A program made the translations under genes and the position numbers. A stretch of 64,000 nucleotides of DNA from Ginglymostoma cirratum (lineage: Eukaryota), in assembly GCA_024137785.1 (NCBI GenBank), contig JAHRHZ010000019.1:853725-917724 (forward strand), given 5' to 3'. Positions 1 through 64,000 of the stretch are shown here, in pieces; the first letter of the stretch is position 1; the number at the start of each line of letters is the position of its first letter. Under the pieces are notes generated by a model. That model did no database searches and was not told the origin of the DNA. It worked only from the letters and a program-made list of their open reading frames with translations.

Positions 1-142
1 CTCCCCCATTTCTGATGAAGGGTCTAGGCCCGAAACGTCAAGCTTTCCTGCTCCTATGATGCTGCTTGGCCTGCTGTGTTCATCCAGCTCCACACCTTGT
101 TATTTCGAATTCTCCAGCATCTGCAGTACCTATTATCTCTGA
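1..142 (+). mobile_element. Penelope-like terminal repeat with hammerhead core (12-39)
   Basis: CTGATGAAGGGTCTAGGCCCGAAACGTC, the same sequence as the 3' end of the 12000-13311 element. Confidence 0.75.
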
Positions 143-2325
143 AAAAAGTTCCCTTTCTTCTGATAAAAAAGGAAGGAAACTTCAATCAGGACCAGGTGCA
201 CAAGTTCTCCATCTCAGTCAGTAAAATACATGGGAAAAGTTGGTAAGACCTCTTCATGAGGATTTGTAAAGATAAAGTTTCCAAAATCAGGATTTCAAAT
301 TATTTCCCATCAGAATCTGAATGATAGTCAGAAGATCTCTCATTGTTGTATAACTTTCAGGAATCAGCCTCATTGACAAGAAATTGAAGGAACTCTGAGA
401 GGTCAGCACATTCTGCCTTCTGATGTGATTTCCTTGTCCCACTGGGATGGTATTTCTTTCAGGCCTTTCCTTTAACAAACAGCCTAGACTCTTTCTGCAG
501 AGCTATGTCACCTTGTCTGTGAATGAATGTATGTTTGAGATTAATGGATATGATTTGATCCCAAATAGAAATTTAGTTCCTGATCACATTTTCTGCCTTT
601 TCAATAATCTGTCTCAGTGATAATAAATTATTTTTGAGGTCATCAAACAAGCTATCAAATATTTTTTCTTTACTTTGGATCGGAGGCCAGAAGAGAGACA
701 AATTGGCTGTATTGTTCATTCAGTGACACTTTTAGAATGGCTTGTGGTTCATTGGGGTTTGATTACTCATGGACTCCCCCCATTTGAGTCCAGACGCTGT
801 GATGTGAGTATGTAGTTTCTGTATGATTTTAATATCATTTAGTTTGGAAATTGAATTCTGAACTCATGGCGCGTAAGTTTTGGTCTCTGTCTCTGATGGG
901 ATTTAAAGATATACAAGTCAATATTTCTGAAGTTGTGGTATAATTTTAAAATATCAATCTGACAGAAACAGTTGTTGAAGTGCACATGGGAATTTGTCTG
1001 CATTTGGACAGATTTTATGAGCAAACAAAATAAACATTGAAATCATTAGGGTACTTTCAAGTGTGAAATTGGATTGTTTTCTGTTTGAGAGAAAGACATA
1101 TTGTTTGGAAAGCATTATTGTTTCAATTCACAGAGTCCTGGCAGATGTTAGATGTATAAAACCATTCCTTTAAATGACAGATGATAGTTTAGGACTGTTA
1201 AGAAGTCGGGGATCTCAGAATAAACAGTTTAATTTGAAAATTGCCACCATGAAAGTACCATCTTAATCCCAACTGTCTGTCATCTTTTAGTTAGCCAACC
1301 CTCTATCCATACAACCTCCCACACCAAGTACTCTAAGCTACTTAATAAGATGCATGTGTGGTACATTATCAAAAGTGTTTTATGATAATTATTATAGTGG
1401 CGATGACTGTGAGTGAGCTTTCTTCCTAATCTGCTGCAGATGATGTGCTGCAGTTTGACCCAAAACTCCCATAGGGAGGGAATTCCAGGAAGTTGACTCA
1501 GTGGCACTGAATGAATTGTTATATATTCCCAAGTTCGGATGGTGGCTGGCTTGGAGGGGAACTTGCAGAGGGTGGTTGTTGGGTTCCAAAGAAATAAGGA
1601 ACAAGGCTGCAGTCTTTTCAAATATCTGGCTTTATTTCTTCTTATATGTAGCTACGTAGTTGCAAGTGGAGACCTCTGCAACAGCAGCTTTAATCAAGTT
1701 TCTTCTACATGCTTTACTTGATCCTCTCCGAAACCACAAATAATGGTCAGTAACTTCTGTCAATCTATTCCGCAATGTCTTCCCATGACTTGATCTGGTA
1801 GGTTAATGCTACCAGTCCCCACACCCTAACCACATGAACTAGCCAACAGTCTGTTTGGCGCATGCTTTCATATCTGCTGCAAACCGATCTCCGCAGTCTC
1901 AACCTCACCTGCAAGTCAGCTTTTTGCAATAGCATTTGCAAATTTAACCCTTGTTATGCTGTAGCTTCATCACACAGTTTTGAATATACCCCACTGTTGT
2001 GTTCCCATGTATCTACTGCCCTTGTCCTTCCAGATGGAAGTTTTGATCATGCTGCAGAAGAAATTGGAAAGTCTGAAATTTTGATGAGATTCTGAAGAGA
2101 ATTGAGAAATATTATCTTACAGATTGTTTATTTAAATATTTATCTTCATATTGATGGATTTTGTTTGATCTGAATCAGTCACAGGTGCAAATCAATGGTT
2201 TAGTGTAACACCCTGTTTTCTCTGTTGAATTCAAAACTCCTACCACCCTGTCAGATCCTTTCAATACGGCAGCACAGAGCATCTGTTCTTGTGGAAATAA
2301 ATTTATTGTTTTTTTTTCCATAAAG

Positions 2326-2670
2326 GTATCACTGGTCCAGTCCTTATCCAGTCTCCGAGCCTGGAACATGTCACCAAGGGTCACGCTGCCCGGTTACAGT
2401 GCACCATGCAAATTGCCGCAGTGACACACACCGACGTTCATTGGTACCGGGAGCAACCAGGGAATATTATGAAACATGTTATAACACTTGAAATGAAGAA
2501 CAACATCCGAAGGAGCCCAGGATTCACTGATCGATTCCAGCCTTCCAGAGACCCCTCCAGTAACAGCTTCATTCTGACCATCACAAACGTGCAGCCCAAT
2601 GACACTGGGGTCTACTATTGCTCAGTCTGGGGATGGATTTATGGGAGAGGAAGCCTGCTCAATGTCACCA
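2326..2670 (+). CDS. Gene A exon V1, germline-joined VJ Ig domain
   Basis: taaag|GT acceptor, A|gtaagt donor, phase 1/1. GITGPVLIQSP..RLQC..VHWYREQPG..RF..LTITNVQPNDTGVYYCSVWGWIYGRGSLLNVT contains the B-strand Cys, C-strand Trp, DxGxYYC and GxG J motif. Confidence 0.95.
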
Positions 2671-5600
2671 GTAAGTAGAGTTTACATGACAATCACTTAG
2701 AGCAAATACCCCTTTCCCAATGAATGAATTGGAGATCTGTTTGCGGGTGTCACTGGCTGGGCCAGCATTTATTGCCCATCCTTAACTGCCCTTGAGAAGG
2801 TGGTGCTGAGCTGCCTTTTTGAACCACTGCAGACACCCATTGGTTGCCATTCCTGATTTTAGGTCGGGCTCCTACACAATCAATTCAGACCCTGCTAAAC
2901 GGCTCTTCAAAAGCTATGATCTGAATTAAAGGTAAAGCTTGAACTGGACATTGGGGATTCTCCAAATCCTGACATGGACCAGCTAGTCTGGTAAAATTTA
3001 ACATCTTGATATAATCCTGACCAATTAAAATGTCTTAATAAGTTTAGACTGTGTGTTCCTCATCCATAAATAATCAGCCATTGGAATTTCATGAGCTAAT
3101 TTGTAAAATTTCATTCTGATCCTCAGATGGAGTGACCAACTGATGGACCACTGTCCATTCCTCATGGCCTGGTACTTCGGGCAGACTCTATTCCCTCATT
3201 AACACTTTGTCTTTCAAGCAATAACACTCAGGGATTGTTCCTGATTCCATTTCTGAGGAGGCTTTCTGGTAAAACTCTCTCGATTCAGCATCCATTCATT
3301 GCATTTCTGTTTAAGAAGATTTTCTGAACATATCAGCCACATTGTCTTTACATTCATTCTTCTCTGCTACATTTTTGAAAATTGATTCTGTTCGCAGACA
3401 TTCCAATCCAAATCAATGTCTCATAGATTCCTTGTTCTCCGACTCTAACTACGTGAACCTGTGATCTAGTCACAACATAGTCAGAAATCATTTATGGATA
3501 TTCCTCCCATTTTTTAATCTCTGTTAATATCTCCAATGAATATTTTGCCCTCCATTAACCCTGCAGGAAATCAAACAGGACCATCTGGCAGCATCAGCGA
3601 TTGACTTTTTTGATTGTCTCTTTAAATCTTTATTGGCTTACATGCTTGATTCGAAGCTGAAGGAAATGGCTTTCCTTTTGAGACTGAATTCTCAGAACCT
3701 CAAGTGTTCTGAATTGATTAAAACAGTTTTTTCACTGATTGCCCAGCTCTTTATTTCTACAAATTGACTCTAAGGCTGGATGTGCTGGTGTTGGGGGGGC
3801 AGGGGATTTCAAAGTAGGTTAACATTAAGGATCTCGGGGATGAAGTGCTGTCATTTGAGGAGTAGTTGATGCCTCTGGCTCTGTACTTGATGGAGTTTAG
3901 AAGGATGAAGTGGAATCTGATTGAAACAGACCGAATACTGAGTGACTTTGATTTAGTGGGCATGGAAAGGAAGTTTCTGCTAATAGGAGAGACTAGGACC
4001 TCAGGTCTCAGCCTCGGAGTGAAGGCATGACTGTTTGGAACTGAGATGAGGAGAAATTAGATCAGTTTCAGGGAGGTGAATCTGTGGAAGACGTTGCTGC
4101 AGAGAGCTGTGGAGTCCAAGTCAGTGAGTGTATTTAAGAGAGATGGATGAGTTCCTTATTAATAACGATTTCAGGCAAAAGGCAGACAAATGGGATTGAG
4201 AAACTGGTGTAAATTTATTCATAAAAACCAAAAGGACTGCAGATGCTGGGTATCAGAAACAAAAACAGAAATTGCTGGAAAAGCTCAGCAGATCTGGCAG
4301 TATCTGTGGAGGGAAATTAGATTTAATGCTTCAGGTCCAGTCACCTTCCTCGGAATTGATTCATTCAATATCTTTCTCTTAAAGGTGTAAATGCCCCAGT
4401 CCTTCTCCAGTCTCTGAGCCTGGAACGTGTCACCGAGGGTCACACTGCCCGGTTACAGTGCACCATGAGGAACGCCGCAGTGACACACACTGATGTTCGT
4501 TGGCACCGGGAGCAACCAAGGAAAAACACAGAGTGGATTTTAACACATCACGTGGGGGACATCACACAATGGAGCCCACGATTCATGGAGCGATTCCAGT
4601 CTTCAAAAGACTCCTCCAATAACAGCTTCATTCTGGCCATCACAAACGTGCTGCCTGTTGACAGTGCGGTCTATTACTGTAAAGTGTGGGGAGATATCAG
4701 TGGGAATGGAACCCAGCTGACTGTAACGGGTAAGACATGTTTATCTTTAATAATCTGTCAAAACAACCCCTTCCACATGGATTTATTGGAGAGGAGAATG
4801 CGTTAAATTTCTCTGGTAAAGAGAAAGCAGAGAGCTTGATGTAAACATAAATTTCTCTGGTAAAGAGAAAGCAGAGAGCTTGATGTAAACATAAAACAGT
4901 TACCTTCTTTTGTTTTAGTCACAGATAGAATAAACTGTTTCTCCTCTTGGATAGTTCCTCAATCTCAATTTTTTTCTCTTCTCTCAGTCTTTTTACTTCT
5001 CCATCTCGTTTGTTCTCAGTGTTGTACTTAACATTGTCCAGTATCTATCTGGTTTTGTTCCATTCATTCTTGGGACATGGCAATCATTGACTGGGCCAAC
5101 ACTTGTTGTTCATTTCAAATGGCCCTTGAAACGAAATGTCTTCACCCGGAGAGTGGGGAGCCTGTGGAATTCTGTGCCATAAGAAACAGTTGAGGCTAAA
5201 ACATTGTATGTTTTCAAGAAAGAGTTAGATATAGTTCTGAGGGCGAAAAGGGATTAAAGGGTTTGGTGAGAAATGGGGGACTGGGAACAGAGTTGGATGG
5301 TCAGTGGCACGGTGACTCAGTGGTTAGAATGGCTACCTCATAGCGCTAGAGACCCGGGTTCAAATCCACCTGTGGGTGACTGTCTGTGTGGCGTTTGCAC
5401 ATTCTCCTTGTATCTGCATGGATTTCCTTCCACAGTCCAAAGGTATGCAGGTAAGGTGGATTGGCCATGCTAAATTGTACATAGTTTCCATGGATGTGTA
5501 GGCTTGGTGGATTAGCCATGGGAATTGCAGGGAGAGGGTAGTGTGAGTCTTGGTGGGATGCTCTTCAGAGAGCCAGCGTGGACTTGTTGGGCTGAATGAC

Positions 5601-8600
5601 CTGTTTCCAGTGTAGGGATTCTATGAATATGTTGAATGGTGGTGCAGGCTGGATGGCCTGCTCCTGTTGCTACTTTCTATGTTTTGAGAAGGTGATGGTG
5701 ATGTGCCTTCATGAGCCGCTATGGTCCTCTTGGTGTTGAGACATTTGATCCAGTAACGCTGAAGGAACGATGATGATATATTTCCATGTTCGGATGGTGA
5801 GTGCCTTGTAGGGGAACCTGAAGGAGGTGGTGTCGCGTGTATCTACTCTCTTTGTCATTTCAGAATTGAGAGTCTGTGGGTTCAGAAGGTACTTTTGGAG
5901 GAGCCTTGGTGAGCTACTGAAGGGCATCTTGTCGATGGTACACATTGTGATTCGGTTTTGAATGTTGAATGTGTTAGTTGTGGTACCAACCAAGGGGGCT
6001 GCTTTGTCCTGGATGGCATGTTGCTTTTTGAATGCGTTGGAGCTGTACCCATCCAGGCAAGGGTAGAAGGAGGCAATTCAACCCATCTTGTCTGCATTGA
6101 CTCTTCACATGATGATCATTCCCAACTGCCAATGTCCTGCTTTCTCCCCACAGCCTTGCACACTGTTAGGATACAGAATAGGATGTAGCAAAAGTGAGTG
6201 AGAGAGGGCGTAGTCAGGGGGCATCAAAAGCTGTTTGAAACTTTCAACTTTTTCCTTTTGGTTTTCGATGAGAATGAAACTTTTCAAACGGCTGTTCAAT
6301 CTCTTCCAATTACTCAGTTGTGAACATTGTGAAATTACCTTTTCGATAGTTTATTCTGTTACAGGATCCTGCACAGAATGAGCAAAGCAACAAATTGGAA
6401 AGCATTCAGCTGATGGATATTTTTCAAATCATTTCCTGTCAAATCACAAACTGCAATAACCACACAGGAAGCTCCAATTGATCTTCTACAAATCATCATT
6501 TAATCAGGAGGATGTTTTATAAAATGTTACAATTCAAGTTACACTATTTTTACTCTTCGAAATGAACAGATCCATTGGCTGATCCAGTCCTCATTCAGTA
6601 TCCAGTGGTCAGCAAGGTACCAGAGGGTGAAACTGTCGAGTTCCAGTGTGCCATGTATAACGCCAGTGTGAATGACACAGATGTACACTGGCACTACCAG
6701 AGACCTGGCAGCAACACAGAGTGGGTGATAAGCCAGTTTGTGAATGGCACCCTCACCAAGGCCCAGGGTTTCCATGATCGTGTTCATGTTTCCAGGAATG
6801 TCAGCAGGAACAGTTACCTTCTGAGTCTTGTGAATGTGACTGTCAATGATAGTGCTGTGTACCGCTGCAGTGTGTGGAGCTACATCTATGGAGGAGGGAG
6901 CCAGCTCAATGTAACTGGTAAGGCAATGGGAGGGAATGCAGGTATGAACAGGGAAGAGAGAACATGGCTGCTGTGCTTCATCAGTAGAAGGGCAGAATGG
7001 TCATCAAGGCCAGGTATTCCCAAGGCAGGATGGGGAGAGGCTTGCAGGGGAGGTTGTAGCCAGTGGGGTTCCCTTGTAGCTTCAGTACTTGGCCTTCAGA
7101 ATGGAGGAGGATGTGCGTTTGTGAGGTGCTGTCTGAGGAACTTTGCTGAATTTCAGCAGTGTATATTGTAGTTAATACACAGTAGGATGTCAGTGGTGTA
7201 GGGATTGGATGCTTGTGGCTATGGTGACAGTCATTAGGGCTACATTTTCCTGGATTGTATCAATCTTCTTTAGTGTTGCTGGAGCAGCACTAACCAGGCA
7301 AGTGGGGAGTATTCCATCCCACTCCTGACTTGTGCCTTCTGGATAGTAAATAGGCTTTGGGGAGTGAGGAGGGGATTTATGACCCTGAAGATCTCAAACA
7401 TAATGTTAACATTAGTGACTGAAGTGACTGAGTGTGTAACATTCTGATATTTTACAGAAAAATCTTCCCATGGTTTTCCCTGGATTTCAGGTCCTAGTTT
7501 AATCATTGGCACCATTCTCGGCTTCATTGTCTTGATCTGCATTGTCCTGCTCACAGTTTTCCTTCATAAACAAAAGCTGTGTTTATCAGTAAAGGACTCC
7601 ACTCAACGGTAAATCTCATTTCATCTTGGGCTTGATTCTGTCACTGCACAGTTTGTGTTTTCAATATTGGGACAATTGTTTTTAGTGAGTACTGATACTC
7701 CCACTGCAGCTTGCAGATCCATTGTAAATGGTGGATCGGTGACTGTTGAGACCATCCCAAACGTCCAGATGCCCAATCACTTCCAATTTGCTCCATCTCT
7801 GGTATCACACGCCCTCCAGTCCAGGCCACAGGCACCTACTCGTGACAGTCAGAAATCTTTGAATGGGTCAAGCATTAGACATCACCTGCAGGATCCCCAG
7901 TAGATACCGGATCATTATCCACCAAGCCCAGTGTTAGGGTCTGCCTTAGTGCTGGTGGCTCACTGGCAGCGCAGCACCTCCTGCTGGGAAGACCATGCGA
8001 GTACCAGACCACTCGAACCAGTATGCTCGCTGGCCTTTTGCTTCCACATCAACAGAAAACACAATTTCTCTGATAGTAGGAACTGCCGATGCTCCATTTC
8101 TGAAGAAGTGTCCAGACCCGAAACTTCAGCTTTCCTGCTCCTCTGATGCTGCTTGGCCTGCTGTATTCATCCAGCTCTACACCTTGTTATCTCACATTTC
8201 CCTGCCCTGTTCCCCCATTCTTTCAACACTCACATCTCTCTTCAATTGAATCCTGAATATTGACATTGATTCTACACCCGCCATTAATCTGTCATGGCTC
8301 ACAGAGCCTCTCCGTCCTCTGGGTGAAGGGATTTCCGGAGATTATGGACTCGATCTTTTTTGTTGTGTTTTGTATCCATGATCCCTCATTCTTCACCCCC
8401 TCAATAGCTGTTTCATCTTGTTCATTGGCCCTTGAAAGGGTTTTGAGTCCATTGATCATAGCCCTGCAGTCTGGCTACTTACAAAGATACAAAGACATTC
8501 TGAAGTTTTTCTTTGTTTCTGTGTTTGCTTGTCCCGAGAAGCGTCCCACTGAGCCGGTGACTATGAGACCAGGAGAAACAGGGACAGGAGTTGGCCATTC

Positions 8601-11600
8601 GGCCCCTCAAGCCTGCTTTGCAATTCAATATGATCATGACTGATTCAACATTCCTCACATGCACTTTCCTGCCTTCTTCTGTAACCCGCGATTTCCCAAT
8701 TGACCAAGAATCTATTGACCTTTGCCTTTAAAACTGAAGGGCTCTGCCCTATAGCTCTCTGTGGCAAGGAGGTCCAAGCGCTCACAATCCTTTGAGAGAA
8801 GAAATTCCTCCTCATCTCAGTCTTAAATTCATATTCCTTTTTTTCTGAGACTATGCCCTCTAACCCCCGACTCTCCCATGATCCTCTCCAAGTTTACCCC
8901 GTCAAGCCCCTTAAGAATCCTGTTTGTTTCAATGAGATCACAACTCATTCTTCTAAACTCTCATGAGTAGAGTCACAACTTGTTTAGCCTTTGTTCAAAA
9001 AACAATCCCTCTATACTGGGTGTCGTCCCAGTGAACCTTCTTTGAACTGCCTCTGTTAAATAATATCTTTTCATAAAGAGGGACCAAAACTGCTGTCAGC
9101 ACTGCAGATGTGCAGTTCACTCTTTCACTCTTCACAGCTACATAACCTTGAAGAGGAGAGCCCTCTCAGTGCCTGGAGAGCTGATGGAATATTCATTCTG
9201 AGTAAAGGAGTCATAGGCCCACAGTATCTTAACTAACATTCAAAAGATAAAGAATACTGCTTCCTCCTGATGCTGTAATCGTTACCTTTGACTTTGTGAA
9301 GGCTGTTTGAATCTAGCAGTGAGCGTAAATCCAGCAGGAAGTAAAAGTATTTTCTGAGCATAGGGAGCCCAGCGGAACCCTGTATCGAGCTGAGTCTAGC
9401 TGCTGTTATCCATGACCCTCCAGCACAGGCTGCAGTATCCTATTACTGAGAGAGACACTCAAGCAGAATTGAAATGTTTCCGATTCACCATGAGCTCTGT
9501 GCTCTTGTGGCACCGATATCAGTCTCTGCTGTGTCTCCAAATGTGACAGTTACTTTCATATACATCAAGGGATGTGGGCATCAGTGGCTGGGCCCAGCAG
9601 TTATTATCCATCCCAAGTTGCCCTGGAGATGCTGCTGGTGAGCTACCTTCTTGAACCTCTGCAGTCCAGTGCACATGCTGTGTTTATTGAGTTGGGATGG
9701 AAAGAGTGAAGTTCTCGAATCATCAGCTCCTAATATGAGCTGCAGAACGGGGTCTCGATTGGGAAGAAGAGACTTGTGATTTCGCCTTGTCCCAAATACA
9801 AACCCCTTTCTTCCAGTGCTCCCTGCTGGGACATCCTTTCTGAACCTATGGGATAAGACAGATAAAAATGATTCAACCTGTAAATACTTCTCTAAATAAT
9901 TGGTTTGTTGATGTTAAAACATGAGAGATTTACAGATTAATACAGTTTGAAACTTATGTAAATCAGAAGCTGAAGTCAGCTCACTTTCTGAAAGACAGAG
10001 GGTTAATCCTTCATCACTCTTCATCAAGGCACAGTGGCTCAGTTGTTAGCACTGCTGGCTCACAACGCCAGGGACCTGGGTTTGATTCCATCCTTTGGCG
10101 ACTGTCTGTGTGGACCTTGCATGTTCTCCCTGTGTCTGCATAGGTTTCCTCCCACGGTCAAAAGATGTGCAGGCTAGGTGGATTGCCTGTAGTGTCTGGG
10201 GTTGGGATACTGTGAGGGTTGGTGTGGGCTCGCCAAAAGGTCCCTTTCCATTCTGTCAGGATTCTATGACTCTCACTATTCAGCTTGTTCTGTTGTGGAC
10301 AAGTTGCTGGGAAATGATTGGGTTCATTGTTATTTTTAAGTCGACCTGTTCTGACGCACCCTCTGGGGCAGCTGGGACTTGAATCCAGACAGTCATTGTT
10401 TTCGTCTTTAAGCTGGGCTTAAAAGATCGTGGTGAAAGTTGTAAAATCCATGAACACTGAGAGTGTGAAAAACTACAGTATTGTTGTTATATGGTAAATG
10501 TGCAATATGTCTAATGTGTGGCATTTATTTAGGAGCCCTGTTGAAGATCAGGATGCTGTGTATGCAACAGTAAATGGTAAGCAAATTAATTCAATCATTA
10601 TTACAATATTTGGCAGAAGTTACTCTCTGTTCCAAATATCCATTTAAGCCTGTTAGATTCATGTTGTAATTAATAAGCTAGTGGTTAGAGCATGTCATTT
10701 GTCTGATTAACACAATTTATATTCACATATATTCATAGGAGATATATTCACAGGAGACTGCAATGGAACTTACGTATACAACACAACAGAGAGAAAGCAA
10801 AACATGTTATGTATATATATTTATTACAGTGAGAAGAACCTTAACACTCTCATTAAAACAATGTTTTATCCACATTCCCATCACTCTCCATCACAGAGAC
10901 AAAAGTCTACAGAAATTATACTCCACTCTAAATCTTTCATTTTTCCAATGAACTGACTCCTGCTCATTTCTTTGTTTTGAACTGTCAAAACAATTCCATG
11001 ACTTTTCTTTGAATCCAGTTGCATGAAGCTATCCCTGTTCTAATGGCTAAGCTTTTTTCAATTTGAGCAACCTGAAGATTCCTGTCTCAAATTTGCCCTG
11101 CTTGGAAAATTTCGCAAACATTGCTGCTGTGGTGGCTGGATTCCACTCCACTGAAAATTCCAGGTGGGAAAGAAACTCAAACTTCATTCTGAATTCAACT
11201 CTTGATTATTTTCAACTTAACCATATTAGATCTTTGAAATTGCGGTGCTCTCTCTGTGATCAGTTTGCCTGGTTGACGCGATGGACGTTACAATAGAGAG
11301 GAGTGCCCAGAATTCACATTCCGCTAAACCAGACCAAAGTGACTCTGGCATTTTCCCCTCACTATCCTTCCCAGTTTAAAGAGCTCAATTGTGACATGGC
11401 TCCATTCTAAAGAGGTATAATTGTATTTTCTTTCAGATCGAACACAGAGCAGTGAGCAAGCAGCAGTTCCTCCTGTTGTGGTAAGGAAATGGGACACGGC
11501 TGTTGGTTTTTGCTCCATTTCTAACACAAGGGCTTTGAGAAACAGGAGCCACATCCAGGAGGAACTTCAGTATCACCAGAATAAGTACAAAGCATAAATT

Positions 11601-13980
11601 GTAACAAACAGAAAGTCTCTGTTCCACAACAGGCTCTGAATGAAAATAATCAAAGAGAAATCGATCATTTCCTTCTTTTGAATCTTGCAACAAGTTGCAT
11701 GGACAGAAATGTCCCCAGACTTCCAGTGCCTGGGAAATGCACCTACACTTTGTGGGATTGTGATCATAGACAGAATGCCCTGGGGTCTACGTTCCTCCTA
11801 ATAGCTTCTTCAGTTCAGGGGATCCTCCGAGGGCTGCGATTAAGAAGGGAGAATGAACCACAACCTGCTCCTGATTATGACAATATGGCTGCAGTTCAAT
11901 CTCAGCTTCCAACTTCCTTCACTATCCCCAATGTTCTTCATTCCCTCAGTATCCAAGCAATTCCTTTCTGGTGTCTTTGAAACCCACAACAAGCCCTGGA
12001 TAACAAGCATGGGGCTGGATGAACACAGCAGGTCAAGCAGCATCATAGGAGCAGGAAAATTTGACGTTTCGGGCCTAGACCCTTCATCAGAAATGGGGGA
12101 GGGGAAGAGGGTTCTGAAATAAATAGGGAGAGAAGGGGAGGCGGATAGAGGATGGGTAGAGGAGAGGATAGGTGGAGAGGAGGCAGACAAGTCGAAGAGG
12201 TGGGGATGGAGCCAGTAAAGGTGAGTGTAGGTAGGGGGGTAGGGAGGAGATAGGTCAGTCCAGGGAGGACGGACAGGTCAAGGGGGCGGGATGATGTTAG
12301 TAGATAGGAGATGGGGGTGTGGCTTGAGGTGGAAGGAGGGGATAGGTGAGAGGAAAAACAGGTTAGGGAGGTGGAGATGAGCTGGGCTGGTTTTGGGATG
12401 TGGTTGGGGGAGGGGAGATTTTGAAGCTTGTGAAATCCACATTGATGCCATTGGGCTGCAGGGTTCCCAGGCTGAATATGATTTGCTGTTCCTGCAGCCT
12501 TCGGGTGGCATCACTGTGGCATTGCAGGAGGCCCAGGATGGACATGTCATCTGAAGAATGGGAGGGGGAGTTGAAATGGTTCGCGACTGGGAGGTGCAGT
12601 TGTTTGTTGCGAACTGAGCGCAGGTGTTCTGCAAAGCGGTCCCCAAGCCTCCGCTTGGTTTCCCCGATGTAGAGGAAGCCACAACGGGTACAGCGGATAC
12701 AGTATACCACATTGGCAGATGTGCAGGTGAACATCTGCCTGATGTGGAAAGTCTTCTTGGGGCCTGGGATTGGGGTGAGGGAGGAGGTGTGGGGGCAGGT
12801 GTAGCACTTCCTGCGGTTACATGGAAAAGTGCCGGGTGTGGTGGGGCTGGAGGGGAGTGCGGAGCGGACAAGGGAGTCGCGGAGGGAGTGGTCCCTCCGG
12901 AAGGCAGATAAGGGTGGGGAGGGAAAAATGTCTTTGGTGGTGGGGTCTGATTGCAGATGGCGGAAGTGTTGGAGGATGATGCGTTGGATCCGGAGGTTGG
13001 TGGGGTGGTATGTGAGGACGAGGGGGATTCTTTTTTGGTTATTATTGCGGGGACGGGGCGTGAGGGATGTGTTTCGGGAAATGCGGGAGACACGGTTGAA
13101 GGCGTTCTCGACCACTGTGGGGGGGAAGTTGCGGTCCTTGAAGAATGAGGACATTTGAGATGTACGGGAGTGGAATGTCTCATCCTGGGAGCAGATGCGG
13201 CGGAGGCGAAGGAATTGGGAATAGGGGATGGCATTTTTGCAGGAAGGTGGGTGGGAGGAGGTGTATTCTAGGTAGCTGTGGGAGTCAGTGGGCTTGAAAT
13301 GGACATTGGTTAGGAAGATTCAATCTTTGTTCTGCTCCAAATAAGCCGACTGCAGTTGGGGAGAGAGGAGCTTGGCTTCATTGACCTCAGCACCCAAGAT
13401 TAAGAAGAGGGAATGAGTCAGAGTTGCAGCTTTTCCCTGGTGAATCATGATCCAGACAGCCTTCGATACCAGGCAGGGGTCAGTAGGGACTCTCTTGCTG
13501 TTCAATCAGATGGATGGTGTTTCAAGTCTCAGTCCACAGATTTGAGCACAGATTTTGGGCTGAATGTCCAGTGCAGTACTGAGAGAGTGCTGCTCTGTAA
13601 AAGCTGACACTCTTTTGGATGAAGAGTTAAATCTGAATCCTCTCTGTTGCCTTGGATGGATGTAACACATGCCAGGGCATTACTTTGGCAGAGAGCAGAG
13701 AGATTCTACTGAACTCTGAGTGATGTGTGTCTCTTCCCCAACAATCATCAGAACGGAGCATCTGCTCAGTGCTGCTGCTGGGATCTTGCTGTGTACAAAT
13801 TAGCAACTCCTGGTGTTTCTGAGAAAAATAATGAGTGATGTTTCTCTTCGATTCCAGCTGGCTGAAGGCGAATGTCATTATGCTGAGCTTCACTTTCGCC
13901 AACAAGGAACCAGCCGGCCGACAGTGACAGCTGCTGAAAGTAACTCGGAGTACGCAGTTGTAAAACGGGCAAGAAACTGA
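2326..13980 (+). CDS. Gene A: multi-VJ-domain IgSF inhibitory-type receptor (3 V-set domains, TM, ITIM-like tail); 5'-incomplete, leader exon not found in window
   Basis: Seven exons with AG/GT ends and compatible phases: 2326-2670, 4385-4729, 6570-6917, 7458-7608, 10533-10576, 11437-11480, 13858-13980. Total 1400 nt plus 1 nt from an upstream exon = 467 codons, open to TGA at 13978-13980. Confidence 0.85.
4385..4729 (+). CDS. Gene A exon V2, germline-joined VJ Ig domain
   Basis: aaag|GT acceptor, G|gtaaga donor, phase 1/1, same 345-nt length as V1. ..RLQCTMRNAAVTHTDVRWHREQP..DSAVYYCKVWGDISGNGTQLTVT. Confidence 0.95.
4804..4895. repeat. Perfect 44-bp tandem duplication
   Basis: taaatttctctggtaaagagaaagcagagagcttgatgtaaaca x2. 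Confidence 0.95.
5300..5625 (+). mobile_element. tRNA-derived SINE, HE1/V-SINE-like
   Basis: A/B-box head (ggtgactcagtggttag..gggttcaaatcc), ctgtctgtgtgg..ttgcacattctcc body and gtagggattctatg tail. Confidence 0.75.
6570..6917 (+). CDS. Gene A exon V3, germline-joined VJ Ig domain (membrane-proximal)
   Basis: acag|AT acceptor, G|gtaagg donor, phase 1/1. DPVLIQYP..VEFQC..VHWHYQRPG..DSAVYRCSVWSYIYGGGSQLNVT. Confidence 0.95.
7458..7608 (+). CDS. Gene A transmembrane exon
   Basis: tttacag| acceptor, CG|gtaaat donor, phase 1/2. EKSSHGFPWISGPSLIIGTILGFIVLICIVLLTVFLHKQKLCLSVKDSTQR: a ~23-aa uncharged hydrophobic run followed by a basic stop-transfer segment. Confidence 0.9.
10026..10270 (+). mobile_element. 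HE1/V-SINE-like SINE
   Basis: Same family as 17901-18203, with an internal deletion. Confidence 0.7.
10533..10576 (+). CDS. Gene A cytoplasmic exon 1
   Basis: tttatttag| acceptor, G|gtaagc donor, phase 2/1. SPVEDQDAVYATVN. Confidence 0.85.
11437..11480 (+). CDS. Gene A cytoplasmic exon 2
   Basis: ttttctttcag| acceptor, GTG|gtaagg donor, phase 1/0. DRTQSSEQAAVPPVV. Confidence 0.75.
12000..13311 (-). mobile_element. Penelope-like retroelement (Neptune-like), 5'-truncated, in the last intron of gene A
   Basis: Uninterrupted frame: RT C-terminus (FKPTDSHSYL..IPYSQFLRLRRICS), Cys-rich linker (PCNRRKCYTC) and GIY-YIG endonuclease (NVVYCIRC..LYIGETKRRLGDRFAEH), followed by a terminal repeat with a hammerhead motif. 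Confidence 0.9.
12059..12094 (-). ncRNA. Minimal type I hammerhead ribozyme motif (PLE terminal repeat)
   Basis: Minus strand reads ATTT-CTGATGA-A-GGG-TCTAGG-CCC-GAAAC-GTC-AAAT: complete CUGANGA/GAAA/GUC core, stem II, 4-bp stem I and loopless palindromic stem III (ACGT). Confidence 0.75.
13858..13980 (+). CDS. Gene A terminal exon with paired ITIM-like motifs
   Basis: tttctcttcgattccag| acceptor, phase 0. LAEGECHYAELHFRQQGTSRPTVTAAESNSEYAVVKRARN*. Confidence 0.85.
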   Translation: MAEGECHYAELHFRQQGTSRPTVTAAESNSEYAVVKRARN

Positions 13981-14116
13981 AGTTCGACAAGACCCTTTTC
14001 GTCTGCAGCAAAGAGCAGTCAAGAGCAACTCACTTGAACAGAACCATCTCAGCTTCTTCTTCGCATTCACCCAGATTCAGGCTTCATCACCAACAACTGT
14101 CCGGTTTCCATATATT

Positions 14117-14215
14117 CCCAGACCCCGAGATTACTGGGCACTCAGACCCTTCCAGGCCCTGAAATTACTGGGCACTCAGACTCTCCCAGATCCTGAGATT
14201 ACTGGGTACTCAGAC
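14117..14215. repeat. 34-bp tandem repeat x3 in the presumed gene A 3' UTR
   Basis: ttactggg(c/t)actcagac at 14131, 14165 and 14199. Confidence 0.9.
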
Positions 14216-14469
14216 AGTGCAGCAGCTCAGCATGGAGGTATAAGGTGCAGACTGTCACTGAGATTATTTGGATCACACTGCCCTTTGCTGCTACCTCTAG
14301 CATTATGCAGATCAACAGCAGGGTCATTGTGGGAACTGCTTGAATTGCGAGCTTCCTCCAGGCCCCAGCCCATCCTGATTCGGAATTTCAGCCTTTCCTT
14401 CGTAAGCACTGGGTCTGGTTATAGGAATTCCTCAGTAAAAAACCAGCACTGGGTCAATGGACAGAGCTA

Positions 14470-16122
14470 AGCTTGACCAGGATGAAGGGAATGGGGGTAG
14501 TTTACTGATTTGGATAGAGAACATCTGAACAGACAGGAAACAAAGAGTAGAAATGAATGAGGCCTTTTTCTGAAAGGCAGCCAGTGACTAGTCAGAAACC
14601 GTAGGGATCAGTGCTAGGACCCCAGCTATTTACAGTATCAATTAATGATTTAGATGACGGAACTGAATGTAATATTCTGAGTTTGCAGATGACTCAAAGC
14701 TGGATGGGAAGGTGAGCTGTGAGGAGGATGCAGAGATGCTTCAATGTGAATTGGACAAGTTGATTGAGTGGGGAAATGCATGGCAAATGTAGGATAATGT
14801 GGATAAATATGAGGTTATCCACTTTGCTACAAAAACAGGAAGGCAGATTATTATCTGAAGAGTGATACGTTGGGGAAAGGGATGGTGCAATGCGACCTGG
14901 GTGTTCTTGTAAACCAGTCACTGGAAGGAAAAGAGAGGGCAGTGGATGTTATCTATATGGACTTTAGTGAGTCCTTTGACAAGTTCGCACATGGCAGGCT
15001 AGTCATGAAAGTTAGGTTCCATGGGATCCAGGGAGAGCTAGCTAATTGGATTCAAAATTGGCTCGATTGTAGGAAGCAGAGGTTGATGGTTGAAGGTTGT
15101 TTCTTGGATTGGAGGCCTGTGAGTAGTGATGTGCTACAGGGACCGGTGCTTGGACCTTTGTTATTTGTTATCTAGATAAATGATCCAGATGTGAATGCAC
15201 AAGGCATGGTTAGTAAGTTTGCAGATGATACAAAATTAGGAGGTATAGTTGATAGCAAAGAAGGTTATTAAACATTACAGCGAGATCTTGATCAAATGGA
15301 GAAGTGGCCTGAGGATTGGCAAATGCAGTTCAATACAGATAAGTGTGAGGTGTTGCATTTAGGAAAGCCAAACCAAGGTAGGACTTCTACAGTAAGTGGT
15401 AAGTTCCTGAGGAGTGTTGTGGAACAGAGGGACCTAGGAGTACAAGTACATAGTTCGTTGAAAACGGCATCACAGGTAGACAGGGTGGTGAAGAAGGCAT
15501 TTAGCATGCTGGCCTTCATCCATGGAGGAATTGAGTATAGGAGTTGGGACATTATGTTACAGTTGTATTTGGTGAGGCCACACTTTGGAGAATTGTATGC
15601 AGTTTTGGTCACCCTGTTATAGGAAACACAGTTAAACTGGAAGGTGTGCAAAGAAGATTTATGAGGATGTTGCCAGGACTAGTAGGCCTGAATAATAGGC
15701 AGAGGTTGGCCAGGATAGAACTTTATTCCTTGGAATGCAGGAGAACAACGAGTGACCTTATTGGGGTAAATAAAATCATGAGGCATGTCGATAAGATGAA
15801 TGCATACAGTCTTTTTCCCAGGGATGAGGAATTGAAAACTAGAGTACACAGGTTTAAGGTGAGAGAGGATAGATTAAGAAGGACCTGAGGGGTAACTTCT
15901 TCATCAGAGAGTGATGCGTATATGGAATGGACTGCCGGATAAAGTGGTTGAGACAGGTACAGTAGCAACATTTAAAGCACATTTGGATAGATACATGGAT
16001 GAAAAGTGTTCAGAGGGGTATGGACCAAATGCGGACAATTGAACCTAGCTGAGTGGGCACCATGGTCAGCATGGACCAGTTTGGGCCGAAGGGCCTGTTT
16101 CCATGCTGTATTACTCTATGAC
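14470..16122 (+). mobile_element. CR1-type LINE fragments (two families), decayed RT and 3' UTR
   Basis: VDVIYMDFS..FDK, QG.VLGPLLF, KFADDTK, LVRPH, ending in a ctctatgact tail. Stops and frameshifts throughout. Confidence 0.85.
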
Positions 16123-16644
16123 TCAGCGACTGTATGGCTACTCTGTTCTGAGGAGGGATATTACTGGCTGGATTTTCCAAATGAGGCTTGGTGAGATTCA
16201 TTTCAGGAGAGACGCTAATTATTTACTCTGGGCAAGTTCCTCACAATCAGTGACTTAAACATCGAGAACTCACAAGTTTGCTTCAACCCTGTAAATGTTC
16301 AAATATTTATTTAAAAATCACTGGGCCAAAACCCCTCCTCTTTATAACAACAACTGGAATTTTTATAGCAGTGTGTACTCAGTAAAATGATGGCAAAATT
16401 TTTCTCAAGTGAGGAAATGAACAAATTTTATCACCAATTGAGGAATGCAACTTCAAGATAAAAAACCCAAAAATCTGATCAAAAAACAGAAATTGCTGGA
16501 GAAACTCAACAGATCTGGCAGCATCTGCAGAGAGGAACAGAATTAATGTTTCCCAGACCAGTGTGACTCTGTTTCAGAAATTAAATGGTTAGGTCTGAAG
16601 CAGAGTCTGAAAGGGTAGGTGACGATGGAGAAATGGGATGGGTT

Positions 16645-17180
16645 GGGAGGCAGTGGGCAGTGAGAGCAGATCAGGTGAGGGGGCAGTGGGCGGTGAGAGT
16701 GGAAATGATGAGGGGGCAGTGGGCGGTGAGAGTGGGGCTGGTAAGGGGACAGTAGGCGGTGAGAGCGGGGCCGGTGAGGGGGCAGTAGGTGGTGAGAGCT
16801 TGGCCGGTGAGTTGCCAGTGGGCGGTGAGAGCGGGAACGGTGAGGGGGCGTTGGGCGGTGAGAGCGGGGCCGGTGAGGGGGCAGTAGGCGGTGATAGTGG
16901 GGCAGGTGAGGGGGCGGTAGGCGGGGAGAGCGGAATGGTGAGGGGGCAGCAGTGTGCCGTGTGAGGGGGGTTGGTGAGGGGGGAGTGGGTGGTGAGAGTG
17001 GGGCTGGTGGGGGGGCAGCTGTCAGCGGTGAGTGCTGGATGGTGAGGCGGTGACGGCGGTGAGAGCGGGGCTGGTGAGGTGGTGAGAGCGGGGCTGGTGA
17101 TGGCGGCGAGAGCGGGGTTGGTGAGGTGATGACGGCGGTGAGAGTGGGTCCGACGAGGTGGTGATGGCGGTGAGAGTGGG
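16645..17180. repeat. G-rich minisatellite, 33-bp unit (about 9 copies, then degenerating)
   Basis: Unit approximately GGTGAGGGGGCAGTRGGCGGTGAGAGCGGGGCC. It explains the spurious PTAPSPAPLSP and GEGAVGGESGA ORFs. Confidence 0.9.
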
Positions 17181-17900
17181 CCTTTCACATGGCGGCATTG
17201 ATGGCCTCTTGGGTGTCTTAGCGATTGGAGCGGCCCCTGCACCATTGTGGAGCTGTGACTCTGAGAATCTGAGATCTGGAGTTTTCTTTTTCTCTTGCTT
17301 ACCTTTTGGCTCTGTTAAAACATTTAATTCTTGTTTTTGTAACCATGTGGGTGCCAGTGCTTGGCAACTTTGTGCACTTTTCACTGTACTTAGGTATTCG
17401 TATACTTAGTACATGTGACAAAACGATCGATCTAAATCTAAATGAAATTTCAATGAGCAGCTTGTGGGTTTGTGTTATATCACAGGGTGGGACTTGATCC
17501 TGGACCTTGTGGTCTCCAGTTAGGGACATTGCCAGTGAGCCACAGCACCCTGATCCGGACATTGTTTACATGTCTCAAGGGCAGCAGCTTCTCTCAAACA
17601 AGTGACTCAAACCATTGGTCATTTCAGTTGCTGTTTGTTACAAAGCGTTGTTGATAACACATGAATACACAGTGAGCTACGGTGATGTTGGGGGTGAAAA
17701 CTTTGTCACGTCAAACGTGCACGAGCTGGCAGCAGCTCCTGGCAATACTTTTGAATTAATTAGCTCGATAACAGAGACCCACAGTTTAATGGTCAGATAA
17801 ATAGATTTTTAATCAGCAAGTTGTTATGTCAGTGAAATCAAGCACAGATTAAAATACCCGGATTAAAAATACCACAGATTAAAATACACAGAATAAAATT

Positions 17901-18203
17901 TGGGGCAGCACGGTGGCACAGTGGTTAGCACTGCTGCCTCACAGCACCAGGGGCCCGGGTCCGATTCCAGCCCCGGGCAACTGTCTGTGTGGAGTTTGCA
18001 CATTCTCCCCGTGTCTGCGTGGGTTTCCTCCAGCAGTCCAAAGATGTGCAGGCTAGTTGGATTGGCCATGTTAAACTGCCCATAGTGTTCAGGGATATGT
18101 AGATTAGGTGGGTTATAGTGGGGTGGGTCTGGGTGGGATGCTCTGAGGATCAGTGTGGACTTGTTGGGCTGAAGGGCCTGTTTCCACACTGTAGGGATTC
18201 TAT
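17901..18203 (+). mobile_element. HE1/V-SINE-like SINE, near full length
   Basis: ggggcagcacggtggcacagtggttagcactgctgcctcacagc... through gtagggattctatga. Confidence 0.8.
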
Positions 18204-18419
18204 GATCTGTGATAAAACCAGCAGAACTGACTGTCAAAAGTAATTGACAAAGATATAAACAAGAAGAAAATAGGCCCAAACCACAGGCAGCAACTGTTGT
18301 TCTCTGTTGTCGATGATGTCATTTGCCAGCCTCTATCTGCAACATTTGAACCCCATATTCGGTCAAAATGTAGAAGCTGATGTGCAGATTGGCTCAAACC
18401 TGATTAAACAACAACTTGA

Positions 18420-19040
18420 AGTTTTATAGTGTCTTTCACACTCCACGCAACTTCAAGCTCAGCAGATACGGGAACAACTATGAGAAGGGGGTCAGTCAAT
18501 GCAGGACTGAGGGTGTTATACTTAAATTCACGCAGTATCTGAAACAAAGTAAATGAGCTTATAGCACAGATTGAAATTGGCAGGTACAATGGTGTGGCTG
18601 TCACAGAGATGTGGCTACGAGGGGATCAGGGCTGGGAACTGGTTATCCAAGGATATACGTCCAATCAAAAGGACACGCTGCTGGGCCACAGGGATAGGGT
18701 TAACTTGTTCATAAGAAATGAAATTAAATCAATAGTACAAAGTGATATAGAGTCAGAGGGTGTAGAATCTATGGGGGACGAGTTGAGGAATTGTAAAAGT
18801 AAAAAGATCCTGATGGGGGTTATGTACAGGCTTCCTAGCAGTAATCAGAATGAGGGAAGAAAATAAATCAGGAGATAGAAAAAGCATGTAAGAAAGGCAC
18901 CATTACAATTATCATGGGAGTGTTCAATATGCAGGTGGACATGGAAAATTGGGTTGGTAGTTGATCTCAAAAAAAAAGGAATTTCTGGAATATCTATGAG
19001 ATGGATGGCTGGAGAAGTTGTAATGGGGAACACAGACATG
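18420..19040 (+). mobile_element. CR1-type LINE AP-endonuclease fragment
   Basis: ..AVTEMWL..IQGY..GVMYRLP, decayed. Confidence 0.7.
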
Positions 19041-19329
19041 ATTTGAATTGATTTGATTTACTCTTGTCATACATACCGAGATACAGTGAAAAGTATTGTT
19101 TTGCGTGCTATCGAGGCAATCACACCTTACATAAGCACATCATGATCATAGAACAGAATGCAGAATATGGTGTAGATAACACAGTGTGGAGCTGGAGAAA
19201 ACTTGAAGAAGGGTCCTGACCTAAAACGTCAGCTTTCCTGCTCCTCTGATGCTGCCTGGCCTGCTATGTTCCTCCAGCTCCACACTATTATCTATAACTC
19301 CAGCATCGGCAGTTCTTACTATCGCAGAA

Positions 19330-21690
19330 TATAGTGTTATGGCTACAGAGAAGGTGCAGAGAAAGATGAACTCTAATATATGAGGTCCATTCGAAAGTCT
19401 GATAACAGCAAGGAAGAAGGAGTTCTTGAATCTGTTGGTACGTGTTTACAAATTTTTATGTATCTGCCCGATGGAAGCAGGTTGAAGAGAGTATAACCAT
19501 GGTGGGAGGGGCCCTGATTATGATGGCTGCTTTCTCGAGGTAGTGGGAAGTGTAGACGGAGTCAAATGAAGGAAGGCTGTTTCTGATGATAGACTGGGCT
19601 GTGTTGACAAGTCTCTGCACTTTCTTGTGGTCTTGGGCAGGGAAGTTGCCATACCAAACTGTGATGCATCTGGATAGGATGCTTTCTACAGTGCTTCTAA
19701 AAATTTGGTAAGAGTCACGGGCATGCTGAATTTGCTTTGCCTTGAGAAATTAGAGACATCAGCATGTTTTCTTGACTGTAAGGTCAACTTGGGCGGACTA
19801 GGACGGATTGTTCATGATATTTACTCTGAGGAACTTGGAGCTCTCAACCATGTCCACTTCAGCTTTATTGATACAGATAGGGGCGTGTTCTCCACTCTGT
19901 TTCCTGAAGTCAATGACCAGCTCATTCATTATGCTGATGTGAGGGAGAAATTGTTGTCTTTACAGCACGCTACCAAGCCCTCTATCTCTTTCCTGTACTC
20001 TGTCTCGTTGTTGTTTAAGATCCAAACAACTATGGTGGTGTCATCAGCAAACTTGTAAATGGAGTTGGAGCAGAAATTGGGTACATAATAATGGTTGTAT
20101 AAGGATTACATTAGGGTCTGAGTACACAGCCTTGTGGGGTATCAGTGTTGAGGATTATTGTGGAGAAGGTGTTGCTTATCCTTGCTGATTGCAATCTCTG
20201 GGTCAGGAAGTCAAGGATCCAGTTGCAGAGGTGGGGATCAGTGTCCTCGGTCTCAGAGTTTGGAGATGAATTTGGTTGGAATTTTGATGTTGAAGGCTGA
20301 AGACAATAAAGAGAAGTCTTGTTGTTCACATATTCCAGGAACAAATGTAGGGCCAGGGATATGGGTCTGCTGTGGCCGTTTTGTGACAGTAGCTGAATTG
20401 TAGTGGATCAAAGCAGTCTGGGAGGATGGAGCTGATGTGTGCTATTACTGACCTCTCAAGGCAATTCATAACGATGGATGTCAGATCCACCGGGCGGTAG
20501 ACAATAAGGCACACTGTATGATATGTTTCCTTGGCACTGGGATGAAAGTGGTCTTCTTGAAGCAGTTTGGAACCACACAGCAGAGTAAGGAGAAGTTAAA
20601 GATGTCAGCGAACACTCCTGCCAGATAGTCCATGCAGGATCTGAGTGCATGACCAGGGGTTCCATCTGGGCCAGTCACTACCCATGGGCTCACCCTCTGG
20701 AAGGCCAATCTGACATCTGCAGCTATGACTGTGGTTACAGGTGTACTCAAAGCTGTCAGGGCAGGTTTTTGCTGACCCTCTATTCAAAATGAGCATAGAA
20801 TGCATTGAGCTGGCTGGGGAGGGATGCATATTGTTTCATAGAATCCCTACAGTGTGGAAACAGGCCCTTTGGCCCAACAAGTCCACAGTGAACCTCAGAG
20901 CATCCCACCCAGACCCATCCCCCTGTAACCCACCTACCTACACATCCCTGAACACTACAGGCAATTTTAGCATAGCCAATTCACCTAACCAGCACATCTT
21001 TGGACTGTGGGAGGAAACCGGAGCACCCCGAGGAAACCCACTCAGGCACAGGGGGAATGTGCAAACTCCACACAGACAGTCGCCTGAGGGTGGAATCGAA
21101 CCTGGGTGCTGGGCACCGTGAGGCAGCAGTGCTAATCACTGAGCCATCGATTCTACTCGGCTTTGCTTTGTAGCCCATTATTACGTGTAAACCTTACCAC
21201 ACTCAATGTGTGTTTCTATGGTTCATTTGTGACTGTAGTTTAGTCTGGTACTGTCCCTTGGCATCCTCATGACTTCACAAAGGTCAGATCTAGATTTCCT
21301 GCAAAGGTCAGGGTAACCCAACTTGAATGCCTCAGATCTGGACTCTTGGAGGGAGTGGATCTCTTGGTTCATCCATGGTTTCCGGTTGGGGAACACTTTC
21401 ATTAACCTCTTTGTCATGCAGTCCTCTGCGCACTTACTGATGATATCAGTGACGTGGTGGCAGACTCATTTAGGTTGGCTGCTGATTCTTAAATGTGGAC
21501 CAGTCCACTGACTCCAAGCAATCACGTAGGAGCTCGTCTGTTCCCTCAGACTGGCTCTGTCTGACTTTCTGTACCGAATCCTCACGTTTAAGTTTTTGCT
21601 GAAGCAGCACAGCAGTATCATCTGATCTTCCAAAATGTGGAAAATGGTAGAGACATTGATTAGGTAATTTGCATCAGTTTTCACGGTGGG
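19330..21690 (-). mobile_element. Rex1/Babar-type LINE, decayed
   Basis: FPNRKPWMN, GPDG.PGHALRSC..LAGVFADIFNFSL..VPNCFKKTT, YRPV.LTSIVM.CLER, LCNWILDFLT.R.Q, PQGCVL.P. Confidence 0.75.
20835..21146 (-). mobile_element. HE1/V-SINE-like SINE nested in a Rex1-type LINE
   Basis: Reverse complement of the 17901-18203 family. Confidence 0.8.
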
Positions 21691-21929
21691 AGACACCAGC
21701 AGCAGTTCACAACTTCAAGAGAGTCAAGATGGCAAAGAAAGGACACTCAGAGATGGCAAGAACTGCAGATACTGGAGTCAGTGATAATACAGTGTGGAGC
21801 TGGAAGATCACAGCAGGCCAGGCAGCATCAGAGGAGCAGGAAAGTTGACGTTTCACGTCAGGACCCTTTTTCAAAAATAATTTCTGAAGAAATTTCTCGA
21901 CATTCTGCACCAATATACAACCTCCAACA

Positions 21930-24900
21930 CCTAGGGTTGTCTTAAAATTTTGTGAGCTCCCTTGTCGAACACCTTGTGGAAGCTCAAAAACAACACATTT
22001 ACAGGTTGCCCTCTATCCACGCTGGTCAAGAGTCCTTCATAAAACTCCCATGAATTAGTCAGACAGGATTTCCCTGTCATGAAGCTACACTGACTCTGCT
22101 TGATTAGATTACGGTTTTCTAAATACGTGCTTTTCCAACAATAGATGTAAGGCAAATTAACCTATAGTTACCCACCTTTTATTCTAGACTCATGGATTCA
22201 TAGAGTCATACAGCACAGAAACAGACCCTTTGGTCCAATTCATTTATGCTGACCAGGTATCCCTAAACTGAACTAATCCTGTTTGCCTGTGTTTGGCCCA
22301 TATCCTTTTGAGCCTTTCCTATTCATGGGCACGTCTAAAAGTCTTTTAAAAGACATAATTGTACTGGCCTCTAGAACTTCTTCTGGCAGTTTGTTCCACA
22401 CAGGTAGTTCTGTTTTTTTTCCCTTTATTCATTCACAGGATGAGGACATTGCTTTTTGGCAGCATTTATTGCCCATTCTAGTTGCCCAGAGGGCAGTGAA
22501 GAGTCAACCACATTGATGTGGGTCTGGAGTCACATGCAGGCCAGACCAGGTAAGGATGACAGTTTCCTTTCCTAAAGGACATTTGTGAACCAGATGGGTT
22601 TTCCCCAGCAATCGGCAAGGAATTCATGGTTATTACTAGAATTCCTAATTCTAGGTTTTTTTTTAATGATTTTAAATTCCACCATCTGTCATGGCAGGAT
22701 TGCGAACCCAGAATGTTATCATGGTCTCTGAATTCACAGTCCAGCCATAATACCACTAGGCCGTTGCCTCCACTCTGGTATAATGCGATAGTTGTGTTCC
22801 TGTGTGACCGTGCACTATGGACAATAGAAAATCGTGCTATAGAAAATTGCTATAGTTGTTGGGCAGAAAGCTCACATTATCCAAACAGTGTTCACTAATT
22901 TGAGAATTGCATTAGAGCCAATTCATGTTGAAAAGACATGCATAATAGCAGAACTACATGTACACGCAACATCCCCTGTGTAAAGAATTTGCCCCTCAGC
23001 TCCCTTTTCAATTTTTCCTGTCTCAGCTCAAACTATGCCCTCTAATTTTGGATTCCCCTACCCTGGGGAAAAGACCTTGGCCATTCACCTTATGTGTGCC
23101 CCTCATGATTTCATGCAACTGTAAAGTCACGCTTCAGCCTCTTACATTCCAGGGAAAAACTCCCTAACCTATCCAGTCTCTCCTTTTAACTCAAACCCTG
23201 TCGTCCCGCCAGCATCCTTGTAAATATTTCCTGTACCCTTTCCTGTTTAACAAAATCTTTCCAATCACACGGTGATCAGAATTGTATGCAGTATTTTAAA
23301 AGGAAGGATAGGGGCTTGTCCTGATTGGAGTTTGAGATGAAAAGAAAATTTGAAACATCTCACTTTCTTTGGGCTTTCACAGGGTGAATACAGAGAGGAG
23401 GTTGTTTCCCCTTGTGGGAGAGTCTGAGACCAGAGGCTAAAATCTCAGAGGAATGGGTCGTTTCTTTAAATCAGTTGTGGGAGTTGGACATCGGTGGTCG
23501 GCCAGCATTCATTGCCTGTCCTGAACTGCCCTTGAACTGAGTGGCTTGCTGGGCTATTTCAGAGGGCAGGTGGGAGTCAACTCTATTTCTGTGAATCTGT
23601 AGTCACATGTAGGCCAGACCAGGTGAGGATGGCAGATTTCCTTCCCTGAAAGGCATTAGTTAGCCAGGTGAATTTTTCCCAACAATTGACAATGTTTTCA
23701 TGATCATCATTAGATTCTGAATTTCAGATTTTTTTTTCTAAATTGTGTTCAGATTCCACCATCTGCCCTGGCAGGATTCATACCCGGGACCTCAGAATAT
23801 TAGCTGAGTTTCTGGATTGATAGTCTCATGATAGTATCAATAGCCACCACCTTTCTGATTTAAGATGAGGATAAGGAGATATTTCTTCTCTCAGAGGAAG
23901 TGAATCTGTGAAATTCTTTACTGTAGAGGGCTGTCAAAGCCTACTCATGAAGTAGAAACACAGAAACATAGAAGACAGGAGCAGGAGGAGGCCATTCGGC
24001 CTTTAAGCCTTCTCCACCATTCTTCACGATCATGGCTGTTCATCCCACTCAATAGCCCAATCCCGCTTTCTCCCCATAACCTTTGATTCCATTTGCCCTA
24101 AGTGCTATATCTTGTTGCCTTTTGAATACATTCAATGTTTTGGCATCAACTACCTCAGGTTGTGGTGAATTTCACAGGCTCACCACTCCTTCGGCAAAGA
24201 AATGTCTCCTCATCTCCATCCTAAATCGTCCACTCCAAATCCTCACAGTGTAACCTCTGGTTCTGGACACACCCACCATCGGGAATATCCTCTCTGCATC
24301 TACCTTGTCTAGTCCTGTTAGAATTTTATAAGTGCCTATGATATCCCCCCTTATTTGTCTGAACTCCAGCAAAAACAATCCCAACATAGTCAATCTGTCT
24401 TCATATGTCAGACACGTTAACCCCGGAATCAGCCTGGTAAACCTTCATTGCACTCCCTCAAGAGCTCCTCTGAAAAAGAGACCAAAACTGCACACAATAT
24501 TCCAGGCGTGGTCTCACCAAGGCCCTGTATAACTGCAACAACACATCCCTGTTCCTGTACTCAAAACCTCTTGCAAAGAAGGCCTGCTGTACCTGCATAC
24601 TCACCTTCAGTGATTCATACATGAGGATGCCCAGGTCCCACTGCACACTCCCTTCTCCCAATTTACAGCCATTCAGATAGTAATCTGCCTTCTTGTTTTT
24701 GGTTCCAAAGTGAATAACCTCATCTTTATCCAAATGACACTGCATCTGCTATTATTTGCCCACTCACCCAACCTGTCGAGATCATGCTGAAGGATCTCTG
24801 CATCCTTGTCACAGATCACCCTCCCACCCAACTTGGTATCATCTGCAAACTTGAAGATGTTACATTTTGTACCCTCATCCAAATCATGAATATATATTGA

Positions 24901-26200
24901 GAATAGTAGGGGTCCCAGCACCGATCCCTGTGGCACCCCACCAGTTACTGCCTGCCAATTTGAAAAGGACCCATTAATTCCTACAGTGTGAAGCTGAAGG
25001 AGCACAGCTGGTCAGGCAACATCAGAGGAGCAGGAAAGCTGACGTTTCTTCACAAAATGAAGAAGGGTCCCGACCCGAAATGTCAGCTTTCCTGCTCCTC
25101 TGATGTTGCCTGGCCAGCTATGTTCCTTCAGCTCCACAGTGTTATCTCTGACTCCAGCATCGGTAGTTCTTACTATCTCATTAATTCCGACTCTTTGTTT
25201 CGTCTCTGCCAGCCAGTTTCCTATCCATCTCAATACCCTTTCCCCAATCCCATTCGCTTTAATCTTGCATATTAACCTCTTATGTGGGACTTTGTCAAAT
25301 GCTTTCTGAAAGTCCAATACACGACATTGTTTGGATTCCCCCTTGTCAATTCTACTAGTTACATCTTCATAGAATTCCAACAGATTTGTCAAGCATGATT
25401 TCCCCTTCATAAATCCATGCTGACTCTGTTTGATCCAGCCACTGCTTTATAAATGCTCTGCTATAAAATCCTTGACAATGAATTTAAGAATTTTCCCCAC
25501 TGCTGATGTTAGGCTCACCAGTGTATAATTCGCTATTTTTCTCTACCTCCCATTTTGAATATTGGAGAGACAGTACCTACCCTCCAATCCGCAGGGACTC
25601 TTCCAGAGTCTATAGAATTCTGGAATATGACCACCAATGCATCCACTATTTCTAGAGCTACTTCCTTAAATACTCTAGGATATAGATTATCAGGCCTTGA
25701 AGATTTATTGACCTTCAATTCCAACAATTTTCCCAGCACCATTTCTCTACTAATATTGATCACCCTCAGCTTTTCCCTCACACTAAATTTTGCATCCTCA
25801 AACAATCTGCTTTATGTTTTGTGCCCTCTTTTGTGAAGACAGACCAAAGTATGCATTCACTTCCATGGCCATTTCTTTGTTCCCTATTATACACTCCCCA
25901 ATCTATCAAGGCCAACTCATACCTCATGTCCTTGTAGTTTCCCCATATTAAGGTTCAGCATCCTAGTCTCTGAATCAACAACCTCACTCTCCATCTTGAT
26001 AAAAAATTTTATCGTGTTATGGTTGCTCTTCCCCACAGGGTCACGCACAGCTGGATTGGCAATGATTCTCTTCTCATTACACAGTACCCAGTCTAAGATG
26101 GCCTGCTCTGTAGTTGGTTTCTCCACATATTGGTCAAGAAATCCATTCAGTATACATTCCAGGAATTTCTCCTTGACGGCATTGTGGCTAATTTGAATGA
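21930..26200 (-). mobile_element. Nested CR1-type LINE fragments (mostly minus strand) with SINE and PLE-repeat insertions
   Basis: GKSCLTNLLEFYE, DFQKAFDKVPH, GVPQGSVLGPLLF, FADDTKLGG, LVRPRLEYCVQFWS. Many stops. Confidence 0.85.
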
Positions 26201-28629
26201 TTATATTTCAGTTTGAGAGAGAGTGATTTTAAATCAGTAATGAACTCAATGGCTATGGGGAAAAGGCAGGAAAGTGGAGATGGGGATTATCAAAGCCGAT
26301 TTGATATCATTGAATGGTGGACCAGGCATAATAGTCCTTCTATGTCTTTGGTTTTAATGTCCAATTGAGACATTTAACACAGGGGTATTGGATAGTTATT
26401 TGAACAGAAACAACATGCAGGATGTAGGGGAAAAGGCAAACAATTGTACAAAGTAAAAGTGCTCAGAGAGCCAGTGCAAACACAATGGACCCAATGGCTT
26501 CCTTCTTCATCAGATCATTTCTGTGATTGTGGGAACAGGGAGATTCCACTTTGTGCAGCAAATGGTGCTTACACTTTTCTGTCTCCTGGGTTCAGTTTGC
26601 AGCTGTTGTTCAGAAAGACAACCCCCATCTCAGCCTAAATGCCAAAATCACATTTCCTGCAGGCAATCTCTCTCTTTGGTCTGTAAATGGTGAAATCCCT
26701 GGTTTGTTCCACATTATTCTCTGTCCATTAAACAGCTGGGAAATGGTGGAAGCACAGTGTGACACTACTGCCTCAATGAGTCCGAGGGGGCAGCTTGGCT
26801 CAGTTGGTCACTCTCTCACATGGAGGGCAGGAAGCTGTGTCTGTCAAAACTATTTCAGGAGCGTGATTCAAAGCTGAGGTTCTGGTGGACCAGGCAGATG
26901 TCACAGAGCAGTTTCAGATGAGCTACATTGTGTGAGAGGGGCTGGTACAATGGCTATGGGGAAAAGGCAGGAAAGTGGAGATGGAGATTATCAAAGCCGA
27001 TCTGATATCATTGGATGGTGGACCAGACACAGTAGTGCAAATAACTGACGAGTGTGGCACCATGGCAACAGATCACCTGGCAGGAGTGGCTACAAGCAGC
27101 AGCAACAGAGAGAAGATTGCACTCTGCCATTGTTTCTGTCCTCTGTTGCGTGGAGTGCTCAGTTGTCCAATTCGAAGATTTAAAGATCACAAAGCACAAT
27201 TTGAAAAAGAACTAGAGATACTCTCAGTCTCCTGGTTATCAACATCCCTCCTTCAATTAACACCATCACATAAAACATGAATTGTCATTCAGCATATTGA
27301 TCTTTGGAAATTTTCCCAGTTTGGAACAGACCCAGGGTTCAGAGCTGTCACAGATACAGAACTTCAAACTGATTTGTGAAATCCTGGAGATGTTTTAGTG
27401 GAACAAATGAAATATTATTGATTATAGAGAATTGATGTGAATGCCGGCATGGATCCATTGGTGAAACTCATTCTGAATCACAAAGTTGTAAATTCACCAA
27501 TTTTGTAAAAGCAGGAGGTTGTCTTTTAAATTCACCCCAAAGAGACCCAATGAGCGCGCAGGCTAATTCAATCCACCCCAAATACACACCTTAATGTGCA
27601 GCCTGTCCCTCAATCCCAATCTCCCATTCAATGAATGACAGAAAAGGATGGGAGGAACATTCTGTTTTCTGGTCTGTGTTCCCAGCCTGTGGAGTTTTGT
27701 GTCAGCTGCACCAAACAATCTTCAGACAGTAATAAATTTTCCATGTGATACTCTCCTCTGGTTCTGAATGTTCAAATATATAGAATTCACACAAACTCCA
27801 CGCAGCACAAACCATGGAAAGGTCTTTATAACAAGTTAAACTTCTCCATAGGAAACACTAACCCAAAGCAACACAGAGGGACAGGGTCACAGCAGTGCTC
27901 CACTGATCATTTCAATAGAGCGACAACCCTGCTCATTCACACAGTGTATTGTACGTTCAGTTAATAGATTGAAACATAAAGTGTCCCAGCCAACTACAGC
28001 TGCTTTAATGTCTCATTTCTCAGGAGTGAAAGAAATTACAGTGTCAATAAAGAGGAAGTTCAGCACAGTTCTCCAGTTTCCGATTGGGGGGTGCAGTTTG
28101 AACATGTTCCTTGTTCCAATTCTTGATTTTTAATGTTTCTCGCTAACCTCTTTTTAACCCTTTGGTGAACAAACATTGCTGAGTGGGCTTTCCATGAAAT
28201 GAATCTGGTAATATTTGTTGTTAATGATTTGTTCTCAGTGAATTTACCCTGAGAATCACGCAGCTGTGGTTACAATCACTGCAAAAACTGTCATGACTGT
28301 AGATCCTCACCCCAAATTATTTACAAACTTGTTACAGTTGTCGTTACAACATGTATTATTAAAAAATCAACATTGTCATGACTTTCTGGAAATCAAGCTC
28401 ATTATTCCCAGCGTTGTCCCAACAGAGAAAGATTGAGTCAAACATTCCAATGTCTCCAATTTGCCTGACCGATGAACGTAGTGTAAATAAAAGCACATAT
28501 CAGGTCATCGAACTGATCAAGATAATCTCAAACTTAGAGAAAACTTTGTTTTAACCAAAGGCAGAATGGAGACACAATTTCTAACTGAGATAACCCTGTC
28601 TGAATTTCTCCTTTCCCATATGAAGTCAG

Positions 28630-29990
28630 ACAGGCAAGAGGTTTGAGGTGTAAGGAGAGCCTGAATAGGCTGGGGCGGTTTTCCCTGAAGCCCTGGAGGC
28701 TGAGGAGTGACCTGTTAGAAGTTTACAAAATCATGAGGCGTGTGGACAGGGTGAACAGTCAAGCTCTTTTTCCCGGCATAGGGGAGTTCAAAATGAGAGG
28801 GTATTAGTTAAAGGTGAGAGGGGAAAGATTTAGAAGTGACCAAGGGGTACCTTTTTCACCGAGAGGGTGCTGCATGTGTGGAATGAACTGCAAGAGGAAG
28901 TGGTGCAGGCTGGTACAATTACAGCATTTAAAAGGAATCTGGATGGATGAATGGGAAGGGTTTAGAGGGATATGGGCCAAATGCTGTCAAATGGGAATAG
29001 ATTAATTTCAGATACCTGGTCAGCATGGACAAATGGGACCAAAAGGTCTGTTACAATGCTGTACAGCTCTATGGGACTAAAGCACTAAGGCATGGCTATG
29101 AAGGCAGAAAAAGAAGAAAAAAAAAATCAGGGAAACCCATCAAAAGCACTGATTGGAACCACACGCATTTGATGAGTTCTTTGCTGTTGATATAAGATTA
29201 CTTTCAGAAAGCTTTTGATACGGTCCCACAGTGCAGAGTAACGTGTAAAATGAACACACGTGTTTGGGGATTATATACTGATAGAGAATAAGTTGGCAAA
29301 GGAAACAAAAAGTAGGAATAAACAAATCTTCCCCTGAATTGCTGATGAGTGGGACACGCAAGCATCACTGCTAGGGCCCCAGCTATTCACAATGTACATT
29401 AATGATTTAAATGAGGAAACGAAATGTAATATCTCCAAGTTTCCAGGTGGGAGGGTGAGTTACGAGAAGGTTGCAGAGAAGCTTCAATATGAATTGGACA
29501 AGTTGAGTGAGTCGGGAAATGCATGGCAGATGCAGAATAATGTGGATAAATGTGAGGTTATCGACTTTGGTTCAAAAACAAGAAGGCAGATTATTTTCTG
29601 AAGGGTGATAGATTGGGAAAAGGGGGCTGTGCAATGAGACCTGGGTGTCTTTGTACACCAGTCATTGAAAGGAGGACAAATGCCATGTTGTCTTTCATAG
29701 CGAGAGGATTTGAATGCAGGAGCAGGAATGTCTTGCTGCAACTTAATAGGGCCTTAGTAAGACCACACCTGGAATATTGTGTGCAATTTTGTTGTAACTC
29801 TCCTCCCTACTCCCAAAAGCCTGTACACCATCAACAAGGCACAAGTTAGGAGTGTGATGGAATACTCCCCACTTGCCTGGATGGGTGCAGCTCCAAGAGC
29901 ACTCAAGAAGCTTCACATCATCCAAGAAAAAGCAGGCCACTTGATTGGTACCACATCCACAAACATGCACGCCCTCCATCATCAATTGTT
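28630..29990 (+). mobile_element. CR1-type and related LINE fragments
   Basis: LVRPHLEYCVQF, then KAQVRSVMEYSPLAWMGAAP from a second LINE family. Confidence 0.75.
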
Positions 29991-30852
29991 GCTTGGTTCA
30001 GCACCCCTTATCTCTGTGATGTCTGCCTGTGCTCTCTGTTCTGTGAAGGCAGAATGTTATATAGAAATCACAGTGTGCTCCAGTAAACATGATTTTTAAA
30101 ACTGCAGCCATCTCAGCAGTGTTTCCTTTATTTAAAGCAAGGTCTTCTGCTTTTAATCTACTGTCCCAAAAGGAGGGAAATTAAAAGATATGGTATTTCC
30201 ACCTGACAGCACAAAAGGGATGATGGTTGTAAATTGGGTTGCTGTCTGACAAAGTTCTGAGAGGAACTCCGGTCAGGCACATCTCTAAAGGTGCTGAGGG
30301 AACTAGAACAGCAAAGAGAGAATGCAATTCAAAGCTTAGCAAGATCCAGTGGCTACAGAGAGGATGGGATGACTACTCCTTTCAGCAGAATGTCATTTCT
30401 GTGGATTATGTCCTAAACTGCAGGCAAGTTGGGATTTACTCTTTTAGAAATATACTTAAAAGGAATTAGCAGCCAACTGCTATCCCTGGTTTGTGTGTGT
30501 TCATGGGCTGATGTGCTGGTATGGATTCCAGTCCAGCAAAGATCACAGCTTGGGAATAGCAATTAGACACACCTTAGCAACAGGTAAGGAAAACACTGTA
30601 GTTCTTACACTCAGAGCTGGAAGCCCAGCAAACCAGGAGACCACCATTTATCTGATATCTGAAAAGGCAGGGAAAGAAGGGACACAAAGCATGCAGAGGG
30701 AAGAGGTTTTTAAGTTAGAAAAGCATCATGTGTCAATGCAGTCTTGGTGGGCCTAAGGGCCTGTTCCTGTGCCGTACTGTTCTTTGGTTTCTTGTTTAAA
30801 CAGCCACAATGTTTCACCATCGACTCTACAAGGGTGGGATAGTGCGGGGGCT

Positions 30853-31097
30853 GGGGGCCGGTTGGCTCAGTTGACTTGGTGCTGTTTTATGACTTACAGC
30901 AATACCAACAGTGCAGTTTCAATTCACACACTGCCTGAGGTTACCAGGCAGCTCCAATCTCCTCAACCTCTACCTTAGCCTGAGGCGTGGTGACCCACAG
31001 GTTAAACCCCCACCAATTACCTCTCTCTCTCTCTAATGAGAGCAGCCCTCTGGAACTATGGTCCTCTGAGAATAGGATGACTTTACATTGACTTTAC
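30853..31097 (+). mobile_element. tRNA-derived SINE family C (second copy ~52740-52925 -)
   Basis: ggctcagttg head and tcaacc..cctga..gtgacc..caggttaaacc..accac..ctctctct..atgagag segment, shared by both copies. Confidence 0.5.
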
Positions 31098-31116
31098 TCT
31101 TCACAAACCCGTGAGG

Positions 31117-31720
31117 GCCGTGAGGTCATGTTGCAGCTGTACAAAACTCTGGTGTGGCCACACTTGGAGTATTGCGTACAGTTCTGGTCACCACATTATA
31201 AGAAGGATGTGGAAGCATTGGAAAGGGTGCAGAGGAGATTTACCAGGATGTTGCCTGGTATGGAGGGAAGGTCTTATGAGGAAAGGCTGAGGGACTTAAC
31301 CTTCTTCCCTCTAACGAAAACAGCCTTAAGAGGTGACTTAATAGAGACATACAAGATGATCAGAGGATTAGATAGGGTGGACTGTGAGAGCCTTTTTCCT
31401 CGGATGGTGACGGCTAGCACGAGGGGACATAGCTTTAAATTGAGGGGTGATAGATATAGGACAGATGTCAGAGGTAGGTTCTTTACTCAGAGAGTAGTAA
31501 GGGCATGGAATGCCCTGCCTGCAGCAGTAGTAGACTCGCCAACGTTAAGGGCATTTAAATAGTCATTGGATAAACATATGGATGATAATGGAATAGTGTA
31601 GGTTAGATGGGCTTCAAATTGGTTTCACAGGTCGGCGCAACATCGAGGGCCGAAGGGCCTGTACTGTGCTGTAATGTTCTATGTTCTATGTTCTATGCGC
31701 TGTAATGTTCTATGTTCTAA
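31117..31720 (+). mobile_element. Young CR1-type LINE 3' end
   Basis: Open frame MLQLYKTLVWPHLEYCVQFWSPH..RGHSFKL..FFTQRVV..WNALP and a (tgttcta)n tail. Nearly identical to 37860-38780. Confidence 0.9.
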
Positions 31721-32599
31721 CCTAGAGGCTGGCCCAGACATCAGTGTCTATGTTTCACCATCTTTTCGAATGCTTAGTCACTAATAAAGAAACCCAGATT
31801 AATTTTGATTCTTTTTAAATAGAAATACATTTGGACTGAGAAAGGGTATCAATGAGGAAAGACATCCTTTTAAAGTTAATTTTGTTGTGACCTACCGAGA
31901 GAGGAGTTGAATTCGGAAGAGGAGGCAGTTCATTCTTTCTCATCTGGGACCATAACCGTTTGGGGCTATCACACCAGGAATTGGAACCAACTGGGGTCCA
32001 GTCTGAACACAATGTAATCTGTGCAAACGGCATTGATGGATAAACAGGTGAATGTGGGGCTGAACCCTCCGCAGGGAATTAAAACGTGGGAACGGAATGC
32101 AGGTTATGTGGGAAACTGCTGAAAATAATCATCACAGTAATTTGGAACAAAAATGAACATTGCTGGAAAACGTTACATCCTGTGTTATTTCACTGTTGTG
32201 CACCTTTCTGACTGTGGTTCAGAGCTGATTGGGCTGCCTAAGTAGTATATCCTAAAATACCAGTACTTAGTGCAGTGCTGGGGGAGTGTGTCACTGCCAG
32301 AGGTGCTGCCTGTCCAAGGCAATGTTTCCCCAGGCCATGGCTGTCCTTTCAGGTGGACAGAGTAGATCCCCAGTAGGCGCTATTTTGAAGAAAAGCAAGA
32401 GAGATCTCCCCAGTGTCCTGACTATTATCAATCCTCAATCAATAGACGGTCTGGACATTGTGTCTTTCTTGTTGGTGGGAGCTGACTATTTGTGAAATAT
32501 CTGCATCATTCCCTGCATGACCACAGTGACTGCACTTTTGAAGATATCCTTCATTGGTTTTAAAGTGCCTTGACATTACTGAGGATGGGAAAAGTGCAA

Positions 32600-32686
32600 C
32601 TGAAGAAGGGTCTAGGCCCGAAACGTCAGCTTTCCTGCTCCTCTGATGCTGCTTGGCCTGCTGTGTTCATCCAGCTCTACACCTTG
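32600..32686 (+). mobile_element. Penelope-like terminal repeat fragment with hammerhead core
   Basis: CTGAAGAAGGGTCTAGGCCCGAAACGTC followed by the family tail. Confidence 0.7.
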
Positions 32687-33059
32687 TAAGCTTAAGCTAT
32701 ATAAAAGTTCCTTTTTAGATCTTGTCTTATTGGAGGGTGTGAGACAGGTGCATTGACTGTCTGCTCTCTCCGTGGGTGAGTGTTCCAGAATTCCCCAGCT
32801 CTGTAGTTTTCAGGAAGTTTCAAGACTCTTAAACTGTGTAATCCATTTCCCCTGATGCTGGACAAAAAGCTGCGAGTCAGTGAGCCACTAACTCATTGCA
32901 ACAAACTGAGTTTCCAATGATTGAATTATATTTCACTTTTGCTCTGCTACTTTTTGTGTTGGTTCCTGTGCAACATCTGCTCCAACTCTTATCCTGTGAA
33001 GCTGAAGCTTTCGTGGTTAATGTGTAAACCTCAATTTGCACTTACTTTCTTGGTAAGGA

Positions 33060-33212
33060 GCCCCATTGGCTGGTTTGTATTTCCTCTACAGTTCAGAGTG
33101 AGTGCCTGAATCAGAAAGAAAGTCTGTCACTTCCACTTTGATACGTCATACACTGGACACAACACGCAGCGAGGGCAAACCGCATTGTCACTTCATAGAA
33201 TAGTCATCCAAA
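33060..33212 (+). promoter_or_regulatory. Putative proximal promoter/5'UTR of gene B
   Basis: Non-repeat DNA just upstream of the leader ATG. Contains an inverted CCAAT (ATTGG ~33065), an ETS-type CACTTCC (33128-33134) and a CRE-like TACGTCA (33142-33148). Motif matches only. Confidence 0.35.
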
Positions 33213-33264
33213 ATGCTCCTTATTATTCTCCTTGTGACCACATTGACCCTCTCTGCTGATGCTG
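33213..33264 (+). CDS. Gene B signal-peptide exon
   Basis: aaaATG in a good context. MLLIILLVTTLTLSADA followed by a G|gtgagt phase-1 donor, typical of an IgSF leader exon. Confidence 0.85.
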
Positions 33265-36200
33265 GTGAGTATGGGTTCTGTTTGATTTGACCTCAATGGA
33301 GGGCTGCCGTGGTTTGTGTTTCTGATAGTATCTTGTTTGGGGGTGTTTCTGTGCCTTGCAGGAGCTCAGGCCCATTGTTAAATTTTGAATTCCCTGTGAT
33401 CTGTGTTTCAGCTTCTTGTACTTCATTTTGTGTGTTCCTCTGACAGATGAGACATTGTCCACTCAGATTTCAGGAATGGAACTGTTCCCTTTGGTGCTTC
33501 GTTGTGTTTAGATAGAACACATTCAGTGGCTGTCAGCTGGCACTGGGTATACTGGAATTAGTTTAATCAATAAATTGAGCCTGGAAGTGTGCAAATGAGG
33601 TAAGAAATCACCAGGGTGGATATAGAGAAGCTGTTTTCACTGGAAGGTCAGCCTAGAAAAGAGCAGAGGGACCATGAATACAAAGAAATCCAAACAGATC
33701 AAATGAAGAACGTGGGAGAAATGTGTTTCTGTGGGAAGTGGTGAGAATGTGGAACCCCCTGTTAAAGCTGGTGGGGACTGTCCTGACCACCACATGCCAC
33801 TGATCTCTCGATGAATATCTCTCATGTGGCCACCTTTGTAATTGATTATGATTCAAGTACAAATTACTGAAACTGAGAAAAACTGCAGAAAGCTGCAACA
33901 CAAAGATAGGTGGGGGGACTTGTGCATGAAACACAGAAAACTAGTACACAGAGGCAGCAGGTAATCAGAAGGGTGAATGGAATGAGATAGCAAGAACCAC
34001 AAATGCTGGAGTCAGAGATGGCACAGTGTGGAGCTAGAGGAACACAGCAGGCCAGGCAGCATCAGTCCAGCAGGAAAGTTCACGTTTCAGGTCGGGACCC
34101 TTCTTCAGAAATGGGGAGGCTGAAGGGAGCTCAGAAGTAAATAGAGAGAGGAGGGATGGGGCTGGGAAAAGGTAAGTGGGATGGTGATAGTTGAGTGCAG
34201 GTAGGGAGTGGTGGGGATTGGTCAGTGGGATGGGTGTGGTGGATAGGTGGGAGAGAAGATGGACAGGTTGTGTCAGGTCATGGAGGCAGGGATGAGAGGG
34301 AGGGTTGGACATGGGATGAGACCAGGTGTGGGGAGATTTTAAAACTGGTGAATTCTATGTTTATGCCTTCAGGCTGTAGGCTCCCGAGGTGGAATATGAG
34401 GTGTTGCTCCTCCAGTTTGTGGGTGGTGTCATTGTGACACTGGAGGAGGCCCAGGATGGAATGGGAGGGGGAGTTAAAATGGTTGGCAATCGGCAGGTGT
34501 TGTCATTTGTTGTGAACACATTTCAGCTGCTCTACGAATTTGTCTCTGAGTCTACACTTGGTCTCACCAATGTAGAGGAGGCCATATTGGATGCAGCAGA
34601 TACAGTAGACAATTGGGTCTTATTATAAGTGGGGGAGGGGAGAATGAGAGTAGCGAAGTTTTACCGCAACTATATAAGATGCCAAAACTGTCAACAGTTT
34701 TGGTTCCCTTATTTAAGAAAAGATATCATTTTCATTGGAACTAGTTCAAAGAAAGTTCACGAGGATGATTCCTGGTATGGAGGAATTGTCTTATGACCAA
34801 AGGCTAAACAAGTTGGGACTCTACTCACTGGAATTTAGGAGAATGGGAGATAATCTCATTGAAACAAGTAGAACTTTTAAGGACATGACAGGGTAAATGC
34901 TGAGAGGATGTTTCTCCTCATGGGCGTGTATAAGACCAGAGGGCATCATCTCAGAATAAAGGAGCCACAATTTAAGACTGAAATGAGGAGGAGTTTCTTC
35001 TCTCAGAGGGCTATGAGTCTTTGGAACTCTTTGCCACAGAGAGCTGTGGGGAAAAGTTCTTGTGTGTATTTAAGGCTGCAATCAATAGATTTTTGAGCAT
35101 TAGGCAAATTAAGCGTTATGGACAAAGTGCAGGGAAGTGAATGTGAGGAATACCAGATCAGCCATGTTCCTAATGAATGGCAGTGCAGGCTCGAGGGGCC
35201 AAATGGTCTACTCAACCTGTCCATCTTCACCCATCCCACTGACCAATCACCACCACTCCCTACCCGCATCCACCTATCATCTTCCCACCTAACTTTTAGC
35301 AGCCCCACCCCTCCTCCCTCTATTTATTTCCCAGCTACCTACACGCTCCCCATTTCTGAAGAGGAGTCCAAACCCGAAACGTCAGCTTTCCTGCTCCTCT
35401 GATGCTGCCCGGCCTGCTGTGTTCGCCCAGCTCCATACTGTGTGGTCTACTCCTGTTCTGGAGTTATGGTGTTAAGGCAGACTGTCTTGTGTAAACCAGT
35501 TAAAGTTTATTTTGTTAACATATCATTCTTCCTGACGTTTCCCCAGTGACAATAAAATTAAGTTGTGAATGAGAAATTACAGATAATAACATTAAAGCAA
35601 TTTCAAATCAGGCAAAAGCTAACTGTCACGTTCACAAGCTCAAAACATACCAGGGCAACAACTGAGTGTTTTAACAAATACACCACTGTTTTTCCAAGAC
35701 ATAAATCAGGGAATTTCAATCTAATTAAGTGAATATCGAAATTGAGACTGAAGGTATGTGAAAGAGGGAATATTATTGAAGAGATGTAGAATCAAGATGA
35801 ATAACAATGCATTGATGTCTTTGCAAACATGGTGGGAAAGACCAATATGGACTGAAGAGTTCTGAAGGAAGGTCACTCGACTCAAAATGTTAACTCTGAT
35901 TTCTCTCCACAGACACTGTCAAACCTGATGAGCTCTTCCAGAAATTTCTGATTTTGTTATCAATATAGACTAGTTGAATGTTAGGTAGATAGGTGGGAGA
36001 GATGATGGACACATTGAGTAGGCCATTTGGCCCCTTGAGCCTGCACTGCCATTCAATAGGATCATGACTGATCTGATATGCCTCACATTCACTTCAACTA
36101 GTCTATATTGATGAAGGTCATCTTTTGTTTAACTTCTGTGCATTTCTCCTTTGTCAAGACCTGAAATGACCAATTATACGGAAAGCTTCTAGTCACATGA

Positions 36201-39200
36201 CAATTTATAACAAGGTAATTCAAGAAGGGACTTGGTGTGAAAGGAGAACTCTATGTATGAGAGGTGGACTGAGATTAATTGTGCTCTTGAGAGTCAGTAA
36301 TTCTGAGAAAAGCTAAAGTGTTTGAAATGAGACTTAGCTGAATTGCTCTTACAAAGCTATATATACCTCGTTAACGCTCAACAAAACCTGGCAATGTTTT
36401 CAAAGTATAAGTAGACCACAGTAGCCTCACAGTACAGAAAAGGCAAGAGTTAGACTAAGAAGCATGTCATGGCAAAAACATAAACCAGAAAGTAAAGTAA
36501 AGGAATTGTTTTTACATCTTCTAGTCATTGAATCATAGAATTTTTACTGTGACTTATATCACCAACTCAAAAATATAATGAAAACATAATGAGCAGTGAT
36601 GATGAAAAGATAGCAAAAAGTACAAGACATTAGTGAGACCGTATCTGGAGTATTGTGTACAATTTCAGTCTCTTATTTGAGGAGGAATGTTGTTGACTTG
36701 GAGACAGATCAGAGGAGGTTCACAAGACTGATTCCAGGGATGAAAAGCTTGCCTCATGAAGAAAAGTTGAGCACTTTAGGTTGGTACTCTCTAGAGTTTA
36801 GAGGAATCAGAGAAGATCAAATGGAGGTGTATAAGATGCTGAAGGGATCGGCAAAGGAGATGCAAGGTAAATGGTTCCCCTTGTAGCGCAATCTAGTGTA
36901 AGAGGTCATCATTTTAGGATAAAGGGGCAGCAGATTTAAAATGGAAATGAGGAGAAATCACTTTTCTCAGAGGTACATGAATCTGTGAGATCTATCCCCC
37001 AGAGTGCATTGGATACTGGGACACAGAGCAAATTTAGGGAGGAAATAGATTTTTGATTACCAATTAGTTGAAGAGTTATGAAGAGTATGCAGGAAAGTGG
37101 TGTTGTGTCTGAGACGAGATCAGCCATGATCATATTAAATGGTGGAGCAGGCTCGAGGTGCTGAATGTCCTTCTCTTGCTTCTCGATCTTATGTTATTTA
37201 TCTGCACCGTGACAAATCTGTGATTCTGAGAGGGAAGGTGTGAGTGCTAGAGATAAGAAACTTCATTTCTAAGGAATTCTTCCTTCACCAGAAAATACAA
37301 CTTTTAAAAAATGTTAACATATATTTGTTAAACTTGCTGCAAGACTCCCCACTTGCCTGGATGGGTGCACCTTTAATAGCTCTCAAGAAGATTGACACCA
37401 TTCAAGAGAAAGCAGTCTACATGATTAGCTGGTTGATTGATTGATTGATGGATTTATTTATTGTCACGTGAACTGAAATACTGTGAAAAGCCTTTGTTTA
37501 CGAGCAGTATAGGCAGATCGTAGTAAGCAAGAATGTACAGATCAAAAAGAATTAGACAGGAGCATACAGGTTACTTGCACAGGCCATGTGCAAGGCTAGA
37601 TCAATGTTAACAGGATCAGCATTATTTGAAATGAGAGTCTATTCATCATGGAGGAGGTGTAGTTATCTATCTTTACGGATTACGGTCGACAGATCAGAAA
37701 GCTGAGGATTCAGTTGCAATGGGCAGAGCCAAGACAAAGGTCATGCAGATTTTAGATCAGTCTGTGGGTGATAATGGTGTTGAAGGCCACCCAGGTTGAT
37801 AGGGTTGTTAAGAAGGCGTACGGTGTGTTAGGTTTTATTGGTAGAGGGATTGAATTTTGGAGGCATGAGGTCATGTTGCAGCTGTACAAAACTCTGGTGT
37901 GGCCGCACTTGGAATATTGCATGCAGTTCTGGTCGCCGCATTATAGGAAGGATGTGGAAGCATTGGAAAGGGTGCAGAGGAGATTTACCAGGACGTTGCC
38001 TGGTATGGAGGGAAGGTCTTACGAGGAAAGGCTGAGGGACTTGAGGCTGTTTTCGTTAGAGGGAAGAAGATTAAGAGGTGACTTAATAGAGACATACAAG
38101 ANNNNNNNNNNNNNNNNNNNNNNNNNNNNNNNNNNNNNNNNNNNNNNNNNNNNNNNNNNNNNNNNNNNNNNNNNNNNNNNNNNNNNNNNNNNNNNNNNNN
38201 NNNNNNNNNNNNNNNNNNNNNNNNNNNNNNNNNNNNNNNNNNNNNNNNNNNNNNNNNNNNNNNNNNNNNNNNNNNNNNNNNNNNNNNNNNNNNNNNNNNN
38301 NNNNNNNNNNNNNNNNNNNNNNNNNNNNNNNNNNNNNNNNNNNNNNNNNNNNNNNNNNNNNNNNNNNNNNNNNNNNNNNNNNNNNNNNNNNNNNNNNNNN
38401 NNNNNNNNNNNNNNNNNNNNNNNNNNNNNNNNNNNNNNNNNNNNNNNNNNNNNNNNNNNNNNNNNNNNNNNNNNNNNNNNNNNNNNNNNNNNNNNNNNNN
38501 NAGCTTTCCTGCTCCTATGATGTTGCTTGGCCTGCTGTGTTCATCCAGCTCCACACCTTGTTATCTCGGATTCTCCAGCATCTGCAGTACCTATTATCTC
38601 TGATACAGTAGTAGACTCGCCAACTTTAAGGGCATTTAAATGGTCATTGGATAAACATACAGATGATGATGGAATAGTGTAGGTTAGATGGGCTCCAGAT
38701 TGGTTTCACAGGTCGGCGCAACATCGAGGGCCGAAGGTCCTGTACTGCGCTGTAATGTTCTATGTTCTATGATCTATGTTCTATGAAGGTGGAGCTGTAG
38801 TCAATGAGCAGGAATCTGACACAGGTGTCCTTGTTCAGAAGTCTCAGACAGACCTTCAATTGAATAAGGTTACGAGGCTGAGGTGATTATGGATGGGGCA
38901 GTTTATACTGTCAGTTAAGCCAACAGTACAGAGGGTGTGGTGAGATATAGAATCATATTTTATCAGCTTATTATAAATACACTGCAAGATATAAGATGCA
39001 AGACAGACTGAGGTTGATTTCCTTAGAGCAGGAGAGATTGAAAGGGGACAGGGAAATGTATAAAATGATGAGGACCATAGATAGAATAGGTAGGAATCGA
39101 CTTTTCCCCCTCTGATGGAGGGCTCAATGACTGAGGGCACAATTTTAAGGGAAGAAGCACGACATTTAGAAGAGAATTGAGAAAAAACTGTTTTATCCAG

Positions 39201-42200
39201 AGGGTAGTGGGTCTCTGGAACTCACTGCCTGTCTGGGTGGTGGAGGTAGAAACCCTGGGCACATTGAAGAAGTATTTAGATGTGCATTTGTGATGCCAAA
39301 GCGATGGGCCAACTACTGGAAAGTGGAATTATAATCGGTAGAAGGTTGTTTTTGACTGGTGCGGACGCAATGGGCGAAGTTCCTTTTTGTGACTCTATGA
39401 TTCTAAGATATCCATTCATGATGGATTGTTCTTTTTTGAATTCTTGTTCTTCCCTATTATGAAATGCCAATATTTCAGTTTTTACGTTGCATTTGATAAT
39501 TTATAAGTGATGTTTCTTTGCCTCTGACAGCGGAGAGACCCATCCTGCACCAGTCTCCAGAAGTGCACAGTGTGATGGAAGGTGACTCTGTCAGATTTCA
39601 GTGTAACCTGGAGAATGCCAATGTCAGCAAACTCATTGTTACTTGGTACAGGAATGGATCCAGCAAACAGGAGCTGATAACATACGATACACAGGACCAT
39701 GTCTACCGTCACCTAGGAGTGGCAGCACGTTTCCAACCTTCCAGGGATATCTCCAATAACAGCTACATCCTAACCATCACAAATGTGCAAGCCAGTGACA
39801 ACGCTGTCTATGTCTGTAGTGTGCGGGGATCGAGCTACGGGGCAGGAACCCAGTTGAATGTAACCAGTAAGTAAATATTAGCTCCCACTGACAGGCTCAC
39901 AGGGAAACATCATCACCAGCACCAGGTTAATGAACAGGGGAAGGGTTTAGTGTGGGTGAGTGGGGAGGTGGTGGTGGAAGGGGGAGATTATAAACCCTGC
40001 AAGAAGCTGCCTCATGCTTTGGAGATTTGTTGGAAGAGCAGGAAATGAAACTGTTGTAATAATATTCAAGCTCTCTCCAACCTTGGTGGGAGGCAATACA
40101 GTTCGCAACTTGGCTGAAGACTGCTCTTCAACAGAGAAAAATGAGTCACAGTGTGTGATCTGAAAACACAGAAATGACTTCCACTTGTATATGGAAGCTG
40201 CTTGGAGGCTGCTTGGAGACTGATTTGTGAGGGACGCCTCCTCTGTGAATGAGAAAAGGGATACTGGTCTCTGTGGAGTTATTTCACAGGGAATGTGTGT
40301 ACTCTTTTGTTCCAGTCTTTGTGATTTCATATTGATGATTTAATGGAATGTTCAACAGAGAAAACAGGGAAAGGTTGTTCAGGCTGTGTCTTCATGATGG
40401 GGAGATGTTAGGGTTGTGGGGAATAGGTACTGTCTAATTTTAACTGCATTTACTAACTTCCTTTCCGTACATATACTCTTCCATTTCTTTCCAAGTGTAT
40501 TACTTTACTTGCGTGCATATTTGACGTACGTTTTGATGATGTTTTTCAGGGTAGTAGGTAATGAAATTCAATTTTCTTTCAATCATCAAGAAAAACTTGT
40601 AAATAAATTCATACAGTGTGGGAAAAGGCTATTTGGCCCATCAAATCTGCACTGACCCTCTGAAGAGCATTCCACCCAAACCCAGACCCCGTCTTATTCC
40701 CCATAGATGTGACTGGGTGAGAAGGGAATTAAAAGACAGGCATTGTTACGGAGGGGGAATTGCCGAACCCCTTTGATAATTAAACTAAAACACAAGCCCT
40801 AATCTGATAAGACGGGAGTAGGGGGTTCTCCTCTAATAAATACACCCAAAACACTCAGAAAAATTTGCCTTTCCTCTTGTAATCTATGAAAATAAAAGAA
40901 AGCAAATCCCTGATCCACTTAATAAATAACAAGAAGCAATTTATTTATTTAACCGTAACAATGAATGAATTAACAGAATTATTAACAAACAGAAATTTCC
41001 CCCTTAGATGAGTAACTACTTCCTAACTGGCCTGAATTCTACTGGAATAAAGTTCAAATAAACAGAAGTACCAGCCCAGAAGTACTCACGTACCACCCAC
41101 CAACCTCTGGATTCAACACATCATCCTCCGCCACTTCTGCCACCTGCAATCTGACCCCAGTACCAAGGATATTTTTCCCTCCCCACCCTTATCTGCCTTC
41201 CAGAGGGACCGCTGTCTCAGTGGCTCCCTTGTTTGCTCCCACCTATCTGTTCCTCTATGCAGAAGAAATAAACTTAATAAACTTAATTAATAAGAGAACA
41301 ATGATTTATAACTTAATCTCTCCAAGTTTGCACAGACTGTTTTCTGGAATATTCTGTTTTCTCCACTCTCTTCACAAATGCCTTTCTTCTGCTAAATCTG
41401 CTGTCAGAGTTGTTTCATCTCTATAATTTCTTCAATGAGGACTTTGAGCTAAAATACAGTGTTACCTTTGCTTAATTAGATTAACTTTCTCTCCGTGCTG
41501 AATGGTGCTAACTCTGGCAGATGGAGGATGGCTCTCCCTGATTTTCCAAATGCCCTAGTTTTATATACCTGTAATGAGATAATCAAATTTTTATAAAATG
41601 GTTGGTTTCAGGTTGTCAACACCATCAGATATAAATTCAATTGGCTTTCTGTATTTAGGTGCTTTGTTTAAATTAATTGGACAAATTCAAACTTTGTCTT
41701 GGAAAAATTGCTGTTTGGTTGTTCCATGCAAAATGTTTCCATTTGGGCACTCTCTGTACACCTGTATTTATAAACATCTAAGCACAGACAAAGCACAAGC
41801 TCCTAAGGAGACCAAAATCCTCAATTTCCGCAGCAACCACCCCAATTTCTGCAAACAAAGCTGTATTAGGACACTATTTAAACGGACCAGCACTCAGTGC
41901 AACACGCCAGAACTATGCAGGAAAGAGGAAGAGCACCCATACAAAATCCTTGCTATGAACGGATATCCCGCAACTTCATCCACAGTTGCCTGCTAAACAG
42001 ACGACAACAGGAGGACACAGTACACCCTAACACACTGGCCACACTGCCCTACCTCAAGAACATATCAGAACTGACAATGAGACTCCTAAGACCACGAGGA
42101 ATCATGGTAGCGTACAAGCCAACAGCCACACTACGACAAACACACACAAGGATTAAAGACCCCATTCCTGCAACATGCAGAAACAACATAGTTTACAAAA

Positions 42201-45200
42201 TGCCATGCAATGATTGCCACAAGCATTACATCGGACAGACAGGAAGGAAACTAGCCATCAGAATACATGAACATCACTTAGCAGCAGAACAGCACAACAA
42301 ATTCTCCTCAATGTCGGTACATGCAGACAATGAAGGATATCAGTTTAGCTGGGACAACATAACCGTAGTAGCCCAAGCCAAACATAGACACACATGGGAA
42401 TTCCTAGAGGCATGGTTCTCAACCCATAATGCACTCAATAAACATATAGAATTGGATCCCATATACAAACCCATACAGAACAAAACCAGAAATGACACTG
42501 TTCACCATAACGGACCGGACATTTTAAATTCCAAGTGGAGTGGAACAATATTGCTTTGTCGGAGGCCTTACTGATGATGTTTCCTAGCATGGTGATGAAA
42601 TGTCTGAATGAAAACAAGCCAGATCGGCGAGAAAGTCAACAACTTCTGAAAAGGACCACGACAATCTTTTCCCCACGGTCAATTCTATCTCCCTGCATTC
42701 AATTCATGAATTCTCTACACAACTTTGTAACAGACATCGATTGCCCAACCTCACTTCTAAGATCCAAAAGAAAGATGATTGTGCTTGTTGGAGGGCAGTC
42801 ATCTCCACCCCTGGACATCTTTGCAGGAGTTCCTCAGGATAGTGTACTTTTGCCAACCATCTTTACTGCTTCATTTGCCCTCCACCATAAGATCAGATGT
42901 CTCACGAGTGAGTGATCAGGGTTGGTTTAATTCTTTTTCCTGTGGTTCACCTGTTTCTCTGTTTCCAGTTCATGCAGTAGAAATGAACAGAGAACTGTGG
43001 ATTGTCTGGATCAGTGTGGGAGCTGCTGTGGGATTTGCTCTCATCGCTGGAGCTGCTCTTCTCTTCTGTATCAGATGCACTCGGTCTGGGAAACAGTCAT
43101 CCTGTAGGTGGAAATCAATCTTTCACTGAAATGGCCACATTAGGAAGAGTTTTCCTCATGATTGAAGGTTGGAGTGGGCAAAGAGGGGAATGTTAGAAAT
43201 ACTCAGTGCAGCCTTTGTGGAGGAAGAGAGTTCAAATCAGTTTTTCATCAAAAAAGTGAGGTATTAGAGATGGAGAGTTGTTCACAGAAGTACATTACCC
43301 AGGGAAAAGGCTGATGCTGTCTCGTCTGCTCAATTTCCAGCTGCATTTTCTGATTTTATTTCAGATTTACCAAATCTGCAGCATTTTAACATCCACTCCC
43401 TTGACCACTGATGCCCAAAACCAACAGTGTGTACCTTCTACAAGACACACCACACAAATTCACCAAAGATCTTCACACAGCATCTTCCAAACACACGGCC
43501 ACTTCCACCTGGAAGGATAAGGGCAGCAGATACATGGGAATACTACATCCTGCAAGTTCCCCTTCAAGCCACTCACCATTCTGACTTGGAAATATTTCAT
43601 TGTTCCTTCAGAGATGCCGGGTCAAAATCCTGGAATTCCCTCCCTAAGGGCATTGAGGATGAACCCACAGCACATGGACTGCAGCAGGACAAAAAGGCAG
43701 CTCATTACCACTTTCTCAAGGGGTAGCTAAGGATGGGCAACAAATGATGGCCCAGCCAGTAACAGCTACTTCCCATGAGTGAATGAGAAAAAAAAAGTGT
43801 TAATTTTAATTATTTGGTGCCAACTGCCCTCAATAGATAAGGTCTCTTTTCCCTAGGGAGTTGGATTTCAAGACTATGGGGTATAATTTTCAGGTGAGAG
43901 AAGAAAGATTTTAAAAAGACATGGGGGCAATTTCTTTTACACAGAGAGTGGTTTGTGTGTGGAATGGGCTCCCAGAGGAAGTGGTGGATGTGAATACAAT
44001 TGCAAATAAGTACATGAATAAGAAGTGTCTGGAGGGATATGGGTCAGGTGCTGGCAGGTGGGACCTGTTTAGTTTGGAAGTATGTGTGGCATGGACTGGT
44101 TGGAGTGAAAGGACTGTATCTATGCTGTATGACTCTATGACTAATTGAGTGTGACAGTCTTTCCAGAAGATTGTTGTTTCTGTCCTTTTGTGTAGCCTCA
44201 GTCTTGGTGACATTTGATCTTTTTATTCTTCCAGCTTCACCTGTCTGTCCTGCTGACAATTTGCCAGCCCCAGATAACGAACCCATCTCTTTCTCTGGAG
44301 ACACACAGGTTGGTTGAGTTGTTTTGTGCAAAGTGTTTCACAGCTCATTTGGCTTAATGTTTCAGATGGGAAGCAGGACAATGCCAATGGTGCACGTACT
44401 CCGTGGACCAGCTTTTGGCATTTTCCAGAGGCCATTCTTCTTGTTTTGCCCATGTTTGAAGAATGGTGTTCCTCACACTGTGTTCAACTGATTGCCTCCC
44501 TATAATGGAGGCAGACACAGTTCTATGACTTCAAAAGAAGCAGGATTTGATCTGTGGGGAGACATTCACTCTCACATTGCAATGGTATGCTGAGCTACAA
44601 GGTCACATTGTCCAGGCCACTGGACAAATAGACAGCAGCAGGAAGTGCACCCGATGGAGTTGCAGCATTTTTCCAAAAGCAGAATGACTTCTGGCTTTGG
44701 GTTGTCGGGTGACAGAACGGGTGTGTAATCAAACCAAGAACTGTGGATGCTGGAAATCTGAAACAAAAACAGTAACGATTGGAGAAACTCACAGGTCTGG
44801 CAGCAGCTGTGGAAAGAAGAACAGAGTTCTCTGATGAAGTGCTGTCATAAGGGGTCACTGGACCCAAAATGTTTACTCTGTTTTCACTCGAGATGCTGCC
44901 AGACCTGTGAGTTTCACCAAATGTCTGTTTTTGTTTGTTAAAGCAGATGTGTTGGGGAGTATTTCTAAATATTCAAACATCACGCAGCCTTTGTTTTACA
45001 ATCGTGGGAAGATAATGGCTACTGATAAACGAGGAGACCGATTCAACGATACAGAGTTTCAGGCAGTATGTAGACTATTCTAATCATGTGATAATGACAA
45101 TGCTCCGTACAGCAATGCTGAAAGAACTGCGGATGCTGTAAAACAGGAACAAAAACAGAAGTTGCTGGAAAAGTTCAGCATCTGTGAAGAAAAAAAATAT

Positions 45201-48200
45201 CAGAGTTAACATGTTGGGTCTGATGACCCTTCCTCAGAACATGTTGCCCGATGTTGTAGTTAGGCAAGCAGGTCCTGGAGAGGCAATGTTTTTGGTCTGG
45301 TAATCCAGAGCCACTGGTGACATTTAAATTTAATCCATAAAATCACAAAGAGAAAATTAGTCTCAGTGGTGGTAATAATTGTAATCAAATTTTGTAAAAA
45401 CCCATCTGTTTACTGATGCCCTTCAGGGAAGAAAACCTGCTGTCCTTACCCAGTCTGGCTTACATGTGACCCCAGGTCATATCGATGGGGTTAGCTTTTA
45501 ATGACCTTATGAAATGGCCAAGTGAGACTCTCAGTTCAAAGTTACTTTTAGAGTGGGAAACAAATGCTGGTCATATCAGTGATTCCCTCATCACATGCAA
45601 GAATAAATTTTTAAAAAAGATCATCTGGGCGTAGAACTTATGGCAAGACACAAATGAGACATTGTGATAACCAAGTTAAGGCAAATCTTTCTCCAGTTGC
45701 ACCTCTCCATGAGTCACAGAATAAATGTTAGTGTCTTACCTGGTTTGTGATATTATGTTAGATTTAAAACAGAAAGTTCCACCAATCAGGTTCTTTTGAT
45801 AAACAATAATGTTATCGAATAATTGTGAAACATGGTATATTTGGCAAAGATGAAATGATTTTCTCACACAGTTAAAAATATGAAAGTATAAACATCTACC
45901 TCTATAAATGCACCAAAACACACAATCATTCACAGGAAGAAAAGGGAGCAAAATTCACTTCTCTGTCTGAAGAGATTCACTTGAGCAAAAATAAACAAAC
46001 ATTTCTGGCTAATATAGCTCGTTGTTGAAGATATGTATTTTTTTAATTCATCGATGGGATGTGGGTGTTACTGACAGGCCTGCCTATCCTCAATACCCAG
46101 AGAACAACATCAGCTGTGGGTCTGGAGTCACATCGATGCCAGACCAAGATTCCTTCTCTCAAGGAATTCAGTGAACCAGACAGTCTTCTCCCCCAACAAT
46201 CAATTTGTTTCTTAATTCCTGATTTTTTTTTCTTTATTCATTCAAGGGATGCTCTCCATGCAGCATTTATTGCCCATCCCTAATTGCCCAGTGGGCAGAT
46301 CAAAGTCAACCATGTTGCTGTGGGTCTGGAGTCACATGTTGGCCAGACCAGGTAAAAATTAGAAATTTTAGAATCCCTACGGTGTGGAAACAGGCCCTTC
46401 GGCCCAACAAGTCCACACTGACCCTTGGAGCATCCCACCCAGACCCATCCCCCTATAACCCACACACCCCTGAACACTATGGGAAATTTAGCATGGCCAA
46501 TCCACCTAGCCTGCACATCTTTGGACTGTGGGAGGAAACCGGAGCACCCGGAGGAAACCCACACAGACACGGGGAGAATGTGCAAACTCCACACAGACAG
46601 TCACCTGAGGCTGGAATTGAACCTGGGACCCTGGCGCTGTGAGGCTGCAGTGCTAACCACTGAGCCACTGTGCCACCCCAAAAGATGGCAGTTTCCTTCC
46701 CTAAAGGACATCAGTGAACCAGATGGGTTTTTCTGACAATCGACAATTGATTCATTAAATTGTTAATTCCAGATATTTATTGAACTCAAATTCCACCATC
46801 TGCCATTGTGAGATTCGAACCTGGGTCCCCAGAACATTATCTGGGTCTCTGGATTAACAGTCCAGTGATAATACCATGAGGACTTTGCCTTCCCCACTAA
46901 GGTGTCTGGCCTTCTGTCCTATGTAGATGGCTGTCCCCAAATAGAGGCAGTTGTTTGTGGGATTTTTGCAAAGCCCAGTTTGCTGAGGAAAGGCAACATT
47001 GAGGATTCCTCCTGTCATTTTACAAGGGAATAATCAAAATTCACAACAAGAAGGTCTACCCAAAACAGGAGAACTGATCTGAGAGCTCCTTCCCTTCAGA
47101 CAGTTGAGCAGTAGCTACTCCGAACAGTATTCAAAACACAAACGTGACCTAGGGCGCCGGCCAAGGGGATGGTGGGGTCTCCTGTCAAGAAACAATGGGA
47201 TTCACAAGATGCTTAGTTGAAAAGAATTTCACTGTTTTTTTCATTGGCCTCTTTAAAACAAAACACTGCCCAATGGTGCCATCTCAAGTTCACAAGAACT
47301 ATTAAACAGGAAGATCCCAGTGGGAAACAGCCTTTGGTCTTGTGCACCATGAGTAAGAGACTCAGCAGGTTCAGGGAAATTGCTTGGGGTTGAGCACATC
47401 AAGGACCGGACCAAGGAAAGCTAGTTTCTCTCAGAGGGAATGCTGCATCCCATCACCAAAAAGGACAAATTTGAAAACAAAACCTTCCTTCAATATGGAG
47501 TCAGCTGTTACAGGAATGTCTTTGCTTTCAACCCCAATTCCCTCGACTGAATCCCGGGTACTCAGACAGACCCTGCTATGAGAGACCTGCTGAACATAGA
47601 AACATCAAAAATAGGAGCAGGAGTAGGCCATTCAGCCCTCCGAGTCTGCTCTACCATTCAGCATAATCATGGCTGATCATCCAACCCAGTGCCCTGTTCC
47701 TTCATTCTCCCCATACCCATTGATCCCTTTAGTTTGAAGGACTATATCTAACTCTTTCTTGAAAACGTACAATGCTTTAGCTTCAGCTACATTCTGGGGC
47801 AGAGGATTCCACAGGCTCCCCAATCTCTGGGTGAAGACATTTCTCCTTATCTCCATCCAAAATGGCAAACTGCTTAACCTTAAACTTTTACCTGTGGCTC
47901 CGGATTTTGTCATCAGGAACATCCTTTATGTATTTACCCTGTCTATCCCCGTGGCTTTTATAGGTTTCTATATGATCCTCCATTCTTCTTAGAAACTCCA
48001 GTGAATATAATCCCAACTGACGCAGTCGTTTCCTGCATGTCAGTTCTGCCATCCCAGGAATTAGTCCGGTAATCCTTTGCTGCACTCCCTCATTACCAGA
48101 ACATCCTTCCACAGATAAGGAGATGAAAACTACTCTCGATATTGCAGGTGTGATCTTACTAAGGCCCTGTAAAGTTTCAGCAAGACATCACTGCTCCTGT

Positions 48201-49301
48201 GCTCGAGCTCTCTCACTGTGACGGCCAACATCCCATTTCCCTTCTTCACTGCCTGCTGCTCTGACATGCTTCATTTCAGTGTCTGGTGTACAAGGACCCC
48301 CGGGACTTATTGCACCTCCCTCTCTCCCAATCTATCGCCATTCAGACAATAACATCTTGTTTTTGATACCAAAATGGATAACCTCACATTGATCCACATG
48401 AATCTGTATCTGCTATGTATTTGCCCATTTTCTTAACTTGGCCAAATCATACTGAAGGTCACTGCCCACTTTATAGATCTTTCCATATCTCTCTGCAAAC
48501 TATTTGTGTCCGCCTCACTGCCTTTCCATCACTTTCTTCTGTTGTCTGCAAATTTGGCCATAGTACATTCACATCCTTCCTCTCAGCCATTAATATAAAT
48601 TGTAAACAGTTGTGGTCCCAGCACTGATCCCTGTGGAACCCCACTGGCCAAGGGTCCCCAACCTGAAAAAGAACCCCTTACTCCCTCTCGCTATTTCCTG
48701 TCCATTTGCCAGTTCTCTATTCACACCAATATACTATCTCCAACATGGTGGGCTCTTATCTTATAACATAACCTTTTACTGGGTATCTTGTCGAATGCCT
48801 TCTGGAAGTCCCATACCTGAAATTTGATTACAGAGAGAGTAAAATCTTGAGTATTGTGCTACTCAACATGGCCTTGCTGATTTCATATTTTTTTTGAATG
48901 TTCCCCAAAAGGCTGAGAAGTTGAAAATAGCCCAAGCAGTCACCCGTAACTCACCAAATGATGGAAACACATTCATTTCAAGCCAAAACCCAACATACAA
49001 CAGCTTTGAGGCAAAGTCTTACAGCAACAGCCAAATGCAGGGGACAGAAACAGTGTCAGGAAATTGCGGGAATCACAGAAAACTGAAGAAACAGCAACGG
49101 CAAATCGCAAAACATAATCCCCAGGGTCAGTCGGCACCAAAGCCACGCCGGCAATCAACACTGAGACGGTTCTTGGCCCTTAAGAATCAAGCACCAGGAA
49201 TGAGCAACCAGACCAGACCGACACCAACTGATGAAGAAATCTATGCAAATCACAGTCAGATTAACCATCATCTCCACAAAAAGGTGATTGATTTGTGTTG
49301 A
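33213..49301 (+). CDS. Gene B: single-VJ-domain IgSF type I receptor (~328 aa) with long cytoplasmic tail
   Basis: Exons 33213-33264, 39531-39866, 42969-43103, 44235-44308, 48912-49301 join in phase (987 nt = 329 codons). The 3' end is uncertain: a possible extra donor at 49284 could splice to NFEPR* at 50986-51003. Confidence 0.75.
33985..34612 (-). mobile_element. Penelope-like 3' fragment (degenerate)
   Basis: Diverged match to about 12000-12700. A + strand partner lies at about 35210-35445. Confidence 0.7.
37783..38785 (+). mobile_element. Young CR1-type LINE 3' end interrupted by a PLE repeat and an assembly gap
   Basis: Matches 31117-31720 on both sides of the N run at 38102-38501. 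Confidence 0.85.
38102..38501. other. Assembly gap (400 N)
   Basis: N run. Confidence 1.
39531..39866 (+). CDS. Gene B VJ Ig domain exon
   Basis: tctgacag| acceptor, A|gtaagt donor, phase 1/1. ERPILHQSP..VRFQC..VTWYRN..RFQPSRDISNNSYILTITNVQASDNAVYVCSVRGSSYGAGTQLNVT. Confidence 0.95.
41810..42645 (+). mobile_element. Second Penelope-like family (Poseidon/Penelope-like), 5'-truncated and frameshifted
   Basis: LNFRSNHP..TLPYLKNISE..NIVYKMPCNDCHKHYIGQTGRKLAIRIHEH (GIY-YIG). Degenerate hammerhead at 42571-42604. Confidence 0.85.
42969..43103 (+). CDS. Gene B transmembrane exon
   Basis: tttctctgtttccag| acceptor, T|gtaggt donor, phase 1/1. HAVEMNRELWIVWISVGAAVGFALIAGAALLFCIRCTRSGKQSS. Confidence 0.85.
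44235..44308 (+). CDS. Gene B cytoplasmic exon 1
   Basis: ttttattcttccag| acceptor, CAG|gttggt donor, phase 1/0. SSPVCPADNLPAPDNEPISFSGDTQ. Confidence 0.65.
46368..46680 (-). mobile_element. HE1/V-SINE-like SINE nested in another SINE
   Basis: Reverse complement of the 17901-18203 family. It splits the family-B SINE at 46235-46895. Confidence 0.8.
47590..48820 (-). mobile_element. CR1-type LINE fragment
   Basis: Decayed RT C-terminus (LGLYSLEF..) and 3' UTR on the minus strand. Confidence 0.75.
48912..49301 (+). CDS. Gene B large cytoplasmic exon
   Basis: Non-repeat ORF island between CR1 fragments, with a phase-0 aag| acceptor after a T-rich tract. Hydrophilic sequence including PRRQST and DEEIYAN. 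Confidence 0.7.
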   Translation, partial: AEKLKIAQAVTRNSPNDGNTFISSQNPTYNSFEAKSYSNSQMQGTETVSGNCGNHRKLKKQQRQIAKHNPQGQSAPKPRRQSTLRRFLALKNQAPGMSNQTRPTPTDEEIYANHSQINHHLHKKVIDLC

Positions 49302-49359
49302 TATAGTTTTCTTCATGACACTATACTGCTGCTTCATATGGAATAATGGGAGTGCACAG

Positions 49360-50640
49360 TAGGATCGGGTGGAGTCAGCACTGCTTCATCAAGAGGAGAT
49401 CATGCCTGAAAAATCTTTTCAAATTCTTTGAGGAAGTAATGAGCAAATTAGACTAAGGAGAGGCAGTGGACGCGATATATTTGGATTTGCAGAAGGCCTT
49501 TGATGAGATGCCGCAAAAGAGGCTGCTAAATAAGATAAGAGACCATGTTGATAGTGGCAAGGTACTGGCATGGAGAGGAGATTGGCTGACTGGCAGAATA
49601 CAGAGAGAGGTGATAAAAGGGTCTTTTCAGGTTGCCAGCCAGTTACTAGTGGAGTTCTGCAGGCATCAATGTTGGAATCACAACCATTCATGTTATACGT
49701 TAATAATCTGAACAATGAATCTGAGGGCATTTTGCTACGTTTGCCAATGACACAAAGCTAGATGGAAGGAGAGTTAGTGTTGAGGAAGTGGGGAAACTGC
49801 AGAAGGACCTGGACAGCTTGGGGAGTAAGCAAAGACATGTAAGATGGAAAATAATGTGAGTGAGAGTGAAATTATGCACTTTGATAACAAGAATAAAGGA
49901 GTGCAATATTTTCTAAATAGGAAAGGTTTCAGAAATCTGATACACAAGGGGACATGTGAGGGCTAGATTAGGATTCTCTTAAGGTTAACATAATTTTAGT
50001 TGGAGGTGAGGAAGGCAAATACAATGTTAGCTTCCATTTCAAGTGGGCTAGAATACAAGAGCCCAGATGTAATACTGAGGATGTATAAAGCTCTAGTGAG
50101 ACCTCATATGGAATGCTGTGAGCAGTTTTGGACCCTGTATTCAGGGAAGGATGTGCTGGCCTTGGAGGGAGTCCAGGGGGCATTTACAAAAATGATCTTG
50201 GAGATACAGAGCCTGTCATATGAGGAGCAGTTAAAGACTCTAGGTGTGTAGTTGATGAAGTTTTGAAGGATGAGGGGGACTGGATTGATATTTGCAGAAA
50301 ACTGGCAGGCCTGGATAGATTGGATATGGGAAAGATGTTTCCGCTAGGAGGAGAGAGTCGGAACTGAGGGCACCGCCTCAGATTGAAGGGTCGACATTTG
50401 AGAACTGAGCTGTGGAGGAACATCTTCACCTACAGTGTGGTAAATCTATGGGACTTATTGTCACAAAGAGCTCTGAAGGTAAAATCACTGAATGCATTTA
50501 AGACCGAGATAGATAAGTTATTGGATCAAAGGTTACAGGGAGAAGAATTGAGCTGAAAAATATTTCAGCCATGATTGAATGGTAGAACTGACTTGATGGG
50601 CCAAATGGCCTAATTCTGTTCTTATATCTTATGTTCCTCT
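49360..50640 (+). mobile_element. CR1-type LINE fragment
   Basis: DAIYLDLQKAFD, YKALVRPHMECC, 3' UTR. Confidence 0.8.
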
Positions 50641-51094
50641 TTCCTTATGGTCTTATTAATATCTTCATCCTAATTATACGACAGTCATTATCAGCCCATT
50701 CATTTCGGGTTCCATTCATGCAGAGCAGGACTCTGCATCCTATCGGCACCCATCATCTGGTTCCAACCATTTGTTTTTAAAATGCAGGAACCCAGTAATC
50801 TACAAGCAGACTCCAACTCCACATATGTGGCAATTATTTCACTGATCATGGTATTTCAAAGCAAATCACTGATTGGTACCAAGACAGTAATTACACTCAG
50901 TGTAATGACTTAAACCAAAACAATGCCTTTTCAAATCTAACTCCTCTATCAAAGTGAAATCTTAATTATTGACCCTTTGTTTCAGAATTTTGAGCCACGT
51001 TAAGTCAGTGAACAAAAGATACGTTGCCGCTAAACCCTACCTGCTAAGAGTGACACTTTATCGCTGAGTCATGGAGTTTAATGATCTGCAGCCA

Positions 51095-51104
51095 NNNNNN
51101 NNNN
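51095..51104. other. Assembly gap (10 N)
   Basis: N run. Confidence 1.
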
Positions 51105-51649
51105 ACAGAGGGCTGTGGAGGCCAACTCATAGAGTGTCTTTAAGACAGAGATTGACAGGTTCTCGATGAGAAAGGGAATCAACAGTTACATGGAGAAGGC
51201 AGGAGAATGGGATTGAGAAACACATCAGCTATGATTAAATGGTGGAACAGTCTCAATTGGCTGAATGGCTTAGTTATTCTCATTTATCCAATGGGAATGT
51301 GGAAATATCAGGGTAATTAGGGACCCCTTCAGGTGGCTATTAGCAGAAATCTCGTTGTTGAACGAATAAGAATAACAGTCTCAGCTGCTGACTCATGGGA
51401 ACACAACACACCCCACTCCCTGCTCAGCCAATCATTGTACACAGTGATGCAGCATCAACAGTGAATCTTCCCGTCTGCTCTCAGGCTGGCATTTGTTGTC
51501 CATCCCTCATTAGCCTTGAACTGAGTGTCTCACATGATCATTTCAGAAGGTAGTTAAGAGGCAACCACAGTGTTGTGGGTCTGGAGTCACTTTCAGGTCA
51601 GGTCAGGACAGTCAAATCTCTTCCCTAAGCACACTAGTAAACCTGTTCG

Positions 51650-52692
51650 GATAGCAGGAACTGCAGATGCTGGAGCCAGAGACAACACAGTGTAGAACTG
51701 AAGGAACACAGCAGGTCAGGCAGCATCAGAGGAGCTGGTAAGTTAATGTTTTGGGTCAGGACCCTTCTTCAAAAATGGGAAGGGTGAAGGTACTTTGGAA
51801 ATAAATAGAGAGGAGGGATGGGGCTGGGGAAGTTAGGTGTGATGGTGATAGGTGAGTGCAGGTTGGGAGTGGTGGGTTGGTCAGTTGGATGGGTGGGACG
51901 GATAAGAGGGAGACAAGATGAACAGCTTGTGTCAGGTCAAGGATGTGGGGATGAGAGGGAGGGTTGAATATGGGTTAAGTATGTGGCTGAAGTTTTTCAT
52001 GGAGAGGAGATTACCAGAAGGTTGTAGTGGGAGCCAGATCCACTGAGTTCTTTCCTCGCAGGTGGAGAACTTCTTCGGGGTGAGAATCCTTGGAAGAGGC
52101 TTCACTGTGGGGTTATGGGTAGCAAGAACTGCAGATGCTGGAGGCAGAGACAACACAGTGTGGAGCTGGAGGAACACAGCAGGCCAGGCAGGATCAGAAG
52201 ATCAGGACTGTTTTCTCTGACTCCAGCATCTGCAGTTCTTACTATCTGAGTGAGTTATAACACCACTGTGAAGCCTCTTCCAAGGATGCCCAACCTGAAG
52301 AGGTTGTTCTCCTCCCTCTGGCAAGACTTCTAGATCTCTCTTCCACTTCAAGCCTCTAGTAATCTCCTCTGCCCTGAAATCTCTTCGACTATCTATTTAA
52401 CCCATGTCCAACATTCCCTCTCATCCCCTGCTCCATGACTTGACACGACCTGTCCATCTTCTCTCCCACCTATCTGCTCCATCCATCCCACTGACCAATC
52501 CACACCACTCCCTACCTGCTCTCCCCTATCGCTATCCCACCTACCTTCCCTAGTCCACACCACCTCTCTCTATTTATTTCCCCACTCCCTTCCCCCTCCC
52601 CATTTCTGAAGAAAGGTCCTGACCTGAAATGTCAACTTTCCTGCTCCTCTGATGCTGTCTAGTCTGCTGTGTTCCTCCAGCTCCACACTGTT
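51650..52692. mobile_element. Inverted pair of Penelope-like 3' ends
   Basis: About 51650-52112 (-) and 52260-52692 (+) are reverse-complement relatives, with a short inverted terminal-repeat piece between them. Confidence 0.7.
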
Positions 52693-53276
52693 AGCAAACC
52701 TGATGGATTTTTGTGACAATTTGTGGTTTCATGAACGAAACGTAAAGTTACTATCGGTTGTTCTCTCATCAGAGAGAGACGACTGATGGTGGTTTAACCT
52801 GAGGTCACTGTCAGGTGAGGGGAGAAGTTGAAAAGGAGAGCCCTTCAGGGTAACCTCAGCTGGTGAAGGAATTGAACCCACGCTACCGTTGTTACCCTGC
52901 ATCACAAACCAGCCATCCAGATAACACACCCGCTAGAATTTTACAATCCCCATTACTGAAACTGGCACCCTTTTTTTTTTTGGAAAATGTATTTATGAAT
53001 TGTGATTAAATTCCCTCAGTTCCCATGTTGAGACATGATCACAACCCCTTAAGTTTTAAGATAGCAATGAATGAGGGTAAGTCAGGAAATAGTAGCAAGT
53101 TACTAAATTGGGGGAGGGAAAATTAAATCAGTATTAGGCAGGAGCTAGGAAGTGTTAACTGGGAGGTGCTTTTATCAGGAAAGTCCACATTTGACATGTA
53201 GGAATTTGTAAAAGTTTCATTGATAGTTCAGGAATGGCATATTCCATTAAAGAGGAATGACAAGGAGGGCAAAGTC

Positions 53277-53620
53277 TCATCTGCAGTTCCTACTACCTCG
53301 GAAACCATCTTAACCCCACTGTGAAGCCTCTTCTAAGGATGCCTACCCTGAAGAAGCTACCCTCCTCCCTCCAGGAAAACCTCAGTGGATCTCTCTCCCA
53401 CTGCAACTCTCTCGTAACCTCTTCAGCTTTGAAACTGCTCCATTCCCGCTTCTTTGACCAGTCTGTCTCCTCTCCACCTATCCTCTTCTCTATCCATCTT
53501 CTATCCACCTCCCCCTCTCTCCCTATTTATTTCAGATTCCCTTTCCCTTCCCCCATTTCTGAAGAAGCATCTAGGCCCGAACCGTCAGCCTTCCTGCTCC
53601 TGATGCTGTCACTTGGTTGA
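53277..53620 (+). mobile_element. Penelope-like terminal repeat inserted in a CR1 fragment
   Basis: Same family as 52260-52692. Degenerate hammerhead near 53558. Confidence 0.65.
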
Positions 53621-56569
53621 GGGTTTTTTTTTTTCTCAAACAGACCCCCTAACAGTTGCAGAGAAGTGGAGGAGCAGATTGGGAGGCAGAAAGGTGCAGA
53701 AGTCACAGGGTTGTAATTATGAGTGACTTCAACTTTCCAAATATTGATTGGAAACTTTTTAGTTCTAATAGTTTAAATGGAATGGATTTTTGTCCAGTGT
53801 GATCAGGAAACATTCCTGACACAGTATGTAGATAGACCAACATGAGGAGACGCCACTTTGGATTTAGTGCTTGCCAATGAACCGGGCCAAGTGTTAGACT
53901 TGTTGGTAGGAGAGCATTTTGGTAGTAGCAATCATAACTCTGTTTCTTTTACAACAGTCATGGAAAAGGATAGGTACATACAGCAGGGTAAGGCTTACAA
54001 TTAGGGGAAGGGTAACTATAATTCTGTTAGGCAAGAGCTGGGTAACATAAAATGGGAACAAATGCTGTCAGGGAAGAGCACTATTGAAATGTGCTGATTG
54101 TTTAAGGAATGCATACTGAGTGTGCTTGATGTGTTTGTCCCCAGCAGACAGGGAAGATGCGGTCAAGTGAGGGAGCCTTGGTCCTCAAGAGAGGTTGAAC
54201 GACTGGTCAAGAGGAAGAAGGATGCTTACATAAGGTTTAGGAAACAAGGATCGGAAAAGGCTCCAGTGGGATACAAGTTAGCCAGGATTGAGCTGAAGAA
54301 AAGGCTTCGGAGAGCTATAAGGGGGCATGAGAAAACCTTGGCAGACAGGATCGAGTAAAACCTCAAGGTTTTTTACATGTACATGAGGAATAAGAGAATG
54401 ACCAGAGAAAGGGTAGGGCCGATCAAGGATTGTAAAGGGAATTTGTGTATGGAGCCTAAAGACAGAGGAGAGGTCCTTAATGAATACTTTTCTTCAGTAT
54501 TCACAACTGAGAGGGACCTAGTTGTAGAGGAGGACAGCGTGAAACAGACTGGAAGGCTAGAGGAGGTGGATGTTAGTAAGGAAGATGTACTAGGAATTTT
54601 GAGGAACTTGAAGATAGATAAATCCCCCGGGCCTGATGGGATTTATTCAAGGATTCTATGAGAAGCGAGGGAAAGGTTGAAGAGCTCGGTCTTTTCTCCT
54701 TAGAACAATAAAGGGTGAGAGGTGACTTGATAGATGCGTACAAAATGATCAGAGGTGTAGATAGAGTGGATAACCAGGGACTTTTTCCTAGGGTGGAGGT
54801 AGCTATTACGAGGGGGCATAGTTTTAAAGCGAGTGGAGGTAGATATAGGGGAGACATCAGAGGCAGGCTCTTTACTCAGAGTGGTAAGTGCGTGGAATAC
54901 ATTGCCAGAGAAGATAGTGGAGTCGGCCTCATTAATGGCATTTAAGTGGCAATTAGATGGACATATGGATGATAGTATAAGGTAGGGGTGGAGGTTAGAT
55001 AGACTTTAGGTTTAGGGCAAAAGTTCTGCACAACATCATGGGCTGAAGGGCCTGTACTGTTCTATCTTCTCTCCCAGTCAATTAGAACATTAGGAGCCTA
55101 ACAGGAAAGACAGTGGAACAGCAATGGCAGGAGTTTATAGGAATAATTCAGGAGACGCAGCAAAAATTCATCCTTAGGAAAAAGAAGCATGGTACAGGGA
55201 TGATGAGGCATCCATGGCTGACTAGGGAAGTCAGGGATAGCATAAGAGCAAAAGAGAAAGCATACAATGTGGTGAAGGGCAGTGGGAAATCAGAGGATTG
55301 GGAAGCTTACAAAGACCAACAGAGGGCCAAAAATAAAATGAGGGAGAAGATTAAACATGAGGGTAAGCCAGCCAGTAATATAAAGACAGTAAGAGTTTCT
55401 TTAGATATATAAAGGGCAAAAGAGAGGCATAAGTGGACATTGGACCCTTGGAAAATGACGCTAGAGATAGTAGAGGGGAGCAAGGAAATGGCTGAAGAAC
55501 TGAACAATTACTTGTGCTTTGCGCTGTTTAAATCTTCGAATTAAATGACTGAGCACTCCACGCAAAATCTGAGGGAAACAACAACAGAGTGCAACCTTCT
55601 CTCTGTTGCTGCTGTTTGTAGCCAATCCTGCAAGGTGATCTGTTGTCTCACTACTCCGTCTTGTACCAGCCTCACCCACCCACTGTAGCTCGACTGTCAC
55701 CGCTCTGTGGGATCCGCCTAGTCAACCGGAACATTAGCTTTGAGCCAAGCTCCTGAAATAGTTTTGACAGACACAGCTTCCTGCCCTACGTATGACAGAT
55801 TCACCAACTGAGGTCCTCTCTTATTCTTCCATGTTCTGATGATTGCCGGCCCTGTATTGTTGGGATGTCATATTGTGCCTGTATGGCACATTGGTGAAAC
55901 TCCTTTTGGAGTACTGCATACAATTCTTTTCATTCTGCTGTAGGAAGAATTTTATTACCTTCGAAAGGGTGCAGAATAGATTTACAAGGATGTTCCTGGG
56001 GCTGGAGTGCTTGAGTTATCAAGAGAGGCTGGGTATGAAGAGACTCCTTTCCCTGGAATGTAGGATGCTGAGGAGTGACCTTTATAGAGGATTCTAAACT
56101 CTTGAGGGCCTTTGATAAGGTGAATAGTGAATGACTTTTACTCAGGGTAGGGGAGTTTAAAACCAGAAGCATAGGTTTAAGGTGACAAGGGAAAGTATTA
56201 AAAGGGACCTGAGAGGGCATATATAGAGTGGATAGCCAGAGACTTTTTCCCAGGGTGGAAATGGCTATTATGAGGGCGCATAATTTTAAGATGATTGGAG
56301 AATGGTATAGGGGAGATGTCAGAGGTAGATTCTTTACACAGAGAGATGGGTGCATGGAATGCACTGCCTGTGGTGGTAGTAGAGTCAGATACATTAGGAA
56401 CATTAAAGTGACTCTTGGATAGGCACATGGATGATAGAAAAGTGAAGGGTATGCAGGTTAGTTTGATCTTAGAATAGGATAATAGGTCGGCGTAACATCG
56501 TGGGCCAAAGGGCCTGTATGATTCTATGTTCTATAAATGGGAAATGCTTAGAGGGACATTGGCCAACCA

Positions 56570-56912
56570 CTCAATGGCCTAGTGGTATTATTGCTGGGCT
56601 GTTAATCCAGAGACCCAGACAACATTCTAGGGACCTGGGTTCGAATCACACCACTGCAGAGGATGGAATTTGAATTCAATAAATATCTGGAATCAAGAAT
56701 ATAGTGATGACAGTGAAACCATTGTTGATTGTCAGAAAGACCTAACTAATGTCCTGTAGGGAAGGACACTGCCGCTCTTACCTGGTTTTGCTTACATGTG
56801 ACTCCAGACCCACATCAATGTGATAGAGTATTAACTGCCCTCTGAGCAATTGGGGAAGTGCAATAAATGCTGCCTAACCAGTGACACGGTCATCCTGTGA
56901 ATGAATAAAGAA
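56570..56912 (+). mobile_element. tRNA-derived SINE family B (other copies ~22425-22770 -, 23475-23850 -, 45290-45610 +, 46050-46895 -, 51480-51640 -)
   Basis: tggcctagtgg..gggttcgaatc head, catgtgactccagacccac core and caataaatgctg tail, recurring across the window. Confidence 0.7.
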
Positions 56913-59900
56913 TAAAGAACACCCAAATGGAAAATGTTTAGTTTGGGAAACCTAGTTGGCATCGACGAGTTGGACTGAAGGGTCTGTTGCTATGCTGCGT
57001 AAATATAACCCGATAACCTCACCTCATATATATGTGTATCATCCCAGGGATCCTTCTGTAGACAATGTCCAATGCCAGGACATCTTTCCTTAGATAAGGG
57101 ACCACAACTGCTGACAGTATTCCATTTGTGATCTGACTTGTGCTTTAAATAGTTTTAGCAAAACCTTCCTAATTTTATTTGCCATTTACTTTGAAATAAA
57201 GGCCAACTCTCCATTTGCCTTTCTCATCAGTCACAAAATTTGGATTTTAGCTTTTTGTGTTTCATAGACAAGGACTCCAAAATCCCTCTCTTCAGAAGCT
57301 TTCTGTAGTCTTCCACATTTCAATAATATTCTGCTTCTCTATACTTCCTGCCAAAGTGTATGGTCTCACATTTCTTCACATTATATTCCATCTGCCAAGT
57401 TTTTGCCCTCTCACTTTCCGAGTCAATATCCCTCTGCAGACTTTTTGTTACTACCTGCCTTCCCACTTATTTCTGTGTTGTTCACAAACTTGGTGATAGT
57501 ACATTTACTTTCGTAATCCAAGTCATTAATATATATTGTAAACAATTATGGCCCCAGCACTGATCCCTGTGACATTCCAATAGCTTCAGGTTGCCGTCCT
57601 GAAAATGCCCCCTTTATCATCGCTCTCTGTCTTCTATTAGTTAGCCAATTCTCTTTCCATACTCATACACCACCTTCAAAACCATGGGTCTCTTACGGAG
57701 TAGCCTTATGTGTGGGACATTATCAAATGTGGACTGAAAACACCTAGATATTACATCCACGGCTACATCTTTTACTAAAGGTAAAATACTGCAGATGATA
57801 GGAACCTGAAGCAAACACAGAGAATGCTGTAGAAAGTCAACAGTTCTGGCAATATCTGTAGAAAGAAAAACAGAGTGAACATTTCATATCCGATCTGACT
57901 CTTCAATCTCTTTGTTAACTTGTAATTGGGCCGTTATTTTGTTCCGAATATGATGCACATTCAAGTAAAGAGTCATTAACTTTTCCTTTTTGGCATTATT
58001 TCCCCTGGTGACCGTGTTTGCTGCTGTTTTTCTGTGTGGTATCCTCTGTCTGTTTCTGTCCCATTCTGGGTATTCTTATCCAAATAGCTGCCTGTAATGC
58101 TGCTGTGTCCTCTTGATTTGTCGGCCTCCAGTCCCTTTCTCCCAAACCCTGCCTCCTTTAATTAGTGTACAGCCCTCTCTACAGCCCGAGTTATTCAATT
58201 AACCAGGACACTGGTCCCAGCACAGTTCAAGTGAAGCCCGTACCAAAAGAACAGCTCCCTTTTAACCCAGTACTGGTGCCACTGCCCGATGAATCAAAAC
58301 CCATTCCACCCAGACCAAACTGAGCCACGTATTTAACTGCTGGACTGTTTTTACCCTATGCCAGTTTGCTTCTGGCTCAGGAAGTAATCCAAAGATTCTT
58401 ACTTTGGAGATTCTGTTTTAAAATTTAGTTCTGAACTGTTCAAAGTCTTTCAGTGAAACATCCTTTCTTGTACTCCCAATGTCATTGGCCCCAAAGTGGA
58501 CAATAATGACTGGATTCTTCTCCTCTGTCTCCAAGTTCTTCTCCAGCTCTAAGGAGACATCCTTTACCCTGGCACTGGGCAGGCAGCACATGTCTTTAGA
58601 CAGCAGGATCTATCCCCCTCATTTTACTGTCCCCTCCCACAACGATGTTACTATTTATTCTCCCGACTTGACTCACTGTCTTTCCCATGGTGCCATGGAC
58701 AGTTTGCTCATTCTCCCTACAGTCCCCTCTCTGACTCAGAAGAACCTTATAACTGCAGGAGCTGAGGCTTATTGTCCACAGACTTGAGGTGTTCTGGAAC
58801 AGCCAGATTTTAACGTGTGTCCGTCTTGTTCACCAATCAGACCCACCCCACTCCTGTCGTCACTTATCCAGCAGCACCACCCTTGGAGGTCTCTCTGCTG
58901 ATTGAAATGATCCTTCTTGAGCATTCTTGATTTATTATATCTCCATCATTATTCATTGTGATGGATTGGCTATGACTCAGGGACATTAACCAGTGTTTCT
59001 CATCAGCACATCTACCGTGACAAAATAGTGGTATATTGGAGTTAGGAGGTGTACGTTTGTATGATTTTACCCTGTGAATAAATATAAGGTTCATTAAAAA
59101 TGATCTCCTGTGTTTCTGGTTTTGCAGATTAAGATACTCTTGTTCTACCTTCTTTGGCCTGATCACTGCACTCTGGAACTGAACCTCTCATCCTTTGCAT
59201 CTCTTGTCTGCCCTTTCCTGCTTTAAGAAGCTTTAAAGGTCAATTCATTGATTTTAGTGACAGTGTTTGAGGGACAGTCAAAGAGTCAGTGGAAAAAAAA
59301 CAGAAAATGCTGGCATCCTGATGAAGAGTCACCGGACTCAAAACTTTAATTCTGGCTTCTTCCCACTGATGCTGCTCGACCTGCTGAATTTCTCCAGCAA
59401 TTTCTGTTTGTATTTCAGATCTGTAGCACCTGCAGTTACTTGCTTTATTATGGAATCGGGGGGTGGGTGAGGGGCTAAATGATGAAATCTTCTCATGGAC
59501 ATTAGGACATGGATGAGAAAATAGATGTTCCTGTTGCACTTTCACTACAGAAGAGGAAGCTGATACTGTCACAGGAAAAGTATGCATGAGGTAAGGTAAT
59601 GACTGAGATCCAGGAGGACGTGCTCAAAGTGGGAGACAGTGACACAGAGAGAATAATGTTATCATCAATTTCGACCTAATCTATTTTCTGCTCGTTTGGG
59701 TCTGTCTGCTCCGTCACCTTTTAGCTCAGCTTCTAATCTCACAATTTCATCTTCCCTGACAGGAAATAGTTCCTCTGCTGCCTCTGAATCTGCTCCTTTT
59801 TTCAATCTCACTGTTTGAATTCCTGAGGCCGCCCTTTATTCCACCTTGTGTTTCTTCACATTTTTGGGATGGTTCCAACATTGCAACAGAGGCAGTTGAG

Positions 59901-59947
59901 GGTTTCATTTACCATTCCAGTAAACCACTTCCCCATTAGCTCCAGCC

Positions 59948-60250
59948 TGGTGGTTCAGTGGTTAGCACTGCTGCCTCAGCACCTGGCACCCGGGTTCGAT
60001 TCAATTCTCTAGCGACTGTCTGTGTTGAGTTTGCACATTCTCCCTGTGTCCGCGTGGATTTCCTCCAGGTTCTCTGGTTTTCTCCCATGGTCCAAAAGAT
60101 GTGCAGGCTAGGTGGATTGGCCGTGCCAGTAGTGTTTCAGGGATGTGTAGATTAGGCGGGTTATAGGGGGAATGGGTCTGGGTGGGATGCTCCTACGGTC
60201 AGTGTGGACCCAAAGGGCCTATTTCCACACTATAGGGATTCTATGATTCT
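59948..60250 (+). mobile_element. HE1/V-SINE-like SINE
   Basis: Same head, body and tail as 17901-18203. Confidence 0.75.
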
Positions 60251-60549
60251 AAGAAACTGAGTTTGGGCTTCAGTGTTCAACGGCTTATCAACACACAGAG
60301 CTAGCTAGTGTCTGTGACAGCAGCAGGCAGGCGATAAAAAGCTGTAGAAGCAACCACAGTAAGTCTGGCTTTAGAAACTTGAAGTACCTCAACCGAGTGA
60401 AAAATTCTGAAACAGCTTGTGGAAAGCACAGAAACTCTCACTGACACGACAAGGGGAACAATCTGAAACATTAATCTCGGGTAAAGCAGTTACTATCTTA
60501 TACACAATGTAAGATAAATCCCTTTGCCGAAGGGTGGAAATTGTTACAT

Positions 60550-61615
60550 TACAGAAATAAATCTAGTCTGAGAAGCTAAGAGAAGCCATAAATCACTTTT
60601 CTTACTCAACAAGCAACATTGAAACTTGCCTGAAAAAGACCACCATCGACAGGGCTGTGCTCCCAAATTCAACTTGTCAGACCTCAGCTCTGCAGTCCTG
60701 TCACGTCCAGTCGTGAATGATGGTGGACAATGAAATAACTAACAGGAGGGGCATACTCCAGAAATATTCCCTCCATCAATGATGGGAGAGTCCAGCACAT
60801 CACTGTAAAAGATCTGTGCTCCAAGCCAAGCTGTTCCAGGACAGCTACAACACTAGTAGCTGCCTGACAATGTGGGAAATTGCCCAGGTATGTCCTATCA
60901 ACTAAAAGCAGGATTAATCCCACCCAATGAATTATTGCCCCATGATTCTACTCTGCAACATCAGTAAAGTAGTACAAGAGGTTATCAAGCAGCACATGCT
61001 TCAGAATAACCTTTTCGCTGATGCTGACCTCGGGCTCCACAAGGGCCAATTGAGCACTGACATCTTTGCAGCCTTGTTCCCAACATCGGAAATAGAGCCA
61101 ACCTCCAAAACTGAGGCAAGAGTAACTCACCCCCTGACTGTTTGAAACATGTCCACCATCTGCAAGGCACAAGTCAGGAGTGTGATAGAATACTCCTCAC
61201 TTGCCTGGATGGGTGCAGCTCCAACAACACTCAAGAAGCCTGACACCATCCAGTACAAAGCAGCCACTTCACTGACACCCCATCCACTATTTTTACATTC
61301 ATCCCCTTGCCCACTGATGTACAGGAGCAGTGGTGTTAATCTGTAAGATGTGCCATAGGAACTTCTTAAGGCACCTTCAACAACATTATCCAAACCCATG
61401 GACAATTCCATCCAGGAGCACTTCACAAGTCCCTCATGGTTGACTAATGATTTAGGTGAGGGAACTAAATGTAATATGTCCAGGTTTGCAGACGATACAT
61501 AGCTGGGTGGGATGGGGAGCTGTGAGGAGGATGCAGAGATGATTCAATATAAATTGGACAAGTTAAGCGAGTGGGTAAATGCATGGCAGACACAGGATAA
61601 TGTGGATAAATGTGA
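60550..61615 (+). mobile_element. Decayed LINE RT fragments
   Basis: NYCPMILLCNISKV, KAQVRSVIEYSSLAWMGAAP, then a CR1-type FADDT segment. Confidence 0.65.
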
Positions 61616-63783
61616 CATTATACCTAATTTCCTGTGTAAAACATGATTTGGCCACCTCTCCCCATTTACTTGGGCATCAGGTGGCAGTAGTTGTGGTAAA
61701 GATCCTGTATCCAGGGAATGGAGGGAGAGACTCTCCAAATTCGCTCAGTCTGACCCCCAGGACCCTGTGCATTGGCCTCAGTTTGCTGAGGCTGGACAGG
61801 CTGTATCTCTGTAGAGCTTCGGGGAAATCCTGCCTCTTTAAATACAGCCTGGCTTCCTTTTCTAATACAGCAGACCTTCCCAGTTCCAATCGTCACATTT
61901 GCTATGTATTGTGAGGAAGCCTCTCTCAATATGAATAGTCCAGGGAAGAGAATTGCAGTGTGAGGCAAGTTAGCTTGTTTCAGACAGAGGTTTGACAGTA
62001 TGAGCTCAACATGTCATTGGAAGAGCAACATCTGTATTGCTGTTCTCAGCACACATTGGAGGAGGTGGAGGGACAGTGCAGTGATGGGGCAGATGGAAAT
62101 ATTGAGCAGGTTTCTGAGGGTGAAATGATGATAGTGAGGTGCTCAGGAATGGTGCCCTGGGGACACAGCAGAGATGCTCATAGACTGGAGGAGAAAGCAT
62201 TGGTGCTGGGAGGAAGCTGATGATGAGAACAGTCAGAGAGGGACCCTGAGAGACCAGTGCCGGGACCTGCATTGTGTCCCCAAGACTTTCCAACAGAAAG
62301 AAGGGCTCAATGGCATTCAAAGGAGTGGAGAGGTGAGGGGATATGTGGAGGGAGAAACAAGTGAGATGTGCAATCATACCGAGATCAGTTGTGATGTTGA
62401 TCAGTGGGTGCTCAGTGTTGGGCCTGAGAGTGAATCTGGATTCCAGGACCTGGGAGTGGGTAGGAGCTGGCTCCCCATTGCAAGAGGCAAGATGCGGTCA
62501 GATGTCTTCTCTGGATTGTGGAGTCAGAGGGACTCCATGTGGTGCTAATGATTGGCCTGGGAAGGAGCATTGTTGATTGGAGGGGCTTCGTGCTCACAGT
62601 TCCCTCCCACAAGCAGTCGGCCATTCGAATCAATTTTCTGATATTTCATTGATTTTCTTAAGAAGCAATTATTTCGATATGATACATTAATGACACAGAT
62701 AAAAAAGGTTTCCATCAGTGACAGTGGGGGATGATTCACTGGGACAAGAGGACAAACAGGACAACAGAGCAGTGTGTTTCAGTGTTGTTACCAAGGCAGG
62801 GGTGGGGTGGGGGGGGAGGTGGATCCTACTCTCTATAATTAGAACATAGAACATGGAACATGCAGCAGTGCGGCACAGGAGCAGGCCCTTCAGCCCACCA
62901 TGTCAGTGCCAACCATGATGCTATTCTAAATAAATCCCAGCTGGCTGCACACGATCCATAGCCCTGTATTCCCTGCCTGTTCATGTGACTGTCTAAATGC
63001 CTCTTCAATGTTGTTTTCGTATCTGTTTCTACTACCTCCCCTGGCAGTGCATTCGAAGGCACCTACCACCGCCCACGTAAGAAACTTTGCTCACATGATC
63101 TTTAAACTTGCCCCCTCTCACCCTAAACCTACGCACCCCGGTTTTTGACATTTCCATCCTGGGACAAAGGCTCTGTTTATCAACCCGATCCATCCGTCTC
63201 ATAATTTTGTGGAGGATTTGGAGACGGTACGGAAGATGTTGTCTGAGTTAATGTGAATTAGCTATGAGGAGAGATTAGACAAACATGAATTGTTTTAGCA
63301 GGAGTCTTGGATGCTGAGGGACAACCTGATAGAAGTGTGTGTGAGACAGACGGCAGGATTGGTGAGACACGGTGTTCGGGGGCTGATGTATGAAGTGGGA
63401 TTGTCAGAAGCTGGATCCTGAGTCTCTGAGCAGCTTTTGGGCACAGGGTCAGTTGGTAATTGGGCAATGCCCAAAGTCAGTGAATTCTCAGGAGCTCTGT
63501 GTATCAGAGGTGAAGCATTATCGTAGAAGCAGGCCAAAATGGCGATGAGATTCTGAACAGAGTTAATATTGTTTAATACACTGTTTATTTAATTTTTTTG
63601 GTTTATTTTGATGGATTTTGTTTGATCTGAATCAGTCGTAGATGCAGCTCAATGATTTAGTGCAACAACCTGTTCTTTCTGTTTAATTCAAAACTCTTGC
63701 CACCTTATCAGATCCTTTCAATACGTTGGCGCAGAGAATCTGCTCTTGTGGGAATAAATTTATTGTTATCTTTTTCTTTAAAG

Positions 63784-64000
63784 GTATCACTGGTCCAGTC
63801 CTTCTACAGTCTCTGAGCCTAGAACGTGTCACCGAGGGTCACGCTGCCTGGTTACAGTGCACCAATGTAACAGTGGCACACATCGATGTTCACAGGTACC
63901 GGCTGTGCCTGGAGCAACTTATGAAGCAGATTTTAACACATCCAAGAATTGGCTCCACACACGGGAGACCAGGATTCACTGAGCGATTCCAGCCTTCCAG
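63784..64000 (+). CDS. Gene C VJ-family V exon (paralog of gene A V1/V2), truncated by window end; possibly a pseudogene
   Basis: aag|GT acceptor. GITGPVLLQSLSLERVTEGHAAWLQCTNVTVAHIDVHRYRLCLEQLMKQILTHPRIGSTHGRPGFTERFQPS is open, but the core Trp is replaced by Arg. Upstream intron 63544-63783 is homologous to 2083-2325. Confidence 0.85.

What the first reader, a model, noticed from the sequence alone, without database searches (positions are those of the whole stretch)
10533..13980. Gene A tail has a Siglec/NITR-like inhibitory layout on an antigen-receptor-like ectodomain
Seen: the TM has no charged residue. The tail carries AVYATV, CHYAELHF (13873-13896) and SEYAVV (13945-13962), and the last two tyrosines are 24 aa apart in one terminal exon. 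Established: a proximal xHYAxLxF ITIM plus a distal S/T-EYxxI/V motif about 23 aa later is the layout of CD33-related Siglecs and of tandem-SH2 SHP-1/SHP-2 docking sites. The -2 residues (A, C) deviate from the strict ITIM consensus. These small exons are invisible in the ORF track.
Basis: partly seen in the sequence, partly recalled or inferred. Interest (0 to 1): 0.7.

Follow-up and report, generated by a model that had tools for sequence, protein, structure and literature searches.

The report
Shark paired receptors from antibody domains
This shark gene encodes a membrane receptor with a conserved two-tyrosine tail that likely acts as an immune-cell brake; it belongs to a cartilaginous-fish family that also has likely accelerator versions and whose outer domains are most similar to one antibody light-chain type, so sharks may have turned an antibody part into innate receptors.

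Summary
Seven window exons chain through AG/GT sites into one 465-codon frame: three single-exon VJ domains, an uncharged TM and a three-tyrosine tail. A zebra-shark RefSeq protein matches it at 409/465 with a gap-free tail, and RNA-like contigs cover the tail exons. The two distal tyrosines (23-24 apart) recur in 49 of 120 homologues from 21 elasmobranch species. But Siglec and NITR are analogies, not kin. Gene A is one inhibitory-type member of an apparently undescribed chondrichthyan cluster (40 V exons read here) that also has ITAM-tailed members (26 of 120 homologues). Membrane-proximal V domains group by species, not tail type, as in paired receptors. The nearest relative of the V domains, genome-wide and in a 1.8-billion-protein search, is the sigma-2 immunoglobulin light-chain V (bootstrap 97-99%; AU tests lack power). 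Whether the family came from a germline-joined sigma-2 exon or from a shared never-split ancestor is open. Ligand, cell type and SHP binding are untested. Ten literature searches found no description, but key subscription papers were not readable. The scan's earlier notes hold nothing on this family.

The parts
2326..2670 (+). V exon 1 of gene A: single-exon VJ domain, phase 1-1, CDR3 of 6 residues
   Evidence: AG/GT, frame; V-set E 1.6e-17; 56/110 identical, no gap, to a bamboo-shark germline-joined sigma-2 VJ
4385..4729 (+). V exon 2: VJ domain with an N-glycan sequon on the J strand
   Evidence: dN/dS about 0.6-1.3 against five same-type paralogues
6570..6917 (+). V exon 3 (membrane-proximal), homogenised among family members
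   Evidence: AF2 model pLDDT 93, antibody-V fold Z 20, rmsd 1.1-1.2 A; dS 0.08-0.18 to five paralogues
7458..7608 (+). stalk, uncharged transmembrane segment and start of the tail
10533..10576 (+). tail exon 1 (44 nt) with the proximal tyrosine motif AVYATV (10555-10572)
   Evidence: tyrosine kept in 40 of 49 inhibitory-type homologues; contig depth on its bin
11437..11480 (+). tail exon 2 (44 nt), spacer without tyrosine
   Evidence: contig depth on its bin, none on the next three bins
11999..13310 (-). high-copy retroelement fragment in the last intron, absent from two paralogues; not part of the receptor
13858..13980 (+). terminal coding exon with the ITIM-like CHYAELHF (13873-13896), the ITSM-like SEYAVV (13945-13962) and the stop
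39531..39866 (+). V exon of neighbouring family member gene B
42969..43104 (+). TM exon of gene B (3' end approximate), uncharged, of the type that carries YxN or ITAM-related tails
63786..64000 (+). start of a V exon of the next family gene (runs out of the window)

Best explanation
Gene A encodes a single-pass membrane protein with three or more tandem non-rearranging VJ domains and a conserved tyrosine pair in its tail, and it likely works as the inhibitory member of a paired immune-receptor family whose V domain likely shares its origin with the sigma-2 antibody light-chain V. Shown: exon structure, conservation of the tail, ITAM-tailed relatives in the same cluster, exon-limited homogenisation of the V3 domain, sigma-2 as nearest V. 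Inferred: on ligand binding a Src-family kinase phosphorylates the two distal tyrosines, the tandem SH2 domains of SHP-1/SHP-2 bridge them (spacing 23-24, F at +5) and dampen activation; ITAM partners with near-identical V domains signal directly through Syk/ZAP-70 without an adaptor and act as counter-receptors against microbes that exploit the inhibitory form. The domains probably do not pair like antibody Fv halves, since the light-chain interface residues have decayed and the J strand is often glycosylated.
For: Open spliced frame and 1:1 zebra-shark model, 409/465. Tail pair in 49 of 120 homologues, 21 species; ITAM YxxL-x7-YxxL/I in 26 of 120, 14 species; double YxN tails in 7; 1 of 96 TM segments has a charged core residue. 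In this genome inhibitory and ITAM exons alternate in one cluster, the ITAM split by a phase-0 intron, as described for CEACAM ITAMs (PMC5112662, passages). V3 tree of 57 domains follows species, ITIM and ITAM forms intermixed; V3 exon dS 0.15 between gene A and a distant inhibitory subtype whose last exon is synonymously saturated and whose introns stop aligning within about 25 nt of the exon. Tail resembles the PD-1 ITIM/ITSM consensus that binds SHP-2, and shark SHP-1/2 binding surfaces are reported conserved (PMC12151841, passages). Sigma-2 link: best non-family hit of V3 in the genome is the C168 locus (88 bits vs 44 next), which has split V+RSS, J, C1 and a germline-joined VJ and whose C1 is 78/106 identical to a deposited horn-shark Igsigma-2 chain; reciprocal search returns 26 family exons before the first lambda V; family profile without CDR3/J scores 15 sigma-2 V at 84-120 bits and 59 other shark V at 63 or less; family+sigma-2 clade in 968 and 990 of 1000 bootstraps; among the top 150 of a 1.84-billion-protein search only family members and sigma-2 chains exceed 70 bits per domain.
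Against: No functional data, ligand or cell type. The -2 residue of the first distal motif is Cys, outside the ITIM consensus. No junction was read directly in RNA, and runs X1/X2 are only guessed to be RNA. AU tests on 97 columns reject neither family+lambda (p 0.15) nor family+short-CDR3 sigma-2 (p 0.23). IgL sigma, IgNAR, UrIg and PRARP V domains were not knowingly in the trees. I found no ITAM gene in this assembly that is certainly intact (stops or a frameshift in single V exons; 22 of 40 V exons intact). Homologue tails are automatic gene models, include isoforms, and can be chimeric in tandem clusters; my motif regex fixes some of the positions it counts. Chimaera models have V domains but no tail.
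Confidence: 0.72

Rival explanations
1. Same inhibitory receptor, but the family and sigma-2 IgL both descend from an ancient never-split VJ exon; the family is a relic of the pre-RAG receptor rather than a product of germline joining.
For: The family is sister to, not nested in, the sampled sigma-2 genes; CDR3 length is 6 in 317 of 319 domains, as expected of a never-rearranged exon; sigma-2 is V-J joined in gar, turtle and coelacanth (PMC5985310, passages).
Against: Affinity is to one IgL isotype, not to Ig/TCR V as a whole, which implies an origin after the IgL isotypes diverged; shark sigma-2 has split, RSS-flanked genes and germline joining is documented in sharks (PMC2193156, passages); no bony-vertebrate member was found.
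Confidence: 0.25
2. The family is the cartilaginous-fish branch of NITR (or SIRP), and the sigma-2 likeness reflects slow evolution or convergence.
For: Top ESM-Atlas cluster for V3 is an 'immune-type receptor' (0.94, tied with Ig lambda V at 0.93); NITRs have single-exon VJ domains, ITIM tails and V-only forms (bioRxiv 2021.06.11.448072, passages); several homologues carry an automatic SIRP-alpha-like name.
Against: No I domain and only two Cys per domain; no C1 exon in about 690 kb of cluster DNA fetched; activation by own ITAM, not charged TM; three NITR-like teleost proteins score 38-40 bits (NITR label is my reading of their sequence); RUNX and SEP-domain marker genes lie on other contigs.
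Confidence: 0.1
3. The protein is an adhesion or endocytic receptor and the tyrosines serve as sorting signals or recruit SHP-2/adaptors in an activating role.
For: Non-consensus -2 residues; TxYxxV motifs can switch; 11 N-glycan sequons on the ectodomain; PZR/PECAM-type tails are not purely inhibitory (recalled).
Against: Fixed 23-24 spacing and +5 F over 21 species; coexistence with ITAM forms sharing the ectodomain; birth-and-death cluster with many pseudogenes, typical of immune paired receptors.
Confidence: 0.13
4. Gene A itself is a decaying copy: the frame is open but the gene is no longer used.
For: 18 of 40 V exons in the cluster are broken; a retroelement sits in its last intron; V2 dN/dS is near 1.
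Against: All seven exons and an upstream leader exon are intact; V3 dN/dS 0.17-0.35; a contig identical to its last exon breaks at the acceptor; a 1:1 orthologue exists in zebra shark.
Confidence: 0.05

Closest known systems
Immunoglobulin light chain sigma-2 (sigma-cart, NS5, type I)
   Same: V framework (mean 40% identity, FR3 nearly the same), J-like strand in the same exon as in germline-joined sigma-2 genes, split leader; the joined carpet-shark sigma-2 has the same 6-residue CDR3
   Different: No C1 domain, no RSS, tandem V exons, TM and signalling tail; VL-VH interface residues decayed (Q at W+3 94/307 vs 10/10; P at W+9 not among the six commonest residues vs 9/10; F118 49/307 vs 8/10); different contig
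CEACAM1/CEACAM3-type paired receptors
   Same: ITIM/ITSM and own-ITAM members in one cluster, ITAM split by a phase-0 intron, YxN motif upstream of the ITAM, gene conversion confined to a V exon, opposed gene orientations (PMC5112662 passages)
   Different: CEACAM N domain plus C2 domains; here disulfide-bonded antibody-type VJ domains only; no sign of homology
NITR (ray-finned fish)
   Same: Single-exon VJ domains, multigene cluster, inhibitory, activating and tail-less forms
   Different: No six-Cys I domain; 1-8 V domains in tandem; activating forms carry an ITAM instead of a charged TM; low V similarity; no RUNX linkage seen
PD-1 / BTLA / SIRP-alpha / CD33-related Siglec tails
   Same: YxxL/IxF followed 23-24 residues later by T/S-E-YAxI/V (PD-1 consensus from PMC12151841; the others recalled)
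   Different: PD-1 is a single-copy one-V gene already identified in sharks; SIRP has C1 domains; Siglecs have C2 domains and a sialic-acid arginine
UrIg / UrIg2 (shark non-rearranging VJ-C1 genes)
   Same: Elasmobranch, single-exon VJ, split leader (PMC12227049 passages)
   Different: They have 3-9 C1 domains and are single genes linked to MHC or the antigen-receptor complex; no ITIM/ITAM mentioned; not compared by sequence here
Hagfish APAR (recalled, no call)
   Same: Paired inhibitory/activating receptors with antigen-receptor-like VJ domains
   Different: Jawless fish, single V, activating form recalled to use a charged TM; not compared here

Membership tests
CD33-related Siglecs | N-terminal V-set with conserved sialic-acid arginine (YxFR) | tested here: not met
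   F strand is canonical YxC in all three domains; definition from PMC13358205 passages. A further N-terminal V exon upstream of the window cannot be excluded, but the zebra-shark one is also YxC
CD33-related Siglecs | C2-set domains after the V-set | tested here: not met
   All three domains are V-set
CD33-related Siglecs | ITIM plus distal ITIM-like motif | tested here: met
   (first motif has Cys at -2)
NITR | Single-exon V with J-like strand | tested here: met
NITR | Membrane-proximal I domain with six cysteines | tested here: not met
   Two Cys per domain; V-only NITRs exist, so this alone is not decisive
NITR | Activating members use a charged TM residue | tested here: not met
   1 of 96 TMs charged; 26 of 120 homologues have an ITAM
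NITR | Synteny with runx1/donson | tested here: inconclusive
   RUNX genes on C25, C61, C73, cluster on C18/C19; contigs are not whole chromosomes
SIRP | V domain followed by C1 domains | tested here: not met
   No C1 exon in the three cluster regions, control locus found; the feature is recalled
SIRP | Linkage to NSFL1C/PDYN (recalled) | tested here: inconclusive
   SEP-domain genes on C52, C87; opioid-precursor search gave one weak hit on C228
IgL sigma-2 | V region in the sigma-2 clade | tested here: inconclusive
   Sister to sigma-2 in 97-99% of bootstraps, not inside it; AU tests not significant
IgL sigma-2 | V-J-C cluster with a C1 exon, RSS or joined VJ, no TM | tested here: not met
   No C1, no RSS at V exons, has TM and tail
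Paired IgSF receptors (functional class) | Clustered members with opposite signalling tails | tested here: met
Paired IgSF receptors (functional class) | Ectodomains homogenised between opposing members | tested here: met
   concept from PMC3210942 (abstract only)
Paired IgSF receptors (functional class) | Shared ligand, opposite signals, leukocyte expression | not testable with these tools
   no ligand or cell-type data

The most novel reading that the evidence does not exclude
More than 400 million years ago RAG joined a sigma-2 antibody light-chain V and J in the germ line of an early cartilaginous fish, and that fused exon was recruited, without its constant domain, as the repeat unit of a new family of inhibitory and ITAM-bearing innate receptors: an adaptive-immune gene turned back into an innate one, the outcome that Lee et al. 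2000 (PMC2193156) proposed but did not show.
Probability: 0.45. Interest if true: 0.85.

Novelty: new variant of a known kind. Interest (0 to 1): 0.66.

Why it matters
Sharks lack identified KIR/LILR/NITR-type receptor families in the papers I could read; this cluster is a concrete candidate for a shark leukocyte checkpoint system with both polarities, conserved across sharks and rays and with V domains in a chimaera. Single-exon VJ genes are usually read as relics of the gene that RAG split; a family tied to one light-chain isotype suggests the reverse route, from antibody to innate receptor, and makes it testable with trees and synteny. A RefSeq locus in a devil ray that yields ITIM and ITAM isoforms from shared V exons hints at polarity switching by splicing.

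Tried and rejected
Siglec, NITR, SIRP, PD-1 and CD28-family membership: rejected on domain make-up and profile scores. Rearranging antigen receptor: no RSS at the V exons (two chance matches in the window), J already joined. Synteny markers: RUNX, SEP and clusterin lie on other contigs, opioid search uninformative; Pfam scan of 150 of 376 selected flanking ORFs on C18 found an alpha2/alpha4-type nicotinic receptor, GULO-like, NDK, B7/butyrophilin-like and IIGP exons, which did not tie the cluster to a known family; the C19 flank beyond the cluster was almost all unreadable. PDB sequence and fold searches returned only antibody/TCR V domains in the listed rows; absence of other families there excludes nothing. 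The look-up of sequencing runs listed no holder on record as RNA. The shared 6-residue CDR3 with the carpet-shark joined sigma-2 gene was first read as direct descent; trees nest that gene inside carpet-shark sigma-2 (0 of 1000 bootstraps join it to the family), though AU does not reject the grouping, so I treat it as probably convergent. Two AU tests were underpowered. No complex prediction was run (no binding partner to claim; phosphopeptides cannot be modelled). Ohta 2019 (PMC6761025) and Flajnik 2023 (PMC10530332) were not held; Dornburg & Yoder 2022 was seen only as a reference.

Full report
Observation. The window is G000:C19:853725-917724 of a 4.36-Gb genome; homologues place it among carpet sharks. 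Three V exons (2326-2670, 4385-4729, 6570-6917), a TM exon (7458-7608), two 44-nt exons (10533-10576, 11437-11480) and a terminal exon (13858-13980) all have AG/GT ends and chain into one 465-codon open frame. An intact leader exon lies about 16 kb upstream of V1, outside the window; part of the DNA between them is unreadable, so an extra N-terminal V exon, as in the zebra-shark orthologue, is not excluded. That orthologue (XP_059504819.1) is 409/465 identical and gap-free across the three tail junctions. In a lay of four runs on 10400-14110, contigs of two runs guessed to be RNA give depth on the bins holding the three tail exons and little on other non-repeat bins, and one contig identical to the last exon breaks at its acceptor; a second form carries the variants of the paralogue at C19:938k. 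No junction was listed directly, because retroelement reads filled the table.

The tail is conserved. Two searches gave 120 homologues, all chondrichthyan, from 23 species including the chimaera Callorhinchus (17 weaker hits were not listed). By regex, 49 carry the distal pair (21 species; spacing 24 in 38, 23 in 11), 26 an ITAM with a 7-residue spacer (14 species), 7 a double YxN tail, and 38 are truncated, tail-less or other. The regex fixes some positions and isoforms are counted, so these are not independent counts; none of the 38 shows the terminal exon with its tyrosines lost (my reading). At -2 the first motif has L/M/I/V in 37 and C in 12; the second has T in 36, S in 7, A in 6. The proximal tyrosine is kept in 40 of 49. 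The pair resembles the PD-1 consensus motifs that dock the two SH2 domains of SHP-2, with F at +5 (PMC12151841, passages seen). Only 1 of 96 TM segments has a charged core residue, so activating members would signal through their own ITAM.

A paired cluster. In about 690 kb fetched from C18 and C19 (partly unreadable) I found 40 V exons, 22 intact, with leader, TM and tail exons of the inhibitory subtype of gene A, a second inhibitory subtype, two ITAM subtypes and YxN types, on both strands. The ITAM is split by a phase-0 intron, as reported for CEACAMs (PMC5112662, passages). One ITAM subtype shares the TM exon and first tail exon of gene A, so it arose by exon shuffling. I found no ITAM gene here that is surely intact: the upstream neighbour has stops in one V exon and the C18 gene a frameshift in one V exon, although such phase-1 exons could be skipped. 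A tree of 57 V3-type domains follows species rather than tail type. Between gene A and the second inhibitory subtype on C18 the V3 exon is 95% identical (dS 0.15) while flanking introns stop aligning within about 25 nt and the last exon is synonymously saturated: exon-limited homogenisation, the pattern described for paired receptors (PMC3210942, abstract only). V3 is under purifying selection (dN/dS 0.17-0.35 for gene A); V2 has dN/dS 0.6-1.3, suggestive only.

What the ectodomain is. The V3 model (pLDDT 93) has an antibody-V fold, Z about 20, rmsd 1.1-1.2 A over 110 residues. The best non-family hit of V3 in the genome was on C168 (88 bits, next locus 44). That locus has split V segments with an RSS-like end, a J, C1 exons and one germline-joined VJ; its C1 is 78/106 identical to a deposited horn-shark Igsigma-2 chain, and its make-up fits the published nurse-shark sigma-2 set (PMC5192425, passages). 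The reciprocal search lists 26 family exons after the three sigma-2 V and before the first lambda V (150 of 170 candidates scored). A profile of 29 family domains cut at the second cysteine scores 15 sigma-2 V at 84-120 bits and 59 other V exons of this genome (lambda, kappa, IgH, TCR, and CD8-, NKp30-, CD28-, Siglec-, nectin-like by my reading of their motifs) at 63 or less. Trees without CDR3/J join family and sigma-2 in 968 and 990 of 1000 bootstraps, each side monophyletic (the second bootstrap had not fully settled; 14 redundant rows dropped and 18 of 39 new V exons added for it). In the 1.84-billion-protein search only family members and sigma-2 chains passed 70 bits per domain among the 150 listed; the seven unknown high scorers I looked up were all chondrichthyan. 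Against this, AU tests on 97 columns rejected neither family+lambda (p 0.15) nor family+joined short sigma-2 (p 0.23), and IgL sigma, IgNAR, UrIg and PRARP were not knowingly sampled. CDR3 is 6 residues in 317 of 319 family domains, the same as in the joined sigma-2 gene of four carpet sharks, but that gene nests inside carpet-shark sigma-2, so the match is probably convergent. Residues that pair VL with VH have decayed and 145 of 307 domains carry an N-glycan sequon on the J strand, so Fv-like pairing is unlikely (inference).

Mechanism. Shown: structure, conservation, opposing tails, homogenisation, sigma-2 affinity. Inferred from established ITIM/ITAM biology: ligand binding leads to Src-family phosphorylation of the two distal tyrosines, tandem-SH2 docking of SHP-1/SHP-2 and damping of activation; ITAM partners with matched V domains recruit Syk/ZAP-70 and counter microbes that exploit the inhibitory receptor. 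Ligand and cell type are unknown.

Comparison and novelty. It works like CEACAM1/3, NITR or Siglec-5/14 pairs but fails their defining domain tests, and it is not an IgL. Ten full-text searches found no description of a tandem-VJ ITIM/ITAM family in cartilaginous fish; I saw passages of PMC11599192, PMC12151841, PMC12227049, PMC6795676, PMC3308329, PMC5192425, PMC2193156, PMC5985310, PMC4279169, PMC5112662, PMC13358205 and bioRxiv 2021.06.11.448072, the abstract of PMC3210942, and a term search of the PMC3964593 supplement (no ITIM, SIRP or sigma hits). Ohta 2019, Flajnik 2023 and Dornburg & Yoder 2022 could not be read and may bear on this; the bioRxiv supplements were not seen. RefSeq already predicts the proteins under unrelated automatic names. 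Lee et al. 2000 proposed that a rejoined Ig gene could become a novel receptor; this family is a candidate, while germline-joined sigma-2 in gar, turtle and coelacanth keeps the relic reading open. The scan's notes hold other shark paired families (VJ-C1, Siglec-15-like) but nothing on this one.

Verdict. Observation confirmed; interpretation partly supported; new variant of a known kind; interest 0.66. The tail alone is ordinary; the value lies in the family and its light-chain origin.

Noticed in passing
window 39531-50830 (+), gene B: One V exon, an uncharged TM exon and candidate tail exons near 44.2k, 48.9-49.3k (IYAN motif) and 50.8k (first half of an ITAM-like motif); no second ITAM half and no leader found; orthologous bamboo-shark model P0190 lacks the TM exon.
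   Followed up: partly
window 27861-27946 (-): Orphan family leader exon on the opposite strand, with a deletion and a damaged donor, between genes A and B.
   Followed up: partly
proteins P0047/P0106 (Mobula hypostoma LOC134350038, XP_062911018.1 and XP_062911019.1): Two annotated isoforms share leader and two V domains (250 identical residues) but end in an ITIM/ITSM tail or an ITAM tail: polarity switch by splicing, or a chimeric model.
   Followed up: partly
G000:C19:938.4k (L034): Broken paralogue of gene A with a CAA instead of CAG acceptor at the last exon, yet contigs and reads with its three variants begin at the same acceptor in other samples: allelic difference or an unassembled copy.
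   Followed up: no
window 11999-13310: Retroelement fragment inserted in the last intron of gene A only; two paralogues run straight across the site.
   Followed up: no
G000:C18:286k-477k (L084-L133): Flanking genes: alpha2/alpha4-type nicotinic receptor, GULO-like exons, an NDK exon, a B7/butyrophilin-like V-C-C gene and an IIGP GTPase exon. CHRNA2 and GULO are neighbours on human 8p21 (recalled).
   Followed up: partly
G000:C18:57.75M (L150-L151): Isolated broken family V exons at the far end of C18, 57 Mb from the cluster.
   Followed up: no
   Followed up: no
G000:C19:983.3k (L027): V exon with an 11-residue aromatic-rich duplication in the CDR2 region, also seen in zebra and epaulette shark models.
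   Followed up: no
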